Source of the DNA: a virus
Taxonomy: Duplodnaviria > Caudoviricetes
DNA: 60,090 bases
Direction: 5' to 3' (one strand)
Virus record (IMG/VR): IMGVR_UViG_3300002053_000022
Location: 1-60,090 of that record
Shown: positions 1 to 60,090 of the stretch, piece by piece
Layout: every line of letters begins with the position of its first letter
Numbering within the stretch: position 1 is the stretch's first letter
Program-made: the position numbers and the translations under genes
Notes under the pieces: generated by a model
The model's input: only the letters and a program-made list of their open reading frames with translations
The model's database searches: none
Told to the model about the DNA's origin: nothing

Positions 1-1
1 A

Positions 2-1447
2 CCAAGAGTTATTAAACAAGCTACAACAATAGCTGGTTCTTCAACAACACAAATAAGAACAGATTTAACAGAAGCATCAAACTTTTGGAACGGACACATA
101 GTTAAAATATTTGGAGTTTCTGGAACAATAAGTAGAATTATTAATTCATATTCACAAACGAATGGAGCTTTGAATGTAGATACAATGCCTTATGCACCTG
201 GCACTGGCATTATTGTTCAAATTATAGATCAAAGAGCAGGATTGTTTGATGGTGCAATTACAGCTAATAAAATAGCTTCAAGTGCAATTACATCAGCCAA
301 ATTTGGTGCTGGAGCTGTCAATAATAATGTATTGGCTGACGGAGCTATTTCTGTTACAAAATTACAAACAGCTACTATAACAGCAGAAAAGATAGCTCCA
401 AGTGCAATAGGAGCTTCTCAAATTGCCACAGATGCTATAACAAGTTCGGAATTAGCTACAAGTGCAGTAAATGAAATAAGAGATGCTATATTAAATGATG
501 CGACTAAATTTAATGGAGCTGACATAGGATTAATTAAAGCTAAAACAGACAACTTACCAACAGATCCAACAAGCGAAACAAATGCAACAACTAACAAGAA
601 TGAAATAATTACAGAAATAGATGCCAACGAAACAAAATTGGATACAATTCAAGCTGATTTGGACAATCCAGACCAATATAAAGCAGATGTTAGTTCTTTG
701 GCTTTAGAAACAACAGCACAAGCGATAAAAGCTGAAACGGACAAGAAACATATAGTAATGGAACCATTGACATTATTTACTCCAATCACAAATTATAATG
801 CAATAGCTTCTTTAGTTGGTGCTGGTTTTCTTCTATTAAAAGCCAAAGACGAAAAAGGATATGTTGTTGTTAGTGGAGATTGGAATAATGTTGGAGTAAT
901 TGATATTTATAGACATAGAAATGGAGTTGAAACGGCTGTTGTGTCTGGTGCGACTCCAATTGCTTTCGGGTCTGTCTTAGCTTATAACTATACAACTTTT
1001 GAAACTGATTTTCAAGTTAATGACCAAATAAGTATTCAATGGAGCGGTTTTAATCTATTAATAGATGGAGTGTTATATGATAATTTAGAACCAGTGTTGA
1101 GCAGAGCACTATTAGTGGATGATGCCACTTATGATGATGTGCAATTAATTAAAGCTGAAACGGATAAGATACAAACAATAGATGATAATGTTGATTCTGT
1201 GATTTCTACATTATCTACAATGGCAACAAACTTGAGCAGAGTTTTAGGACTAATGCACGAAAATGTTGTATCGGAAGACACATTCGATCTTACTGGAGCA
1301 CATCAAGGATTTACATTATATTGTTATAACTCGAAAACAAATGCTCAAACACACGACAAAGTTACAGGATTATTAAATACTTATACAGCAACCGTCACTT
1401 ATGATATTAATAACAATCCAATTAAGTTTGAAATGGTGAAGAATTAA
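2..1447 (+). CDS. Virion structural/fibre-like protein, 5'-truncated by window edge
   Basis: Frame is open from base 2, upstream of the listed TTG. It has AITxxKIA-type repeats and recurring IKA(K/E)TD coiled repeats typical of phage fibre proteins. Confidence 0.55.
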   Translation, partial: PRVIKQATTIAGSSTTQIRTDLTEASNFWNGHIVKIFGVSGTISRIINSYSQTNGALNVDTMPYAPGTGIIVQIIDQRAGLFDGAITANKIASSAITSAKFGAGAVNNNVLADGAISVTKLQTATITAEKIAPSAIGASQIATDAITSSELATSAVNEIRDAILNDATKFNGADIGLIKAKTDNLPTDPTSETNATTNKNEIITEIDANETKLDTIQADLDNPDQYKADVSSLALETTAQAIKAETDKKHIVMEPLTLFTPITNYNAIASLVGAGFLLLKAKDEKGYVVVSGDWNNVGVIDIYRHRNGVETAVVSGATPIAFGSVLAYNYTTFETDFQVNDQISIQWSGFNLLIDGVLYDNLEPVLSRALLVDDATYDDVQLIKAETDKIQTIDDNVDSVISTLSTMATNLSRVLGLMHENVVSEDTFDLTGAHQGFTLYCYNSKTNAQTHDKVTGLLNTYTATVTYDINNNPIKFEMVKN

Positions 1448-1629
1448 TGGTAGATCACAGAACAGTTGGGAGAGGGAGAGTAGGGCATTATTTACCAGTT
1501 GATGATGTTACTATAATTAGAAATGAATTCGTTCCTACAATAATTGGAACTATCGTTGATGATGATGTATTAACTGGAACACTTACAGATGAAATAACAT
1601 TAATAGGGACATTAACTTGTCCTCCTTAA
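1447..1629 (+). CDS. Small hypothetical protein
   Basis: Coupled TAATG overlap with upstream gene; internal IGTL repeats. Confidence 0.5.
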   Translation: MVDHRTVGRGRVGHYLPVDDVTIIRNEFVPTIIGTIVDDDVLTGTLTDEITLIGTLTCPP

Positions 1630-1639
1630 AGGTGATATT

Positions 1640-2005
1640 ATGGGAAATAATGAATGGGAAATGTTTAAAGGAGATAATAAAGACCCTAAAGTGGTTGTTA
1701 CTCGAAGTAGTGATGGAGCAACTGTAGATATTACAAATGCTCAAGTTGTTTTTACTGTAAAGGAAAATGCTACATCTTCAGCAACAATCATTCAAAAGAA
1801 AAATCTTTTAGCTGGTGGAGATGCCACTCAAATAGAGATGACAAACCCAACAAGTGGAGAATGTAAAGTACATATTTTACCAGCTGACACATCAAGTATA
1901 AGAGCAAGCAAATATATTTATGATGTACAAGTAGTTTTGTCTCCTTATGGAACACAAACAATAATGAAGGATAACCTTATTATTAAACAAGATGTGACTA
2001 ACTAA
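1640..2005 (+). CDS. BppU-N/Ig-like virion protein
   Basis: GD...VDITNAQVVFTVK...G...ILPADT...YIYDVQV pattern; GGTGAT RBS at 1631. Confidence 0.6.
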   Translation: MGNNEWEMFKGDNKDPKVVVTRSSDGATVDITNAQVVFTVKENATSSATIIQKKNLLAGGDATQIEMTNPTSGECKVHILPADTSSIRASKYIYDVQVVLSPYGTQTIMKDNLIIKQDVTN

Positions 2006-2619
2006 TGTTAATTGGTTTAGTTGGATTAAAAAGAAGTGGTAAAGACACCACTGCCGATTATTTAACAAAACATTATGATTTTGCTAAATACTCACTCGCA
2101 GATCCAATGAAGAAAGCATGTAAAGAGATTTTCTTATTTTCTGATGAGCAACTTTGGGGAAATGATAAAGAAAGAATTGATCATAGGTATGGTTGCTCTG
2201 CAAGAAGAATTCTGCAAATATTTGGAACGGAATTGTTCCAATATAATATATATCATCATATACCAGAATTTAAAATCCCTTCGAGAAAATTGTGGATTTA
2301 TAGATTTGAACAATGGTATCACAACCTTATGAGTGATTACGCAGCAGATTATGAAATGACTGGAAAATATATCGTTCCTAATGTTGTAATTGCTGATGTA
2401 AGATTTGAACATGAGGCAGAAGATATAAGAAAATTGGATGGAATAATAGTGAGAGTTGTGAGGTATCCGTTACCAGATAATAGTGATCAGCATGCGAGTG
2501 AAACGGAATTATTAGAAATAGAAGAAGATTATACTCTTTATGGAATGGATAATATACCGACATTGTATAAAGAGATAGACAAATTAATGGAAAAATTAAA
2601 TATAATAAAGGTGGATTAA
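2005..2619 (+). CDS. Deoxynucleoside monophosphate kinase (T4 gp1-like)
   Basis: IGLVGLKRSGKDT P-loop, RRILQIFGTE, IADVRFEHE and HASE motifs. Confidence 0.9.
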   Translation: MLIGLVGLKRSGKDTTADYLTKHYDFAKYSLADPMKKACKEIFLFSDEQLWGNDKERIDHRYGCSARRILQIFGTELFQYNIYHHIPEFKIPSRKLWIYRFEQWYHNLMSDYAADYEMTGKYIVPNVVIADVRFEHEAEDIRKLDGIIVRVVRYPLPDNSDQHASETELLEIEEDYTLYGMDNIPTLYKEIDKLMEKLNIIKVD

Positions 2620-3435
2620 ATGGGATATATATACAGATTTGTGACACCACAGGCAATATTGATAGCAGCAAGAGAAAAAGCCATTCTCGAAAAAAGGGAA
2701 CAAGGATATAGAGGGCCAGTTGGAGCAATTCAATTAGGTACTAAAGAAACTATAAAAGCATTTTTGGAATACTTTGATAAGTTAGGAGAAGAAGGTTGGC
2801 TTTATTGTGGAACTGCAGAATACCCAGACCTTCCTTATGGTGGATGTTATGTCTTTAGAAAAGAAAAGCAACCAAAAGCTAAAATTTCTAAAATAGGAAG
2901 AATAACAAAAGTTGAAAGAATAGATGAACTTCCAGTAACAGAAACTTCTACCATTACAGAAGACGAAGATATTTATGCAGAAGACGAAATATTAGATTTG
3001 ACTAGCGAAGAGCCAGAAGAATATAAACCAGAAGAATTAATAAATGCTCCAGCAGATGTCGTTAATGATATTTTGTTTAAAAGACAACTAATTGCTTCCG
3101 AACAAGATCCAGATTTAGAAAGTGATATTATAGATGAACTAGAAACTGCACAAAGTTCAAGTAGCGAAACTGTTGAACAACCAGAACAAGATTTAAAAAT
3201 CATAAGACACCAATTGTATGAATTGTTTAAAGTTGAAAATCAAGGCAAGAAAGCAATTTGGTTAGGAAAAGAAACAAAACAATTTCTTGATTGGTTAGAT
3301 GAAAAAAAATCTAAATACGATCCTTTTTACCAAGCTTATATAGAAGAAACCGACAAACTTCCTATTCACAGAGAAAAGGAAACTGCAGAATATAAACAAT
3401 GGTTAAAAGATAAGCAAGCTGGTAACAATGCCTAA
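2620..3435 (+). CDS. Hypothetical protein (DUF4177-like N-terminus, acidic linker, two C-terminal repeats)
   Basis: LGEEGW...YVFRK N-domain; KKAIWLGKETKQFLDWL and KLPIHREKETAEYKQWL repeats. Confidence 0.5.
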   Translation: MGYIYRFVTPQAILIAAREKAILEKREQGYRGPVGAIQLGTKETIKAFLEYFDKLGEEGWLYCGTAEYPDLPYGGCYVFRKEKQPKAKISKIGRITKVERIDELPVTETSTITEDEDIYAEDEILDLTSEEPEEYKPEELINAPADVVNDILFKRQLIASEQDPDLESDIIDELETAQSSSSETVEQPEQDLKIIRHQLYELFKVENQGKKAIWLGKETKQFLDWLDEKKSKYDPFYQAYIEETDKLPIHREKETAEYKQWLKDKQAGNNA

Positions 3436-4411
3436 TCTTGAAAGAATTTATAGACCTACAAAATTAAGTCAATTCAAAGGAAACGAAAACATCATCAAGG
3501 ATATAGAAGCTTTTTTTAAACTTGGTGATATTCCTCATCTCATGTTTGTTGGGCCTCCAGGGTGTGGTAAAACAACACTAGCCATGATAATAGCTAGTCA
3601 TTTCTTAGGAAGACAAATAAGAATTAATACTCGTGATGGAGATCCAGATTATACTATTTTAAACGCTTCAAGTGAGAGAGGAATCGATGTAGTAAGAGAT
3701 GTTATAACAGAAAGAGCACGAACAAAGCCTATTGATGTTCCTTTTAGATTTATTCAATTAGAAGAATTTGATTCATCAACAGATGATTTTCAACACGCTC
3801 TTAGACCAGTCATGGAAGAAAATGAAGACAGATGTAAATTTATAGTCTGTTTAAATCATATTGAAGGTGTGAAAGAACCAGCCATTATTTCAAGATGTGC
3901 AACATTTTTCTTTAAAAGACCTTCAACAAAAGACGCAGCAGATTTATTATTAGAAATAGCTGAAAAAGAAGGAGTTAAATTTGAAGATCCTCAATTAGCT
4001 TTAGATATTGCAGAATATTATAAAGGAGATTTAAGACATATTCTAAATGATTGTTTAGAAGCACTAAGAGGATACGATGAAGTTATAACAAAAGAGCATT
4101 TGTATAAAGTATATGAAATGACTGGGAGAAGTGTTGCTGAAAGAGTTTTTAAATCCAGCGATCCTCGAAGAAAGTTTTTTGAAATATATAGAACAGAGGC
4201 TTTTGATGTTAGAAATTTCTTAGAAGAATATTATGATTTGTTAAATGATCATAGGTTAGCAAGAGCTTTTGCTAAAATTGATGCTCGTCTTAGAATGTAT
4301 GCAAGTGAAATAGTACAAATTAATTATTTATTTACTATGATAGAACAACACATAAAAGCAAGCACGGTGATAAAAAATGGAACTAGTCCTAAACCTAAAA
4401 GACCTTTCTAA
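3428..4411 (+). CDS. rfcS: Replication factor C small subunit (clamp loader)
   Basis: YRP, GPPGCGKTT, LNASSERGIDVVR, ALR..ME, ISRC and GDLR motifs. Confidence 0.92.
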   Translation: MPNLERIYRPTKLSQFKGNENIIKDIEAFFKLGDIPHLMFVGPPGCGKTTLAMIIASHFLGRQIRINTRDGDPDYTILNASSERGIDVVRDVITERARTKPIDVPFRFIQLEEFDSSTDDFQHALRPVMEENEDRCKFIVCLNHIEGVKEPAIISRCATFFFKRPSTKDAADLLLEIAEKEGVKFEDPQLALDIAEYYKGDLRHILNDCLEALRGYDEVITKEHLYKVYEMTGRSVAERVFKSSDPRRKFFEIYRTEAFDVRNFLEEYYDLLNDHRLARAFAKIDARLRMYASEIVQINYLFTMIEQHIKASTVIKNGTSPKPKRPF

Positions 4412-4676
4412 TAGATTAAAAATAAAAAGAGTATCTAAAGCTCTTTGTGATTTAATGAGGTTAGAAATTATAAGTTTAATATCACAAGGAGATGAAAACT
4501 TAAATTATGGAGAGATTTCTAAGAAAGTTGGTAGAAGCCCAACATCAATAACAAACCACATGAATTGGATAAGAAATAGTGGTTTGATTGAAGATTTAGT
4601 TGTTGAGGGAAAAAGAGGCAAGATGCAAAAAATTCCCAAATTGAAGCTTAAAAAGATAACAATAAATCTGGTTTAA
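4377..4676 (+). CDS. ArsR-like winged-helix DNA-binding protein
   Basis: KALCDLMRLEII...EISKKVGRSPTSITNHMNWIRNSGLI. Confidence 0.8.
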   Translation: MELVLNLKDLSNRLKIKRVSKALCDLMRLEIISLISQGDENLNYGEISKKVGRSPTSITNHMNWIRNSGLIEDLVVEGKRGKMQKIPKLKLKKITINLV

Positions 4677-5486
4677 ATGACAGTACGAGTAGCATCTCCA
4701 GTTCTTTTACCTTTTGGAAAGGATATTAATATAATAAAAGAATTGTCGGAAAAGAAAATTTACATTTGTCCTCAGTATAAGTTTTGGGGGAAGAATTTGG
4801 AAATTCTTATTAATAATACTCCAACTCAATACACAATAAGTTATATGAAAGAAAAGATAAATGATGATTTTTCTGGAATAGTGAAGCCAAGTCAATACTT
4901 TAATTTTTTGACAAAAACATTTAACCCATCAACAGCAATTTTCTTAGACAAATTATATCAAATTGAATTGGATAAAAATCATAAAGACATACTCGTTTTG
5001 TTATTAACAAAAGAATTTGAAAAATACATGGATGATGTTAATAAATGTAAGAAAATTCATTTTGGAATTGAAGAATTAAATTATATTCTTGATCATCCTA
5101 AATCTTATTTTAATATACCAAAAATAAAAAGAATGGATATTAATTTTATAAAACAAGATATAGGAAACAGTAAATTTGCTACTATATATGATTCTATACC
5201 TCGAGAATCTCGAATGTATGATGTATATTATTTAGGATTTGTAAGTCTGTTCTCTGGAGTAAAAGAAACTCTGACTTCATGGAGAGATGTGTTAATAAAA
5301 ACTGCGGACGAAAATTTAATACACGACGGTTTTCTAATTTTAAGAAGTTTTCCCAGAGAATATGAAACAAAAATAAAACACATTCTGGCTAAGAAAAAAT
5401 TCACAAAGATTTATAAAGAAAATGTTTGGAGAAAGCCAGATTTAACAGTCAAAAAAATATCAAAAGGAATAAAAAGATATTTTTAA
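4677..5486 (+). CDS. Hypothetical protein; possibly a degenerate clamp-loader large subunit
   Basis: Lies next to rfcS; PIP-box-like C-terminus KGIKRYF; no Walker A visible. Confidence 0.3.
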   Translation: MTVRVASPVLLPFGKDINIIKELSEKKIYICPQYKFWGKNLEILINNTPTQYTISYMKEKINDDFSGIVKPSQYFNFLTKTFNPSTAIFLDKLYQIELDKNHKDILVLLLTKEFEKYMDDVNKCKKIHFGIEELNYILDHPKSYFNIPKIKRMDINFIKQDIGNSKFATIYDSIPRESRMYDVYYLGFVSLFSGVKETLTSWRDVLIKTADENLIHDGFLILRSFPREYETKIKHILAKKKFTKIYKENVWRKPDLTVKKISKGIKRYF

Positions 5487-5498
5487 AAAGGGTTTATT

Positions 5499-6827
5499 AT
5501 GAACGCACATATAAAAAAATTACTAGAAAATTTAGCTAAATCTTTTGAAAAGGATTTGGAGAAAGTAGAGGCATTATTTGAATATGCCAAAAGAAAAATT
5601 AGCGAAGAGACAAACAAGAAAGAACCTGCATTAAGTGTTTCGGCTTTACATGCAGTTAGAGCACACTTAACAACAGAACAAGGAAAAGTAGGAAAAGAAA
5701 TTAATGTAGTCTTTTTTGGTAAAGATCCAAGCAGAGATACTAACGCCTCTTCAATTAAAGAAATTTTAGCTGACTTTTGGAATAATCCAGAATCACGAAA
5801 AAAGGTAATTGAAGAAGGAAAAATAATTGTTTTAAAAGTTGCTGATGGAGATCCAAAGAAAGATTTTCACAAAATGTATAAACCACTCGTCACACTTGAC
5901 GAATATGTGGAAGTTGATGGAGAAGTTGTTCCAACTAAAGGAAAACTCTGGGATCCAACAACAAATGAAGATCCTCTTCCAAGAGACAATAGAACACATT
6001 TAGACGAAGAAGGAGAAACAACAAATTGGAACTACACACATCCTTTAAAACCAAATTGGAAAACAACTCTGTTCGGAATAGGATATTTTGAAGACACACC
6101 AAATATTATTAAGAAAATTCAAGTAAGATTTTATGGGGATATTGGAGACCCACAATCTGGGCAATTTGTTTGTAAGCATATCTCATTCTTTAAGTCTTAT
6201 AAATTAAAGGTTCAAGTGGCTGAAAACATGAGCACAGAAGAATGTTATGTTTTAACAGCAAAATCAAAACCAGTATTAGCAGAAGAACCTGGCGCAGACT
6301 TAGATGTTGTAACTCTTATGGATGGAATTAATACAAATTGGATGATTCAACAAGAAGCCAAAGGAAATGAACCTAAACCATTAATTCCAATTATTGAATT
6401 ATCTGATTTAAAAGAATGGCATGTTGAAAGAAGAGCAAGAAAAGACGAAAACGGAGAAATTCTTAAAGCTCCAAGTGGATGGGATTTAACAAATTGGGAT
6501 GAATATTGTTTAATAGATCAAGTCACATATTTAGGAAAACGACAATTTACTGAAACATACGCTCCAGCAGTAATCCAACATGATTCAACTGGAAGAGAAA
6601 CAATGTTTGTTAATTATGATGACAATTTAGATTTAGATATTCCAATTCCATCAGATATTTTAATCTGCGTAAAAACTGGAAGAGGAACGACTAAATATGA
6701 TAGAGAAGCGAAAGCTAAAATCGAAAACTCTGACGATCCAGATTTAAGTATTAGCATTTGTGGTACTAAGACATTAATGAGTTACGAAAAGATTGAGTTT
6801 CCAAAAGAATTAACTGGAGATTTGTAA
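5499..6827 (+). CDS. Putative ssDNA-binding (RPA/OB-fold-like) protein
   Basis: Helical N-terminus resembles archaeal RPA N-domain; beta-rich body; sits beside a RecA-like ATPase. Confidence 0.4.
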   Translation: MNAHIKKLLENLAKSFEKDLEKVEALFEYAKRKISEETNKKEPALSVSALHAVRAHLTTEQGKVGKEINVVFFGKDPSRDTNASSIKEILADFWNNPESRKKVIEEGKIIVLKVADGDPKKDFHKMYKPLVTLDEYVEVDGEVVPTKGKLWDPTTNEDPLPRDNRTHLDEEGETTNWNYTHPLKPNWKTTLFGIGYFEDTPNIIKKIQVRFYGDIGDPQSGQFVCKHISFFKSYKLKVQVAENMSTEECYVLTAKSKPVLAEEPGADLDVVTLMDGINTNWMIQQEAKGNEPKPLIPIIELSDLKEWHVERRARKDENGEILKAPSGWDLTNWDEYCLIDQVTYLGKRQFTETYAPAVIQHDSTGRETMFVNYDDNLDLDIPIPSDILICVKTGRGTTKYDREAKAKIENSDDPDLSISICGTKTLMSYEKIEFPKELTGDL

Positions 6828-6852
6828 TCTCCTTTTATTTTAGGTGATTTAA

Positions 6853-7839
6853 ATGTTTAAACAATTTCAAAAACCAGTAGAAGAAGCCGTTGCTAACGAC
6901 ACTATTAAAGAAACAATAAACTATCGACCACTATCCAAAGCAAAGTTCGGCTTAAATATCGCTGTTTTAGGACAAGATATGTTAGGAAAAAGTTTATTAT
7001 CTTATATGTTTGGATATTTTAACAGCAAATATATTTCAAAATTAGATCCAGAAGAATTTCCTAATACTATTGAACTCCTAAAAGGAGGATATATGCCAGA
7101 AGTAGAAAGGATAGTTGTCTTAGATTTGGATAACTCATTTGAAAAAAATTCAAGTAGAGGAACTTTCTACGACTTAACTCATCCTTTAAGAGAGATAACT
7201 TATATTGACACTATTTATATTCCAAAAAGACAAAGCAAAGCTAAGGAAGGGACAGTTGTTAATGTAAGATCAGAAGAACTCTTCAAGGCAAAGAGAAAAG
7301 TTGAAGACGCTATTGATGTGGCAATGGAAGATTATGGAGAAGGAACATTATTCATAATCGATTCAATGTCTTCTTATTATGAATGTTTGAATGACATGTT
7401 CTCAATTGTTTATGAGGCAGCTTTTGGTAAATCAGCATACTCGAAAGTAGATCAGCAAAACCAATATCAAATAAGAAACGCTTGGTGGGCTGAAACCATG
7501 AAGAAAAAGCGTAATTTTCCAGGTTGGCAAATAGATACAATTAAAGTGATTGAAAAACCAGACCACTGGAAAAAGAAAGGGCAATCTGATTTCAACTTCA
7601 AATGGGCAGAAGGATCTGGAAATAACCAATTTAATTTAGACCAAATCTATTGGATAAAAAGAGATAGTGATGGCTTAGCTTATTTTGATATAGTAAATGC
7701 ACGATACAAAAGTTTGATTGAAGCAGAAAATATGGGAATTTATTATCCTTTAAAGAAAAGAACTGCTCCATTTGTGTTCATTGAACAAATGGCACCTTAC
7801 TTAATAAGCGGACAAGTTAATGATGAAGAACTATGGTAG
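6853..7839 (+). CDS. RecA/Sak4-like P-loop ATPase (recombination)
   Basis: Walker A GQDMLGKS, Walker B FIIDSMS; GGTGAT RBS at 6843. Confidence 0.7.
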   Translation: MFKQFQKPVEEAVANDTIKETINYRPLSKAKFGLNIAVLGQDMLGKSLLSYMFGYFNSKYISKLDPEEFPNTIELLKGGYMPEVERIVVLDLDNSFEKNSSRGTFYDLTHPLREITYIDTIYIPKRQSKAKEGTVVNVRSEELFKAKRKVEDAIDVAMEDYGEGTLFIIDSMSSYYECLNDMFSIVYEAAFGKSAYSKVDQQNQYQIRNAWWAETMKKKRNFPGWQIDTIKVIEKPDHWKKKGQSDFNFKWAEGSGNNQFNLDQIYWIKRDSDGLAYFDIVNARYKSLIEAENMGIYYPLKKRTAPFVFIEQMAPYLISGQVNDEELW

Positions 7840-7985
7840 ATTGGGAAAAGGACTTAGTTACCAGAATAGATTTAACTATTGAACTTTTAGGTATAGAAGA
7901 CAAGGAAAGTGTTTTCGTAAATAGAAATGGAGTAATCCAAATAATACCAAGATTCTGTCGTTGTTGTGGTGAAAAAATATGGTAA
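7833..7985 (+). CDS. Small hypothetical protein (50 aa, not in ORF track)
   Basis: MVDWEKDL...FCRCCGEKIW fills the gap with overlaps at both ends. Confidence 0.5.
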   Translation: MVDWEKDLVTRIDLTIELLGIEDKESVFVNRNGVIQIIPRFCRCCGEKIW

Positions 7986-8890
7986 AATTCTATATTAAAG
8001 CAAAGGATTTAAAAAATTTAATTGATGGAGTTTCATGTAAAGGAACTCTTCAATTTAAATCAAAAGGTAAAACAGAAGCTCCACTTTTTGGAGCTTTTTT
8101 TATTGATGTAGATAAAGCAAATAATAAGATTAGCGTTCTAACTATTGATACTTTCTTCTCACAAATTAAACAATATGCCGAAGCAAATGCAAAGGTAGAA
8201 GAAGAAGGAGTTATCGAAGTTACAGATAAAAAATATTTCGATAAATTATTTTCCTCAATTGATTTAGAAAAACCAGTCTCAGTTGAATCTGATGGCAATG
8301 TTATAATTGTAGAAAATCAAGATGGAGATTGGTATAGACGAAGAATTGTTGGAGATAAAAACTTAGATGAAGTTAATGAGAAAATGAACCAATTGTTTGA
8401 TTGGATGAAATCACACGAACTAGTCGAAGTTATAGCAGAAGATGAATTAGGAAATGCTGTAAAAAGAAAAGTTTGGAAATTTACAGTTCCACAAGGTTCT
8501 GCTACATATCCTATGAGAATAAAAACAAATAAGAAAAATCTCCAAAAGTTTGTAGGAGATGCGATTAATTTAACAAAAGACAATGATACTATTATAATTT
8601 CTAAAGATGGAGAAATAACAATCCATAGTGGAAAGCCAAACTCAACTAATCAATCAAGACACAGATTAGAATATGAGAATATTGGAGAAGAAATAATAGA
8701 TTTTGCTGTAAAATTCTCGGCACTCCAAGCAATTGTTCCAAATCTTCAAGACGAAGTTATTCTTAATTTTAGAATGACTGGAGGAAAAACAATCGTCTTA
8801 AGAATAGAATCAATGAATAAAACATTTTATCAAATAATTTCAATAGGTTCTCAAGATAAAGACGGCGTATTGTACGATAACGAAGAGTGA
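7979..8890 (+). CDS. DNA sliding clamp (PCNA-like)
   Basis: MVKFYIKAKDLKNLIDGV N-terminus and FSALQAIVPNLQDEVILNF C-terminal pattern; lies between RFC and PolB. Confidence 0.7.
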   Translation: MVKFYIKAKDLKNLIDGVSCKGTLQFKSKGKTEAPLFGAFFIDVDKANNKISVLTIDTFFSQIKQYAEANAKVEEEGVIEVTDKKYFDKLFSSIDLEKPVSVESDGNVIIVENQDGDWYRRRIVGDKNLDEVNEKMNQLFDWMKSHELVEVIAEDELGNAVKRKVWKFTVPQGSATYPMRIKTNKKNLQKFVGDAINLTKDNDTIIISKDGEITIHSGKPNSTNQSRHRLEYENIGEEIIDFAVKFSALQAIVPNLQDEVILNFRMTGGKTIVLRIESMNKTFYQIISIGSQDKDGVLYDNEE

Positions 8891-9081
8891 TTTATATGTT
8901 AATGAAATTTGTACCTAAAAAGTGTCCAAATTGTGATGGCAAAGGTTTTATACCTTGGACAGAAGAAGGAGATATGGGGACTGGTGGTTCTTATAAAACA
9001 ACCATCCAAACCATGTGTCATTCTTGTTATGGTACTGGAATAGTTTATGAAATGGTGTATGAAGAATGGGACGGAAATTAA
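8887..9081 (+). CDS. Stand-alone DnaJ-type zinc finger protein
   Basis: CPNCDGKG...CHSCYGTG. Confidence 0.7.
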   Translation: MIYMLMKFVPKKCPNCDGKGFIPWTEEGDMGTGGSYKTTIQTMCHSCYGTGIVYEMVYEEWDGN

Positions 9082-9251
9082 GTGAAATATTTTTAGGAAA
9101 TGTGTTAATTGTTTTAGCTCTTATACCTATGGTTATATGCTTAAACAGTCTAACTGAAATGTTTCCTTATCCAATTTTTTGGACAATAGTTTCGATTTTG
9201 CTATTGTTAGCAATTTCTTACTTAACATACAAGTATGAGAATAAAAAATGA
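9066..9251 (+). CDS. Small two-TM membrane protein
   Basis: Two hydrophobic helices. Confidence 0.55.
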   Translation: MGRKLSEIFLGNVLIVLALIPMVICLNSLTEMFPYPIFWTIVSILLLLAISYLTYKYENKK

Positions 9252-9397
9252 AATGTCCTCGATGTAGTGAAGGAGAAATTAAAGGAGGCACTGGTGTTTT
9301 ATTTTGTCCAGCTTGCCACTCTATTTTTAGCACACAAATGGATTATTTGTATTCATATAAAGAGTATAGATGGGACGAGCAAGGAAACGAATTATGA
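9248..9397 (+). CDS. Small zinc-ribbon protein (49 aa, not in ORF track)
   Basis: MKCPRC...FCPACH; ATGA overlaps on both sides. Confidence 0.6.
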   Translation: MKCPRCSEGEIKGGTGVLFCPACHSIFSTQMDYLYSYKEYRWDEQGNEL

Positions 9398-10674
9398 AGC
9401 TAAAAATAATGAACTACACATATTATAATAACAAATCGGAGAATAAAAATTACAATGCTCCGATATTAATTTTTCTTTGTAGAGATGAGAATAGAAACTT
9501 TCACATGGTTTTTGTCTGTGATAAAGAGAATCTTGCTCCAGAGATGTATATTCCTTTTGAGGAAAAATTCATTGCTGAAAGTGAAGAGATTATTACAAAG
9601 ATAGAAGATTCTCCAGCATCCAACTATGGAGAAAAGGTTGTCAGATTAGAAACAACTTTTCCATGGGAAGTTAAAAAATTAAGAAAGAATTTCACACATA
9701 CCTATTTGAGTGATATTAAATGGGAAAAAATGTGTGTAGAAAAAATGGGATTACAAACTCCTTATATTAAAGTTCCAGATGACTTTAATGAAAGATGGTT
9801 AAAAGTAGAAGATGTTGAAGAATTACCAGACGATGAACACTTCTATGTTCCAATTAGATGGATAGGATGGGACATAGAAACAAATGTTGAAATAATTTGG
9901 CCGACATTCAATGGTTGGCAAGATGCTGAGAAATGTGAGATAATAAGTATAACAGCTTATGATTCTTATGATAAAGTTTATGATATATTTTTCTGGCACA
10001 AAGATGTTATCAATGGAAGAGTTTTGTTATGGAAAAATTGGGAAAGAAAAGGACAATACTATGTTCCAGCCTTAAAAAAAATAAGAGAATATGCCAGAAA
10101 AAATGATGTTTATATTCACGAATTCAATAACGAAGTTGATATGTTAAAGGGATATTTTGATTATTATGCGTCTAAAAGACCAGATGCGCAATTCGGTTTT
10201 AATTCTGAAGGAGGATATAGAATTTCAACAAGAAAAGGATTGTCTCGTAAATATTGGTTTGATGGATTTGATATGCCTTATTTATATCAACGCTGTAAAA
10301 AATTAGGATTATTAGAAGATATTAAAAAGATGTCTCCATTGCCAAAATTTGTAAATGGAGTTAAGTGGAGAGCAGATGGAGACAGACACTCCGTTCAAAT
10401 AGAAGGAGTTTGTCAAATTGATTTTATATTCACAAATGAAATTTTTCAATATCACAAGAAATTTGATGAGTTTAGAGAAGGAAATCTTCAAGGATATATG
10501 AGTTATTTCTTAGGATTTGGAAAGGTTGAACATCAAGAACAGATCTGGGAAATGTGGAAAAATAAAACAGAATCTGATTACGATCCAACTAATCCAGAAT
10601 TGGTTGGAGTAAAGAAAAGAAGAAATTATGTTATGGAGATGTTTGAAGATGGGAAAAAAATGGAACAAATTTAA
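9394..10674 (+). CDS. polB: Family B DNA polymerase, N-terminal and 3'-5' exonuclease part of a split gene
   Basis: Exo I WDIET, Exo II FN...FDMPYL, F.NE.DML; the protein ends just before Exo III. Confidence 0.88.
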   Translation: MKLKIMNYTYYNNKSENKNYNAPILIFLCRDENRNFHMVFVCDKENLAPEMYIPFEEKFIAESEEIITKIEDSPASNYGEKVVRLETTFPWEVKKLRKNFTHTYLSDIKWEKMCVEKMGLQTPYIKVPDDFNERWLKVEDVEELPDDEHFYVPIRWIGWDIETNVEIIWPTFNGWQDAEKCEIISITAYDSYDKVYDIFFWHKDVINGRVLLWKNWERKGQYYVPALKKIREYARKNDVYIHEFNNEVDMLKGYFDYYASKRPDAQFGFNSEGGYRISTRKGLSRKYWFDGFDMPYLYQRCKKLGLLEDIKKMSPLPKFVNGVKWRADGDRHSVQIEGVCQIDFIFTNEIFQYHKKFDEFREGNLQGYMSYFLGFGKVEHQEQIWEMWKNKTESDYDPTNPELVGVKKRRNYVMEMFEDGKKMEQI

Positions 10675-11008
10675 AGACAAATGTGAAGATTTTTGGTGGG
10701 ATCACGACGACGATGTGAAAACAGCATGCAAAGTAATTGCTGGTTTTTTCGTATTAATTATGATAGTTGTTGGATTTATAGGTGTAATGAATGCCACCAT
10801 AGAACAAACAGAAGCACTAGATAACACTCTTCTTATAGAAGGATATGTTGATGGCAAGAGATTAGGTGGAGATACTAATACACAATATATTTTATCTATA
10901 AATGGGACTGAAGTAGAAGTCGATAAAGAATATTACTTTCTAGTGAATATTGGAGATTATGTTAAGGTTTACGAAAGCGGACGAGTAGAAATAATCGAGG
11001 AACCATAA
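10628..11008 (+). CDS. Membrane-anchored small beta-barrel protein
   Basis: One TM helix, then VDKEYYFLVNIGDYVKV. Confidence 0.55.
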   Translation: MLWRCLKMGKKWNKFKDKCEDFWWDHDDDVKTACKVIAGFFVLIMIVVGFIGVMNATIEQTEALDNTLLIEGYVDGKRLGGDTNTQYILSINGTEVEVDKEYYFLVNIGDYVKVYESGRVEIIEEP

Positions 11009-11212
11009 ATGTGGGAACTTTGTTATATGGGTGGAAGATGGGTGTTAAGATGGAGAAGTGGTATTACAAAAGATACTCCAAAATGTCCAAATTGTGGTGT
11101 TTATTTGGAAGTCTTAAAAGAAGGTGTTTATCGCAAACAATCACATGAAAATACTTTTAAATGCCCACAATGTTATTATATGTTAAATATATACAAACCA
11201 GAAGAAAAATGA
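11009..11212 (+). CDS. Zinc-ribbon protein
   Basis: CPNCG...FKCPQC. Confidence 0.6.
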   Translation: MWELCYMGGRWVLRWRSGITKDTPKCPNCGVYLEVLKEGVYRKQSHENTFKCPQCYYMLNIYKPEEK

Positions 11213-11613
11213 TAATCGGTATAATTGGTAGTAGACGAAGAGATTCGCGTGAAGATTATTGGACACTCCGTAACAAAATTACTGATTTAGAAATAAAAGA
11301 CAAAGACCTTGTAACAAAAATAATAACTGGAGACTGTAAAACTGGAGGAGACAAATTTGCGAGAGATTATGCTAACCAGTTTTGGACACTAAAAGTAGAA
11401 TTAATTGTCAAAAAAGTAGATTTTCCTGCGTTTGGTGCTCCTTATTATGATTATGTTAAGGCTTATTATAAGCGCAATGAAGAAATAGCTAAAGAGGAAA
11501 TGGATTATCTTATCGCATTAGTCGCACCAGATAGAACTGGTGGAACAGAAAATACAATAAAACATTTCAAAAAACATCATAAAGATTGGGAAAAGAAGTT
11601 GATTTTAATATGA
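11209..11613 (+). CDS. SLOG-family (YspA/DprA-like) nucleotide-binding protein
   Basis: IGIIGSR, IITGD..GGD, RN..IA and GGTENT; probable start at ATG 11209. Confidence 0.75.
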   Translation: MIIGIIGSRRRDSREDYWTLRNKITDLEIKDKDLVTKIITGDCKTGGDKFARDYANQFWTLKVELIVKKVDFPAFGAPYYDYVKAYYKRNEEIAKEEMDYLIALVAPDRTGGTENTIKHFKKHHKDWEKKLILI

Positions 11614-11792
11614 AAGAGTGTTTTATTTGTAAAAAAAGTAGTTTTGATGATAATAACATACAAGTTAATGTATGTTTAAAATGCTTTGTGGAAGATTTCC
11701 TAAAATTAGTTTTGGAAGACCCTCCAAGAAGTGTTAAGGAAGCAACAAGTATTTACGAACTTCTTCTGAAAAAAATTGGTGAGTTTAAATGA
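11610..11792 (+). CDS. Small zinc-finger protein
   Basis: CFIC...VCLKC. Confidence 0.55.
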   Translation: MKECFICKKSSFDDNNIQVNVCLKCFVEDFLKLVLEDPPRSVKEATSIYELLLKKIGEFK

Positions 11793-11976
11793 ATTTAATA
11801 ACTAGAATTGCAACAAAAATAGTAGTAAAATTACAACATCCGAGATATATTGGTTGGTGTTATGCCGCATACAAATTTTATAGATATGTATTAGGTTATC
11901 ACAAATATAAAGCTTGGAAAGGCGCATTTTTGTTAAATAATTTACGAACTACTTTTAAAAGGTGAGTTTAAATGAA
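11751..11976 (+). repeat. Imperfect direct repeat pair (11751-11793, 11940-11976)
   Basis: ATTTACGAACT...GGTGAGTTTAAATGAA occurs twice. Confidence 0.8.
11789..11965 (+). CDS. Small basic protein (58 aa, not in ORF track)
   Basis: MNLITRIATK...; GGTGA RBS at 11778. Confidence 0.6.
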   Translation: MNLITRIATKIVVKLQHPRYIGWCYAAYKFYRYVLGYHKYKAWKGAFLLNNLRTTFKR

Positions 11977-12169
11977 GATAAAGGCAAAAGTTATAAGTGA
12001 TGATAAATTTCTCACACTTAGAGAATTGGATGAAGCATTTATGAAAGGAACATTGTTTTATCTTGAAACAATGAAATGGAAAGAAAAGGATGATGGTTTA
12101 GAAATAATAATTTTATTGAGGGATTATCCAAATGCTGGAATTTACGATTCCTTTCAAGCAGAAAAATAA
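11972..12169 (+). CDS. Hypothetical protein
   Basis: GGTGA RBS at 11961. Confidence 0.55.
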   Translation: MKIKAKVISDDKFLTLRELDEAFMKGTLFYLETMKWKEKDDGLEIIILLRDYPNAGIYDSFQAEK

Positions 12170-12320
12170 AAGGTTTAGAAAATGTGAAGAATGTGGTAAA
12201 AAGAAATTCACATCTAAACTATATGATGTTTATGATACTGGATTAAATTACTATCAACAGATAATTTGTTGTAATAAATGTTTAAAGGAAGCAAAAGAGC
12301 GTTGTAAAAATGATTTGTGA
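12132..12320 (+). CDS. Small zinc-finger protein
   Basis: CEECG...CCNKC. Confidence 0.55.
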   Translation: MLEFTIPFKQKNKRFRKCEECGKKKFTSKLYDVYDTGLNYYQQIICCNKCLKEAKERCKNDL

Positions 12321-13998
12321 GAAACTATTAGATTATAACTTAGTTGATGTTGAAGGATTAGTTCTTTTGAATGAAGAATTTGGTCTTATAGAAGATCAAT
12401 TTGAACAAGCTCAACTAGTTGTAGCTCCTCCAGAAGATGGTATTTACACTTCTAAAATGCACGACCACGACATGATTAAAGACTTCCGAAACGAAATGGT
12501 TTTTGATACTAAATATCAAAATTGGAAGAGAGAGCCATTAAAAGGAAAGAAACAAATCGGGGAAAAATTCTTAATTACTCTAAAAGAATTAGAAGACCAA
12601 GCAAAAAGAAGAGGATTGGTAGTAGAATATAATTCTCTTGAAGATATTCATAAAGTTGGAGGATATGTACCTCCTCCATTGAGAGCTGGAACATTTGTTT
12701 GGGTATGTGTCATAGATTTCAATAAACAATATCCAAATGCTATAATGAGCTCGAATGCGGGAGTGAGAACTCTCGTCGAATTTGTTGAGGATTTAGGAGA
12801 TAAAATTCTCGGCTATAGTATAAATGAGAAAGGAGAAAAGTTTTTAGGAGAATGGGACAAAAAAGATTTAATAGAAACTCCTATTGCATATTTTAGAAAA
12901 GATGTTCTTTCAGTTAATAGAAAGAAATTTCAAAAATGGTTAAGGTTTAGAGTTGAGGCTCAAAAGAGAGCAAAGGAATACCTTAAGAAAGTTCAAGATC
13001 AAGATGATCCTTTATATAAATTATTAGATGGAAAGCAGTTTAGAATAAAAATATTCACAAATGGTGGATTTGGAATAATGGGCTATCCTAAGGATAGAAA
13101 TTATTCTCAAATTATTTTTAATTCTTGTACTCTTATGTGTCAAGATTTAACAATGAATATGATTAAAATTATAAACGATTTAGGTTATGATACTGTAGGA
13201 GGAGATACAGACTCGTGCTTTCCTATATTACATGCTGACAATTTAGAAGATGCCATAAAAGAAGCTAAGTGGCTTGCCTCTGAAGTTAATAAGAGAATTG
13301 ATAAATATTTGGACGAAGTTTATAACATTCAAGAGCACACCATGACTGTTGATGTTGAAACAATTTCGGATAAATTTATAGTTAAAGCGGCAAAAAATTA
13401 TGTTAAAAGAAATCTTTACAGAGATGGGGTTATTTTAGAAGAGCCACAATTAGAAGTCAAAGGCATCGAAATGAAGAAAAGTAATACATCACGATTGGCT
13501 TCTGATATGCAACAAACTATATTAAATATTCTATTAGATTCACAAACAATTAAAGAAGACTTTGAATTGTTAATGAATGTGTTAGATAAGAATATTCATA
13601 AACTTCCTTGGGATTATGTAGCACCAAAAGGAGCTATAAATAATGATATGGATCATTATAAAGAGGGACATTATAATTCAAGAGGAGCAAAGAATGCCAG
13701 AAAATATTTCAACAAACATATTTTGCCTGGAGAAAATCCTTTTATTCTCCCATTTAAAGAATTTCCAAAGAAGTTAAACGGTCACTTTGTTTCTCCTTAT
13801 AAGAGAGGAGAAAGTTTTGTTTTATCATTTGACAAAGAAGACATCCAAAAAATACAAGAAGCTGGATTTATTCCAGACTGGGAAGATTTAAAGAGAAGTC
13901 AATTAAAAATGAAGTCAGATCCTTTTCTTAGTTTATTAGATACTGATTTCTATAAAGCAGTAGCGCAAACAAAAGTTAGTGATGATATGCAATTATGA
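12310..13998 (+). CDS. polB: Family B DNA polymerase, Exo III and polymerase part of a split gene
   Basis: Exo III YNLVDV, GGYV, motif A DFNKQYP, motif B KxxxNGGFG, motif C GDTDS, AKNY and KGIE. Confidence 0.93.
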   Translation: MICEKLLDYNLVDVEGLVLLNEEFGLIEDQFEQAQLVVAPPEDGIYTSKMHDHDMIKDFRNEMVFDTKYQNWKREPLKGKKQIGEKFLITLKELEDQAKRRGLVVEYNSLEDIHKVGGYVPPPLRAGTFVWVCVIDFNKQYPNAIMSSNAGVRTLVEFVEDLGDKILGYSINEKGEKFLGEWDKKDLIETPIAYFRKDVLSVNRKKFQKWLRFRVEAQKRAKEYLKKVQDQDDPLYKLLDGKQFRIKIFTNGGFGIMGYPKDRNYSQIIFNSCTLMCQDLTMNMIKIINDLGYDTVGGDTDSCFPILHADNLEDAIKEAKWLASEVNKRIDKYLDEVYNIQEHTMTVDVETISDKFIVKAAKNYVKRNLYRDGVILEEPQLEVKGIEMKKSNTSRLASDMQQTILNILLDSQTIKEDFELLMNVLDKNIHKLPWDYVAPKGAINNDMDHYKEGHYNSRGAKNARKYFNKHILPGENPFILPFKEFPKKLNGHFVSPYKRGESFVLSFDKEDIQKIQEAGFIPDWEDLKRSQLKMKSDPFLSLLDTDFYKAVAQTKVSDDMQL

Positions 13999-14439
13999 GT
14001 GGAATTATGGAAGATGTAGAAAAATTCTACAACGACATGAAAGAAATACTTATGAATATTATTGATGTCTATTATGGACAAGACATTATTGATATAGATA
14101 ATGTAATGGAAAAATTTGAAATGTATTTTGAATGAATATAGATAAAGACGATATAGGCGGACTTAAACCATATTTCTTTTTATTGAAAATAAAAGAAGAT
14201 TTGGAAAAAATGAATTGGTTTTGTCGTTATTGTTATAAATTAAAAAAGATACTCGAAACTTATTTTGATGATTATGAGGACATTTAGAATAAAAATGGTA
14301 ATAGAAGAGTTTGATGAAACATTTGGATTTACAACAATCCATGAAACAATAAATACCGCTATTGGGGTACAAAAATTAAAACACTATATAATATCTGCAA
14401 AAGTTTGGGCAGAAAATTTTATGGAGAAGGAGATAGAAA

Positions 14440-14919
14440 ATGGACAAGTGTAAAGGATGTATGTGTCATTATCACGATGAAGAACTTGGATGGTATTGTG
14501 TAGCTCCTGTGTGTATAAAAGATTATAGCTACGATCCAGAAACAAGAATATATACTCTCATTGATAAATCTGAGTGGAAAACAGAAAATCCAAAATTATT
14601 TGAATATGATTCCAAAAATAAAATAGTGGATGTATTTGTTAGAAAGGATGATAGTTGTCCATTTCCATTTCATAGTGAGAATTGGTATCATCAAGGATTT
14701 TATCTTGGTGATTTTTTAAATAGATTAAGAGAACTCCTTAAGAATTTTAAAGGAGAAGATGGTAAATGCCCTGTTTGCACACATTCTACCGAAAAGGTTT
14801 ATTGGTATGATTCCGATTTTTGGGGGAATGGCGAGGCTACTAAGACTGGTGAATGTGTGCTTTGCGGGGCAAAAATATATAAAGTATTTAAATTTGTAGG
14901 AATTGAGTTGCTTGAATAA
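14440..14919 (+). CDS. Cys-rich hypothetical protein
   Basis: CKGC...C...C and CPVC...CVLCG. Confidence 0.55.
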   Translation: MDKCKGCMCHYHDEELGWYCVAPVCIKDYSYDPETRIYTLIDKSEWKTENPKLFEYDSKNKIVDVFVRKDDSCPFPFHSENWYHQGFYLGDFLNRLRELLKNFKGEDGKCPVCTHSTEKVYWYDSDFWGNGEATKTGECVLCGAKIYKVFKFVGIELLE

Positions 14920-15422
14920 TGTGGAATGTTGGAGATCAAAACACTCCAAGAATTTACCTCTCAAGAGGAGTTAACGCAAGAGATGATTGGGAAACTCCAA
15001 AATATTTTTTTGATTTATTAAATGAAATATTTGGATTTACTCTTGATGCTGCGGCTTCTCACAGTAACCACAAATGTGACAAATATTATACAATCCAAGA
15101 AGATGGAATATTACAAGACTGGGAAGGAGAAACAGCGTTTTGCAATCCTCCTTTTAACGAAATCTCTATGTGGGTTAAGAAGTGTTATTCAGAAGGACAG
15201 AAAAAAGACACAACAGTTGTTATGATTTGTCCAGTAAGAAGTGACACTGATTATTGGCACGAATATATTATGAAAGCTCACGAGGTTTGGTTTGTAAATA
15301 AAAGAGTTAACTTTCTTAGAGATGGCAAAGAGGTTAAAGGTTCTACATTCCCATTATGTGTAATAGTTTTTAAAAGAACATTAAATAAAACACCGAAAAT
15401 TAGGAGCTTTGATCATAAATGA
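14919..15422 (+). CDS. Phage-type DNA N6-adenine methyltransferase
   Basis: DDWETP, LDAAAS, FCNPPF, PVRSDT..W. Confidence 0.9.
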   Translation: MWNVGDQNTPRIYLSRGVNARDDWETPKYFFDLLNEIFGFTLDAAASHSNHKCDKYYTIQEDGILQDWEGETAFCNPPFNEISMWVKKCYSEGQKKDTTVVMICPVRSDTDYWHEYIMKAHEVWFVNKRVNFLRDGKEVKGSTFPLCVIVFKRTLNKTPKIRSFDHK

Positions 15423-15661
15423 GTGAAGAAGAATTAATACATTCTATTGCCGACCATTTAGCGAATCCCCCAAACTATGAACAGAAAATAATGGAAGTTT
15501 GTGGGTGTGGTTGTTCAGAACAGTGTTCATGTTATCAAAAAATGATAGAACTTGTTGATATATATGGTTGGACAATTAAAATGAAAAAAACAAAATCAAC
15601 CACAATAGATGTTAAAGATATTAAATTTACAATTACAGCAGAATGGTATGAATATGTATGA
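15419..15661 (+). CDS. Hypothetical protein
   Basis: Coupled ORF with a Cys cluster. Confidence 0.5.
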   Translation: MSEEELIHSIADHLANPPNYEQKIMEVCGCGCSEQCSCYQKMIELVDIYGWTIKMKKTKSTTIDVKDIKFTITAEWYEYV

Positions 15662-15852
15662 AAAAATATAGAATAACTTTTAAGAAAATGCCTCATTCTG
15701 AATTTATACCAACTGATGATCCATTAACTAATGGACATTTAAGAGAAGTAGCAATAGAATGTTTGAGAAATCATTTACATTATTTAGCTGATTTACCAGA
15801 AAAAGAATTTTCAAAACTTACAACTGAGTATGAGTATGATGACGGGTTATAA
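15658..15852 (+). CDS. Hypothetical protein
   Basis: ATGA-coupled ORF. Confidence 0.5.
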   Translation: MKKYRITFKKMPHSEFIPTDDPLTNGHLREVAIECLRNHLHYLADLPEKEFSKLTTEYEYDDGL

Positions 15853-16570
15853 AGAAAATCCAAAAACAAAAGGTAGTGGTATTGTTTGTGCGATTCCACA
15901 AACGGGTCGTTGTCCAAACGAATGCGAAGATTGCTTTTTCCAATCTGGAAGAAGTTATTTAGAACCATTAGACGAAAATTTACCTAATATGCCAATGAAT
16001 CTTATGGATAGAATTGTTCGCGTAAACGATGGGAACGATAGTAATGTAGATAGAGAAGAAGTATTAAGAGCTACTCAGCACTATATATTCAAATTTTATA
16101 ATACAGCTATACCAAATAATTTAGAAGGATTTGAAGAGCCAGTAGTTTTAACAATTAATCCTGGCAAAATGACTAATAAAGGATTTTATACGCTGTATGA
16201 TATACCAAAGAATTTAATGTTTGTAAGAATTAGAACTAATATGTGGAATTTGCATTTGGTTTTATCAGCAGTAAAGCATTATACGGAGAGAGAAGTTCCA
16301 GTAGTTCTAACATTTATGGCATATTTTGACACAGCCGATAACATACCAGAATCTTGTAGGCAATATTATACTTTTAGAAAGAGAACAACAAATTCTTACT
16401 GGGCTATTACAACTGAAGGATGGGAGATTATTATGAACTATTTTAAATATAATAAATGGGTTCATAGTTGTGGTAAAATTGAGGGAGAAAAAGGAGACAC
16501 TCATTGTAGATTTTGTGGAAACTGTCTAAGAGAATATTATGCGACATTGGAGAGAATGAAATGCGAATAG
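15830..16570 (+). CDS. Radical-SAM-like Fe-S protein
   Basis: CPNECEDC fits CxxxCxxC; extra C-terminal CRFCGNC. Confidence 0.6.
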   Translation: MSMMTGYKENPKTKGSGIVCAIPQTGRCPNECEDCFFQSGRSYLEPLDENLPNMPMNLMDRIVRVNDGNDSNVDREEVLRATQHYIFKFYNTAIPNNLEGFEEPVVLTINPGKMTNKGFYTLYDIPKNLMFVRIRTNMWNLHLVLSAVKHYTEREVPVVLTFMAYFDTADNIPESCRQYYTFRKRTTNSYWAITTEGWEIIMNYFKYNKWVHSCGKIEGEKGDTHCRFCGNCLREYYATLERMKCE

Positions 16571-17424
16571 GACAATCATTAATAGGTTGGTATGGAGGAA
16601 AGTTTAATTTATTAAAACATTTCTTGCCGTTTCCAGCTCACACAACATTTATAGAAGTATTTGGAGGATCTGGAGTTGTTTTATTCAACAAAATTCCTTC
16701 GGAAATAGAAGTCTATAATGATATTAATTCCAGATTAATTAACATGTGGCAAGCCATCAAGATAGACAGAAGAAAGTTTATAGATTTTGCCGCTAATGAA
16801 TATGGAATAGATAGCAGAGCGCTATTTGATTACGCTAAGAACAATATTGCTGATGATAAGATAGAAGACGCAGCAAGATTTTATTATATAAATCGCCACT
16901 CGTTTTCTCAAATGAATGAATCTTATCACGGAATTTCATTTAATGGAAAAGAACATTGGCATACTCCTTATCTCAATAAATTAAAACAAATAGAAAAATA
17001 TTACGAAAGAATTAAATTTGTTCAACTTGAAAACCAAGATTTTAGAACTATTATGAAGAGATGTGATAGAGATGGAGTATTGCTTTTTGTAGATCCTCCT
17101 TATTTTAAAGGTGGAGAAGTTTATGAGCTTATGGTTGGAATGGATAAAGAAGAAAATTCTTGGTCTTTAAAAGAATTTGAAGATTTAAAAGAACTATTAT
17201 TAGGTTATAAGAAAGCCAAATTTGTTTTAACTGTTGATAACAAGGAATTCTTTCATAGCGAAGATTGGTTTTATCAAGAGGTTGAAAGAATTAATGCAGC
17301 ATCCTTTTGTGTAGGTAAAGAGAAATCAAAGGATATTGAATATGTCATAAGGAATTTTGATCCAGCAACCACTCCAACAATGGAAATTTACGAGAATAAA
17401 GTTACAGATGATATGGAATTATGA
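16561..17424 (+). CDS. Dam-like (D12 class) DNA adenine methyltransferase
   Basis: WYGGK, EVFGGSG, YNDIN, DPPY; probable start at ATG 16561. Confidence 0.92.
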   Translation: MRIGQSLIGWYGGKFNLLKHFLPFPAHTTFIEVFGGSGVVLFNKIPSEIEVYNDINSRLINMWQAIKIDRRKFIDFAANEYGIDSRALFDYAKNNIADDKIEDAARFYYINRHSFSQMNESYHGISFNGKEHWHTPYLNKLKQIEKYYERIKFVQLENQDFRTIMKRCDRDGVLLFVDPPYFKGGEVYELMVGMDKEENSWSLKEFEDLKELLLGYKKAKFVLTVDNKEFFHSEDWFYQEVERINAASFCVGKEKSKDIEYVIRNFDPATTPTMEIYENKVTDDMEL

Positions 17425-17849
17425 GTGTTAAGAAAAAAATATATTTTGCTCATCCGTTCTCAAAAATGGGAACGAAGAGAGAAGAAATGATTATAAAAAT
17501 TCTGGAAGAAAGAGGGTTTGAAGTCATAGATCCTTTTATAGGAGAAGATGAACTGTGCAGAAAATATGGAGTTTCTTATTACTATCAAAAACCGATGTTA
17601 CAATTTGCTAATGAAATAGTATATAGAGATTTCAAAATGGTAGATGATTGCGACGCATTGTTTGCTTGGCTTCCAAAGACATCTGTTTGTTTAGGAACGG
17701 TCAGAGAACTCGATAGAGCATTAAGAAAAGGCAAAGAAACAATTGTCATTCATCATAAGCCAAATCCTTTCTTAATAGATGTAGATATTTTGTATTTAAA
17801 CTATAACGATTTTAAATGGGATGTACCCTATAAGTGGAAAGAGAAATGA
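17421..17849 (+). CDS. Nucleoside 2-deoxyribosyltransferase-like / nucleotide N-hydrolase
   Basis: IYFAHPF, D..MV..CD and GTVREL. Confidence 0.75.
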   Translation: MSVKKKIYFAHPFSKMGTKREEMIIKILEERGFEVIDPFIGEDELCRKYGVSYYYQKPMLQFANEIVYRDFKMVDDCDALFAWLPKTSVCLGTVRELDRALRKGKETIVIHHKPNPFLIDVDILYLNYNDFKWDVPYKWKEK

Positions 17850-18295
17850 ATATTATTACAGAATTTGTTAAAGAATTTGGAGAAGCAGTAGAAGAAACAA
17901 GTGATAAAATTATTGTGGCTTCCTCTACTAGAATCGAGGCATTAGTCGATAATGATAAATTCTTTAATGAATATGATAATAATCTTCATAATTATCTAAA
18001 AAACCTTCCTAAGAAAGAGCAAGGAAAATTTCAAACAGTTAAGATAAATTCTTCCTATTTTGATATAGACAGAATTAAAAAAATACTTGAAATGTTCGTT
18101 GGTTCAAATTCATTTGAAGGCAAAGTTTATAGAGTAAATAAACATAATTTTTTATATATAAAAATTGATTCTTCATACGGAATTATTATAGCCGAAAAGA
18201 AGAAAAAATATGTGGGAGATTCTCCTCACGAAATTATTTATAATTGGCACGAGATATTTTTAGAACAAACATTTAGTAGTGATATGATATTATGA
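17834..18295 (+). CDS. Hypothetical protein
   Basis: Coupled ORF; ends SDMIL. Confidence 0.55.
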   Translation: MEREMNIITEFVKEFGEAVEETSDKIIVASSTRIEALVDNDKFFNEYDNNLHNYLKNLPKKEQGKFQTVKINSSYFDIDRIKKILEMFVGSNSFEGKVYRVNKHNFLYIKIDSSYGIIIAEKKKKYVGDSPHEIIYNWHEIFLEQTFSSDMIL

Positions 18296-19065
18296 AAATA
18301 CCAAAAGAATTACAACAAAGAGCTGGAAGAGGTAAAAAACAAAAACCGCCATTAGCAAAACAATTTAAAGATTATGTTCCAGTACAATGGAGATTTCAAT
18401 GGGGATTTGTTAAAAACAAGTATGGAACTCTTTTAGTTTATGAGCCGAAAAAATTCATACCTAAATATGCTGATTTGTCTTATCAACATAACATAGTTAA
18501 GTTATTAGAAAATGGAAAATATGAATGTTTTGTTGATGTTGGAGCAGCATTTGGTTTGTTTCCTTTGATAGCTTCACATTATTGTAAAAAGATAATAGCT
18601 TATGAAGCATTACCATTTAGATTTGGATTACTACTCCAAAATATGGCTCATCTTCCAAAAGTTGAATGTAGATACGCTTATGTTTCACAAAAAGAAGATA
18701 CTCCTAAGATGGGAGATCCTTTTCAAATGGTTAAAAGAACGGATGAAGAAAGTTATAATATTCCTCTCGTCACATTAGACGAAGAATTAAATTTCTTAAT
18801 TCCAATAAAAGCTCCTCCAGAAGATTGTGGATGTAAATTAAAGTTACCAAAACCTATGAGAACCTTAATTAAAATTGATGTTGAAGGAAACGAATTAAAA
18901 GTTTTGAATGGTGCGACAGAATTATTAAAACAACCACATATTCATTGGACAATAGATGTTCATCCATACCAAAATGTTGAAATAAAAGATGTAAAGAAAT
19001 ATTTCATTGGAAGAGCAATGGAAGCAGCAGGAAATAATAATGTAACATTTAAGAGGTTTAAATAA
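18292..19065 (+). CDS. FkbM-family SAM-dependent methyltransferase
   Basis: FVDVGAAFG, YEA, VTLD and IKIDVEGNE. Confidence 0.88.
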   Translation: MKIPKELQQRAGRGKKQKPPLAKQFKDYVPVQWRFQWGFVKNKYGTLLVYEPKKFIPKYADLSYQHNIVKLLENGKYECFVDVGAAFGLFPLIASHYCKKIIAYEALPFRFGLLLQNMAHLPKVECRYAYVSQKEDTPKMGDPFQMVKRTDEESYNIPLVTLDEELNFLIPIKAPPEDCGCKLKLPKPMRTLIKIDVEGNELKVLNGATELLKQPHIHWTIDVHPYQNVEIKDVKKYFIGRAMEAAGNNNVTFKRFK

Positions 19066-19229
19066 TGGGATTTCCAACAAAAGAAAGCCAAGCAAGATAC
19101 AAAATATATAAGGCGGCATGGGATTTGTATTTAATGGCTACAAAGGTTGATAAAGATGCCGCAAAAAAATTAAGAGAAGAAATAGATTCTGCTTTAAAAG
19201 TATTAGAAGAGAGTGATCCATTTGGTTAA
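19065..19229 (+). CDS. Small helical protein (54 aa, not in ORF track)
   Basis: MGFPTKESQ... fills the gap; TAATG overlap. Confidence 0.5.
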   Translation: MGFPTKESQARYKIYKAAWDLYLMATKVDKDAAKKLREEIDSALKVLEESDPFG

Positions 19230-19977
19230 TATAATTATAACAAGCGAAATGAGAGTAGGTAGTAGATGGTTACACTATCTGCTATCAGAATTACTCCACA
19301 TGAAAGTAAGTCCAGAATTAGATGTATCAACATTACCAAAATCTGCTTCTATTGTTAAATTTAGATTTAAAGATAACACAATTGTAAAATTTCACCATGC
19401 ACTACCATCAGATATTTTTAGTGCTATACCTACAAAAGATTGTGTTGTTATAGCTGTTGTTAGAAATCCAAGAGATAGAATAGTATCTTGGACATTTCAT
19501 CAAAGATTTAAGCCACAAGGACAAGGATGGTTACCATTAAAGAACGCAAAGACAGACGAAGAAGCTGTTAAAACTGCATTTTATTCACATTTTAGAACTG
19601 ATGCTGATAAAAATCAAGAGATATTAATGCAACCTAAATTCAGTACTAAATTTGTAGAAGGTAAAAAAGCTGTGGGTAGTTATATTTGGACAAGTTATCA
19701 CTGGCTTAAAAACAATTTATTTAGGGAAATTAAAACGATTGTTAGATACTTAGGATTAAACATAAAAGATAGTGAAATAAAAAGGGTTTGTTTAAAACAT
19801 AGCTTCCAAAGAAGAGCAGGAAGAGCACCAGGTGAAGAAGTTAGAACAAACGAATGGTTTAGAAAAGGAGAAGAAGGCGATTGGGAAAATTGGTTTGATG
19901 AAAAAATGGTTGCAGAAAGCGCAGATAGCGATAAAAAATACTGGGATGCGATAAAAAGTGAGGAGGGAAACACTTAA
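19213..19977 (+). CDS. PAPS-dependent sulfotransferase
   Basis: 5'-PSB-like MRVGSRWL, 3'-PB VRNPRDRIVS and C-terminal FRKGEEGDW. Confidence 0.88.
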   Translation: MIHLVNIIITSEMRVGSRWLHYLLSELLHMKVSPELDVSTLPKSASIVKFRFKDNTIVKFHHALPSDIFSAIPTKDCVVIAVVRNPRDRIVSWTFHQRFKPQGQGWLPLKNAKTDEEAVKTAFYSHFRTDADKNQEILMQPKFSTKFVEGKKAVGSYIWTSYHWLKNNLFREIKTIVRYLGLNIKDSEIKRVCLKHSFQRRAGRAPGEEVRTNEWFRKGEEGDWENWFDEKMVAESADSDKKYWDAIKSEEGNT

Positions 19978-20158
19978 AAAGACTATGGTGTATAGAGTAA
20001 CATCATTTGTTGTAGCAATGTTTATTACATTTTTATTTACTGGTAGTCTTGAAATATCAATAGGATTAACAATCGTATTGGAAACAACAAAATTTATACA
20101 ATATTATTTATTTGAAAAGAAGTGGAACAAATGGAAGAAGTCAAAGGAGAATATATAA
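19958..20158 (+). CDS. DUF2061-like small membrane protein
   Basis: K..VYR...YYLFEK.W pattern. Confidence 0.7.
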   Translation: MRRETLKKTMVYRVTSFVVAMFITFLFTGSLEISIGLTIVLETTKFIQYYLFEKKWNKWKKSKENI

Positions 20159-21291
20159 GTAAGGATTTTCCATATATATCTAAAAGTAAAATAAAAACAC
20201 ATCTTTATTATTGTCCTTATCTGAGTTGGACTAAATATTTCCTTAAAGAAGAGAAAGGAGTAATGGGTATTAGATGTGATGTTGGTACTGATACACATTT
20301 AATATTTTCTGAATTTTGGAAATATGTTGATGGAGATTATATATTTGATAATTTAAAAATAAACCCAGCAATAGAATTAGATAATAATCCTGTAACTCAT
20401 TATTTTTATAGTATTTGTATGACACTTACTCCAGAATACGACAGAGAAGTACATGTCTTACAAAGAATATTCTGGAAATTTTCTCTATTACACGCAGCAA
20501 GATTCTTATATCTACATTCTCTTTTTAATGGAAACAAGTTTAAAGTTTGGGAATATTTCAAACCATTAGAAATAGAAGAATTTTATATTGATGATCTTTT
20601 TGAAATATTTGGAACTCTTGATATTGTTTTTAGAGAAATAGATGAACAACTTAACGAAGGAATATTTGTTGCAGATTATAAAACTGGTAATATTCCAGCT
20701 TCTGTTAAAAGAGGGCCTAAAAATATATCAGATGATACTTCTGTTAAATTACCTCCTAAGTTTATGTTTGAAATACATTTCTATGGTTTATGTTTTCTAT
20801 TAAAAAGAGGATGGCGCTTTACAGACGAAAGAATTAAAAGATTTGTTATTGATGATGAATATAAGGACGAACACGGATGGCATAAGTTTGGTTTAGGAAA
20901 AACAAAAGAAGAACAACAAGACATTGATGACGCTAAAAGAAAATATCTTACAACAATAGATCATAAATTAAAAAGAAAAGATATAAAAACAAACAAACTT
21001 GTAACATTTAAACACGGAGGAATCACACTTGGAATAATATTTCTTAGTGGAGATCCAAACATAGATGTTCCAGTCGTTGCTAAAAAGAAATTTACTTATT
21101 CTTCATTCAAAACAGTGTTGTATAAAATAAATGCAATGAGACAAATTTATTTCAATAGAGATAATGATGAATATTATTTAATAAGAGAAATGAAGACAAG
21201 ACCAGAATATAATGAATATAGATGTGTTCATTGTTCTCGAAATGAAAGATGTTTAAAAGAAATAGAAGAGGCGTTTGCTCGTGGCGAATAG
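20122..21291 (+). CDS. Cas4/AddB-like PD-(D/E)XK nuclease with Fe-S cysteines
   Basis: SKS...CP, GT..H, GTLD, DYKTG and C-terminal CxxC...C. Confidence 0.8.
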   Translation: MEQMEEVKGEYISKDFPYISKSKIKTHLYYCPYLSWTKYFLKEEKGVMGIRCDVGTDTHLIFSEFWKYVDGDYIFDNLKINPAIELDNNPVTHYFYSICMTLTPEYDREVHVLQRIFWKFSLLHAARFLYLHSLFNGNKFKVWEYFKPLEIEEFYIDDLFEIFGTLDIVFREIDEQLNEGIFVADYKTGNIPASVKRGPKNISDDTSVKLPPKFMFEIHFYGLCFLLKRGWRFTDERIKRFVIDDEYKDEHGWHKFGLGKTKEEQQDIDDAKRKYLTTIDHKLKRKDIKTNKLVTFKHGGITLGIIFLSGDPNIDVPVVAKKKFTYSSFKTVLYKINAMRQIYFNRDNDEYYLIREMKTRPEYNEYRCVHCSRNERCLKEIEEAFARGE

Positions 21292-21427
21292 ATGTCCAAA
21301 ATGTAAAAAGAAAAACCCAAAATTCATACAATGTTTTGCAAGAGAAAATGGTATAATAAGATTTGGTTTTCAATGCAAAAAATGTGGTCACAAGTTTGAA
21401 ACGACAAGTTACGAGAGGGAGTTATAG
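21281..21427 (+). CDS. TFIIS-C-like zinc ribbon (48 aa, not in ORF track)
   Basis: RCPKC...FQCKKCGHKF; GTG start with GAGG RBS. Confidence 0.6.
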   Translation: MANRCPKCKKKNPKFIQCFARENGIIRFGFQCKKCGHKFETTSYEREL

Positions 21428-21428
21428 T

Positions 21429-22469
21429 GTGTTCATCGAAACAGGAGTCTCACAACGAGTTCCTTTTAGAAGGATGTTTGACAGTGAGCGACTTGCAATT
21501 CAAGATTTCAACAAATACAAACATTACTCGAATGTTTATCACAGTGTTTATTGGTTCAGGGAAAGAGAAGAAAAATTTGATACACATGGAAATTTCATTA
21601 GATGGGGGCCTGACTATAATACAGCAGTTATTACAAGAATTAATCTTGACCTCGATTCCTTCAAAACGATTAGGCTTAATGGGTCGACTATTGAAGTCTA
21701 TACTGACGAGGGAGTAGAATCAATATTGAGGTTTGCTGATTGGTGTGATAAACATAATTATATGAGACAATATATTTTTAGTGGAGGAGGATTCTATGGT
21801 CAAGTTAAAGCCAGTGGACATCCTTTAAAGCTAAGAGATGGAATGCTACATCTTGGAGCAGAACTAGGACTAGAAATCGATCCAGCGACTGTTGGAGATA
21901 CATCAAGAATGATGAGAGTTCTTAATTCTTTTAACTTTGGAGAACATAGAAAATGTTTTTGTATTCCACTCTCAGAAGACGAAATTCACCTCTCTTATAA
22001 CAAAATTCATTCTCTTGCTCAATCTCCAAGATTTAGACAAAGATACATCTATGGAGAAGAAACATTTAGTTTAGATAGATTTAAAATAGATGAATATAAA
22101 ATCGAAAAGAAACAATTGTTTATAAGTATAAAACAAAATCCTAATGCAGAAAAAATATTAGAAAAATATGGTTGGCAAACAAATGATTTTTGTGACACCA
22201 TTAAACATATTATAAGTAAAGAGTATGTAGGTCATTATTTAAGATATGAACTACTTAAATATTTAAGGAGTGTAGTTTTTATGGAAATAGAAGACGCTGT
22301 TAATCTAATAGCCGCATTATTAAAAGAAGAAGGAATACACTCTTTAGCAGAAGGACAAGCAAGATATGTTTATACATATAACAGAGTTTTTAATCCTAAA
22401 AAATTAAAAGCTATGGGAATTTGTCCTCCTAATTGCCATAAATGTATGAGGTTGAGAAATATATTATGA
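21429..22469 (+). CDS. Archaeo-eukaryotic primase, catalytic domain fused to PriL-like C-domain
   Basis: LDLD, FSGGGFY, RMMRV and C-terminal GH..R...C..C; probable start at GTG 21429. Confidence 0.8.
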   Translation: MFIETGVSQRVPFRRMFDSERLAIQDFNKYKHYSNVYHSVYWFREREEKFDTHGNFIRWGPDYNTAVITRINLDLDSFKTIRLNGSTIEVYTDEGVESILRFADWCDKHNYMRQYIFSGGGFYGQVKASGHPLKLRDGMLHLGAELGLEIDPATVGDTSRMMRVLNSFNFGEHRKCFCIPLSEDEIHLSYNKIHSLAQSPRFRQRYIYGEETFSLDRFKIDEYKIEKKQLFISIKQNPNAEKILEKYGWQTNDFCDTIKHIISKEYVGHYLRYELLKYLRSVVFMEIEDAVNLIAALLKEEGIHSLAEGQARYVYTYNRVFNPKKLKAMGICPPNCHKCMRLRNIL

Positions 22470-22634
22470 GTATAGATTTTGAAAAAATGTGGGAAAAACT
22501 ACAAAAACTTGCGTCTTTAATAAGAGAAAAGGATGGTTGGAGTTGTGATCTATCCAGAATAGAAGACGATGAAAAAAATGGAATATTTCTCAATATTTAC
22601 CAAAAAAAGGAACAAAAATTAAAAGGCGATTATT

Positions 22635-23219
22635 TTGCTTGAAGGAAAAATTATATGGTTTTGGGGTTTGTCTGGAAGTGGAAAAACTACTTTAGCCGAC
22701 AAACTCTGTAATAAATTGATGTATAAATTAAGAACTGCAGAACAAGAAGGACAAATTGGTGTAGTTTCTGACATCCAAAGATTAGATGGAGATATTGTAA
22801 GACAATCTCTCACAAAAGATTTAGGCTTCTCAATAGAAGACAGATTTGAACATATAAGAAGAGTGGCATTTGTGGCTGATTTGCTTTCAAGACACGAGGT
22901 TTTGGTTATTTGTTCTTTTATAACTCCTCTTAAAGCAATGAGAATGTTTCTTAGAGAATATCTAGGAGACAGATTAATTCTTATTGAGTGTAGATGTCCT
23001 CTCGAAGAGTGTATGAGAAGAGACCCTAAAAAATTATACAGAGCTGCGCTTTATGGTAAAATAAATAATATGACTGGATTAACTTCTCCTTTTGAAGCAG
23101 GCCCAACAAATTATCCAGCAGGCACTACTGGAGAAACAATTGTTAGTACATATTATTGGAACGAAGAACAGTGTTTAGAACAAATAATAAATTATTTAAA
23201 AGAGAAGAAATATTTATGA
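22635..23219 (+). CDS. cysC: Adenylyl-sulfate (APS) kinase
   Basis: GLSGSGKTT, LDGDIVR, LGFS.EDR, RDPKKLY and TG..SPFE. Confidence 0.93.
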   Translation: MLEGKIIWFWGLSGSGKTTLADKLCNKLMYKLRTAEQEGQIGVVSDIQRLDGDIVRQSLTKDLGFSIEDRFEHIRRVAFVADLLSRHEVLVICSFITPLKAMRMFLREYLGDRLILIECRCPLEECMRRDPKKLYRAALYGKINNMTGLTSPFEAGPTNYPAGTTGETIVSTYYWNEEQCLEQIINYLKEKKYL

Positions 23220-23620
23220 GCGAAAAATATTATGCTTTGAAAATTGAAAATTCAGATCACGCCTTGCTTTTTCATTTTACATTTACTCCAGAAGAAGCAA
23301 AAAATACTAAAGTAAGTATCGGAACAATAGAAAGCGTGTTGCCTCATGGTCTTTTAGGAGAGGAACACCACATAGAATGTAAAACAATATCAATAATTGG
23401 TATGCACAGGCAGGCGTATAAAGATGATCAAGCTTTGTAATCTTATAAATGATATAAGAGAAGGCATAGACGATATTCAACTTATGCCAGATTCAGAATT
23501 ACACTATGAATATGTAAGAGACAAATTAAATCAATTAGAAAAAACTTTAGTTCAACAAGGAGAAATTTTAAAAGAAATAGCAAAATTTCTAACTTGGGAT
23601 GATATGGAAAAGTGGTATGA

Positions 23621-24400
23621 ATGATTGTTATAGATAGCAGAGAGCCTTCAGAAGTTTTTGAGGCTTTTGAAGAAAAAGGAGTGCCTTATATTAAGGCGGC
23701 ACTAAACTTCTACTCTTGCAAAGAATGTAAGAAAGTGGATTTTGTAAAATTTGAAGTTTGCCCAGAATGTGGAAGTAAAGATATAATGGTAGAAGACGCT
23801 GGAGACTTCACAAACACAACAAGATCATTCTTAGTTGAAAGAAAGACAGAAGGAGATTTCATTGGTTCAATGTTAGATAAATCCCTTCAACAACAAGCGG
23901 CAAGAATGGCTAAATATTTTGGTGGATGGAAGTTTGTCTTCTTAGAAGGATTTATTACAGTTATGGTTGATAATCCTTATAATCAAAAAATTAGACCTTG
24001 GATAAAATCAATGCGTGTTTATCTTAGACAATTCGATATTTGTATGTGGCAAATGGATGACATATATATGTTGATTGATGAACTTGTCAGATTAGATAAG
24101 AATGCTGGTGAAGATCCAAAAGTTTATGATAAAGTAGATGATAAATATTCTGGATGGTCAGATAGCAAGAAAATTGTTTGTAAATTAGTTGATGTTTCTG
24201 ATAAAAAGGCAGATGTTTTATTAGAAGAGTTTAAAACTCCTTGGGATATATTTAATGCAATTATGAGCTCAAAAATTCTCTATACCAGAACTGGTAATCC
24301 TAAAGGAGTTTCTGGGCCGTTAGCAAAAGTAAAAGGATTTGGGCATAAATTTGTAACAAAAAATCAAGACATGTTGTTAAATAAAGATGGAAATAAGTGA
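23621..24400 (+). CDS. ERCC4/XPF-family nuclease with zinc-ribbon insertion
   Basis: IDSRE, GDF, VERKT..DF, LEG; HhH-like C-terminus. Confidence 0.85.
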   Translation: MIVIDSREPSEVFEAFEEKGVPYIKAALNFYSCKECKKVDFVKFEVCPECGSKDIMVEDAGDFTNTTRSFLVERKTEGDFIGSMLDKSLQQQAARMAKYFGGWKFVFLEGFITVMVDNPYNQKIRPWIKSMRVYLRQFDICMWQMDDIYMLIDELVRLDKNAGEDPKVYDKVDDKYSGWSDSKKIVCKLVDVSDKKADVLLEEFKTPWDIFNAIMSSKILYTRTGNPKGVSGPLAKVKGFGHKFVTKNQDMLLNKDGNK

Positions 24401-26195
24401 TGTTAGAAATTATATTGCACAGGAATGCCTTCAGTTTGTCAGATATGGCAAAGGTAATTTAATTTTTAACACATTTACTGGTTCTGGAAAAACAACAACA
24501 ATTTTAAAAACACTTTATGAAAGTGAAGATGGATTCACATGGATGTATTTTGCGCCTTACCACAAAGTTATAGAAGAAAACATAGAGCTTTCGAGCGTTA
24601 TAGACTTTTATAATTTAGTACATTTACAAGCGAGAAAACATGTTTGTTTATCAAAAGAATTTAGAACATTAGCAGAAAATAAAATAAATATAGCTCCATT
24701 TTGTGAAAATTTTTGTACTAAGAGAGATGATGGTTGTCCTTATTATGAAAACTTAAGAATATTGAGAGAGATGCCAACCTGTTTTGCTGGAGTTCATTCA
24801 CATATACCAACTCTTTTACAAACTCTTTTGTATGAAAAATGGTCTAATAAATGTTTATTTAATTATTATGATGTTATTATAATTGATGAATTTCCATTAA
24901 GCACTATTTATAATCAAATTTCGATAACAAAAAGAGATATAGATTATTGTAGAGATGTGTTAGAATTAACACAAATTCAATCTAATGAATCAGCTGTTTT
25001 AATGATGATGTTAGACCAGCTCTCATTGGCTACCGATGCTATTGAAATAAACTATGAAAAAATATATCACATTGTAGAGGGTATAAGAGGATTAAACTTC
25101 GATAAATTTAAAGAACAATATGATATTGAAATATTAAATCTTATAAGAAAAAAGAGAATTTTATCACCTCCACAAGAAATATTACATTATTTATCGGAGA
25201 TACACAAAGTAAAACCTTCTGTTGAAAAATTGAGATGGATGATATATAAAACAAAGAACAATCAATGGCATAGAGGAATGATACATTTAACAATATCAAA
25301 TCTCCCATCATTTCTTAGTTTGCCGATAAAAGTTATTGCTCTTGATGGAACAGCAGATTTAGAAACTTGGAAAAATGTGTTAGGAGATGATTGCACATCT
25401 ATAAGTTTTGATATTGAATATAAAAATACATATCAATTAATTGGAGCAAGAAACCCTGTAAGTACTATAATAAAAAATGGTAAATTGTCTGGCTCTGGAA
25501 AGAGGTTATTTGATTTATTAGCAACAATTTGTGAAAACAAAGAAGGAAAAGTTCTTATTTGTTGTACTAAACGAGTTCAAACATTATTAGCAAAAGAGTT
25601 TAAAAAGAGATACATAGATAATTATGTATTTGCTACATATTTTAATTTAAGATCCAGAAATTCCTACTATGAAGAATGTGATACTTGTGTAGTGTTTCAC
25701 GAACCAAATATTCCACCATTTCAAGTTGAAATAATTAGAGAATTATTGCGTTGGCCTGAGGATGTTGTTATTAAAGTTCACAGAGAAGATGAAATGAAAC
25801 AAGGTATAGGAAGAGAAAGACAAAATATTCCTATAACACCAAGAGGAAGAAAAAGAGGTTTGAGAGAAATTTACATATTCTCATCTACTGGTTATAACAG
25901 ACTAGTGCCAGAAGCAAAATATATGATTAGCAATGATATGTATGCTTATATAAAAGGTGGAAAGAAAAGATTATTTTTTGAGAAACTTAGAGAAATTCTC
26001 GGAAAATATTGTCCCGCATCTAAGACAAAATTAAAAACATTATTAGGATTGCCAACAACAAAATTTAATCATATTTTAAGAATTTTAGAAGAAGAAGGAG
26101 TTGTGAAAGTTTCATGGGGAAAGGTGGAATATTTAGAAGAATTAAGAGAAGAAGACGAAGAAAAATATTTGATAAGGATTGGAAGAGCTTGGTAG
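24387..26195 (+). CDS. Superfamily 2 helicase-like protein (Fe-S Cys cluster, C-terminal wHTH)
   Basis: TGSGKTT, C...C...C...CPYY, IIIDE and QGIGR.R. Confidence 0.75.
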   Translation: MEISDVRNYIAQECLQFVRYGKGNLIFNTFTGSGKTTTILKTLYESEDGFTWMYFAPYHKVIEENIELSSVIDFYNLVHLQARKHVCLSKEFRTLAENKINIAPFCENFCTKRDDGCPYYENLRILREMPTCFAGVHSHIPTLLQTLLYEKWSNKCLFNYYDVIIIDEFPLSTIYNQISITKRDIDYCRDVLELTQIQSNESAVLMMMLDQLSLATDAIEINYEKIYHIVEGIRGLNFDKFKEQYDIEILNLIRKKRILSPPQEILHYLSEIHKVKPSVEKLRWMIYKTKNNQWHRGMIHLTISNLPSFLSLPIKVIALDGTADLETWKNVLGDDCTSISFDIEYKNTYQLIGARNPVSTIIKNGKLSGSGKRLFDLLATICENKEGKVLICCTKRVQTLLAKEFKKRYIDNYVFATYFNLRSRNSYYEECDTCVVFHEPNIPPFQVEIIRELLRWPEDVVIKVHREDEMKQGIGRERQNIPITPRGRKRGLREIYIFSSTGYNRLVPEAKYMISNDMYAYIKGGKKRLFFEKLREILGKYCPASKTKLKTLLGLPTTKFNHILRILEEEGVVKVSWGKVEYLEELREEDEEKYLIRIGRAW

Positions 26196-26436
26196 GAATG
26201 CCTTTAAATGAACAAACTCTTCAATATGCAAAGGAATTAGCAAAAAGCAAGTTTCAAATACCAGTATCTACAATATATACAATGGGAGTAGATTATGGAA
26301 AAAGAGAAATTGCTGCTATTACTATTGAATTTCCGTGGGCAACGCAAACTGAGTGCATAATAATAGAAATACCAAAACAATCTCCTAAACCAGAAATTCC
26401 AGACATGCTACACAACATAAGAGAATTGTTTGAACT

Positions 26437-26820
26437 ATGGTCGAGATAAGCGAAGAAGAATACAGAGAATACATGTATTTAAAAAGGAAAGAAGCGGAGA
26501 GAATCAGAGCAATAGAAGAGACTTTGAAGAAGGGAATTCCTCAATTTAAAAAATGGAGAGAAGATCTTAACAGCGTAAGAGGTTATGCTGCTGTTTTTGT
26601 TAAGATTTTAAATGAAGAATGGGAGAAGAGAGGACAACCAGACTCGTTTGTCTTAGACAGACTTAGAGTTGTGTTTCAATATCTTCCAGATTTCTTATTA
26701 ACTAAAAAAAAAGGAAAAATATATATAAAAAAATACTTCAGAGAATGTCTTAGACAATATGGATGGTCAGTTAGAATTGATCATAAATATGGTTTATTTG
26801 AAGTTTTTAAAAACATTTAA
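26437..26820 (+). CDS. Hypothetical protein
   Basis: Long coupled ORF. Confidence 0.55.
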   Translation: MVEISEEEYREYMYLKRKEAERIRAIEETLKKGIPQFKKWREDLNSVRGYAAVFVKILNEEWEKRGQPDSFVLDRLRVVFQYLPDFLLTKKKGKIYIKKYFRECLRQYGWSVRIDHKYGLFEVFKNI

Positions 26821-26824
26821 CAAG

Positions 26825-26832
26825 TTTATAAA
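26825..26832 (+). promoter_or_regulatory. Archaeal TATA box upstream of the glycosyltransferase pair
   Basis: TTTATAAA in a rare intergenic gap, followed by an AGTGAT RBS. Confidence 0.55.
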
Positions 26833-26874
26833 TTATTAAAACACATTATAATATAGAAAAATGAGTGATATTAA

Positions 26875-28104
26875 ATGCTGATAGATCACGAACGACAAAG
26901 GATAGTATGTTTATCACAAGATCCAAAAACAATCTTTTCTTATGGATTACAAGTAAATGAACTAATAAAAGGGCTTACTGATTATCAGTTCCATATAATT
27001 AGTTCTCAATATGCTTATGGAAGACCTTATGAAAGTGATGGTTATATCACTTGGGCTTTTGAAGGAGAACAACAAAGAACAACGACAACTCTAAAAAAGA
27101 TTGTTGATTATACTAATCCTGTGTGTGTTTTTTCTATGGGAGACATACACCACCATCCAAATGTGAGTATGGGAAAACCTCTACAAGTTCCATGGGTTTC
27201 ATGGTTTCCTTGGGATAACCACGATATGCCAGGATTGTTAAGAGCAAAACAACATATAGAAGAGCCAGATATAAAAGTTACAATGAGTGATTTTGCTTTT
27301 GATTTAATGAAACAATGTGGAATAGAGGTTGATGAAGTAATATACAATATTGTTAATACTGATACTTTTTATCCTATGTCGAGAGAAGAAATGGATAGAG
27401 AGACATTGGTGAAAATGAATCCAGCAATAGCTGATAAAAAAATATTATTGTTTGTTGGAAGACCATCTTGGAGAAAAAATCTTGAATTTTTAATGGGCGC
27501 ATTTAAAGAAATTTGTCGACAAAGAGATGATGTTCTGCTTTATTTACATGTTGATTTTGATGATGAAGGAGCAGAAGAAAGACCTAATATGGATAAACTA
27601 ACACATGCCTTACAATTAAATGATAAAATAATCAACACAGAGAAAAATAAATGGACTACTGGAATAGGAGCTAATTATCTTAATAGGCTTTATAATCTGT
27701 GTGATTTATATGTTACTCCTCATGGAGGAGAAGGGTTTGGGTTACCTATTTGCGAAGCTATGGCAACGGGAATTCCATTCGTAGCTACAAATTGTACTAC
27801 AATGCCAGAATTCGCAGGTGACGAAGAGAGAGGATTGTTAGCAAATGTTAGATTAAATCATCTCGAAAGAGGAATATATAGACCTTGGGTTGATATAAAA
27901 GATTTTACTGATAAGATTCTTTATTTGCTCGACAATGACGACGAACGAAATAAAATGGGAAGAGCAGGAATGAAATGGGTTCACGAAAATTGTTCACACA
28001 AAGTTATAGTTCCTCAATGGAAAAATCTATTTGAAAAATTAAATGTTCCTTTGTGTAATGTAGATAGAAATTCTATGATAATTGATTGGAGGGATAATTT
28101 ATGA
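26875..28104 (+). CDS. Glycosyltransferase family 4 (GT-B)
   Basis: FVGR..RKN and EGFGLPICEAMATG. Confidence 0.92.
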   Translation: MLIDHERQRIVCLSQDPKTIFSYGLQVNELIKGLTDYQFHIISSQYAYGRPYESDGYITWAFEGEQQRTTTTLKKIVDYTNPVCVFSMGDIHHHPNVSMGKPLQVPWVSWFPWDNHDMPGLLRAKQHIEEPDIKVTMSDFAFDLMKQCGIEVDEVIYNIVNTDTFYPMSREEMDRETLVKMNPAIADKKILLFVGRPSWRKNLEFLMGAFKEICRQRDDVLLYLHVDFDDEGAEERPNMDKLTHALQLNDKIINTEKNKWTTGIGANYLNRLYNLCDLYVTPHGGEGFGLPICEAMATGIPFVATNCTTMPEFAGDEERGLLANVRLNHLERGIYRPWVDIKDFTDKILYLLDNDDERNKMGRAGMKWVHENCSHKVIVPQWKNLFEKLNVPLCNVDRNSMIIDWRDNL

Positions 28105-29183
28105 TACCAATAAATTGGATTAATAACTTTGGCCCAAATGGATATGGAATTTGTGGTAGAAGATATGTAGAAATACTACAAAAATTAGGTTATCCTCTTC
28201 AAATAACAGCTATTCCTTATATAGAACCAAAAGATCCTTTGTTTCCACTTTCTCAAGTAAAGCTTGAAAATCCATTAAATGTTTTTCACGCAATTCCAAC
28301 ACATCCACAAGACTGCTTTTATACTGTTACAGAAGTAAAAAGACCACCAGATTATATGGCTTACGCTCTTCAACAAGCAGATTTTATAATGACACAATCT
28401 GAATTTTGTAAAGATTCCTTTTCAAGAGTTGTTGATAGGAATAAGGTGCATGTTGTTAATTTCCCTTTCCCACCATATTTCAGTCCAATTGGCCCACAAT
28501 ATCCATTAACAATTGATGCTGAACACAAGTTCAAATTCTTTACTGTTGCGAGAGTGGATGTAAGAAAAAATCTGAGTCTTCTAATGAAAGCATTTGCAGA
28601 AGAATTTGGTGATAATAAAGATGTCTGTTTGATTATGAAAATGGGAAGTGACAGATATTGTATTCCGAAAATATTCTATGATTTAGATTTACCTAAGAAT
28701 ATATATTGGATGAGAAGTTTTGTTAGAGATACTTCAACACTTTATAGAAGCATGGATTCATATATTACAACAGACAACGGAGAGGGGTGGGGAGCACCAA
28801 CAACAGAAGCAATGTTATGTGGATTGCCAACAATAGCTCCAAGACACAGCGGACATTTAGATTATATGAACGATAATAATTCTTATTTATGTGAAGTAGG
28901 AGATTGGGAATTTATTGGATACGATAATGAACATAAAGACAGATTGCCAAACTATTATCCAGAATTACTTTGTCCTCAATTAGAATGGAAAGTTCCTAAA
29001 ATTGAGAGTGTAAAGAAACAAATGGCTAAGGTTTATGAAACATTTAAAGATGTTCCAAAAAGGGAGAGAATAAATCATCCAACAATAAAAAACTCAATTG
29101 ATGTTAAGAAAATAGTTAGTGAAAAATATGTAGCACAACAACTAGTGGAGGCTTTAAACTGGTATGAAAACGAGTATAGATAA
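28101..29183 (+). CDS. Glycosyltransferase family 4 (GT-B)
   Basis: GYG, RKNL and EGWGAPTTEAM.CG. Confidence 0.9.
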   Translation: MIPINWINNFGPNGYGICGRRYVEILQKLGYPLQITAIPYIEPKDPLFPLSQVKLENPLNVFHAIPTHPQDCFYTVTEVKRPPDYMAYALQQADFIMTQSEFCKDSFSRVVDRNKVHVVNFPFPPYFSPIGPQYPLTIDAEHKFKFFTVARVDVRKNLSLLMKAFAEEFGDNKDVCLIMKMGSDRYCIPKIFYDLDLPKNIYWMRSFVRDTSTLYRSMDSYITTDNGEGWGAPTTEAMLCGLPTIAPRHSGHLDYMNDNNSYLCEVGDWEFIGYDNEHKDRLPNYYPELLCPQLEWKVPKIESVKKQMAKVYETFKDVPKRERINHPTIKNSIDVKKIVSEKYVAQQLVEALNWYENEYR

Positions 29184-29454
29184 AGCTAATATATGGGTAG
29201 AAATAGAAAAAACCATATTTCATATCCAAAAGATTGAAAAGCTTAGAAAAAATTTGGTTGAAGAAATGACTGTTGGTCAAATCTATCTTCCAAAAGAAGA
29301 GTATGAAGAAGCAGAAACATATTTTATTGAACTAGTTAATATATTTGGTCGTAAAATAGAACACATGTTTAAATATTTACATAAAGTATTAGGTGAATAT
29401 CTTGCCGAGAAAAAAGATAGAACTGACAAGAGAACAGGTATTGAAGTCTGTTGA
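29164..29454 (+). CDS. Hypothetical protein
   Basis: Overlapping helical ORF. Confidence 0.5.
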   Translation: MKTSIDKANIWVEIEKTIFHIQKIEKLRKNLVEEMTVGQIYLPKEEYEEAETYFIELVNIFGRKIEHMFKYLHKVLGEYLAEKKDRTDKRTGIEVC

Positions 29455-30403
29455 ATACTGTAATAGTTGGCAAGAGGTTGCTGACGAATTAGGAATAAGT
29501 ACAGATATTCTAAGAAGAGAGAGGAGAAAACTTAATTTGCCAAAAGAAATTTCTGATATTAAAATACAATTTTATAAATATATCCCAGAAGATTATCTTG
29601 ATGACATTCTTCCTTTGGAAGACAAAGGAGATCTTCCATTAAATTATATCACAATAGAAGTTCCAGAAGGTACTAAAGAAGTTATGATAGTTCCTTTTGG
29701 GGATATACATTGGGGAAACGAAGATTGTGATAAAAGAATGTTAAGGATAGTACTTGACTGGCTTTACAAAAACAAACATGTTTATATAATTTGTATGGGA
29801 GACATGGTTGAATCAAGCATAATTGGAAGTCCAGGATTGTTCGATCAAGAAAAATTCTTGGATAGTCAAGTATATGATATAATTAAGATGTTAAAACCTT
29901 TGGCAGATGAAGGAAGAATAATTGGTATGCATATAGGTAATCACGAAAGAAGGACTGTAAAAAATACAAGCTTCAACTTAACAAGATTAATGTGTGAAGT
30001 GTTAGATGTTAAGTATTTAGGAGAAGGTATTCTTCATTTAATAGAAGTTACAGATGGTAATAATAGTGAAGAATATACAATGTATACTACGCATGGTGCA
30101 AGCGGTGCGTTATATCCTTATACAAAAATGAGTGCTTGTATGAAATTGGATAGGATAGCTAATGCAGAAGTATATTGCATGGGGCATGTTCACTCACTAG
30201 GACACCAAAAAATGGACACTTGTGAGGTAGATTTTGAAAATAAAAAGACAGTAAAAAAGCCGAGACATTATGTTTTGACTGGAAGCTATCTTAAATATTG
30301 GGGTTCTTATGCCCAAGCAAAATCATATATCCCATCTGGAGAATCAGGCAGTCCGAAAATCAAACTTCATATTGACACGCATAGAATTAGCGTATCACTA
30401 TGA
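29393..30403 (+). CDS. Calcineurin-like metallophosphoesterase with N-terminal HTH
   Basis: GDIH, GD, GNHE, HG and GHVH. Confidence 0.88.
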   Translation: MNILPRKKIELTREQVLKSVEYCNSWQEVADELGISTDILRRERRKLNLPKEISDIKIQFYKYIPEDYLDDILPLEDKGDLPLNYITIEVPEGTKEVMIVPFGDIHWGNEDCDKRMLRIVLDWLYKNKHVYIICMGDMVESSIIGSPGLFDQEKFLDSQVYDIIKMLKPLADEGRIIGMHIGNHERRTVKNTSFNLTRLMCEVLDVKYLGEGILHLIEVTDGNNSEEYTMYTTHGASGALYPYTKMSACMKLDRIANAEVYCMGHVHSLGHQKMDTCEVDFENKKTVKKPRHYVLTGSYLKYWGSYAQAKSYIPSGESGSPKIKLHIDTHRISVSL

Positions 30404-30462
30404 TTTATTCTTTTTTTTATTAATGAATTCTCCTTTAAAAATGTTCAAAACATTTTTATGGT

Positions 30463-30726
30463 ATGATTCACAATTACAAAAAATTACAAGGAGAAGAAAT
30501 CCTTCTATTCAAACAATTTCTTGATGAATATAAGGAATACGACAGAGTTGATCTTTTGATCGAACTCTTTTTACAGAGAACTGGCACATCATCTTTAGAC
30601 TTTAGAAACAGAGATGTAAAAATAAAAAATGAGAAAAGAGATGAAATAGTAATTGAAGCCATCCCAGACAGTTTAAAATACTGTGATGGAGGAAAATGTA
30701 CTATTGATATTTTCAAGACATGCTAA
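30463..30726 (+). CDS. Hypothetical protein
   Basis: Last + strand ORF. Confidence 0.45.
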   Translation: MIHNYKKLQGEEILLFKQFLDEYKEYDRVDLLIELFLQRTGTSSLDFRNRDVKIKNEKRDEIVIEAIPDSLKYCDGGKCTIDIFKTC

Positions 30727-30969
30727 CACCTACATATAAGGTGTTATATAAAATTTTTTAGAATTTTATTTGATCCGATATTGGATCACGATCTCGATAC
30801 GAGAAGAAGCTCCCAAATAATATAAAAAAAAGAGATGGGAGTTAAAAAATAAACTTTTTCTTTCAACCTATATCGTATCGTAAAAAGATCATATAAAAAA
30901 TTATCACGAAACTATATTTACTTTCTTATTCTGTGATAGTTTGGTTTAAATTAAAAAAGATGAATTTTT
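30727..30969. other. Convergent intergenic region with hairpins and poly-T/poly-A tracts
   Basis: ACACCT-N7-AGGTGT, GATCCGATATTGGATC and CTCG-ATA-CGAG; the two gene blocks meet here. Confidence 0.5.
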
Positions 30970-31266
30970 TTATTGTCCATCTGGTTTTGGTTCTTCGCTT
31001 CCATTTCCATTATTTCCGTTTGTTTTTTCGTTTCCAAATAAAACACCAATAAACAAAGCCATGAAAATGATGAAGAATTCATATCCTTTTGAAAGGAACT
31101 GTCCCCAAATATCAGGTAAAGCACCCAAATAAAAGCTTACTACCGATATTGAAGCCCATAAAAGACTTATTAAGAAAATTCCAAAAGCAATACTTATTTT
31201 CCTATAGTTCTTTTCCATATTTCCTTGCCAAAATGCTTTCATTTTTTCCCATGTATTCTTAAACAT
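30970..31266 (-). CDS. Two-TM holin-like membrane protein
   Basis: Two TM helices, polar tail, last gene of the morphogenesis block. Confidence 0.45.
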   Translation of the reverse strand: MFKNTWEKMKAFWQGNMEKNYRKISIAFGIFLISLLWASISVVSFYLGALPDIWGQFLSKGYEFFIIFMALFIGVLFGNEKTNGNNGNGSEEPKPDGQ

Positions 31267-31739
31267 TTATAATCCACCAATTGTTTGTATTTGTAAAATA
31301 TTATAATTTCAATCATTACAAAAATTATAATCATAATTATAGAGCATAATACTAAATCTGCTCCAAAACTTCTTAAAAATTTGAACATGTCACCATATTC
31401 TATTAATGGAGAACCAGCCATATAAAAAAATTCTCCACCAGAAATACATATTCCAGAAACATATATTATTTCTTTTTTAAATTTATATCCTAATATTAGA
31501 AATGGTAAAGCATATAACAGAACTGCTATATGACCAGATATTGCAACAATTCTATAAGCTTCTATTGAATAAATACAACATCTTGTTACTGGATTTCCAT
31601 CAGTAAATCCAAATTCCACGAATTCTGCGTCATTTAACAAGTAGCAAGCTACTGCATGTCCGCATTCGTGAATTACTATCCACAATCCTAACAAAAGCAA
31701 AAATATAAAAATATTTGCTAATATTCTATCTTTATCCAT
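31239..31739 (-). CDS. Membrane zinc metallopeptidase (M50-like)
   Basis: HECGH next to a TM helix, several TMs, late GD motif. Confidence 0.65.
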   Translation of the reverse strand: MDKDRILANIFIFLLLLGLWIVIHECGHAVACYLLNDAEFVEFGFTDGNPVTRCCIYSIEAYRIVAISGHIAVLLYALPFLILGYKFKKEIIYVSGICISGGEFFYMAGSPLIEYGDMFKFLRSFGADLVLCSIIMIIIFVMIEIIIFYKYKQLVDYKCLRIHGKK

Positions 31740-31740
31740 T

Positions 31741-33681
31741 TTATGTCAAGTTGTTTGCTTCTACATTATTTGCTCCAGTTAATGCTTCTCCTTCTCCTCT
31801 GAAGTTGTTTGAAGTCCAAATATTCCAGTTTGCAGTTCCAGCATCTGCTAAACCAACTGCTGTTGTTCCTGGAGATCCTCCTCCACTTCCTGCTGCTCCT
31901 ACATCAATATCTGTTCCAACATTTCCGTTTATTACTCCATCTGTGCAATTATTATATTGAATTCCCCAAGAGTCTCCTCCATTTCCTCCTACTGTAATGC
32001 CACAATCTCCGCCATCACCACCATCAAGAGTTTCTATATTGTTATTGTTTGTGTTTGTGAAATTTGCTTCATTATATATACCATAAGCGTCTCCACCATC
32101 TCCACCATCTCCAGTACCATATCCATATCCGCCTTCTCCTCCAGCTATTGTTTTAATATTATTTCCATCTATAATCGTGTTTGGTTGTGTGTTGTATATA
32201 CCATAGCCATTTCCGCCAATTCCTAATTCTCCATTTCCAGAATCTGCTATAGTTCCTCCAATAATTGATTCGATCATATTATGCTTAATCGAAATATTAC
32301 TTGCCGCTCCATAAATACAATAACAATGTCCACCGTCTCCAGAATCTTCATTATTGGCTAATCCACCTAACCCACCATTACAATCATGGATATTGTTTCC
32401 TAAAGCTTGACTGTATAGAGAACCTATATAAATACAATAACAATGTCCACCATCTCCGCCTTCTCCAGAATTTTGAGCAGAGCCACCTTGACCACCTTTT
32501 ATAGAGAATAAATGATTATTTGAAATTATATTATTACTTCCAGTAGCGGTATATATTGCGTAACAATCTCCACCACTAGCAGCTTTTGTTATAGGAACAC
32601 TGTTTGTCCCTCCTTGACCAGCTTCAATTGATTCTATAATATTATTTGTTATTTTATTATCAGAACCAGAAATATTAATGGCGTAACAATCTGTTCCATC
32701 AACATCTGCTGTTCCGTTTGGAGCATCTATATTATAAATATGACATTTATCAATAATATTATTATTTCCAGTAATTTCTAATGCTCTCCTTACTTCAAGA
32801 ATAATACAATTTTTAACAATATTGTTGTCTGATGTGAGGATTATAGCATACGCATCTTCACCATTACCAGTTCCATCCACAGCTACATTATCAACAACAA
32901 CTTTATTATCAGAACCTTCATTAATAATTATTGCTCCAGTTGTATCAGTTATGTCATCACATAATATCTTAAAATCTCTTAAAATACAACTTGCAGCAGA
33001 TGTTATATTAAATGCTGTTCTATTTCCATTACAATCAATAATAGTATCAAATCCTTGACCTATTATTAAATAACTTCCTCCTCCACTTATATTTATTGTT
33101 CCAGTGAGAGAAATTGAACCAGACTCAATAATTATTGTTCCTCCATTAGATCCTATTGCAGTTAATGCATTATTTATATCAGTTTCAGTAGAACAATAAT
33201 AAATATTATTATCAATATCATTTATATTATCAATTGAATTTCCATTCCAGTCTATAGTTGTTGTAGCTTGACCACTTGAATTAAATATATTATTTATTGC
33301 CGCTCTTGCTTCTGTATCTGTATATCTGCTATGATGAGCATCAGATGTTGCAACATGTACTGGTAAACCATGAACTCCAGTTACTGTCGAATGTGCTGCT
33401 ATTTTAGCATCTATCTGACTATCTATACCGTGTACACCAGTTAAAGTTGAGTGTGTAGTAATTTTAGCATCTATTTGAGTTCCTATGCCATGTACACCCG
33501 TAAGAGTGGCATGTGCTGGTATTATAGTATTATTAACATGATTTCTCATAGCTTTTTGTAAGCCAGGAAAACCATCTCCAGCATCATCTGTATTTTGTAA
33601 TGTAATTGGGTCAAAACGACCTGGAAATCGTAGCTTTATTGAACCAGATATAAAATCTCTTTCTTCATTGTTTGTTGTCAT
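31741..33681 (-). CDS. Tail fibre/spike with right-handed beta-helix and Gly-rich loops
   Basis: H.TLTGVHG repeats, HHSRYTD and GG.CY.IY...N.I..N.I repeats. Confidence 0.8.
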   Translation of the reverse strand: MTTNNEERDFISGSIKLRFPGRFDPITLQNTDDAGDGFPGLQKAMRNHVNNTIIPAHATLTGVHGIGTQIDAKITTHSTLTGVHGIDSQIDAKIAAHSTVTGVHGLPVHVATSDAHHSRYTDTEARAAINNIFNSSGQATTTIDWNGNSIDNINDIDNNIYYCSTETDINNALTAIGSNGGTIIIESGSISLTGTINISGGGSYLIIGQGFDTIIDCNGNRTAFNITSAASCILRDFKILCDDITDTTGAIIINEGSDNKVVVDNVAVDGTGNGEDAYAIILTSDNNIVKNCIILEVRRALEITGNNNIIDKCHIYNIDAPNGTADVDGTDCYAINISGSDNKITNNIIESIEAGQGGTNSVPITKAASGGDCYAIYTATGSNNIISNNHLFSIKGGQGGSAQNSGEGGDGGHCYCIYIGSLYSQALGNNIHDCNGGLGGLANNEDSGDGGHCYCIYGAASNISIKHNMIESIIGGTIADSGNGELGIGGNGYGIYNTQPNTIIDGNNIKTIAGGEGGYGYGTGDGGDGGDAYGIYNEANFTNTNNNNIETLDGGDGGDCGITVGGNGGDSWGIQYNNCTDGVINGNVGTDIDVGAAGSGGGSPGTTAVGLADAGTANWNIWTSNNFRGEGEALTGANNVEANNLT

Positions 33682-33683
33682 AA

Positions 33684-34067
33684 TTATTTCCTCTTTGCTA
33701 ATTTTCTTAATGTTTTTGCTAATGCTGCTCTTTTTCTTGTTTTTGGATCATCTGAAGCCATTCCTCTTCTTATACATTCAGAAGTTACACCATCAAAACC
33801 TTGTCTTTTACACCATTCTGTAAATGCCCCTGGTTTTTTAATGGCTTTTTGAATGAATTTTTCAGCTTCAGCGTATAGAACATCAATCATTTCTTTTATT
33901 TCTTTTCTTTCTTCTAAAATCTTTTGTTTGATTTGTTCTATTTCCATTTTCTTTTCGTGTTTTGCTTTTAAACTACCACAGACTTTAGCTCTTGTTTCTG
34001 CGTCTGGGTATCTTTTGGCATTTTTAGCCATGCAATCAGCAAAATCTTTATATCCTGCGAATGGCAT
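33684..34067 (-). CDS. Small basic virion-associated protein
   Basis: MPFAGYKDF..C N-domain plus IQKAIKKPGA...A.LAKTLRK C-domain. Confidence 0.5.
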   Translation of the reverse strand: MPFAGYKDFADCMAKNAKRYPDAETRAKVCGSLKAKHEKKMEIEQIKQKILEERKEIKEMIDVLYAEAEKFIQKAIKKPGAFTEWCKRQGFDGVTSECIRRGMASDDPKTRKRAALAKTLRKLAKRK

Positions 34068-34736
34068 TTACAATTCACCAAATTTCCATCTAATTTCTAT
34101 ATCATCTAACGCTGTTAGTGGATTATCAGTATATACGCCAGTTCCTCCAACGACTCCACTTCCCCATAATACTGTTCTGCATAACATTGTGTTAGGCTTA
34201 CTTAAATCACTAAAAGATGGATCGTTTACAGGCCCTGTAGATCGGAGAAACAACCCGAATTCTCTTACTTGTGTTCCACTTGGAATATCACCAGGAACAA
34301 GAAATCTACCTACGAATTCAAGCGTCTGATCTCTTCTTGTTACAGTTAATTGGACTCTGTTTCCTATTTCTGAACTTAAGAATGAGTCTTCTGGACTAAC
34401 TAATTGTGTATCCACAATAGGATAATCTTCTTGTGCTCCAGTCGGAATTCCTTTTAAACCTTGTGCTCTTTGAACTGAAGAGTTATGAAACATACTATCT
34501 CCTAGTGCTCCATATCTTTTAAATGTCATTAATCCCGCAGTTCCGCTTGCTGTTGCTGATGGATTATGCCAAGATTTAAGTCCTCCAAAGAAATCTAAGA
34601 TATATTCTTTTCCATCATCTACTAATAGATTCGGATAATGTCCTATATTTTCCCTTCTTCCATCTTTATGTATTGTATTTACTTCTACTAATCCTTTTAA
34701 TTTTAACATATTTATCACTTTGTTTGTTGTGCGCAA
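34068..34736 (-). CDS. Baseplate/fibre-attachment protein
   Basis: NLLVDDGK and REFGLF patterns; position in the module. Confidence 0.55.
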   Translation of the reverse strand: MRTTNKVINMLKLKGLVEVNTIHKDGRRENIGHYPNLLVDDGKEYILDFFGGLKSWHNPSATASGTAGLMTFKRYGALGDSMFHNSSVQRAQGLKGIPTGAQEDYPIVDTQLVSPEDSFLSSEIGNRVQLTVTRRDQTLEFVGRFLVPGDIPSGTQVREFGLFLRSTGPVNDPSFSDLSKPNTMLCRTVLWGSGVVGGTGVYTDNPLTALDDIEIRWKFGEL

Positions 34737-37168
34737 GAGTAACCGCTTGCATTAAAAAATTTATCTTTCCTAAAAATTCCATTGTACAAATTAGATTGAC
34801 CAGGTACTGGATATTTATTTTGTCCTGTGTGATATTTTTCATCCCATCCATATCCGATAGCATCTGACCATACAGTTCCACCAAACCTTACTATTTTTAG
34901 AAGTTTATCAACATAAGGTGTCGATGCTGGTGGAGAAATATCTCCTCCATATTGTATTCCATTTATCTTAATTCTTCCATATCCTTCTGGTATATTAAAA
35001 TATATTTTAACATGATACCATGTGTTTGCGGAATAAGCAACCAAATTTGTCCCATTCCAGTCTCTTATATATCCATTATTATAAAAATATACAAAAAATC
35101 CTCTACCATTCCACCAATTGTCTTTATATGCTCCAAAACGAGCTTCTCTACCAAATACATTATTATCAAAACTTGTTTTTGCCCAAAATTCAACAGTTCC
35201 AACTGTTTTACTTGAAGGCCATATTTGTTGTGCTCCTCCTCCTTGACCTCCACAAGATATTTGAAATACTAATTCATGGTTATCAAGATTTTGTACAATA
35301 CTTGTAGTTGGTGTTGCATATGTATCTTCTATAATAAAACCACTTGGTAATCCAGAACCAGCTGTATCACAAGTAAAGCTATATGTTGCTTTGTAATGTT
35401 CTGGATCTGAAGGCAATAAGAAATTATCATGTTGTTGTCCCCATCCAAAAGGATATAATCTTTGCCAATTATCACCGACAGCATAACCAGACATCCAGTT
35501 TCCTCCAAAACAATCAAAGAAACCGTATCCAGTTCCTGCTGATGCTATTCTCATTTCAAAATTACTTGTCAATGGATTAAGAAATGATACTCCACTTGCA
35601 ACTAATTCTCTATTAATATAAATCTCATTGACTACAGTTGAGCCAATATCAAATCTCATTTTTAAATGATAATCACAATCTCTACTCGCCGCTCTTATCA
35701 ATGTTCCATAATGATCATAGAAACCACTATCTCTAAATTCAGTATAAAATCCCCAACTTCCTTCATATCCACCATATTTCATGTTAGTTCCTTGTGGGTG
35801 AACCCACATTTCTACATATCCAGAATCTGATGGACTAAAACCGCTTGTTGTTTCTATATGAGAATTTCCACTTAATCTACACCAATGTCTTCCTTGGTCA
35901 TTTACATTTAAAACATCTACTACTCCAGTTGTATTCCAATTACTTCCTATTACACCACTTTCAAAAGAATCAACTGCTTCGTTCCAACCATTCCAAACCC
36001 TATATCTTTGTCTCCACATAGAGCCAACATAATCTCCCATAGAGCTATATAGAATTTTGTTGGTTATTAAATTATTTCCTTGCTGACTTTCTATACATCT
36101 ACAATCTAAACCTTCAAAATCCCCAGCTTCTATAAATTTATAGAAACCAACAAACACATTAACACCAGCAGGAGTTACGCTTTGTGCTATGAATTTAAAT
36201 AATTTTCTATCATCAAGAGTTACAGTTCCAAATGGAGATCCTTTTGCTCCAGCTACTGGTAATCTAATATCCCAATGAGGCATGGAGAAATGAAATCTTT
36301 CTTCAAGAATAATATCTTCTTCATCTACATTATAGAAATGTGCGAATAATCTTTTTATTTCACTTGGAGTTGGTGTAACCCACCATTTTTGTGTCCAAGC
36401 TTTATTAACGAATTTCCAAACAACATCATTTTGAGCGTCAGTAAGAGGATAAGTTGAATATTTTTCTCTTGTTATTCTAACATCATATCCTTTATCAATT
36501 TGAATTCCTTTTTCAGCGTTATATCCACTATATCCATAAGTATCACATTGAGGACAATCGCTTCCATTTACATATCCTGTTCCATTACAACAAGGACATT
36601 GTGTTGGTGCTATCCAAATAGAATTTACTATTTGTTTAATCATATTATGGATTTTATCCATTCCGAGATAATACAAAATTTTACTTCCTTCACTAGCTAA
36701 TCCATAGAAGCTTATTTTTCCTCCACAAGGTTCGTCTTCAGTCACATTAGAAGTTATATCAGTTATTTCATAAACTTGATTTCCTAATCCGCTTACTAAG
36801 AAAGTTGCATATTGTCTTGTAAATCTTGGAACTTCCCAAGTTGTTTGAACAGTTGTAGAACCTGGTTCATATCTTTGTTTAGTTATTTCTCTTCCAATTT
36901 GATTGAATGTTTCTGTATCTTTAGTATCAACATTTTTAGCAGTTATAGTTAATGTCAGATTAGATTCCCTTATTTTAGTATCAACTATTGCTATAACTGG
37001 GCAAGGAACTGCCAATGTTTCAAAAGAAACTGCGTCTTGTTTAACAAAACCAGTTTTTCTTGACCATTCTCCAAATTTAACTAGACTGTGTCCAGTATAA
37101 GGACTTTCTTGAATGTGTTTCTTAAAAGATGTATTCAAATACACTCTTAATTGGTCTCTAAAATCCAT
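34715..37168 (-). CDS. Baseplate wedge protein with DnaJ-type Zn finger and LamG/ConA-like domains
   Basis: Follows baseplate J; PAGV motif; VEMWV and VEFW..WYHV lectin-like strands. Confidence 0.6.
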   Translation of the reverse strand: MDFRDQLRVYLNTSFKKHIQESPYTGHSLVKFGEWSRKTGFVKQDAVSFETLAVPCPVIAIVDTKIRESNLTLTITAKNVDTKDTETFNQIGREITKQRYEPGSTTVQTTWEVPRFTRQYATFLVSGLGNQVYEITDITSNVTEDEPCGGKISFYGLASEGSKILYYLGMDKIHNMIKQIVNSIWIAPTQCPCCNGTGYVNGSDCPQCDTYGYSGYNAEKGIQIDKGYDVRITREKYSTYPLTDAQNDVVWKFVNKAWTQKWWVTPTPSEIKRLFAHFYNVDEEDIILEERFHFSMPHWDIRLPVAGAKGSPFGTVTLDDRKLFKFIAQSVTPAGVNVFVGFYKFIEAGDFEGLDCRCIESQQGNNLITNKILYSSMGDYVGSMWRQRYRVWNGWNEAVDSFESGVIGSNWNTTGVVDVLNVNDQGRHWCRLSGNSHIETTSGFSPSDSGYVEMWVHPQGTNMKYGGYEGSWGFYTEFRDSGFYDHYGTLIRAASRDCDYHLKMRFDIGSTVVNEIYINRELVASGVSFLNPLTSNFEMRIASAGTGYGFFDCFGGNWMSGYAVGDNWQRLYPFGWGQQHDNFLLPSDPEHYKATYSFTCDTAGSGLPSGFIIEDTYATPTTSIVQNLDNHELVFQISCGGQGGGAQQIWPSSKTVGTVEFWAKTSFDNNVFGREARFGAYKDNWWNGRGFFVYFYNNGYIRDWNGTNLVAYSANTWYHVKIYFNIPEGYGRIKINGIQYGGDISPPASTPYVDKLLKIVRFGGTVWSDAIGYGWDEKYHTGQNKYPVPGQSNLYNGIFRKDKFFNASGYSCAQQTK

Positions 37169-39009
37169 TATGCTACTCCTCTTTGAAAGCTTCTAGTTCC
37201 TAAATCTGGTATTTCATCATCTAATATATTAATATCATCTTGTGCCCAAATACTTGTGTCAGATCTTTTAATATAAACTTCTTTTTGATTTACAACGCTT
37301 GGATGTTTCATAATTTGATGTTCTATTTCAGCATAAATAACATTTTCTCCAGTTTCTAATGATTCTAAATATGTTTCAATGTTTGCTATGACATCATCCC
37401 TTATTGTTATAAAATCAGCTAAAGGATCAATATATATAATTCCTTTTACATCTATATCAATTTCTGTTGCTTCGTTTATAACAAATTGAATTCCTATTGG
37501 AGACAATCCTCCACCATCTATATAATCTAAAGCCTCTTCTAATTCAGCAGCAAGATTAACAAAACCGAATCCATCTTCTGTTGCTAAAACAACTGTATAT
37601 GCTGCTCCATTATATAATGTTTTAAACATCATATCTCTATCTTCTTCTCCAGTCCAAACTACACCAGAACGAGTGTAAAGTTGGTATCTTGGGCCTGAAC
37701 CATATTGAGCACCACTAACAGTATAAAATTCCCAATAGTGTGTTGATGCGTCAAATCCAGTTATTCCGTCTTCTGAAGGATGTAAATAAATATCAAATCT
37801 ATATGTCTTTGTTTTATCTAATCCATTATATTTCATATCAAAATTAATATCTTGAAATCCAGTTATAGTAGGATCTAAATCAATTTCTCTCATTATTTTT
37901 GTTGCGTCTGGCAAATAATATCCAGTTGGGCTTGTATTTAATCTTACACCACATGTCACTGCTGGAGGATTGTTTACTGCTCTTCCTTTTAATGTAACTC
38001 TACCCATTGATAATACTAAATCACCAGGAACAAAAGATTGACTTATCTTTGTATCATAAGTATCTGCTCTTATAATACCTAAATTTGTTGGGTTATCCCA
38101 GTCTGTAACTGCTGTTTGATCAACACCTTTATCTTGTGTCACTTTTACTGCTCTAACACCATCAATTCCAGCCGCAATATCTCTAACCTTTTCAAGTGTA
38201 AATTGTCTTCTTTGAGCTTGTAATAGCCTTTCTCTATATCTATCATCGGCTTCACGATCTGCCCCTCCAGATATTCCTCTACTATTAGCTACACTCAAAT
38301 AAGGATATGTGACAGAGGTTGTAACTTCTCCTATTTTTGCATTGCTCACAACTCCAGATGTTAATGCTGTGACTTCTATTTGTTTTGTCACAGTTCCTTG
38401 AACTTGAACATAATATTGTTCATTTTCTAATAAGTATCCAGAACTACCAGCAAGCCAAATAATATTGTTTTTATATGTAGGATCTAAAGAATACAAAGAT
38501 GATGGTATTGTTACATCTTTTTCATCAAATATATTAACAATTTGATTTACATAAATATATCCATTTGTGAAATAATCTGTTGATTCTCCAGTTCTTCCTT
38601 TTGACATTAAAATTTTAAATTCTATTGTGTCAGCTTCGTCTGTTGCATAAGCATTTAATGATGACGAAAATTGTGTTCCTTCTGGAATACCAATTGATGC
38701 TCCAGTTATATTTGTAGAAACATCAACATATCCTTGTGCATGTCTTGCTCCTCTTCTTCTTAATCCCGCTTCTATTCCATGTCTATCTAACCATTCACCA
38801 ACGGCGTTTCTTATAGACATTTGTTCAGAAGCTGTTTCTAACATTGTTTCATAATAAAATTCATCAATGGCATGTACTTTCATTTGTTGCCATAAAATAG
38901 AACTAGGTGAAAAATTAACAACAGTAAAGATATTTTTTGCTTTTTCTTCGTAATCTTCAACTATTTCTCTTGCGCTTCTTGGTGTAAATCCTTCATCTGT
39001 AAATGGCAT
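37168..39009 (-). CDS. Baseplate J-like protein
   Basis: A.GEWLDRHG...R..A..A.G and GGADREAD..YRERL. Confidence 0.88.
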   Translation of the reverse strand: MPFTDEGFTPRSAREIVEDYEEKAKNIFTVVNFSPSSILWQQMKVHAIDEFYYETMLETASEQMSIRNAVGEWLDRHGIEAGLRRRGARHAQGYVDVSTNITGASIGIPEGTQFSSSLNAYATDEADTIEFKILMSKGRTGESTDYFTNGYIYVNQIVNIFDEKDVTIPSSLYSLDPTYKNNIIWLAGSSGYLLENEQYYVQVQGTVTKQIEVTALTSGVVSNAKIGEVTTSVTYPYLSVANSRGISGGADREADDRYRERLLQAQRRQFTLEKVRDIAAGIDGVRAVKVTQDKGVDQTAVTDWDNPTNLGIIRADTYDTKISQSFVPGDLVLSMGRVTLKGRAVNNPPAVTCGVRLNTSPTGYYLPDATKIMREIDLDPTITGFQDINFDMKYNGLDKTKTYRFDIYLHPSEDGITGFDASTHYWEFYTVSGAQYGSGPRYQLYTRSGVVWTGEEDRDMMFKTLYNGAAYTVVLATEDGFGFVNLAAELEEALDYIDGGGLSPIGIQFVINEATEIDIDVKGIIYIDPLADFITIRDDVIANIETYLESLETGENVIYAEIEHQIMKHPSVVNQKEVYIKRSDTSIWAQDDINILDDEIPDLGTRSFQRGVA

Positions 39010-39398
39010 TATACTCCTTCTCCTAATGTTTCTTGTAATGATATAATAGATCCAAATCTACTTTGAACTGATATTGTTACTTTCAATTCTTGTCCAACTC
39101 TTTTTACATTTAAATAATCAACTTGAGCTATTAATATTTCCTTTTCTTGACTTAGAGCATCAGCTAATAGGCTTTCAACCAGTTGTGATGGAGCACCTTG
39201 ACTGTGAAGTCTTATTGCTTGTTCTAAATCAAAACCATAGTATATGTTCCATATTTCAGAACCAGTTTGACAATTTAATAAATTGTCGACTATTTGATAA
39301 AACGCATAGTTATCATTGACTTGTATATAGTCTCCATTGCTTCCCAAAATTGGGTCTCCCGTTCTTAAGTCTAATAAAACTCCTACCATTTTAATCAC
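39009..39398 (-). CDS. Baseplate gp25/gpW-like protein
   Basis: GE-like...YGFD motif; directly upstream of J. Confidence 0.7.
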   Translation of the reverse strand: MIKMVGVLLDLRTGDPILGSNGDYIQVNDNYAFYQIVDNLLNCQTGSEIWNIYYGFDLEQAIRLHSQGAPSQLVESLLADALSQEKEILIAQVDYLNVKRVGQELKVTISVQSRFGSIISLQETLGEGV

Positions 39399-39419
39399 TT
39401 CTATACATATAAGTATTTT

Positions 39420-39593
39420 TTAAATATATAAATCTAAATGTTTTTTAATTTTTGATTTGCTTTTCTTACTTGCGGTATCCAATATTTTTCTTAGAACGAA
39501 ACTTATAATTTTAATTCCCTCATCTAAGTCTATTTTACCGTTTTCAATTTCCTCTAATTTTTCAATTAATTCTTCAAGATTTTTAAACTTCAT
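39420..39593 (-). CDS. Small helical protein (57 aa, not in ORF track)
   Basis: MKFKNLEELIEKLEEIENGKIDLDEG...; ATGA overlap. Confidence 0.5.
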   Translation of the reverse strand: MKFKNLEELIEKLEEIENGKIDLDEGIKIISFVLRKILDTASKKSKSKIKKHLDLYI

Positions 39594-40054
39594 TTTTCTA
39601 ATTCATTTATTCTTTCTTCCAAAGAAATAATTATTGTGTGTAGTTCATTAATTTGAGTTTGTAATAATTCTACAATATTAGAATGTTCGTCTTCTAATGG
39701 ATCTGGGATATTTTCATTCCATTTACCATTTTCATAATATGTTCTATATTCTGATTCTGGTGGCGGTTCTTCTATCCATATTTCTTTATTAAATTTATTC
39801 TTTGCTACCATTACTGGAGAACCATTGTCTTTATGATAAACTGTTATAATTTCCTCTATTATCCAATTTCCATCAACAAATCGTGCTATCTCTCCTTTTT
39901 TTGTTTTTGGTGGCTCTATTAATGTTGATCTCGCAGGCATTAAAAACATTTTCTTACCAGTTTTTTTAGATGCTACTGGATTTTTTTGTCTTTTTACTAT
40001 ACCAGCATAATAACCGTTCCAATCATATTTATAACATTCATTTTCTTTTAACAT
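39590..40054 (-). CDS. Tail fibre assembly chaperone-like protein
   Basis: LMPARSTLIEPP...ARF..GNW; follows the collar protein. Confidence 0.6.
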   Translation of the reverse strand: MLKENECYKYDWNGYYAGIVKRQKNPVASKKTGKKMFLMPARSTLIEPPKTKKGEIARFVDGNWIIEEIITVYHKDNGSPVMVAKNKFNKEIWIEEPPPESEYRTYYENGKWNENIPDPLEDEHSNIVELLQTQINELHTIIISLEERINELEK

Positions 40055-40062
40055 AAAATCCC

Positions 40063-40848
40063 CTATAATTTAATTATAAAATTTATATAAGCATTTTTTG
40101 GTCTTGTTTCTGTACTTCCTCCAGCGTTTTGGTTTGTTGGAGTTTCATAAGATGTATATGTACCAGCATTTTGTATGTTAAATGGTGCTGGAAAATATTG
40201 TGACATATTTAAAGAACTACTGTAATAACAAGTATGTCTATGTTGGTTTTGTATATGTGTGTGTGTTTCAAATTCATCGTCTTGAATAGAACCTACAGCA
40301 TCGCCAGTATTACCACCGAGATTCATAGCAAGTCTACCAGCGGCATCTGGGTCTCTTCCAGCACCATTATCAATGCCTCTGAGAAATCTTCCTTCAAAGT
40401 CTGGAATATTAAACCAACTTACGCCAGAAGAACCGAACGCAGTACTAATTGCATTAAATAATCTTGGGTAATCCGTTCTTTTTAATGAAGATCCATCACA
40501 CATTAAATATCCGCTTGGTGCAGATGATCCTCCATAAGAAAATATTAAACCAGCAGGTAAAACTTCTGCTGGAACTATACTAGCCCATTTACTTTCATTA
40601 TCATCCCAAATTTCGAGATTTGTTCTACTTGCTTTTAATCTGTAACTATTCCATAATCCAACTTCAAATTCTTCTGCTCCACTAACACCAACCATTCTAA
40701 AATATGAGTCTCCTTTCTTAATGTATCCTCCATCAGTAATATCTACTGGTTCGTATCCACTTGGAATGGTTCCTTTATATGTAGATAAAAATAATATAAC
40801 ACCGCTTGTTGTGGGTGGTGTTCCTCCTCCTTTATAATACCAAACCAT
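40063..40848 (-). CDS. Phage tail collar domain protein
   Basis: PAG.I..Y....P.GYLMCDG, LF.AI, F.IPD.RG-like and ETRPKN..INFIIK. Confidence 0.9.
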   Translation of the reverse strand: MVWYYKGGGTPPTTSGVILFLSTYKGTIPSGYEPVDITDGGYIKKGDSYFRMVGVSGAEEFEVGLWNSYRLKASRTNLEIWDDNESKWASIVPAEVLPAGLIFSYGGSSAPSGYLMCDGSSLKRTDYPRLFNAISTAFGSSGVSWFNIPDFEGRFLRGIDNGAGRDPDAAGRLAMNLGGNTGDAVGSIQDDEFETHTHIQNQHRHTCYYSSSLNMSQYFPAPFNIQNAGTYTSYETPTNQNAGGSTETRPKNAYINFIIKL

Positions 40849-40849
40849 T

Positions 40850-42646
40850 TTAATCAGCCTTTGTTTTTGTTGTATTATCCGTACATGGATTTGTATTAGA
40901 TGGTGTTGCTGGCCCAGTTACACTTGGCCCTGGCATAACACCACTATGGGTGTGTGAGAAAACATGGTCGTGATTTGCGTGTGCTAGTGCTTTTGCTCCA
41001 CCAGCAAGATTTACAGCAGAAGCATCCGCACCTATATTTACTACTCCAGTTGTATTAACTGTTATAGTTCCACCACTTGTACCATTTTCTATTGTTATTT
41101 CATTACCAGATATTATTATAACTTTTCCCTGAACATTAATTTTAAACTCACTATTAGAATCGCCAGTCATTTCAAAATAATTGTTACCATTCTTGCTAAT
41201 AATGAAATGTCCAGAAGTTTCAAACCTTAAATAAGGTTCATTAAAGTCTGGAATACTGTCGTCTATTGGAAATTTAAGAGGTTGATAAGTAAAATCTCCT
41301 AATTGTGTTATATATAATGTTGGGCCTGAATCACCGAGAAACTCTGGCATTGTAAATCTAAAATCTTCCTTTTCTTTATAAGGAATTCCAAAGTTTGGGT
41401 CTCCGTTTCCATAAACAAAAGGCCCCATTACGGCTTCTTCTACTCTATCGTGAACATAAAATATTATTGAGTTAGGTGCGTTCTTTGGATCACTTATAGA
41501 AGGAAAAAATAATCCAGCATTATTATCTACATATTGAGATGTTCTACCAACCCTTAACAATTCATAATATGCTTCGTCTGTTTCTATAACAACATTTCTC
41601 GGAACTTTTTTCTCCCATTGTTCTAAATCCTTTTGAATACTAACAACATCCACATAAGGATGTGTTCCAGTATCATCTAAAATTCTACCTACTCTTATTT
41701 GATTGAAAAGTGTTGTTTTAGAAAATAACATTAATGCCTCTTCTCTTTCTTCGGCATTTTCCAATGATCTATGATATAAATCGTGATTTATACTTTCTCC
41801 TCTTTCTATGAAACATGCTTTAGTTGTATCACCATCAGCTCCAGCCCAATGTACAAACCAAATACATCTAAGAGGAATTAATTCTTCTCCTTGTAATAAA
41901 TCATAATTATAAGAAATTCCCATTGATGTGGCTTCAAATGCTACTTTTGTGAAAAATAAACTTTTTGTAATTGTATTAACTGTTTTCTTTTTAAAAGGAT
42001 CGTTAGCAACCAATTCTTTATATGCGTGTAATTCTGGCCCTATAAATAATATTCCGTGATGTATAGCCCATTCAAATCCTTGTTCTTTTGCTATATAATC
42101 AATAAAATCATAGACAGTCCATGTTGGTTCGCAAGTAAATGTTGGATATTCAAATTGAATTGATTTTTTGTCTTTGTCGTCATGTTCCTCAAATTTAAGA
42201 CCGAATATTCCTTTCTTTTCTATAACTTCTCTTAATAATCCTTCTACTGTTCTTTTTTCATCATAAGGAAGAGTTCCTACATCATAATCAATTAATCTTG
42301 TTTGTAATGTTGCCCAATCCTCAGAAACAGCAAACACTTTTACTTTATCTTCTGAAAAATCTGTATCTACATGTAAAACTCTAAATTGTTCTCTATAATA
42401 TGCTGATTTTGTATCTCCAGCAATATACAGTTTTAAATCTAATGAATATCTATCAAAATTATAAGATTCTAAATCTTTATGAACATACCAAATTAAATAA
42501 GAAGGTAATCCGAACATTCCTTGAAATACTTTTATTTTATCCAAATATCTCGAACCAATAGACGGAAAACTACCTATCATTGAAATACTTTCTCCTGGTT
42601 CATCAAATGGAACATATTGTCTTATAGCCCAACCCGCATTGGTCAT
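40850..42646 (-). CDS. Baseplate hub-spike fusion (VgrG/gpV-like tip)
   Basis: Beta-repeat C-terminus ending HANHDH..HTHSGV. Confidence 0.65.
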   Translation of the reverse strand: MTNAGWAIRQYVPFDEPGESISMIGSFPSIGSRYLDKIKVFQGMFGLPSYLIWYVHKDLESYNFDRYSLDLKLYIAGDTKSAYYREQFRVLHVDTDFSEDKVKVFAVSEDWATLQTRLIDYDVGTLPYDEKRTVEGLLREVIEKKGIFGLKFEEHDDKDKKSIQFEYPTFTCEPTWTVYDFIDYIAKEQGFEWAIHHGILFIGPELHAYKELVANDPFKKKTVNTITKSLFFTKVAFEATSMGISYNYDLLQGEELIPLRCIWFVHWAGADGDTTKACFIERGESINHDLYHRSLENAEEREEALMLFSKTTLFNQIRVGRILDDTGTHPYVDVVSIQKDLEQWEKKVPRNVVIETDEAYYELLRVGRTSQYVDNNAGLFFPSISDPKNAPNSIIFYVHDRVEEAVMGPFVYGNGDPNFGIPYKEKEDFRFTMPEFLGDSGPTLYITQLGDFTYQPLKFPIDDSIPDFNEPYLRFETSGHFIISKNGNNYFEMTGDSNSEFKINVQGKVIIISGNEITIENGTSGGTITVNTTGVVNIGADASAVNLAGGAKALAHANHDHVFSHTHSGVMPGPSVTGPATPSNTNPCTDNTTKTKAD

Positions 42647-43710
42647 CCGAAAAATCTCCTCTCTATTAATCCTGGTATTCTTGTTCTTACAGTTGTTGTT
42701 ACTATTTCTCCCGTTGTTGGATCTCTAATTCTTTTTTCTTTAACTTGTTCTGTTCCGAAAAAGTTTTTCCACATTTGGTTTCCAAATCCTGCTACTTCAT
42801 CAGCTTGAAATCCTGGACTTAATACTTGTAACAACATTGATGGCATTATTTCAGCTACTGCTTTGTAATAAAAATTCTTTGTTCTTGGGTGAATTTCTTG
42901 TGATTGTGAAGATTCTGGAACTTTATATACTACGATTTCTTCTCCTTCTTCTCCTTCTTTTTTAGATGGTAATCTAACCTTAGCAAATTCATAAGGAGGT
43001 TCTGGTTCATATTTTCTAAAGAAAATTGTATATGTTACTGCTTGTCTTCCATCTTCTTCTATTTCTTGTCTCCAACTATAAGTTTCTATATACATAGACA
43101 TATAAATACGATTTCTTGTTATAATTGGAAATGTAGCATGATGTTCTCTGAATCCTTCGTCGTTTGCGTTTAATTCAAATTCTTGCCATGGGTCAACTGT
43201 TGTTGAAGCAGTTGTTAAAGCACTTAAACTTGGATAACGAGGAATACTTAAACTTTCTATATAATCTGCTGCTTCTCTAAAAACATCAATCATTGTTGAA
43301 GATCCATACAAAAATAAAAAGTCTAACATATTTAAAAATAAAAATCTGTTTGGGCCCCAAGCCTTTCCCACAATTCTTAATGATTCGTTTCCTCCGTCTT
43401 GGTGTGCTAAGAAAACTCCTCCATTAGCACGATACTTAACTTCTCTATCTGAAATACCGTGACTTAATTCTGATACTGTTCCTAATGGAATTCCACCAAT
43501 TACGGCCGCTGGTTGTATATCACCAAGATTTCCAAAATAATATCTTGCTAACATATAACTTAATGTAACAGCTGTTGTCATTCCTTGCATTGCGCTTTGA
43601 CCCAATATTTGAGTTACCGCTGGAAATAATACTGCTCCAGAAAAAAATCCAGCTATAACACTACCAGCTGCACCAATACCAGGATCTTCTCCACTATTTA
43701 TAATTGTCAT
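42643..43710 (-). CDS. Tail/baseplate tube-initiator-like protein
   Basis: Position; paralog of the adjacent gene. Confidence 0.45.
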   Translation of the reverse strand: MTIINSGEDPGIGAAGSVIAGFFSGAVLFPAVTQILGQSAMQGMTTAVTLSYMLARYYFGNLGDIQPAAVIGGIPLGTVSELSHGISDREVKYRANGGVFLAHQDGGNESLRIVGKAWGPNRFLFLNMLDFLFLYGSSTMIDVFREAADYIESLSIPRYPSLSALTTASTTVDPWQEFELNANDEGFREHHATFPIITRNRIYMSMYIETYSWRQEIEEDGRQAVTYTIFFRKYEPEPPYEFAKVRLPSKKEGEEGEEIVVYKVPESSQSQEIHPRTKNFYYKAVAEIMPSMLLQVLSPGFQADEVAGFGNQMWKNFFGTEQVKEKRIRDPTTGEIVTTTVRTRIPGLIERRFFG

Positions 43711-45017
43711 TATACACCACTCATAAATGCCATTGCGAATGCAAATCCCATATCAACCGCATCCACATCAAAATATTTTTCTGTTTTCCAACTATTGTGA
43801 TCAACTGCTATATATTCTTTTCCGTATTTTAGCATTCTCCAACTAAAATTAATGAAATATCTTAATACATGTTCTGTTTTTGTTCTTCTCTTAGCTCTGA
43901 AATAATTATTTTCAGCGTCAGAAATCCATTCTCTTGGTTCATCATAAGTTCTCAACAGAATATCATAATTAATTGTATCTTTTAATCCTTCAAGAGTTTC
44001 TTCAAAAGAGAATGTTTCTATATAACAATTTGGAATTATTTCGTGTGTTGTTACAACTGGAAATCTTAAATGTTTTATATATGATGGTGATTCAACTAAA
44101 ACATCTTCTATTCTTGCAGAAGGAGTTATTGGGCCTGTTCCTTCTCTAAATGCTCCACCAGTTATATCAGCATCACTTAAACTTGTTACATTTCCACTTT
44201 CTGGATCTATTTGTTGAACATATCCTCCACTCATTAATGTTAAAAGCCATAATAACGATAAAAATAGAAATTTTAATGAACCAGTTAGTTTACCAGTTAT
44301 TTTAACACTATCTCTTCCACCTAATTGGTGTGCTAAGAAAATACTTCCAACTGCTCTGAATTTTACTTCTTTATTTGAATGAGCAACTTCAATAAGTTGA
44401 ATAGATGTTGGAGAACCTACACCTAATCCTCCTAATGGAATTGGCCCTATTGTAACTTCATTATCAGTAATTAAATTAAATGCTACTTGTAACATTACTG
44501 TTATTGTTCGCATAGAAGCCTCAAATGTTCTTGCTGCTAATCTTTCCTTGACTTCTCTTAAACTTGTTCCAACTCTTGCGACAGCTCTTCTTATTTTATC
44601 AGTATGTAATATTATCTGTTCTTTTATGGATTCTTTATCATTCTTTAATTCAGTAAATGTGAATTCCCAATCACTAACTCTTTTTGTTAATCTAAATTCT
44701 TTATGTTTTTCAACAAACATATTAACTTTTCTGATTAACTTAGAGCCATTAAATTTTTTTATTAATCTTTGTAAATCTTTTTTTGAAATGCCAAAACTTT
44801 GATCGTTTATTGTCTCGGCAAATTCTGTTAATGTGTTGTAAGAACTAGTTAAAAAAGGTCTAACTTCTTCTATGTTTTTCCAACTACCTAATCTCGTTTC
44901 TACTTTATCCATTAATTCAGCAGCAAGATCTTTTGCTTCCGTAGCTGTAAATCCAATTTTATGTTCAAGTCTATAAAGTAATTTACTTCTGACTGCCGCT
45001 CTTGTAGTTGCACTCAT
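43710..45017 (-). CDS. Tail/baseplate tube-initiator-like protein
   Basis: Shares VK(F/Y)RA.G..FLAHQ.GG and FP..T...YIET with the neighbouring gene. Confidence 0.45.
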   Translation of the reverse strand: MSATTRAAVRSKLLYRLEHKIGFTATEAKDLAAELMDKVETRLGSWKNIEEVRPFLTSSYNTLTEFAETINDQSFGISKKDLQRLIKKFNGSKLIRKVNMFVEKHKEFRLTKRVSDWEFTFTELKNDKESIKEQIILHTDKIRRAVARVGTSLREVKERLAARTFEASMRTITVMLQVAFNLITDNEVTIGPIPLGGLGVGSPTSIQLIEVAHSNKEVKFRAVGSIFLAHQLGGRDSVKITGKLTGSLKFLFLSLLWLLTLMSGGYVQQIDPESGNVTSLSDADITGGAFREGTGPITPSARIEDVLVESPSYIKHLRFPVVTTHEIIPNCYIETFSFEETLEGLKDTINYDILLRTYDEPREWISDAENNYFRAKRRTKTEHVLRYFINFSWRMLKYGKEYIAVDHNSWKTEKYFDVDAVDMGFAFAMAFMSGV

Positions 45018-46624
45018 GTTAATTTACCTTTTTCGTCTTTTTTAATATTCTTTTCTTCTGGAGATTCTGGCATTAACTTTGCTTTAATAAAATTAACAGA
45101 CGGCTTAATATCTTCTCTTAATAATTTCTCGCTTCTATTCATAGATGCCTTTGTTTCTATTGCAGTTTCTTTTATTCTGCCCAATTCTCCTATAACTTTA
45201 TTTAAATTGTCAATCATGTTTTTTTCTGCGTCAATTATAACCTCACGAATTTCTCGTGTATCGTTTTTAATCTTAAACAATTCTTTAAAATCAATATCTG
45301 TTTGAAACGCTTCAATTAATCTTCTAACAAGAGGATCGTCTTTACTTTCGGAAGCTCTTTCAATTTCTCCTAACCCAAATATTTCTGATAATTGCTCTAA
45401 TTCTTCTGGTTTAGAAACATTAATTAATTGTCTCAAAAATCCTAATCTTTCAAATTCTTCTGGTGTTTGTGGTGGTGCCGCTCCACCTAACATTCTCAAA
45501 GCCAAAGTTTTCATAAAAGCTGCTAATCCTTCTCCAGTTGCGCCAGTTGCACCAGGAAATACAATTCTTCCTTCTCTAATTCCTCTAAACAATGCAGATT
45601 TAGATAAACCTTCTGGAATATCCTCAAATTCTTTTCTTAAATCTTCTTCTTCTGCAACATCTTCTCTTAAATTATTTAAAAGAATTAAAACTTCGCCAAT
45701 TTTATCTCCCAAAAACATATCCATTCCTTTAAAACCATCTGACAATGCCGCAATTTCTTCTCTTAATTCTTGAATTGGTACTGTTAAATTTTCTCCTCTT
45801 AAATCTTCTGCCACTTGATCTAGTGTTGCTTGTAACACTTCGTCAAGTTCTCCAATTTTTTCGTCAAAAACTTTTCTCAAGTTGTCGTCGAGATCGTTTT
45901 TAAATTCTTTTAACTTCTCTATAATAACTTGTCCCATCGCAATCCTAAGTCCTTGGTTAGTAAATCTATTTTTTATTTCTCTCTCTGCTCCTTCTGCATA
46001 CAGATAAGCAGTATAAGCCCATGCAACCTCGCTCATAAGATCTTCTCCAACTCTTTCCAAAAGAATATTTAATTTTTCTTTTATATCTTCTGATTGCGAA
46101 AATGTTGCCATATCTTTATATATTAAATCTAAATTTATTTTTATTTTATTCCATAAATCATCAAGATCTTCTTTAAGAAAATCCGAAAATTGTTCTACTA
46201 AATCTCTTAATTGTTCATCACTTATTTCTATATTACCAAATGCTTTTATTAGCTCATCTATTTTATCAGACATTTGTTTTGAAGTTAATTCTATTCCTTC
46301 TATCTTTCCTTGAAGGCTCAAACTATCGGCTAATAATGCAGAAATAACTTCCATATCTAATTCGTGAAGCCAGTCTTTAAATAATTTGTTAAACTTTTCT
46401 TCCCATTCTGGAAATATTTGTTTTATTTCATCAAACTGCTTTTTTAGACTTTCAAAACTCATTAATAAACCAGTAAAATCGTTTTGTGTTACCATTTGTG
46501 GAAAAACGACTTCTATTCTTCCACCAGTTTGTTGAATACTACTTAATATATTGTATAAATCTTCTAAATCAGATCCTTCCTCAATTTTTACTGCAATTAT
46601 TAATTGATCTATTGGTTGTGACAT
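45014..46624 (-). CDS. Tape-measure-like helical protein
   Basis: Long alpha-helical protein after tube and chaperone genes. Confidence 0.5.
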   Translation of the reverse strand: MSQPIDQLIIAVKIEEGSDLEDLYNILSSIQQTGGRIEVVFPQMVTQNDFTGLLMSFESLKKQFDEIKQIFPEWEEKFNKLFKDWLHELDMEVISALLADSLSLQGKIEGIELTSKQMSDKIDELIKAFGNIEISDEQLRDLVEQFSDFLKEDLDDLWNKIKINLDLIYKDMATFSQSEDIKEKLNILLERVGEDLMSEVAWAYTAYLYAEGAEREIKNRFTNQGLRIAMGQVIIEKLKEFKNDLDDNLRKVFDEKIGELDEVLQATLDQVAEDLRGENLTVPIQELREEIAALSDGFKGMDMFLGDKIGEVLILLNNLREDVAEEEDLRKEFEDIPEGLSKSALFRGIREGRIVFPGATGATGEGLAAFMKTLALRMLGGAAPPQTPEEFERLGFLRQLINVSKPEELEQLSEIFGLGEIERASESKDDPLVRRLIEAFQTDIDFKELFKIKNDTREIREVIIDAEKNMIDNLNKVIGELGRIKETAIETKASMNRSEKLLREDIKPSVNFIKAKLMPESPEEKNIKKDEKGKLT

Positions 46625-47253
46625 TATACAACACCTCCTAATAATTCTCTAATATCCATTTTGTCCCCAGATTTTGAAATTGTGTGTTTTACTGGTTTCT
46701 TTCCTTTTGTTTTTGATAAAATAAGAAAATCTCTTTGAAGTTTAGTCATTCCAGCTAGTTCGGATAGAGGAACATTCAAATTAAAAACTATACTAGCAAC
46801 TATTTCTCCCTCTTCATCTCTAACTATTTCTTCGATGATTTCTTTAGGTTGATAAGAAAAAGTTAATATTTTAGTTGCCATTTTATGAATATGTTGCATT
46901 TGCTGAACTATCTTAATTCCTTTAGGAAACTCTCTTTCAAGTTTTTGAAAATCTAAGTCTTGGAAGTCTTTCATTCCATAATAAACGATCCAATAATCCA
47001 AACGATCAAAATATTTCTTAAGTTCAGCAAGTTTTTTATTGGATACTTCTATTTTATCTTGAGGTTTGATTAAAGATAATTTTAACTTGACGACTAAATC
47101 AGCTATTTCTTCGTCTGCACCAACAAGAGATTTATAAAAACAGTCGTCAAGTTCGTATGAAGAAATAGGTCGGAGAGGCAATTGCTCCCCATTATAATTA
47201 AAAAAAAATACTTCCTTAGTACCAAGAGTTATATGTTTGATCATATAAACCAC
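46624..47253 (-). CDS. Tail assembly chaperone-like protein
   Basis: Position between tube and tape measure. Confidence 0.45.
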   Translation of the reverse strand: MVYMIKHITLGTKEVFFFNYNGEQLPLRPISSYELDDCFYKSLVGADEEIADLVVKLKLSLIKPQDKIEVSNKKLAELKKYFDRLDYWIVYYGMKDFQDLDFQKLEREFPKGIKIVQQMQHIHKMATKILTFSYQPKEIIEEIVRDEEGEIVASIVFNLNVPLSELAGMTKLQRDFLILSKTKGKKPVKHTISKSGDKMDIRELLGGVV

Positions 47254-47259
47254 GGTGTT

Positions 47260-47847
47260 CTACTTTTTTGGTAAAGTTGTGGCATAAGTACCGTCCCCTT
47301 CAATCATAATATCAAAGTCTGCTCCTAATGCTGCCGCTAATCCAGTTGAATCTAAAATTCTATGTCTTAATGCGACGCATTCAAATTCTCTAACAGGAAA
47401 TTCTGCGACATTATAATTAGTTCTTTCAGTTGTAACTCTACAACCTAAGAAATCTTCGTAACCATCAATCCAAATTCCTTCGTGTGGATTATTTTCTAAA
47501 TTTCCATCTAGTTCATCAGAAGCTAGTGTTAATTGAATATCAAAAGGAATTTTTGAAGCCGCAAGTCTTCTCATTTGTTCAAAAGAAGTTCCACTCTCTT
47601 TTGTGAAGATTGTTACTCTAATATCTGGCACACCATCTTGCCATCCTTGTCCGTAAACTTCTAGTGAATTTATCTTTGTTAATGGTCTGCTAATTGTTGC
47701 TGCGCTTCTATCAACACCATAAATTTCAAAATCTCCTTCATCAGCACCTTCTGCTTTAGCAAATAATGAAGACGGATAGATAACGCTCCACAATAATCTA
47801 ACATCCCAAGTCTTAAAATTATTGCTTAATAATGGATCTGTTGACAT
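47260..47847 (-). CDS. Tail tube protein
   Basis: Immediately after sheath; beta-rich; size fits. Confidence 0.6.
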   Translation of the reverse strand: MSTDPLLSNNFKTWDVRLLWSVIYPSSLFAKAEGADEGDFEIYGVDRSAATISRPLTKINSLEVYGQGWQDGVPDIRVTIFTKESGTSFEQMRRLAASKIPFDIQLTLASDELDGNLENNPHEGIWIDGYEDFLGCRVTTERTNYNVAEFPVREFECVALRHRILDSTGLAAALGADFDIMIEGDGTYATTLPKK

Positions 47848-47849
47848 TT

Positions 47850-49286
47850 TTATACAGCCTCATTTCTAATTGATGTTATTGTAATTTTTTCTAAAGAACT
47901 AAACCAGTAAAATCCAATCTCTATTGATGGAATTTCCCTTGCTAGTCTTGCTGCTTTTCCAGCGTCAGTGTTATTTTTCAAATCAATTTCAACAGGTATT
48001 TTCACATAAGCTAACCCATCGTGAATACCTTGATCTTGTAATGTTTTGAAAATTCCTGCTATGGTACTTTTTACTACTTGCATCCCGTTGTAAGACATCC
48101 TTACTCTTCTTGAAGCTAATAGAGCCCATATTCCATTTATTAATTCTTGTGCAATTATGTATTTGCATCTCACATAATTTATTCTTGAAGACAATCCTGC
48201 TCCAAGAGTGAAACCGTGAGAAATTAAATATGGATTACCAGCCAATTCTCTTCTTATCATCGGAGATGCGATTTGCCCATCATCCCAGTAACTTCTTGCA
48301 ATTAGGCTTTCTTCTTGTTGAATTCCCATGTGTGGCATTGCAAAAGTCATTGTAGTGTGTGGATGAGTTCCAGCAGTCATACCCATATATCCTGCTGCCA
48401 TATCGTGATTTAATGAACTAGGCATTGCCTTTATAACTGCGATGTCTTCCCTTGCTCCTAAAATGTTTCTTATATTTGACCAGTTTGCGCTTAAACCACA
48501 ACCGCTTGTTGTTGGTGTTACTGCACCAGGTAATGCGAAAAACCATATACAATTTTTACCAGCTATTGAGTTTGAAAATCTTGATAAATCGTTAACTAAA
48601 CTTCCATAGTAAGTATTTGAACCACTATAACAAGATTTTGTTTTATCGTTTTCATAAGCAACAGCCATCATATTAATATTATATTGTTCAATTGCTTCAC
48701 CTACATCAGCCGTAGCTTTTCCAATTTTGAAATCAACAGTAATTTTACTGTTTGTTGCTGGAGGACTATCAATTTGTACTCCAGAAAGACCATTTTCAAA
48801 ATTTAATCTTCCAGTCCAATTTCCAAATCCGTCTGTTTCAACATCAAATGCCATTCCTACACTTCCATCAGCATTATTATACCAGTATCCAGTTAAATCT
48901 TTATTTGGAAAGTATTTTACTCTTTGGACACCAATAAATCCTAATGGAGGTTTAATAGCTGTTTCATATAAAGTGCTTGTTATTTTTAACAATTTTGAAT
49001 CATAATATTCTGATACCGCTCCACTAGCTAATGCTAGTACATATAATGTTGAACCTGGAGTTGGAGATGCTGCAAAAAATTGTGCTACTGATTCGTAAGC
49101 TTGATCGGTTTCAGCAAATCCTGCATTAACCATAATTGTGCTCCAATCGTCTGCTGTCATGGCGAGAGTTGTGGTTTCGGATAAACTAGCTTCACTTCCG
49201 TGTACTACTAACATCGTATTATCCCAAGGGACTTCAGCAGCACCTGGTGTTTCTGCGTCCCAGATAATTGTTAAATATTCACCCAT
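47850..49286 (-). CDS. Tail sheath protein
   Basis: AY.....FF...P.P N-motif and sheath-like C-domain (RINYVR, Y..G...V). Confidence 0.7.
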   Translation of the reverse strand: MGEYLTIIWDAETPGAAEVPWDNTMLVVHGSEASLSETTTLAMTADDWSTIMVNAGFAETDQAYESVAQFFAASPTPGSTLYVLALASGAVSEYYDSKLLKITSTLYETAIKPPLGFIGVQRVKYFPNKDLTGYWYNNADGSVGMAFDVETDGFGNWTGRLNFENGLSGVQIDSPPATNSKITVDFKIGKATADVGEAIEQYNINMMAVAYENDKTKSCYSGSNTYYGSLVNDLSRFSNSIAGKNCIWFFALPGAVTPTTSGCGLSANWSNIRNILGAREDIAVIKAMPSSLNHDMAAGYMGMTAGTHPHTTMTFAMPHMGIQQEESLIARSYWDDGQIASPMIRRELAGNPYLISHGFTLGAGLSSRINYVRCKYIIAQELINGIWALLASRRVRMSYNGMQVVKSTIAGIFKTLQDQGIHDGLAYVKIPVEIDLKNNTDAGKAARLAREIPSIEIGFYWFSSLEKITITSIRNEAV

Positions 49287-49896
49287 TAAAAATCACTCTC
49301 AAATTATTTTTAATATTATCATCTACATTTTCTAATTCGATAAATGCTTTGTCAGCTTTTTCTTCTGCTTCTTGTCCTTGCTCTAAATCTTTATACCATC
49401 TCACATCAGTTCTAAGATATACGGAAAATTCGTATTCGTGAACTCTTGTTGTGACATCCATGTGCGCCATCGACAAATCTCTGATTGGCATATCAAAAGC
49501 TCGATCAATAGAAGCATTATAGTCTGCCAATTTAAATTTCCAATATGCAAGAATCCTGTTTCTTATTCTTTTTGCTACGATGTCGGCATAATCCCTTCCT
49601 CTTATTGTATCGCTGTTATGCATTTTATTTGCATAAACTGTAATTGAAACTTGTTCCAATTCACAATAAGCATGTTCATACCTACGGTCATCAATTCTTC
49701 CAACAATGTCTGCCATTGATGGAAACAATTTCCCTGAAGTAGATATAAAATCTACAGTGACATAAGGAAGAATCCTTTCATGTCCTTCACCTGCTCTCCA
49801 GACTTGTAGACTTGGATTCCAAGATTGATATTCAAAATCTACATTTTGTTGTAAATCTTCAATCAATTCTCCTCTTTGTGTTTCAGTCAAAGCCAA
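49279..49896 (-). CDS. Tail terminator/completion protein
   Basis: PYVT motif; position. Confidence 0.55.
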   Translation of the reverse strand: MALTETQRGELIEDLQQNVDFEYQSWNPSLQVWRAGEGHERILPYVTVDFISTSGKLFPSMADIVGRIDDRRYEHAYCELEQVSITVYANKMHNSDTIRGRDYADIVAKRIRNRILAYWKFKLADYNASIDRAFDMPIRDLSMAHMDVTTRVHEYEFSVYLRTDVRWYKDLEQGQEAEEKADKAFIELENVDDNIKNNLRVIFNG

Positions 49897-50242
49897 GTCT
49901 TCTTCTCAACTCTATTTCTGCATTTTGGAATAATTTTTTACTTGTGTAATCTAACATTTGATAGACAACATAAGTATATCCATTCCATTCTATTCTAGTT
50001 TTTCCAGGGATTATACTAACTCTATTAATTTCATCTTTTCTTACTTGAGCGAATACTCTTTCGTAAAAGAATTGTCCTTCCTTTCTGTTTTCTCTATAAA
50101 TGTTACTATCTGGTAACATAACAGCTTTCATTGTTGTAGAACTTGAAGTTGGAATAGTAGCTATTCCTCCAGAAGCTCTAACTGGTGTCAATTGATTATA
50201 AACTGTTACTGTTTCCTCGTAGGGTTTTTGTGTTTTAAACAT
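49883..50242 (-). CDS. Head closure (stopper) protein
   Basis: IEWNGYTY.V pattern; position. Confidence 0.55.
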   Translation of the reverse strand: MFKTQKPYEETVTVYNQLTPVRASGGIATIPTSSSTTMKAVMLPDSNIYRENRKEGQFFYERVFAQVRKDEINRVSIIPGKTRIEWNGYTYVVYQMLDYTSKKLFQNAEIELRRRLGFD

Positions 50243-50853
50243 TATAGAGGCCCCAAATCCAGATCTTGTGAAATTATAATTTCCTCAAGCTCGTCGTCTG
50301 AAAGATACAATCCATATCTACTAAGCTTATCGTGAGCTTTAGAAAATGTAGATTTTAAATTCCAAACAAATCCTCTTGAAGTATCATCCCTAACTACTCT
50401 TGGAATAGGATAGGGTGTGCCGTATTCCGCAAAAAAATCGTCACGGCAATATGCTTCTACATAAGCGTAAGCCATCATTCTGTATGTTTCGTGAGGTAGT
50501 AATCCTTTAAAAGGATCAGAGCTTCCCGTAGCGAAGAAAAACATTGGTTGCCACCTTTGAAATTGATAAGTTACTCTGTTTAGTCGTTGTAGAGCCACAT
50601 CTCCTGTGCTCCATTGTAGATCGCCAGTATAACACAAAAATTCAAGCGCAAAACAAACGACAGCCGACCATAAGAGATTGAATCTGTCTGTTATATTTTG
50701 TGGTCTCATTCCGTGCTCAATTATCCAAGCGTCTACTCTTGCATTTGAAATTTTTAATAACCTATCATCCACTTTTTCGGGTTCAAAATCTTCATTGAAC
50801 ATTTGCACAAAGAAGATTATATCATCTTTGGTGGCATATTTTTCTACACTCAT
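50242..50853 (-). CDS. Head-tail adaptor
   Basis: YAT.DD N-terminus; directly after the capsid gene. Confidence 0.6.
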   Translation of the reverse strand: MSVEKYATKDDIIFFVQMFNEDFEPEKVDDRLLKISNARVDAWIIEHGMRPQNITDRFNLLWSAVVCFALEFLCYTGDLQWSTGDVALQRLNRVTYQFQRWQPMFFFATGSSDPFKGLLPHETYRMMAYAYVEAYCRDDFFAEYGTPYPIPRVVRDDTSRGFVWNLKSTFSKAHDKLSRYGLYLSDDELEEIIISQDLDLGPL

Positions 50854-50862
50854 CTAACCCAC

Positions 50863-51990
50863 TTACTGCATTGCTGTTTGATCTATTCTTAAAGCGTAAG
50901 CGAAATCATTTACCACTGGTGCAATTGAAATTGCTGCGCTGTTCTTTACTTCTAGTGGATCATGTTCTGTCCATTGTCTAACGAACATTTCAGTTGGATT
51001 TCCTCTTTGTTGTTGATGGAGCTTATGCGTCCAAGCGCATGCCGTATAACCTAAGCTTCTGCTTGCTATTAATCCCCATTCCCATCTTCCAGAGTTATAG
51101 AGAGTTGTCATCATGTCGATTTTATTTAATCGATCCCATGTTTGTCTTAGGTAGTCTCCTCTTCCAGGGTATCCTTCTCTATCAGTACTTATACCAGGAA
51201 CTTCTTTATAAGTTTGTCCAACTACTCTTGTTATTTTCAATCCTTGAATTGCAGCTCCTAAAACACCTTGAGTTGTATCTCTAATGTTAATAAGTCTGCT
51301 TAACAAGTTGTTGTTGTCTTCTAAAGATCTTGTGGTAACTCTACCGATTGCTAAGAATTCTGGTAATTCTCCTGCCATTAGCTCAAATCTATCTTTCAAA
51401 TAGTTTAAGTCTCTGAAAACATTAGCTGTAACATTTCCCCAGCCACCAGCTAGCCCACCTAAGTGAGTGTCTGCTGCGCCTCTAAATGTTCCAGTTCTGA
51501 CATTTGCGTATGCTTGTCTTTCTAATGTTTGGGTTGAGAATGAAGACATAACCACTGGGTCTCCGTACACATATCTTGTTAATGTGTATTCAATTAATCT
51601 GTTAATGAATCTTACTAAGTTTCTATCGATCATTAATCTTTTTGCTTGAATAACACCATTTTCAAAATCTTCTTCAAACTCTTCTAAATCTTCTGGGTAA
51701 CCATTTTTGATTGTACGAGTATTGACTGTGATTCCTTCAATGTGTGGTGCTCCCATCATGGGTGTTCTTTCTCTTGCATCTGTGAATCTAGCCATTCCTT
51801 GTGGATCAGCTAACCATGGGATGCTAAAGTGTTTGCCTGAACCTTTTCCTGGAGATCTTTTCTTTGGCATGAATCTTGTGAACATTGGTGCCCATTCTTG
51901 ATCAAAGAAGTCTATTGCTTGAATATATCTTCTATGTAACCAAGTTGGTATTAAAGAAGGTTCCGTTAAATTTGACCAATTTATTGACAT
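50863..51990 (-). CDS. Major capsid protein (HK97 fold)
   Basis: Size, position after protease/decoration genes, strong GGTGAT RBS. Confidence 0.75.
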   Translation of the reverse strand: MSINWSNLTEPSLIPTWLHRRYIQAIDFFDQEWAPMFTRFMPKKRSPGKGSGKHFSIPWLADPQGMARFTDARERTPMMGAPHIEGITVNTRTIKNGYPEDLEEFEEDFENGVIQAKRLMIDRNLVRFINRLIEYTLTRYVYGDPVVMSSFSTQTLERQAYANVRTGTFRGAADTHLGGLAGGWGNVTANVFRDLNYLKDRFELMAGELPEFLAIGRVTTRSLEDNNNLLSRLINIRDTTQGVLGAAIQGLKITRVVGQTYKEVPGISTDREGYPGRGDYLRQTWDRLNKIDMMTTLYNSGRWEWGLIASRSLGYTACAWTHKLHQQQRGNPTEMFVRQWTEHDPLEVKNSAAISIAPVVNDFAYALRIDQTAMQ

Positions 51991-52001
51991 TTTTTAATCA
52001 C

Positions 52002-52538
52002 CTATGTTGATGGATATAATTCAAATGATTGTGGATTTACAAATAAAAGTCCTGGTCTAGTTGCTTCGGTACTTTGTAACCATTTTCCTAAAGTTGTTGC
52101 TGCCGCTCTAACACCAGTTGCTAATACTCTAATTGATTCAGCTCCTCCATTTGATGGAATTGCAGTATCATTAATTATAGCTTCGATACCAGTGTGAGTA
52201 TTTATAATCGGAGCAATACCTAGTTTCATAACAGTTATTTCCCTTGGCCAATATTTGTCAGGTCTTAATATTTTTTCATCGTTTGAAACTCCAGATGTGG
52301 AATATCTAATGTCTAAAGATACTCCAATTGCCATGTCAACACCAGGGCTGGCGTTGTCATAAGATTTAATTCTCCTTTTCTTAATTGGGTTTCCGACAAA
52401 TCCAGTTAAAGTGGGATGTAATATAACAGGTTCTCCTAGTTCAACATCAGAGTTTTCGTCTAACCAATAAATATCCCTTGACATTGATTGAACATGTTCT
52501 TTAAACCATGCTGTGTCCATTGCTTGTCTGTATGACAT
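52002..52538 (-). CDS. Capsid decoration/cement protein
   Basis: Between scaffold and MCP; GEPV...IGV...V...G pattern. Confidence 0.55.
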   Translation of the reverse strand: MSYRQAMDTAWFKEHVQSMSRDIYWLDENSDVELGEPVILHPTLTGFVGNPIKKRRIKSYDNASPGVDMAIGVSLDIRYSTSGVSNDEKILRPDKYWPREITVMKLGIAPIINTHTGIEAIINDTAIPSNGGAESIRVLATGVRAAATTLGKWLQSTEATRPGLLFVNPQSFELYPST

Positions 52539-52549
52539 TTTATATCACC

Positions 52550-53542
52550 TTATTTAAAGAATGCTTCTGGCATGTTTTCAAATGCTTTAGCATCTCTTTG
52601 TTTCTTTAAATCTTCATCTTCTAATTCTTTTTCTTTGATACTATCTTGCGCTGTTGAACCCAAACTCTTTGTGTGAGCCATTGGCTTGCTTTCGAGTTCT
52701 TTATCTTTCTTTGCAATTCTATCTTTAAAGAATTTTTCTGCGTCATCTTGTTTTGCTTTCATAAGATAGAGATCTTTCATTTCTTCTCCATCATGTTCTA
52801 AAAGCTTTTCAATAAGAGGCATAAGTTTGTCCATTCTTCTTGATTCCTTTAATTCGTCAATTGTTTTTGATTGCTCATTCAATTTGTCCTTAAAGCTAAC
52901 AAGTTGTTCAGCAAATTTATCTTTTTCCTCTTTTGCCTTTTCTAGTTCGCTGTCCTTAACAGTAATGTCACTTTCTAAAGTATTAACTTTAGATTCAAGC
53001 TGTTCAAGAACCTTGTCCTTTTTTGTCAATTTCGCTTCTAACTCCTTTATTAGTTTTTCTAATTCTTCTGTCATATTATTAACCTCGTTTTTTATATCTA
53101 ATATAACACATTCTTTACACGCAGGCGTAGGAGTTAAAGAATGTTCTATTACATCGTAATGTATCGGTACTCCTTCGTTATTTTCGTAATATCTAAATCG
53201 CATAGATACACTCAACGGTTTATTTATGAAATCTCTTGCTTTTAAATCTGTCGCCACACCTTTGTGTTCAAGTGTGTGATTGTATAGCTCGTATTTTGTC
53301 ATTAGTTGTCCGTTGATTACTTGGGATTCCAATACGCGACCGTAAATATGAGTGGTTTTGTACTTTGGTATCAGAGGGTGTTCGTGTCTCCAAACCAAAT
53401 GTTTGTTTTTAGAATCCTCTGCTAACCTTTGAAGTCCTTTTTCACAAACAAAATCTTTAGTTATAGATCTTGCCGTAAAAGTTAGTCTGTTGTTATCCTC
53501 AAAAACTTCTTCCAATGCTAAATCTACTTTTTGATCGACCAC
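52550..53542 (-). CDS. Prohead protease-scaffold fusion
   Basis: H, LSVS and EHSLT..PA protease motifs followed by a long coiled coil. Confidence 0.75.
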   Translation of the reverse strand: MVDQKVDLALEEVFEDNNRLTFTARSITKDFVCEKGLQRLAEDSKNKHLVWRHEHPLIPKYKTTHIYGRVLESQVINGQLMTKYELYNHTLEHKGVATDLKARDFINKPLSVSMRFRYYENNEGVPIHYDVIEHSLTPTPACKECVILDIKNEVNNMTEELEKLIKELEAKLTKKDKVLEQLESKVNTLESDITVKDSELEKAKEEKDKFAEQLVSFKDKLNEQSKTIDELKESRRMDKLMPLIEKLLEHDGEEMKDLYLMKAKQDDAEKFFKDRIAKKDKELESKPMAHTKSLGSTAQDSIKEKELEDEDLKKQRDAKAFENMPEAFFK

Positions 53543-53570
53543 TCGTAATCACCTTGTTAATTATGTATTT

Positions 53571-53586
53571 TTATCCTTTATAAATA
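53571..53586 (-). promoter_or_regulatory. Putative late promoter TATTTATAAAGGATAA
   Basis: Identical 16-mer at 58874-58889; contains a TATA box. Confidence 0.7.
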
Positions 53587-53593
53587 TGTTTAT

Positions 53594-53932
53594 TTAAAAT
53601 TTCAATAGAGAATTGAATAGGTACTGATTAGTCATTTCTCTAATATCGTACTTACTAAAGTCGTGCTTCAACCATGCGTCGTGATCTATATTTCCTGGGC
53701 AAAGTGGTGTACGACAAGACATTGTAATCCAACCGTCTTTGTAATCAGCCGCATACATCTCTTTTGCACAAAACTTACAAAAGAAAACTCCCTCAAATGA
53801 TTTCAACCAATTTTTATCTGTTGCCCAAGCGTCATCATAACTTTCAGATAAACTTTTTTTAACAGCATTATTTCTTGCTTTTTGCCATTGTTCCTGTTTA
53901 CTAAATTTAAACATCCGTGTTGATCCGCCCAT
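53594..53932 (-). CDS. Zinc-finger hypothetical protein
   Basis: CKFC...C....C. Confidence 0.55.
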   Translation of the reverse strand: MGGSTRMFKFSKQEQWQKARNNAVKKSLSESYDDAWATDKNWLKSFEGVFFCKFCAKEMYAADYKDGWITMSCRTPLCPGNIDHDAWLKHDFSKYDIREMTNQYLFNSLLKF

Positions 53933-54042
53933 TTACAACTCCTCGTCTATAAGATAATCTCTTAATATTTCAATATTTTCATCCAATTTTTTAAATTCAA
54001 ATTTTTGTTTTTCACTTGTGTTTCCTTCACTATAATCTTCGC

Positions 54043-54648
54043 TCATTTGTAATTCCCTCCTTCTGATAAAATTCCAAATATATAACTGTTTAAAATGCTA
54101 TCTTTCATGTCTGCCCAAGCAAACACGACTGTAGATTTTAGCACGGATTTTCTTTTTTCGTGAATTGGCCCAAAATTGAAAAAATGTGCTCTTTGAGACC
54201 ATGTTCCAGTTGTTGGGTCTAATCGTGGTTTTGTTAAAGAGAACCTTGATGTTGCATTTGATGGTATATAAAATAATAATGTTTCATTAATAATATCTAA
54301 AAATGTACTTCTTTTCATTACACCAGTCAGTTCATGTGGTGGTAATCCGTGCGCTTGTTTCCAAGCTTTATAACCAGGGTGATAACTTCCTCTCCTTGGT
54401 TTTCCACCAGTTCTCATCAAGTTTCTCATTTCATTAGCGTTATCAATTGAATATATGCTGTCAAGATTATAAACATACACATTATTTATTAATGATCTGG
54501 CTAAATCTATCCTCATATTCTTTAAGGCTTCTTTTCTAAATTCGCCAGTTTTCATCTTTGCAAAAAAATTTTTTGCTTGTTGTATGTTCATACTAAATTC
54601 AGGCATATAAATTATAATCCTCTTTTTCTTCCTCTTCTGCTTTTCCAA
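54043..54648 (-). CDS. Putative virion morphogenesis/neck protein
   Basis: Y..WK...L..TG pattern reminiscent of Mu gpG-like proteins. Confidence 0.35.
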   Translation of the reverse strand: MEKQKRKKKRIIIYMPEFSMNIQQAKNFFAKMKTGEFRKEALKNMRIDLARSLINNVYVYNLDSIYSIDNANEMRNLMRTGGKPRRGSYHPGYKAWKQAHGLPPHELTGVMKRSTFLDIINETLLFYIPSNATSRFSLTKPRLDPTTGTWSQRAHFFNFGPIHEKRKSVLKSTVVFAWADMKDSILNSYIFGILSEGGNYK

Positions 54649-54919
54649 AGAGAGCTTCTTCCGAAACTTTTTTAATTCTGTTTGTCATTTCTTTCGCAAC
54701 AATGTTTCCAGAGTCTTCAATCATATCAGCAATAAAGTGACAAATTTGAAAAATGCATTCTTCGTGATAATTCATACAATATTTTAAATGCTCACATGTA
54801 TTACAATCTCTGTCATCCAATTCTAATCCTTTTTGACATCCCATTGCATTTTTAGCGGTTTTTCTCCATTTCTTAATTATCCGCTCTGTTTCGCTCAATT
54901 TCTTGGACTTTTTTCCCAT
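54599..54919 (-). CDS. Cys-rich hypothetical protein
   Basis: C...CNTC....C. Confidence 0.5.
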   Translation of the reverse strand: MGKKSKKLSETERIIKKWRKTAKNAMGCQKGLELDDRDCNTCEHLKYCMNYHEECIFQICHFIADMIEDSGNIVAKEMTNRIKKVSEEALFGKAEEEEKEDYNLYA

Positions 54920-55244
54920 TTTTCTTCATATCCTCAATCATATCAATAAAAATTTTAGCCCTACTACACAACAAATTTCTAGTATTGTTTATAACTCTTA
55001 TTACATCTCCCATAAAATTATGCTCTAACGCATCATAGAAATATGATAAAGCATAATCATATTCTGTTTCTATTTGTTTTGCTATCCACCAAGCCAGACC
55101 TAAATTTAAATATTTAACGCTAAGCAATTCATTCATTACTGCTTGAACAAAATCTATTTTAGAAATCTTGTTTCCGTCTATTATGTTCCAACAGTCTTCT
55201 CTCAGCGCTTGTTTTAGCTTGTCTATCAGCTGCAATTTGTTCAA
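54873..55244 (-). CDS. Hypothetical protein
   Basis: Overlaps the 3' end of the portal gene. Confidence 0.45.
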   Translation of the reverse strand: MNKLQLIDKLKQALREDCWNIIDGNKISKIDFVQAVMNELLSVKYLNLGLAWWIAKQIETEYDYALSYFYDALEHNFMGDVIRVINNTRNLLCSRAKIFIDMIEDMKKNGKKVQEIERNRADN

Positions 55245-56610
55245 CCTTTTTATTATCTTCGTTTGTTTCCGTCAAAAATGAAAATGCTGCTTGTGCTGCT
55301 TTTCTCATTTCATTCCTGTCAACAAAAACACCAACAGAAGCTCCCATAGCAATTGCTTCCATTAATTCTCTTGTGTTTTCAAATCTTAATTCTGACCAAT
55401 CAACATCTATGTCAATTGGATTAACATTATTTATTCCATTATAAGGCAATAATACTTTAGCATAAAAATTTGTAAGCATTAATTCATATTCTCTTCTTAC
55501 ACCTTTTATAAATCTAAGCCATCCATGTTCTAATATTCTTGCTGTTGCTAATTCATTACCAGAAGCTTCTCTTTGTCCCATAGAACCGAATATGCTCATC
55601 ATTATTTGTTTATCTAATTCTCTAATATAAAGCACATAAATTTCAGAACTTCTTGCTGTTTGGGTTTCCAATGTCTTTAAATCCATTTCACCTGGAATTG
55701 AGACACCTCCCCAATTTGTTATTTGCTTTATAATTTCCCTTCCATTGTCAATTGCAGCTTGCATTTTAGGTGCATCTACTGGATAATTTGGTGACCTTGG
55801 ATCTCCAACTGATAAAACAACAAAAGGAGCCCAATGTTTTTGTGAATATTTTCGCATAAACCACATAACCCACCTCTTATAGATAATATAATGCAATGCG
55901 TTTGCAATAGGAGGCTTTTTAAATAAATCAGTAAATAATATTACATTTGGCTCATCTGGCAAATGTATCTCTTGCTCCTTAAGAGAATATCTGTCTTTTA
56001 AGTTTTCATTTGCTTCTCCGTAATTAATTTTTTGTTTGTCTTTGTCCCAATCAGTTATAAAAGAAGCGCCATGATTTTCTTTTTGTCTATAAAAGTTTTT
56101 CTTTGTTCTGAAATGCTTATAAACTGGAATATGTTGAACGAATTTCCTAAAACCCATTACTGGATCTTCTCTGATTTCAATTGTTTTTGGATCTAATCTT
56201 TGAATATCTACACTTTCATATTCTGGATTATTGTTGTCAACTCTCCAATATGATTTTCCATAAACAATAGAATCAAACCAACTTTCTCTGATATAGTCTT
56301 CTATTGTTTGTCTTTTGACATTTACATGTCTATTCCATTCTTCTATTACTTGAAGAGCCTTTTTATTATCCATTCTTATTCTTATTCCGTCTCCAACGAT
56401 AACTGCGGCTGTGATTTCTGTGAATGATGTTGATACAGAATCGTTCCAAAATGCCTCTTCCAAATTCTTGAAAGTGGGTTTTATCATAACTTTTCTTAAT
56501 CTTCTAATATCTTCATCCAAATCAAAATCTCCTTCGTCTATTGTAGCAATGACGGATCTTTTACTTGGTAGGAATTCTCGTTGCGTTTTTCTTTCTTTTC
56601 TAATAGGCAT
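55159..56610 (-). CDS. Portal protein
   Basis: VYGKSYW and RLDPKTI; size and position after TerL. Confidence 0.82.
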   Translation of the reverse strand: MPIRKERKTQREFLPSKRSVIATIDEGDFDLDEDIRRLRKVMIKPTFKNLEEAFWNDSVSTSFTEITAAVIVGDGIRIRMDNKKALQVIEEWNRHVNVKRQTIEDYIRESWFDSIVYGKSYWRVDNNNPEYESVDIQRLDPKTIEIREDPVMGFRKFVQHIPVYKHFRTKKNFYRQKENHGASFITDWDKDKQKINYGEANENLKDRYSLKEQEIHLPDEPNVILFTDLFKKPPIANALHYIIYKRWVMWFMRKYSQKHWAPFVVLSVGDPRSPNYPVDAPKMQAAIDNGREIIKQITNWGGVSIPGEMDLKTLETQTARSSEIYVLYIRELDKQIMMSIFGSMGQREASGNELATARILEHGWLRFIKGVRREYELMLTNFYAKVLLPYNGINNVNPIDIDVDWSELRFENTRELMEAIAMGASVGVFVDRNEMRKAAQAAFSFLTETNEDNKKVEQIAADRQAKTSAERRLLEHNRRKQDF

Positions 56611-56776
56611 TTATATACCCCATCCCTTAAATAATTTTTCCATTTCCTTTATGCAGTCTTCTAAGAAGTTGCGAGTTTTTTCATCTTGAATTGAGGTAAA
56701 ATCACCAAATATAGCAAATTTACGACTTGGTGTTTGAGGCCCATCCAAGACTATACATGGAATTCCGTCAACTTCT

Positions 56777-58450
56777 TTAATCAAAATAGAGTCCTTCTCT
56801 TTCATCTTCAAACACTTCGTATTTAAATCCTCTAGGTTTAATCTTATCGAGGTAAGATGGTTTTTCTCTATGTCCCCAAACTGATAATGCAAGAGCAATA
56901 ACTCTGTCATCATGGAATGCTTGGGTTCCATATTTTATATAATCTGAACCAGGAATTATTTCACATTCAAATCTTAACAATTCTTCTCTAAGTTTATCAA
57001 TTTCTGGTTCCGAACTTGGTGGTATTTCTATCATTCCTTTAGCAAACATTTTTATAAGGTTTCCAATAAGTTCTGGTTTTGATGTTCTACTTATTATAAA
57101 TCCTTTGTTGTTGTTTCTGTTATTAAATAATTGCGCTTTAAGAGGAATTCCGTTCTTTCTCCATATTTTCAAATCTTCTTCAAGTTCTTCAACTAAAGGA
57201 TCTCCTAATCCTGTAGCATCAGCAACTACCCAATATGGATCGAATACTCTTAAAACATTTCCAAGTTTCTTTCTTATGTATCTGTATGTTCTTTGTTCAT
57301 CGAATTCTCCAGCGACACTTGTTCCAAAATCAAGAACAATTTTTCCAGTTCTTTCGTCTCTATGAGTTATATAAAAACAACTTGCGTCGTGTTTTCTTCC
57401 ATAGTCGACACCAGCTACATAATCTCTGTCTCGTCTGTATCTTAAAATGTTTTTTAAGTTTGGATTTGTGCAACTCTTTATCCATGCAGCTAAGAAAACC
57501 ATTGAAGCGTCTGTGATTATTTCTGCTAGGTATTCTTGTCTTGCTAAAGGTGTCCAATCATTTTCATCTAATAATTGTTTTACTAATTCTTTGGATCGTA
57601 TTCCATCATTCCATGGGTCAACCCAAGGAACTGAGAATATACCAACACCATATTTGTAATCATGTGCTCCACAGAGAGGACATGGGAACATTTCATCGAG
57701 AGGCATTCTTCCATTAGGGAAGTGTTCGACATTAAATATTCTTTGTGGGAATTTCTCTCCACAAGCTTTACAAATTATTGGTCGTGATTCTAATCCTCTG
57801 AAATAGTATTCTATAAATTTGCCTTTTGGGCCGTATGGAGTGGATAACATAATCCATCTTTTTCCGTGAGTTGTTGTAGGAAGTGCTGCACCGAAGAGAA
57901 TATCTTCTTCCATTTTTCCTGCTTCATCACAGAACAAGTATGTATATGTACTTCCTCTGATGTTTTCTGTGCAAGGCCAGACTTCTATAAAGTTTCCATT
58001 TGTCAATTCAATGTAATCTACACGAATTGTTTTTTGTACCACATAATTCCAAAGGATTGAATGTTCGAGTATTTTCTTAATAATCTTAAACATTTTCTTT
58101 GCTGCTTTTTCGGAAGCTGAAATGATTCCTATTGAACAGTTTGGAATTATGAATAGAAAAGCAATTGCCGCGTATGCGCAAGCAGTTGTTTTTCCTGTTT
58201 GTCTTGGCCAAACCATTACTGCCCCACGAGGGGACAAATCGACTTCACTAAAGTCGTATTGTGATAATGGGAAACCGAATTGAATGCTATCTATGGCATC
58301 TTTTTGCGGTTGTGTAAATTTTATTCTTTTATGAGGATGATCGTGATCTGGCAAGAAAGTCTCACAGAAGTCGACAGCTCTAAACAGACAGTCTTGTATA
58401 TTTTCAACTTCGTTAAATTCTGGTAACCATTGAAGATTACTTTCCATCAT
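56777..58450 (-). CDS. terL: Terminase large subunit
   Basis: RQTGKT, DEA, STP.G, F-like QEY.AE, GVDYG, DATG and HDD.V.ALAL. Confidence 0.95.
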   Translation of the reverse strand: MMESNLQWLPEFNEVENIQDCLFRAVDFCETFLPDHDHPHKRIKFTQPQKDAIDSIQFGFPLSQYDFSEVDLSPRGAVMVWPRQTGKTTACAYAAIAFLFIIPNCSIGIISASEKAAKKMFKIIKKILEHSILWNYVVQKTIRVDYIELTNGNFIEVWPCTENIRGSTYTYLFCDEAGKMEEDILFGAALPTTTHGKRWIMLSTPYGPKGKFIEYYFRGLESRPIICKACGEKFPQRIFNVEHFPNGRMPLDEMFPCPLCGAHDYKYGVGIFSVPWVDPWNDGIRSKELVKQLLDENDWTPLARQEYLAEIITDASMVFLAAWIKSCTNPNLKNILRYRRDRDYVAGVDYGRKHDASCFYITHRDERTGKIVLDFGTSVAGEFDEQRTYRYIRKKLGNVLRVFDPYWVVADATGLGDPLVEELEEDLKIWRKNGIPLKAQLFNNRNNNKGFIISRTSKPELIGNLIKMFAKGMIEIPPSSEPEIDKLREELLRFECEIIPGSDYIKYGTQAFHDDRVIALALSVWGHREKPSYLDKIKPRGFKYEVFEDEREGLYFD

Positions 58451-58853
58451 CTTTAAAACTCCTTGATTTCATCCATTTTTCTTTTGCGGACTCAAATTCT
58501 TCTGGATTAGATCCTATGGCTTGCATTATAAGTTTAGCTTTTATCTCAAGTTTTTTCTTCTCAACCTCTTGAGCTATCTCTCCTCCAGTCATCTTCCAAA
58601 TATCGGCTCGGAGTAATCTGGCCTCACGAAGCCATTTTAATAATTGAGGATGAATGTGTGTTCTTTGTCCAACAAGATTACCTTCATCGTCTTTAAGGTC
58701 TTCGATTCTGGTATCACCGAGCAATTTGTCCACGATGTCCATGACTAGATCGTACCCATGACTCATCTCTGTTGCGACATCAATAGCAAGGGTTCGCTCA
58801 CCATCGAGCAGTACCATCGGATGTTTTTCTTGGTCTTTTACAATTTCATCCAT
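58437..58853 (-). CDS. Putative terminase small subunit
   Basis: Directly upstream of and overlapping terL; HP...helical pattern. Confidence 0.55.
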   Translation of the reverse strand: MDEIVKDQEKHPMVLLDGERTLAIDVATEMSHGYDLVMDIVDKLLGDTRIEDLKDDEGNLVGQRTHIHPQLLKWLREARLLRADIWKMTGGEIAQEVEKKKLEIKAKLIMQAIGSNPEEFESAKEKWMKSRSFKDDGK

Positions 58854-58873
58854 ATCTATTGTAAAATATGTTC

Positions 58874-58889
58874 TTATCCTTTATAAATA
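58874..58889 (-). promoter_or_regulatory. Putative late promoter TATTTATAAAGGATAA
   Basis: TATA box about 27 nt before the terS ATG, consistent with a leaderless transcript; duplicated at 53571. Confidence 0.7.
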
Positions 58890-58921
58890 AATAGTTTATT
58901 GTTTTTAAAAACATGAAAATA

Positions 58922-59109
58922 AACATTGTTCAGAATTTTCTGGGAAAATTAAACATTATGCTAAAAAAAGCATTCTTTTTGCAAAAACGATCATCGTTTT
59001 GAACACTTTTGCAATGTTGCTGATCAAATGTTGAACATTGTTCATAGTTTTTGATCTAAAAGTGAAAAGTTTTCAAACATATAGTCGATTACGAGCTAAA
59101 CATTGTTCA
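58922..59109. repeat. Three copies of AACATTGTTCA
   Basis: At 58922, 59034 and 59099; the middle copy lies in palindrome TGAACA-T-TGTTCA. Confidence 0.8.
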
Positions 59110-59197
59110 ACTGATCGTCCCAAATATTAAGAGGCGATGAGTAGAGAATTAGTTAATTATTTTTAAAAGGAACGGATGCTTTTCAAATTGATTGAAC

Positions 59198-59218
59198 CCC
59201 CATTATAATATAATGGGG
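59198..59218. repeat. Perfect inverted repeat CCCCATTATA-A-TATAATGGGG
   Basis: 10-bp arms with a 1-nt spacer. Confidence 0.85.
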
Positions 59219-59405
59219 TTTTGACAAATTTAAAATTAATTTCAAATATCTAAAAATAATAAATTGTAAAATTTTTGTGTGGAGATAGAGCAGATCCCGT
59301 TGAAATGATCAAATAAAAAAAAAGAATTATTATTTTCAGAAATTTAGTTATTAAAAAAAAAAAAAGAATTTAGAATTTCGATCATTTTGATCAATCTTGA
59401 TCATT

Positions 59406-59843
59406 CTATTTCAATAATTCAGCAGCTAATTGAGGTTTTTCGACAACGAATTTGCGAAATTTGAACTTGATCTTTGCGTTTTCGCTAATCAATTGATCTT
59501 TTTTGATCGTTTTGAGTATTTCCGCGTATTTCGCGTCGAATTCCGAGTGAATTCTATATCGTAATTGATCAATTTTATAATTTTGAATCAATTTATTGCC
59601 GATCTTAGTAATTCCCGCGATCAAAAGCGATCCTAGTAATTCTGAATCTGATACTAGATCCGCTTGTTTTCGATCAAAATATTCGGAAATATCATTTTTC
59701 TTAGCGAATTCGATCAATTTAGCTACTGAAATTGATAAATAGAATACATCAGAAGCGAAATCTGATTCAAGAATTTGATCATTTTGATCATTTTCCGTAT
59801 CCTTATTATTATTTTCGACCATTTTTTTATCAATTCCGTACAT
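59406..59843 (-). CDS. Hypothetical protein in the GATC-rich segment
   Basis: 145-aa ORF with atypical composition. Confidence 0.5.
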   Translation of the reverse strand: MYGIDKKMVENNNKDTENDQNDQILESDFASDVFYLSISVAKLIEFAKKNDISEYFDRKQADLVSDSELLGSLLIAGITKIGNKLIQNYKIDQLRYRIHSEFDAKYAEILKTIKKDQLISENAKIKFKFRKFVVEKPQLAAELLK

Positions 59844-60090
59844 TTTTTTTTAGATTTTTGAGCGCTGAATGATCATTTTCGATCACAGTATCAATAAAAT
59901 CATAGTAGGCGCTCTGTACTATATATAGAGACAAGGTTTATAAATTTTGCCAGATCTTTAAGAGTATGATTAGTATGATACAAGGCTGATCGACCTTGTG
60001 GTCTTAAAAATTGCACTCGCTTTATTGCGCCCGAGCTAAGCACTCCCTCCAGATCACTCCAGATCTCGATCATAGTATGTTCAATCTTGT

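Follow-up and report, generated by a model that had tools for sequence, protein, structure and literature searches.

A family B DNA polymerase gene of a tailed virus divided just before the Exo III motif

The window analysed here, a 60,090-nt stretch of the record of an uncultured virus assigned to Caudoviricetes (IMGVR_UViG_3300002053_000022), carries a family B DNA polymerase (PolB) in two genes with a string of small ORFs between them. The arrangement raises the question of whether two polypeptides assemble into one polymerase with a shared proofreading site, or whether the two parts are rejoined at the level of DNA, RNA or protein.

Anatomy of the two genes and position of the break

The ORF containing the first gene, polB-N (hereafter A), spans positions 9370-10674 on the + strand; the start at 9394, which overlaps the upstream stop codon as ATGA and is the one used for protein P0027, is likelier than that at 9370. 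The product matches PF03104 with 42 bits (curated Pfam cut-off 23) and belongs to a family of 11 homologues of 415-434 aa, in which the Exo I residues and D293 of Exo II do not vary. The homologous part, ending in QIWEMWKN, stops at nt 10563 and is followed by 36 more residues and a TAA stop codon. ORF calls and the alignment with T4 gp43 thus agree with the first-pass annotation, which had placed Exo I and Exo II on this gene and its homology up to 10563. The annotation was also right about the length of the extension, but not in calling it unrelated: the tail is conserved in 11/11 A-family proteins (52-68% identity), with Y396, D397, P398, P401 and N411 invariant, and it is specific to the clade, the match columns of fused relatives having no counterpart in hhalign comparisons.

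The second gene, polB-C (hereafter B), encodes a protein with the N-terminus MICEKLLDYNLVDVE, in which EKLL is read from nt 12319, and matches PF00136 with 81.3 bits (cut-off 23). Exo III lies on this gene and not in the first ORF, as had been annotated for a second gene beginning MIC; Y9 and D13 are invariant in 11 B-family sequences. The polymerase motifs A (DFNKQYPN at 136, D136), B (KIFTNGGFG at 247-255) and C (GGDTDS at 297, D299/D301) follow, with their residues invariant in the clade. Judged by Pfam domains, Exo I-III and motifs A-C, the sequences of A and B together are those of a family B DNA polymerase of the T4/B5-like group. The C-terminal KVSDDMQL of B is a putative clamp-binding tail; an ending of this kind is found in 2 of the 194 window ORFs of at least 50 aa, the other being a methyltransferase at 16513-17424 (KVTDDMEL).

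Four distinct sequence contexts of the B start were read, from five loci of which L004 and L007 are identical there, and each of them supplies a start codon for B. One of these contexts has a GAGGTG Shine-Dalgarno sequence before B, and in L002 B has to start at TTG; a clear Shine-Dalgarno sequence was not found upstream of the ATG in the window. A cysteine is conserved right at the N-terminal boundary of B (MIC, LIC, TVC or EIC) in all relatives seen, and resembles the +1 residue of a C-extein.

The partition between the two genes is exact. Among the 856 positions of PHROG 262, A matches 9-307 and B 308-793. In hhalign comparisons with 11 fused relatives (929 columns), the A-family alignment covers columns 7-381 and the B-family alignment columns 381-929, so the two families abut exactly. 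The break falls in a variable surface loop; the Exo III Tyr follows 6 residues and the Exo III Asp about 12 residues after it, and the corresponding point of T4 gp43 is roughly residues 311/312. The alignment with this protein places the Exo I and Exo II carboxylates on A and Exo III on B. All three comparisons confirm the annotated split just before Exo III. As this cut leaves the final catalytic motif of the proofreading domain on the second gene, two proteins most likely make up the editing site.

Table 1. Features of the divided polymerase locus (positions in the window)
Feature	Position	Strand	Description
polB-N (A)	9394..10674	+	426 aa; N-terminal domain and exonuclease domain through Exo II, then clade-specific tail
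Exo I motif WDIET (D160, E162)	9868..9882	+	On A; aligns with T4 gp43 CDIEV (D112/E114)
Exo II motif GFDMPY (D293)	10264..10281	+	On A; aligns with T4 gp43 GFDVPY (D219)
C-terminal tail of A (aa 391-426)	10564..10671	+	SDYDP(S/T)xP ... N(L/Y)(V/I)KEL(Y/F/W)
Gap ORF 1	10628..11008	+	126 aa; one hydrophobic span; no family found
Gap ORF 2	11009..11212	+	67 aa; Zn ribbon (weak Zn-ribbon Pfam matches)
Gap ORF 3	11209..11613	+	134 aa; YAcAr/DprA-like (SLOG-type); PHROG 289 at 3.4e-11
Gap ORF 4	11610..11792	+	60 aa; Cys-rich
Gap ORF 5	11789..11965	+	58 aa; direct repeats of ~45 nt on both sides (repeat families D2, D3)
Gap ORF 6	11972..12169	+	65 aa; no family found
Gap ORF 7	12132..12320	+	62 aa; Zn ribbon; 11-nt overlap with start of B
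polB-C (B)	12310..13998	+	562 aa; Exo III helix, rest of N-terminal domain, palm, fingers, thumb
Exo III motif LLDYNLVDV (Y9, D13)	12325..12351	+	On B; aligns with T4 gp43 YISYNIIDV (Y320/D324)
C-terminal tail of B, KVSDDMQL	13972..13995	+	Possible clamp-binding tail

A fixed break with a changing gap

ORF calling recovered the seven small, closely packed and co-oriented ORFs annotated between A and B. In the gene string of the window, 6 of 11 junctions are 4-nt ATGA overlaps, and no terminator-like site was found in the gap. Three of the seven gap ORFs are Cys-rich or Zn-ribbon-like in Pfam searches, which together with the hydrophobic span of gap ORF 1 fits the annotated Zn ribbons and membrane protein; the annotated SLOG protein would correspond to gap ORF 3, judged by its PHROG match and by its nearest atlas clusters, which carry PF10686/PF02481 at a score of 0.93 and are a lead only. 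Relatives have no tblastn match to gap ORF 1. The only window gap ORF related to ORFs of other gaps is gap ORF 2, which matches an 87-aa ORF of locus L010 (blastp, 7e-4) that in turn matches a 94-aa ORF of L015 (3e-10). In one contig of sequencing run X2, 57 other letters stand in place of gap ORF 4 (joint 11613->11774). HNH, GIY-YIG and LAGLIDADG domains were found neither on the seven ORFs of the window nor on seven scanned gap ORFs of relatives, and a homing-endonuclease-mediated split of the mobE/nrdA type was therefore rejected.

The same break point was found in every locus of the clade with both halves visible (the window, L002/L010, L003/L011, L004/L041, L005, L007/L015, L012/L039, L013 and L036), and A and B are neighbours in every locus seen. 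As the first-pass annotation had proposed to check, relatives share the break residue with different inserts: there are seven distinct gap configurations, with stop-to-start distances of 154-1635 nt and gap ORFs mostly unrelated from locus to locus. Across 11 A-family and 11 B-family sequences (42-69% identity), neither the catalytic residues nor the A tail vary. The 28 metagenome loci comprise 6 with the split at this point, 14 fused ones of 38-45% identity, 3 distant fused ones and 5 that give no information. With 100/99 support (8 rows), the loci with the split form a monophyletic clade, and the 14 sister loci and the outgroups are fused; on this phylogeny, the split arose once, in the ancestor of the clade.

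Misassembly had to be considered, since the record was assembled from a metagenome, with run X1 as its possible source. However, independent contigs show the same architecture, and in runs from other studies contigs span the junctions, those of X2 bridging both and those of X3 and X4 the one between the gap and B. No RNA run contained the region. Because the same residue recurs in seven gap configurations and junctions are bridged in contigs of three further runs, an artefact can be dismissed as the origin of the break, and the probability of a chimeric contig is negligible.

A probable two-chain enzyme and the alternatives

Structure prediction of the two chains as a complex, a check proposed in the first-pass annotation, gave a score of 0.92 in 3/3 runs, while the best of 3 controls reached 0.00. 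Scores of this height were attained by 116 of 157 solved complexes and 2 of 215 mismatched pairs, counts that apply here only roughly, as the alignments supplied were those of the present analysis. The runs share at least 97% of contacts, and the pLDDT of the partner is 86. Residues 409-424 of A, within the tail, are predicted to contact residues 393-436 of B; residue 14 of B is predicted to contact residues 158-160 of A, the Exo III helix packing on the Exo I strand. D293 of A is absent from the predicted interface list. The score may go back to single-chain PolB structures that the model has memorised, and so shows likeness to the intact enzyme and not binding.

From the fixed break, the invariant catalytic residues, the conserved A tail with its stop codon, the start codons of B and the complex model, we infer that A and B assemble, as the first of the two readings originally offered had it. 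The replicative polymerase would be an obligate two-subunit enzyme with a composite exonuclease site, a strap-like A tail and a split of single origin, a reading to which we assign a probability of roughly 80%. A T4/B5-like PolB would be made as two polypeptides from one closely packed co-oriented gene string. Subunit A would give the N-terminal domain with the carboxylates D160 and E162 of Exo I and D293 of Exo II, and subunit B would bring Y9 and D13 on the Exo III helix, what remains of the N-terminal domain, and the palm, fingers and thumb with the putative clamp-binding tail. The chains would interdigitate into one enzyme, whereby the 3'-5' proofreading site becomes composite, and the conserved C-terminal tail of A may act as an additional strap onto B. 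After the split, the inter-cistron space would have gained and lost small genes, mostly those of Zn-ribbon proteins.

The break takes Exo III away from the remainder of the nuclease fold, and B could instead be an exonuclease-deficient polymerase acting alone, with A a separate or decaying protein. This is unlikely, since the Exo I, II and III residues are all invariant across the clade despite lying on different chains, which is expected only with selection on a composite site; moreover, A and B adjoin in every locus seen, and without A the first 31 residues of B and part of the N-terminal domain would be an orphan structure. Archaea splice some mRNAs by a structure-based endonuclease, and the host may be archaeal, the neighbourhood containing RFC-like, ERCC4 and XPD-like genes; the 1.6-kb insert could represent an intron of group I, group II or the archaeal bulge-helix-bulge type that escaped recognition, or else a DNA element able to excise, with one mRNA and one polypeptide as the result. 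A and B share a frame in the window, but their frames differ in L010, L011 and L012, so that there is no fixed frame relation across loci, and pairing at the junctions exceeded all 200 shuffles in one of seven loci (L013) but stayed within them in the other six. A permissive Rfam E-value scan of positions 9000-14500 returned no intron family and only a sub-threshold mir-2 match, and group I and group II introns were rejected for lack of a covariance-model match between the halves. The A tail past the homology break is conserved as protein and has its own stop codon in 11/11 proteins, which is not expected of intron sequence; the gap shrinks to 154 nt and still contains an ORF, the insert ends lack flanking direct repeats, the gap lacks a recombinase, and the contigs of four DNA runs (X1-X4) contain no insert-skipping joint. 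With Rfam, Pfam, frame relation and contigs all negative, the RNA- or DNA-level rejoining that the first-pass annotation had offered as its second reading found no support and is very unlikely.

Post-translational rejoining through a degenerate split intein, after the pattern of Nanoarchaeum equitans PolB, would accord with the cysteine that all relatives seen have at the first homologous position of B, and with intein activity in the clade: true, in-frame inteins occur elsewhere in relatives, at motif C in B of L005 and near Exo II in A of L006, and there is one in P0002. For the split PolB genes of Methanobacteriales, an origin by erratic intein loss has been proposed (PMC4104785, accessible text). 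Nevertheless, only 2 to ~10 residues without His-Asn precede the cysteine of B, which leaves no room for a C-intein, and where the A tail begins, at the homology boundary, neither Cys nor Ser is conserved as a nucleophile. The Pfam intein domain, detected on the true inteins of relatives, is absent on A and B, the +1 Cys alone being present. Protein trans-splicing is thus extremely improbable, and the Pfam, Rfam and gap-ORF scans agree with the original observation that intein termini, homing endonucleases and group I/II intron signals are missing at the break.

A break dividing the proofreading site has persisted in the clade while its members diverged to about 52% identity. Should the composite site prove active, the exonuclease fold can be cut in the loop that precedes the Exo III helix, a property of use for engineering split or conditionally proofreading polymerases; the pair would offer a natural system with an evolved docking tail for studying obligate heterodimer assembly, and the inter-cistron space of a split essential gene would be a long-lived landing site for small genes. 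One could also speculate that proofreading requires A because Exo III lies on the polymerase chain, the split being a fidelity-tuning regulatory device and not a neutral accident. A B-only error-prone mode could, for example, be set by the A:B ratio, by timing or by a small gap protein, the Zn-ribbon ORF common to three gap configurations being a candidate regulator. If true, the placement of Exo III on B lets the virus tune fidelity through the presence of A, but we consider this idea quite improbable.

Comparison with known split family B polymerases

Split family B polymerases are already known, and it is the position of the break that differs here. Published breaks that were found map to the fingers, to the palm or an insertion in it, or to the N/palm boundary, and keep the 3'-5' exonuclease site on one chain; no description of a break inside the exonuclease domain was found in the literature on split family B polymerases. 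In Nanoarchaeum equitans PolB is encoded by two genes with a split intein (PMC4104785, accessible text), whose halves are trans-spliced, whereas the genes of the window have no detectable intein parts. The Magrovirus group B DNAP and Methanothermobacter PolB, of archaeal-virus and archaeal origin, are described as two genes without inteins (PMC5434244; PMC3061061; accessible text), like those of the window, but are broken in the palm or the catalytic (polymerase) domain, outside the exonuclease domain.

Among phages, the chimallivirus PhiKZ likewise has a two-gene family B polymerase, DNAP-N/DNAP-C, seen by cryo-EM as a 1:1 interdigitated heterodimer with both activities (PMC13648687). The PhiKZ split lies in a palm insertion, with all four exonuclease carboxylates on DNAP-N and the two genes not adjacent. 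Rhodothermus phage RM378, a tailed phage like the virus studied here, also has the nuclease part in a separate gene from the polymerase part. Motif A is preceded by 24 residues in its polymerase piece, Rm378p092, whose start corresponds to about T4 residue 384, so that the break is about 70 residues downstream of that in the window and Exo III is off the polymerase gene; the proofreading site of RM378 would thus not be divided.

The intein-less T4-related gp43A/gp43B pairs of Aeromonas phages 25, 44RR, 31 and 65 and of Acinetobacter phage Octan and its relatives resemble the genes of the window in several ways: they are family B replicases of the same broad T4/B5-like group, encoded by two co-oriented cistrons, and their gaps, which measure anything between a few bases and kilobases (2 bp to 3 kb; PMC3061061), contain small unrelated ORFs, six hypothetical ones in Octan. 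The 43A and 43B proteins of Aeromonas phage 25 are described as co-purifying and active (PMC2988022, accessible text). Their break, however, is at the fingertip, so that 43A, unlike A, holds the whole exonuclease domain; in Octan this protein has 502 aa and ends in the fingers according to the alignment. The window pair was accordingly not assigned to the fingertip-split type: the break of its clade falls within the exonuclease domain, about 190 residues earlier than that of Octan, and the tail of A, specific to the clade, has a predicted docking role.

The two polymerase genes and their genomic setting

The products of the two genes, polB-N (hereafter A) and polB-C (B), were compared with intact family B DNA polymerases. 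In the DNA polymerase profile PHROG 262 (856 positions), A accounts for positions 9–307 and B for 308–793; Pfam assigns a PolB exonuclease domain to A and a PolB polymerase domain to B, both above the cut-off; and upon hhalign comparison with 11 fused relatives, 11 A-family proteins occupied columns 7–381 of 929 and the B family columns 381–929. On the basis of these profile and alignment comparisons, A and B partition one polymerase exactly. Alignment with T4 gp43 located Exo I (WDIET, with D160/E162 equivalent to T4 D112/E114) and Exo II (GFDMPY, with D293 equivalent to T4 D219) on A. The N-terminus of B is MICEKLLDYNLVDV, whose Y9 and D13 are the counterparts of T4 Y320 and D324 and mark the Exo III motif; motifs A, B, and C follow downstream. 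Therefore, the break lies at about T4 residue 311/312, within the exonuclease domain. The first-pass annotation, made from the sequence alone, had proposed a PolB split before Exo III; its coordinates and description proved correct, and Exo III, which it had considered might already lie in the first ORF, is on B. Although the reading frame of A is open from an ATG at 9370, position 9394 was taken as the start, because it overlaps the upstream stop codon as ATGA and agrees with the stored protein.

The window, being the full IMG/VR record, is linear and comprises 60,090 bases with a GC content of about 31% and an estimated completeness of about 61%. Genes for replication and DNA modification form a module in its plus-strand half, including those for a dNMP kinase, an RFC-like clamp loader, methyltransferases, glycosyltransferases, an Mre11-like nuclease, an ERCC4 nuclease, and an XPD-like helicase, while a myovirus-type structural module (gp6-like baseplate wedge, Mu-like portal, and large terminase) occupies the minus-strand half. 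The sign of the GC skew switches near 31 kb (about position 31000), where the two modules meet. The RFC-like clamp loader, the ERCC4 nuclease, and the XPD-like helicase give the replication module an archaeal or eukaryotic flavour. No tRNA genes were found in the window. Relatives in genome contigs were limited to two MAG contigs, from an uncultured bacterium (41%) and a Chlorobiaceae MAG (26%), and the runs carrying the window sequence are labelled as marine sediment and seawater metagenomes, with no RNA run listed for the polymerase region.

Coordinates of the polymerase genes and other features in the window and in loci (L) of related viral or metagenome contigs
Feature	Location	Length	Remark
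Gene A	window 9394-10674	426 aa	
Gene B	window 12310-13998	562 aa	
RFC-like clamp loader	window 3428-4411		RCF1-5-type lid
ERCC4 nuclease	window 23621-24400		
XPD-like (DEAD_2) helicase	window 24387-26195		
Recurrent Zn-ribbon gap ORF family	window 11009-11212; L010:3770-4033; L015:5449-5733		three different gap configurations
B homologue with a true in-frame intein	L005:1327-3954	875 aa	intein at motif C, between GGD and TDS
A homologue with a true in-frame intein	L006:5036-7204	>722 aa	intein in the exonuclease domain near Exo II

The gap and the origin of the split

The stop codon of A and the start codon of B are separated by 1635 nt containing seven ORFs, all on the plus strand. The genes are packed very tightly: between the upstream Zn-ribbon ORF and the second ORF past B, 6 of the 11 junctions are 4-nt ATGA overlaps. 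None of the four terminator-like sites found is located in the gap, and promoter-like sites were at shuffle level (37 versus a shuffle mean of 30.2). One gap ORF has a hydrophobic span, three are Cys-rich or Zn-ribbon-like, one is YAcAr/DprA-like, and two had no match. The YAcAr/DprA-like ORF (134 aa, SLOG-type) matched PHROG 289 at 3.4e-11, and its atlas score of 0.93 is a lead only; NCBIfam searches with four gap ORFs added nothing. Homing endonuclease, recombinase, and intein domains were not found in the gap with Pfam and PHROG, a permissive Rfam scan revealed no intron, and no direct repeats are present at the insert ends. Two direct repeats of about 45 nt (11751–11798 and 11940–11981), each made up of an ORF end, GGTGA, and the following ATG, bracket gap ORF 5; they resemble a cassette boundary and could mediate the gain and loss of small genes.

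Wherever both halves are visible in the close clade, in viral as well as metagenome contigs, A terminates in the same tail and the start of B falls on the same residue. The close-clade loci (the window, L002/L010, L003/L011, L004/L041, L005, L007/L015, L012/L039, L013, and L036) represent seven distinct gap configurations. Exact measurements gave stop-to-start distances of 154, 367, 600, and 1635 nt, and for L012, L013, and L036 the tblastn ends suggest roughly 0.75–0.95 kb. Among 28 metagenome loci, six are split at the break point of the window, 14 are fused with 38–45% identity to B, three are fused and distant (26–31% identity), and five are truncated and uninformative. With tblastn, the seven gap ORFs of the window gave no match in any of the first six relatives. 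When all gap ORFs were compared with one another by blastp, only one Zn-ribbon family joined three loci, with members of 87 aa in L010 and 94 aa in L015 besides the window ORF, and a second Zn-ribbon family of 36–37 aa, located directly after A, was common to L005 and L015. Such recurrent ORFs could be polymerase accessories or merely persistent cargo.

Contigs from four DNA sequencing runs, X1 (the possible source) to X4, were compared over positions 9000–14500. X2 spans both the A-to-gap and the gap-to-B junctions, X3 and X4 span the latter, and no contig of the four runs bypasses the insert. Since relatives share the break and the X2–X4 contigs span the junctions, the misassembly envisaged in the first-pass annotation is very unlikely, and the split PolB is not an artefact. 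One X2 contig has 57 other letters in place of 11613–11774, most of gap ORF 4; the gap is therefore still changing among near-identical strains.

A maximum-likelihood tree was constructed for the region from Exo III on (26 rows; of the stored proteins, P0002 was omitted owing to its intein and P0017 and P0026 as fragments). The window's clade, with its eight split sequences, is recovered as one group with a support of 100/99. Fused polymerases make up most of the sister group and are also present in L031, L032, and T4. Therefore, the split is a derived state with a single origin in this clade. The mostly fused sister group also contains three B-type proteins, P0011, P0012, and P0013 (564–598 aa), starting with M..NG..R..GKGIEF(L/M)MDYNL in the same loop, about 11 residues further upstream, which may represent independent splits. 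A viral-contig scan for their genomic context, made with their alignment, yielded no relative, and they are absent from the 28 metagenome loci. A further protein, P0049 (566 aa, 32% identity), was not counted, since its start, about 38 residues ahead of Exo III, may result from truncation in gene calling. Only 31 of 1.84 billion representative proteins matched B at E ≤ 1e-30, and among them B-type starts near Exo III were found in P0002 and P0009, belonging to the window's own clade, and in P0012.

Conservation, predicted assembly and alternative explanations

Both D160/E162 of Exo I and D293 of Exo II are invariant in 11 A-family proteins with 52–68% identity to A, as are the residues Y396, D397, P398, P401, and N411 in the core of the C-terminal tail (residues 391–426), which follows the pattern SDYDP(S/T)xP ... 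N(L/Y)(V/I)KEL(Y/F/W). The tail, described as unrelated sequence in the first-pass annotation, is thus a conserved, clade-specific element. In fused relatives, this position is occupied only by a variable loop, 0 to about 30 residues long; in local alignments of the tail with the loops of four fused proteins, P0014 (DNYDPEL) exceeded all 300 shuffles and the other three did not, which is only a hint of homology. The 11 B-family proteins show no variation at Y9, D13, or the catalytic residues of motifs A, B, and C. The conservation pattern indicates that both halves are under selection.

The C-terminus of B is KVSDDMQL (13972–13995) and that of a DNA methyltransferase (16513–17424) is KVTDDMEL, an ending found in only these 2 of the 194 window ORFs of at least 50 aa. 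In L007, SNDMEL ends both B (8897–10573) and the second ORF after it (10697–11368). The ending shared by B and the methyltransferase may be a sliding-clamp-binding tail.

A model of the A–B complex built from the two family alignments scored 0.92 in three of three runs, whereas none of three controls exceeded 0.00. Of 157 solved complexes, 116 attain this mark, compared with 2 of 215 mismatched pairs; these counts hold only roughly for our own alignments. Contact agreement between runs was at least 97%, and the partner pLDDT was 86. Since single-chain PolB structures are known, this result may reflect likeness to them rather than binding. Residues 1–31 of B, with the Exo III helix, are predicted to lie against A residues 154–162 (the Exo I strand), 184–189, and 264–269, and the tail of A (409–424) on B residues 393–436. 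The predicted contacts correspond to the geometry expected of an intact PolB fold rebuilt from two chains, in which the tail of A would be an added strap onto B.

Decay or independent function of A and B fits poorly with the invariance of exonuclease residues on both chains. Rejoining of A and B at the RNA or DNA level, offered in the first-pass annotation alongside a two-subunit enzyme, is unlikely, since the tail of A shows protein-level conservation and has a stop codon of its own, the relative frames of A and B vary among loci, the shortest gap, although only 154 nt, is coding, junction pairing is no better than in shuffles in six of seven loci, and the insert has neither flanking repeats nor a recombinase. 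A split intein joining the two chains would be in line with the first homologous residue of B being a conserved Cys absent in fused relatives. However, just 2 to about 10 residues of B precede this position, and Pfam picks up true inteins elsewhere in the clade but none on A or B, so that this Cys could not serve splicing now.

Besides those in L005 and L006, an in-frame intein is present in P0002; Intein_splicing and LAGLIDADG_3 domains were detected by Pfam on the inteins of relatives. The location of the L006 intein in the exonuclease domain of A is unusual. Cys3 of B (12316–12318) is kept throughout the split clade, at the equivalent position in L002, L004, L005, L012, L013, and L036, and the fused relatives aligned there have Ile, Leu, or Asp. 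This Cys may be a relic of the +1 residue of an intein since lost, or it may serve some other role; an intein-mediated origin was proposed for the split PolB of Methanobacteriales (PMC4104785). Altogether, the two-gene family B polymerase is real, ancestral, and selectively maintained, and its break divides the proofreading domain; we infer that the two chains assemble and form a composite active site.

Comparison with known split family B polymerases

In the T4-related phages 133, 44RR, 31, 25, and 65, the polymerase is broken at the fingertip, in Methanothermobacter PolB in the palm, and in Rhodothermus phage RM378 at the N/palm boundary (PMC3061061). The PhiKZ break lies in a palm insertion, and its N subunit holds all four exonuclease carboxylates (PMC13648687). 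Two further sources place the break of group B magroviruses in the catalytic domain (PMC5434244) and describe a split intein in N. equitans PolB (PMC4104785). A literature search that covered subscription papers sparsely found no description of a polymerase broken inside the exonuclease domain or, more precisely, after Exo II and ahead of Exo III, which is no proof that none exists. Direct checks showed that 43A of Acinetobacter phage Octan (502 aa) reaches into the fingers and is followed by six small ORFs before 43B, while the RM378 polymerase piece starts about 70 residues past the break of the window, with 24 residues preceding motif A. The split PolB would work like the intein-less split gp43 enzymes, from which it differs in the new position of the break and in the dedicated tail on the first subunit.

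Follow-up and report, generated by a model that had tools for sequence, protein, structure and literature searches.

A conserved set of sulfotransferase, APS kinase and GT4 glycosyltransferase genes in a family of tailed viruses

Described systems and the locus

Chlorovirus capsid glycans and mycobacteriophage virion O-glycans are made by virus-encoded enzymes, and phage DNA glycosylation is established. In tailed viruses of marine archaea (Poseidoniales), tail-protein glycosylation has been inferred from GT4 genes near the tail genes (excerpt of PMC11706807). In the archaeal virus HRPV-1, the spike protein VP4 carries an N-glycan with sulphated glucuronic acid; a legionaminic-acid pathway is missing from the viral genes and the host S-layer bears the same glycan, which points to host synthesis (excerpt of PMC6137143). 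In bacteria, nodPQ-dependent sulfated polysaccharides are known (excerpt of PMC4881576), and published surveys read phage cysC as boosting host assimilatory sulfate reduction (excerpt of PMC10914622).

The window, i.e. the whole analysed stretch of 60,090 nucleotides, is an IMG/VR virus record (61% complete) and was compared with four syntenic relatives (n=5 family records in all). Two relatives are complete genomes of ~99 kb each and one, G004, is 77% complete. The gene order NDT, h153, sulfotransferase, nuclease, primase, (APS kinase), ERCC4, helicase, h127, GT4a, GT4b recurs in 4/4 relatives at 30-70% amino-acid identity to the window across the block, and such recurrence shows that the order is not due to chance. 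An earlier note had combined seven genes of the window (NDT-like, FkbM, sulfotransferase, DUF2061, APS kinase and two GT4) into one modification system. All seven are open frames on the + strand with confirmed starts, each above the curated Pfam cut-off. Their co-occurrence holds for the sulfotransferase and both GT4 genes (5/5 family records each) and for APS kinase (4/5), but not for FkbM (1/5) and DUF2061 (3/5).

The sulfo-glyco-(methyl) system is real and conserved, and it includes a PAPS supply of its own. A sulfated sugar is supported as its product; DNA is not supported as the acceptor, for which virion proteins are the most probable candidates. The best explanation, with a probability of about 0.45, is a form of virus-encoded glycan decoration with its own sulfation branch and PAPS supply and a protein-linked acceptor, the NDT-like gene, h153 and DUF2061 lying outside the system.

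Sulfotransferase, PAPS supply and accessory sugar genes

The core of the system is a PAPS-dependent sulfotransferase of cytosolic-SULT type (19213..19977, + strand; PF00685, Sulfotransfer_1, E 1.3e-15), whose copies in the family form a single clade (support 100/99). The top folds for its AF2 model (pLDDT 89.8) are SULT7A1/SULT2A1 with PAP or PAPS (TM 0.56-0.64), and the residues R14-V-G-S-R-W, H61, RNPRDR..S92 and R217-K-G..D223 are unchanged in 15/15 aligned homologues; judged by these motifs and this fold, the enzyme would use viral PAPS. Among solved structures it stands nearest to small-molecule cytosolic SULTs and resembles them more than known carbohydrate sulfotransferases, an observation that counts against sugar sulfation.

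The APS kinase (CysC-like; 22635..23219, + strand; PF01583, E 7.7e-41, 140 bits) keeps GLSGSGKTT, LDGD and FS.EDR. It occupies a constant slot between primase and ERCC4 and is absent from G004 (77% complete). From its family and motifs, it would phosphorylate host-made APS, and the resulting PAPS would likely serve the sulfotransferase. ATP sulfurylase, which the earlier note already described as not visible in the window, and PAPS reductase (cysH) occur in 0/5 family records each; viral PAPS is therefore read as serving sulfation, not assimilation. The suggested supply-and-use pair of APS kinase and sulfotransferase is supported (occurrence in 4/5 and 5/5 records, intact catalytic motifs).

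Published work usually takes viral cysC for an auxiliary metabolic gene that boosts host assimilatory sulfate reduction (excerpt of PMC10914622); here it would have no connection with the other genes. This is the least probable of the readings considered for this locus, given a PAPS-using sulfotransferase in all five family records and a PAPS reductase in none of them. A survey of 45 other APS-kinase-bearing viral records (15-110 kb, giant-virus bins excluded), picked from the best 80 of 181 relatives, points the same way: 12/45 possess a sulfotransferase above the Pfam cut-off (PF00685 or PF13469), 5/45 one at <=1 kb from the kinase, and only 2/45 a PAPS reductase.

The FkbM-family SAM methyltransferase (18292..19065, + strand; PF05050, E 4.7e-8; phrog_8156, 1.7e-13) is an accessory component, a lineage-specific insertion adjoining the sulfotransferase. 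In G002 its slot is filled by GT2 and two other methyltransferases. Directly downstream of its tail-fibre gene, G003 carries Methyltransf_24, a radical SAM enzyme, GT2, an NDP-sugar epimerase/4,6-dehydratase (1.5e-51) and Sulfotransfer_4, with orthologues in G004 (BLAST). At the corresponding junction G001 possesses GT4, a methyltransferase, rSAM-SPASM, Sulfotransfer_4 and NTP_transferase, besides two further sulfotransferases and a radical SAM enzyme in its baseplate/fibre block. The relatives' additions (GT2, NDP-sugar dehydratase/epimerase, sugar nucleotidyltransferase, extra methyltransferases, extra sulfotransferases) adjoin the sulfotransferase or sit directly downstream of tail-fibre genes, and the accessory methyl-, sulfo- and glycosyltransferase set differs strongly from relative to relative.

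This sulfotransferase clade also occurs in a second, unrelated lineage of viruses, where it is joined into FkbM/GT/sugar-nucleotide clusters. FkbM homologues (27-38% identity) sit beside the sulfotransferase in L018 and, overlapping it, in L012, L014 and L015. This lineage and the window share only FkbM, sulfotransferase, APS kinase and GT4, which there sit with NTP_transferase, GT2 and a MptE/Maf-like gene beside terminase, portal and head genes. The proposal that the set builds a sulfated sugar gains support from both sides, i.e. from the sugar genes that the relatives place beside it and from the FkbM and GT genes joined to the same sulfotransferase clade in the second lineage. With these neighbourhoods in two virus lineages, FkbM would O-methylate and the sulfotransferase sulfate the product, and the sugar of this virus is probably O-methylated as well.

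That the SULT-type enzyme and FkbM instead work apart from the GT4 pair and modify a peptide, metabolite or signalling nucleotide is improbable. The small-molecule SULTs among the nearest solved structures, the polyketides that FkbM enzymes also methylate and the relatives' rSAM-SPASM enzymes, which are often peptide-modifying, agree with such a role, but the sulfotransferase is directly flanked by glycosyltransferases in two independent lineages (GT2 in G002; GT and GT4 in L016/L017; GT2/MptE/NTP_transferase in L015).

Glycosyltransferases, replication neighbours and the acceptor

GT4a (26875..28104, + strand; PF00534, 6.8e-24; phrog_2170, 1.4e-43, full length) and GT4b (28101..29183, + strand; PF00534, 5.9e-13; phrog_2170, 2.9e-23) overlap at stop and start, and GT4b of G002 is split across the record ends. 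The E-x7-E motif EGFGLPICE of GT4a is kept in 5/5 orthologues, EGWGAPTTE of GT4b in the 3/3 aligned. By these motifs, the two soluble enzymes are catalytically intact and would add sugars from host nucleotide-sugars to a presumed acceptor. A conserved gene without Pfam match, h127 (26437..26820, + strand), lies directly upstream of GT4a and at the equivalent place in 4/4 relatives; it is possibly accessory to the system. The enzymes of the system all lack hydrophobic segments and the complete relative's Pfam inventory (best 25 of 30 families) contains no lipid-carrier, flippase or oligosaccharyltransferase family, which fits direct cytoplasmic glycosylation.

The GT4 pair is located 7 kb from the sulfotransferase and 2.6 kb from a convergent tail-fibre-like gene (31741..33681, - strand), which is named from its position next to Baseplate_J and the tail-collar protein (40063-40848), not from a family match. 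Its orthologues (G001 6939-9269; G003 29199-30905; G004 18565-19761; G002 93798-96797) are followed directly downstream by sulfotransferase/GT/sugar-nucleotide islands in the relatives. Because junctions near tail fibres commonly attract accessory genes of any kind, this position is weak evidence for the acceptor. Virion or host-surface glycans, which the earlier note had offered as the alternative target, are the better reading, with accessory genes downstream of tail fibres and the second lineage's genes flanking terminase, portal and head genes. We infer from gene neighbourhood and family context that the acceptor would be a cytoplasm-made protein-linked glycan and not DNA, the virus's own capsid or tail-fibre proteins being the most likely carriers.

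Several observations count against protein decoration, namely the location of the window's sulfotransferase and APS kinase among replication genes, the 2.6 kb and the opposite strand that separate the GT4 pair from the tail-fibre-like gene, the lack of an APS kinase in G004 and structural proteins free of Ser/Thr-rich tracts (at most 11 S/T per 30 residues in the window). Such tracts carry O-glycans in some phages.

Remodelling of the host envelope, i.e. action on S-layer or LPS/capsule precursor glycans, e.g. blocking superinfection or altering progeny adsorption, is an unlikely but not negligible reading. Lipid-linked and envelope glycans are common substrates of GT4 enzymes, the genes are grouped with early/middle (replication) genes in 5/5 family records, and the accessory set varies among relatives as in surface-glycan loci. 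Bacteria also make sulfated surface glycans with dedicated, nodPQ-dependent PAPS supply (excerpt of PMC4881576). Against it stand the homologues of the second lineage and of cultured phages inside head/packaging modules; no integrase or lysogeny gene was seen among the families scanned in the window and the complete relative (best 25 of 30 families), and initiating phosphoglycosyltransferase, flippase, polymerase and oligosaccharyltransferase are absent from the latter's inventory in the same range.

Throughout the five records the sulfotransferase, the GT4 pair and, where present, the APS kinase sit among replication genes, a placement specific to this family, and the replication/repair order is kept in 4/4 relatives. 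The interleaving described earlier stands in part: ERCC4 (23621..24400, + strand; E 1.9e-7) exceeds the Pfam cut-off, the SF2 helicase (24387..26195, + strand) has sub-threshold DEAD_2/ResIII matches only, and neither the Cas4-like nuclease (20122..21291, + strand) nor the AEP-like primase (21363..22469, + strand) matches a Pfam family or a PDB sequence. Read by eye, the nuclease shows a D...D-Y-K core together with 1+3 cysteines, while the primase has NLDLD / SGGGF / RVLNSFN with a C-terminal Cys cluster; these motifs would agree with the labels.

Three neighbours would be bystanders to the decoration system. The NDT-like gene (nucleoside 2-deoxyribosyltransferase / nucleotide N-glycosidase fold; 17421..17849, + strand; PF05014, E 6.6e-8; phrog_355), with weak PDB sequence matches (E 0.07), lies upstream of h153 in 4/4 relatives and probably belongs to nucleotide metabolism. 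h153 (17834..18295, + strand) lacks Pfam, PHROG and significant PDB sequence matches; its AF2 model (pLDDT 84.7) resembles one sliding-clamp domain. Foldseek returned nothing at E<=0.001, and VIA-align gives nothing but processivity clamps (PCNA, beta-clamp, gp45 and others) in its top 35 rows, with a best Z of 6.3, under the tool's caution line of Z 8, so that a replication accessory is probable from the model. DUF2061 (19958..20158, + strand; PF09834, E 7e-12), a small membrane protein with one hydrophobic segment, occurs at three different genome positions in the 3/5 records that have it and is probably a mere neighbour. The inclusion of the NDT-like gene and DUF2061 in the system is thus probably wrong.

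Attachment of the sugar to viral DNA, as first proposed, would have the GTs glycosylate a base whose sugar is then methylated and sulfated. The replication-block position, a T4-gp1-type dNMP kinase (2005-2619; PF21448, 3.4e-21), the NDT-fold enzyme and the existence of phage DNA glycosylation speak for it, yet it is very improbable. Thymidylate-synthase-family hydroxymethylase (its absence from the window had been noted), TET/JBP and TGT/DpdA occur in 0/5 family records, including the two complete genomes, and no other base-modifying family appears in the complete relative (best 25 of 30 Pfam families). The GTs are ordinary GT4 enzymes with phrog_2170 relatives in head/packaging modules, NDP-sugar dehydratase, GT2 and MptE/Maf-like companions are typical of glycan synthesis, and the window's Dam-type methylase already serves as ordinary DNA modification. 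The clamp-like h153 beside the NDT-like gene likewise suggests replication, not modification. Under protein-linked decoration, the replication-block position would reflect early or middle expression in the family, not a DNA substrate.

Comparison with known systems

Among cultured phages, the GT4 genes most similar to those of the window belong to comparable clusters that adjoin terminase or portal. The cluster of Tetrasphaera phage TJE1 (orf9-orf14) comprises nucleotidyl transferase, nucleotide-sugar epimerase, methyltransferase and GT, that of Synechococcus phage S-CBS4 (gp014-gp016) GT, galactosyl transferase and methyltransferase. Both share the GT4 subfamily of the window (phrog_2170; tblastn E 6e-11 and 3e-7) and, by annotation, methyltransferases and further glycosyltransferases, with nucleotide-sugar enzymes in TJE1. 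They contain no annotated sulfotransferase or APS kinase in the stretches compared and are located beside terminase and portal, whereas the window's genes lie in the replication block.

Phage DNA glycosylation (T4 glucosyl-hydroxymethylcytosine etc.) likewise combines virus-encoded GTs and a dNMP kinase in a genome with its own replisome, but the window's family lacks hydroxymethylase, TET and DpdA (0/5), and its GTs are assigned by Pfam to GT4, unlike the T4 alpha/beta-GT families. NoeI of rhizobia is presumably a member of the FkbM family. In rhizobial Nod-factor decoration, NodPQ (PAPS supply), NoeE (sulfation) and NoeI (fucosyl methylation) act on one glycan (excerpt of PMC4881576). Like the viral set, it joins a dedicated PAPS supply to a sulfotransferase and an O-methyltransferase for sugars. 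That system, compared with the virus by description, is bacterial, acts on a secreted lipo-chitooligosaccharide and includes in NodPQ an ATP sulfurylase, which is absent from the virus. Viral cysC genes described as auxiliary metabolic genes belong to the same enzyme family and are widespread in phage genomes (excerpt of PMC10914622); the window's kinase differs in being paired with a sulfotransferase and lacking cysH, which makes a sulfate donor for sulfation likely, not sulfur assimilation.

As proposed for the window, soluble virus-encoded GTs decorate structural proteins in chloroviruses and mycobacteriophages, and chloroviruses also have sugar methyltransferases. Sulfation with virus-encoded PAPS supply is not known to be part of these systems or of the Poseidoniales viruses; the available text of PMC11706807 contains no instance of "Sulfate", "cysC" or "adenylyl". 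HRPV-1 is a prokaryotic virus whose particle bears a sulfated glycan (excerpt of PMC6137143), while the uncultivated virus of the window differs in encoding the sulfation enzymes itself.

Modification genes and their predicted activities

All seven genes to which the earlier note assigned a possible sulfated, methylated sugar are open frames from the proposed starts on the + strand, and each exceeds its curated Pfam cut-off: an NDT-like gene (17421-17849, E 6.6e-8), an FkbM methyltransferase (18292-19065, E 4.7e-8), a Sulfotransfer_1 sulfotransferase (19213-19977, E 1.3e-15), DUF2061 (19958-20158, E 7e-12), an APS kinase (22635-23219, E 7.7e-41) and the adjacent glycosyltransferases GT4a (26875-28104, E 6.8e-24) and GT4b (28101-29183, E 5.9e-13). 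Among the replication genes described as interleaved with them, the ERCC4 nuclease is confirmed; the helicase yields sub-threshold matches only, and the Cas4-like nuclease and the primase have no match in Pfam or PDB sequence searches. Read by eye, the latter two translations show motifs that would fit a nuclease of the Cas4-like type and a primase of the archaeo-eukaryotic type. For DUF2061 the abstracts of the literature mentioning it give no function, and our search for fused forms found none, which is weak evidence.

The APS kinase (CysC, PF01583) scores 140.1 bits (cut-off 21.1) over profile positions 2-143 of 152 and possesses the P-loop GLSGSGKTT as well as LDGD and FSIEDR, which presumably correspond to the P-loop and APS/Mg-binding motifs of such kinases (GxxGxGK[ST]T, LDGD, FSxEDR). 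Five aligned viral kinases share 29 invariant columns. The sulfotransferase (PF00685, 58 bits, cut-off 22) gives a confident structural model (pLDDT 89.8), for which Foldseek retrieves SULT7A1, SULT2A1 and SULT1B1 in complex with PAP or PAPS (probability 1.00, TM 0.56-0.64, ~20% identity). Invariant in 15/15 aligned homologues are R14-VGSRW, with Arg where Lys is usual, H61, RNPRDR..S92 and R217-KG..D223; the His occupies the position expected of the catalytic residue. Together they presumably represent the 5'-phosphosulfate loop, the 3'-phosphate motif, the catalytic His and RKGxxGDW of such enzymes. Two of them, RNPRD and RKGxxGDW, can be aligned with their counterparts in SULT7A1, and the others are assigned by eye. 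GT4a and GT4b (PF00534, 84.7 and 49.1 bits) both contain the E-x7-E motif, as EGFGLPICE and EGWGAPTTE, conserved in their orthologues; since both keep it, a pair of one active enzyme and one inactive chaperone partner is rejected. FkbM matches PF05050 with 33.8 bits (cut-off 22.7). No hydrophobic segments are present in the APS kinase, the sulfotransferase, GT4a or GT4b, and judged from their sequences these four look like active enzymes.

Conservation in the virus family and in a second lineage

A search with the APS kinase recovers a syntenic relative of 99.5 kb (G001, 100% complete), and a second search, started from aligned sulfotransferase homologues, gives 30 pattern matches; the 13 of them confirmed as viral loci fall into two sets. 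The first is the virus family of the window and comprises, besides G001, the relatives G002 (99.0 kb, terminal repeats, 100% complete), G003 (65.8 kb) and G004 (75.9 kb); a shorter record (L008) has match statistics identical to G004 for every gene. All records of this set keep the order NDT, h153 (a small gene at 17834-18295), sulfotransferase, nuclease, primase, APS kinase where present, ERCC4, helicase, h127 (26437-26820), GT4a and GT4b, with 30-70% amino acid identity. Co-occurrence, proposed as a check of the system, thus holds for the sulfotransferase and both GT4 genes (5/5 records) and for the APS kinase (4/5, missing from its slot in G004), but not for FkbM (1/5, window only) or DUF2061 (3/5, in three different places). 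An NTP_transferase gene occurs in 1/5 records. The family copies group as a single clade (support 100/99) when 38 sulfotransferases are placed in a maximum-likelihood tree; the gene is therefore old in the virus family and no recent pick-up. APS kinase, sulfotransferase, two GT4 and lineage-specific methyltransferases are a real, conserved system. Several genes of these viruses far exceed their orthologues in length, among them the phosphoesterase, with 703 aa in G003 (21166-23277) against ~335 and two separated BLAST segments, and the helicase, with 904 aa in L011 (15500-18214) against 602.

Gene context, namely GT2, methyltransferase and NDP-sugar genes in the relatives, and the second lineage support the claim that the system makes a sulfated, methylated sugar. 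For the acceptor class of the sulfotransferase (small molecule or carbohydrate) the pointer is likewise contextual: GTs flank it in two virus lineages. Where the window has FkbM, between h153 and the sulfotransferase, G002 has a GT2 and two different methyltransferases. In G003 the tail-fibre gene is followed immediately downstream, on the same strand, by an island with Methyltransf_24, radical SAM, GT2, NDP-sugar epimerase/4,6-dehydratase (E 1.5e-51) and Sulfotransfer_4 genes; BLAST finds orthologues of all six genes of this island after the tail-fibre gene of G004. The corresponding island of G001 contains a third GT4, a methyltransferase, an rSAM-SPASM protein, Sulfotransfer_4 and a sugar nucleotidyltransferase, and its baseplate/fibre block bears another two sulfotransferases plus one radical SAM enzyme where the window has its tail-collar protein (40063-40848). 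Taken together, the G001 regions 14220-21141 (L003) and 942-6928 hold no fewer than four sulfotransferases, which belong to three Pfam families, in or next to the tail module, along with two radical SAM enzymes, of which one has SPASM, and one CxxCxxCC protein.

The second set (L012-L019) is one lineage by its common terminase, portal and head genes, and has only FkbM, sulfotransferase, APS kinase and GT4 in common with the window. FkbM and sulfotransferase genes overlap in L012, L014 and L015, at the end of a cluster with a cytidylyltransferase-like/APS-kinase fusion, NTP_transferase, GT2 and an MptE/Maf-like protein; large terminase and portal follow, and a phrog_2170 GT4 stands after the head genes. 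The fusion protein (L015, 5085-5813; also in L014) has 242 aa, with a cytidylyltransferase-like HxGH domain at residues 5-61 and the APS-kinase domain at 103-194. In L016 and L017 the sulfotransferase is located between two glycosyltransferases, after the head genes. The GT4 of L016 (10770-13238, 822 aa) contains an intein, with LAGLIDADG and intein-splicing matches; inteins within glycosyltransferases are unusual. Among the nearest cultured-phage homologues of the GT4 genes, Tetrasphaera phage TJE1 possesses nucleotidyl transferase, nucleotide-sugar epimerase, methyltransferase and GT genes, and Synechococcus phage S-CBS4 possesses GT, galactosyl transferase and methyltransferase genes, in both cases as a similar cluster beside terminase or portal. 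As the clusters of the second lineage and of cultured phages are located by head, terminase and portal genes, a position within the replication block characterises the window's family, not the system.

The window sulfotransferase has no match in GenBank phages. Its clade has 30 metagenomic homologues, none informatively named (one 'hypothetical protein'), and a motif scan of 185,579 species genomes returned 16 pattern matches and 0 confirmed cellular counterparts, in a scan that needs near-exact motifs and misses distant relatives. The ESM Atlas returns generic bacterial sulfotransferase clusters only.

Sulfate donor and acceptor

ATP sulfurylase (PF01747), noted earlier as absent from the window, is absent from 5/5 family records, as is PAPS reductase (CysH, PF01507). 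An AMG set for assimilatory sulfate reduction, i.e. CysC with CysH and/or ATP sulfurylase, is not present, both partners being found in 0/5 records. Their absence suggests that the virus would take APS from its host and convert it to PAPS by its own kinase; this PAPS would then serve the viral sulfotransferase, the only visible PAPS user in the virus.

A wider sample comprises 45 other APS-kinase-bearing viral records of 15-110 kb, taken from the best 80 of 181 relatives, with giant-virus bins excluded and some fragments or near-duplicates included. PF00685 is present in 10/45 (5 over cut-off) and PF13469 in 15/45 (11 over cut-off), so that a sulfotransferase of either family exceeds its cut-off in 12 of the 45 records; kinase and sulfotransferase are at most 1 kb apart in 5/45 and at most 10 kb apart in 10/45. 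PAPS reductase occurs in 2/45 records. Given 12 records against two, some of the viral 'cysC' genes now classed as AMGs for sulfur assimilation may serve sulfation instead, as the present system, if correctly read, also suggests.

Attachment of the sugar to viral DNA, the acceptor proposed in the earlier note, is not supported, the known base-handle and base-exchange routes being found in 0/5 records. The lack of a hydroxymethylase, reported for the window, extends to the family: the thymidylate-synthase family (PF00303), TET/JBP (PF12851) and TGT/DpdA (PF01702; 7-deazaguanine DNA modification) are each found in 0/5 records, two of which are complete, and no base-modifying family is among the best 25 of 30 Pfam families of the 68 G001 ORFs outside the window-homologous blocks. 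A DNMK-family dNMP kinase gene is present in the window. Such kinases also occur in phages with canonical DNA, and together with the NDT-fold enzyme it is compatible with ordinary nucleotide metabolism. It is very improbable that the GT4 pair, FkbM and the sulfotransferase place a sulfated, methylated sugar on viral DNA through a base-activation route unrelated to hydroxymethylase, TET and DpdA; such a decoration, if true, would add a new class to the known DNA hypermodifications.

The product of h153 (153 aa), encoded between NDT and sulfotransferase, gives a confident model (pLDDT 84.7). Its top 35 structural matches (VIA) are all sliding or processivity clamps, with Z at most 6.3 and under the caution line of the tool, and it has neither a PDB sequence match nor a Foldseek match at E<=0.001. 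The model hints at a replication accessory similar to one domain of a sliding clamp; at this size, a clamp-like domain standing alone is odd.

Virion or host-surface glycans had been named as the alternative target, and decoration of virion proteins is the best explanation here, held tentatively with a probability of roughly 0.45. It is favoured because islands follow the tail-fibre genes in 3/4 relatives, because the second lineage and cultured phages have the genes in the head module, and because the enzymes are soluble and without visible lipid-carrier machinery. GT and sugar genes directly adjoin structural genes in the relatives and in the second lineage, and the GT4 pair of the window is convergent with the tail-fibre gene (31741-33681, - strand) at a distance of 2.6 kb. 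GT4 genes near the tail genes of marine archaeal tailed viruses are read likewise, as tail-protein glycosylation, in PMC11706807. Several observations count against virion proteins: the structural proteins of the window contain no Ser/Thr-rich tracts, and the sulfotransferase is closest to small-molecule enzymes. Moreover, accessory genes quite generally collect at junctions close to fibre genes. Remodelling of the host envelope by the same enzymes is a serious rival and ranks next, with a distinctly smaller likelihood.

The fibre junction of the window itself contains two small membrane proteins only. They are encoded directly downstream of the tail-fibre gene at 30970-31266 (-) and 31239-31739 (-), have 2 and 3 hydrophobic segments, lack homologues in the four relatives and may be lysis (holin-like) or membrane proteins.

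Genome affinities and known systems

The window (60,090 bases, 32% G+C) is a whole IMG/VR virus record, linear and estimated to be 61% complete. The replication block occupies the + strand from 1 to ~30.7 kb and includes a T4-gp1-type dNMP kinase (the DNMK-family match), an RFC-like AAA+ ATPase, a Dam-type methylase and a family-B polymerase encoded as two genes, one for the exonuclease (9370-10674, +) and one for the polymerase (12310-13998, +). Baseplate_J, tail-collar protein, portal and a T4-type large terminase form the structural block on the - strand (31.7 to 58.9 kb). Small ORFs fill the ~1.6 kb between the polymerase halves (9370-13998); relatives are likewise split, with a shorter gap (G001 78941-80218 and 80819-82495). 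In G003/L011 the polymerase part has 875 aa against ~560, pointing to an insertion, perhaps an intein. The G001 part missing from the window encodes a MoxR/CbbQ-like AAA+ protein (AAA_5, CbbQ_C), RNase H, DUF6899 and a TFIIB-type zinc ribbon. The window contains no tRNA genes, and its promoter/terminator scan does not differ from shuffles.

Compared with GenBank phages, the terminase and the polymerase of the window have distant relatives only (21-29% identity) and the putative major capsid protein (50863-51990) has no match. This protein also lacks a family match and is named for its position, size and conservation. APS-kinase relatives among the 185,579 species genomes reach at most 46% identity and are scattered across many phyla. 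The host is possibly archaeal, the sole pointers being the AEP-like primase, RFC-like ATPase, PolB and ERCC4. The Magrovirales, whose tailed members infect marine group II archaea, possess PolB, RFC, AEP primase, MCM and often a chaperonin (PMC5434244). Of these genes the window contains PolB (split), an RFC-like ATPase and an AEP-like primase; neither MCM nor chaperonin is among the best 25 of 30 Pfam families of the G001 ORFs outside the window-homologous blocks.

Virus-encoded glycosylation of particles is known, and the present system is a variant of virus-encoded glycan decoration with a sulfation branch of its own, not found described before. The full-text literature returned AMG surveys or unrelated work only, and no description of a virus that encodes a sulfotransferase together with a PAPS supply, in a coverage from which most subscription journals and supplements are excluded; within the same coverage no prokaryotic virus making sulfated glycans with its own sulfate-donor supply and sulfotransferases was found in print. 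If the reading is true, sulfation would be a viral tool shaping surface charge and receptor interactions, and the system would define a sulfotransferase clade for which no cellular counterpart was found, common to two unrelated virus lineages.

Phage cysC is usually read as a sulfur-assimilation gene, and the word 'sulfotransferase' occurs 0 times in PMC10914622; unlike in that published reading, PAPS would serve sulfation here, not assimilation. A prokaryotic virus particle with a sulfated glycan is described for HRPV-1, whose glycan is likely made by the host, as the virus lacks a legionaminic-acid pathway and the same glycan is present on the host S-layer (PMC6137143). The nearest functional analogue (PMC4881576) is Nod-factor decoration, in which a dedicated PAPS supply, the noeE sulfotransferase and the noeI methyltransferase, acting on the fucosyl residue, are combined on one glycan.
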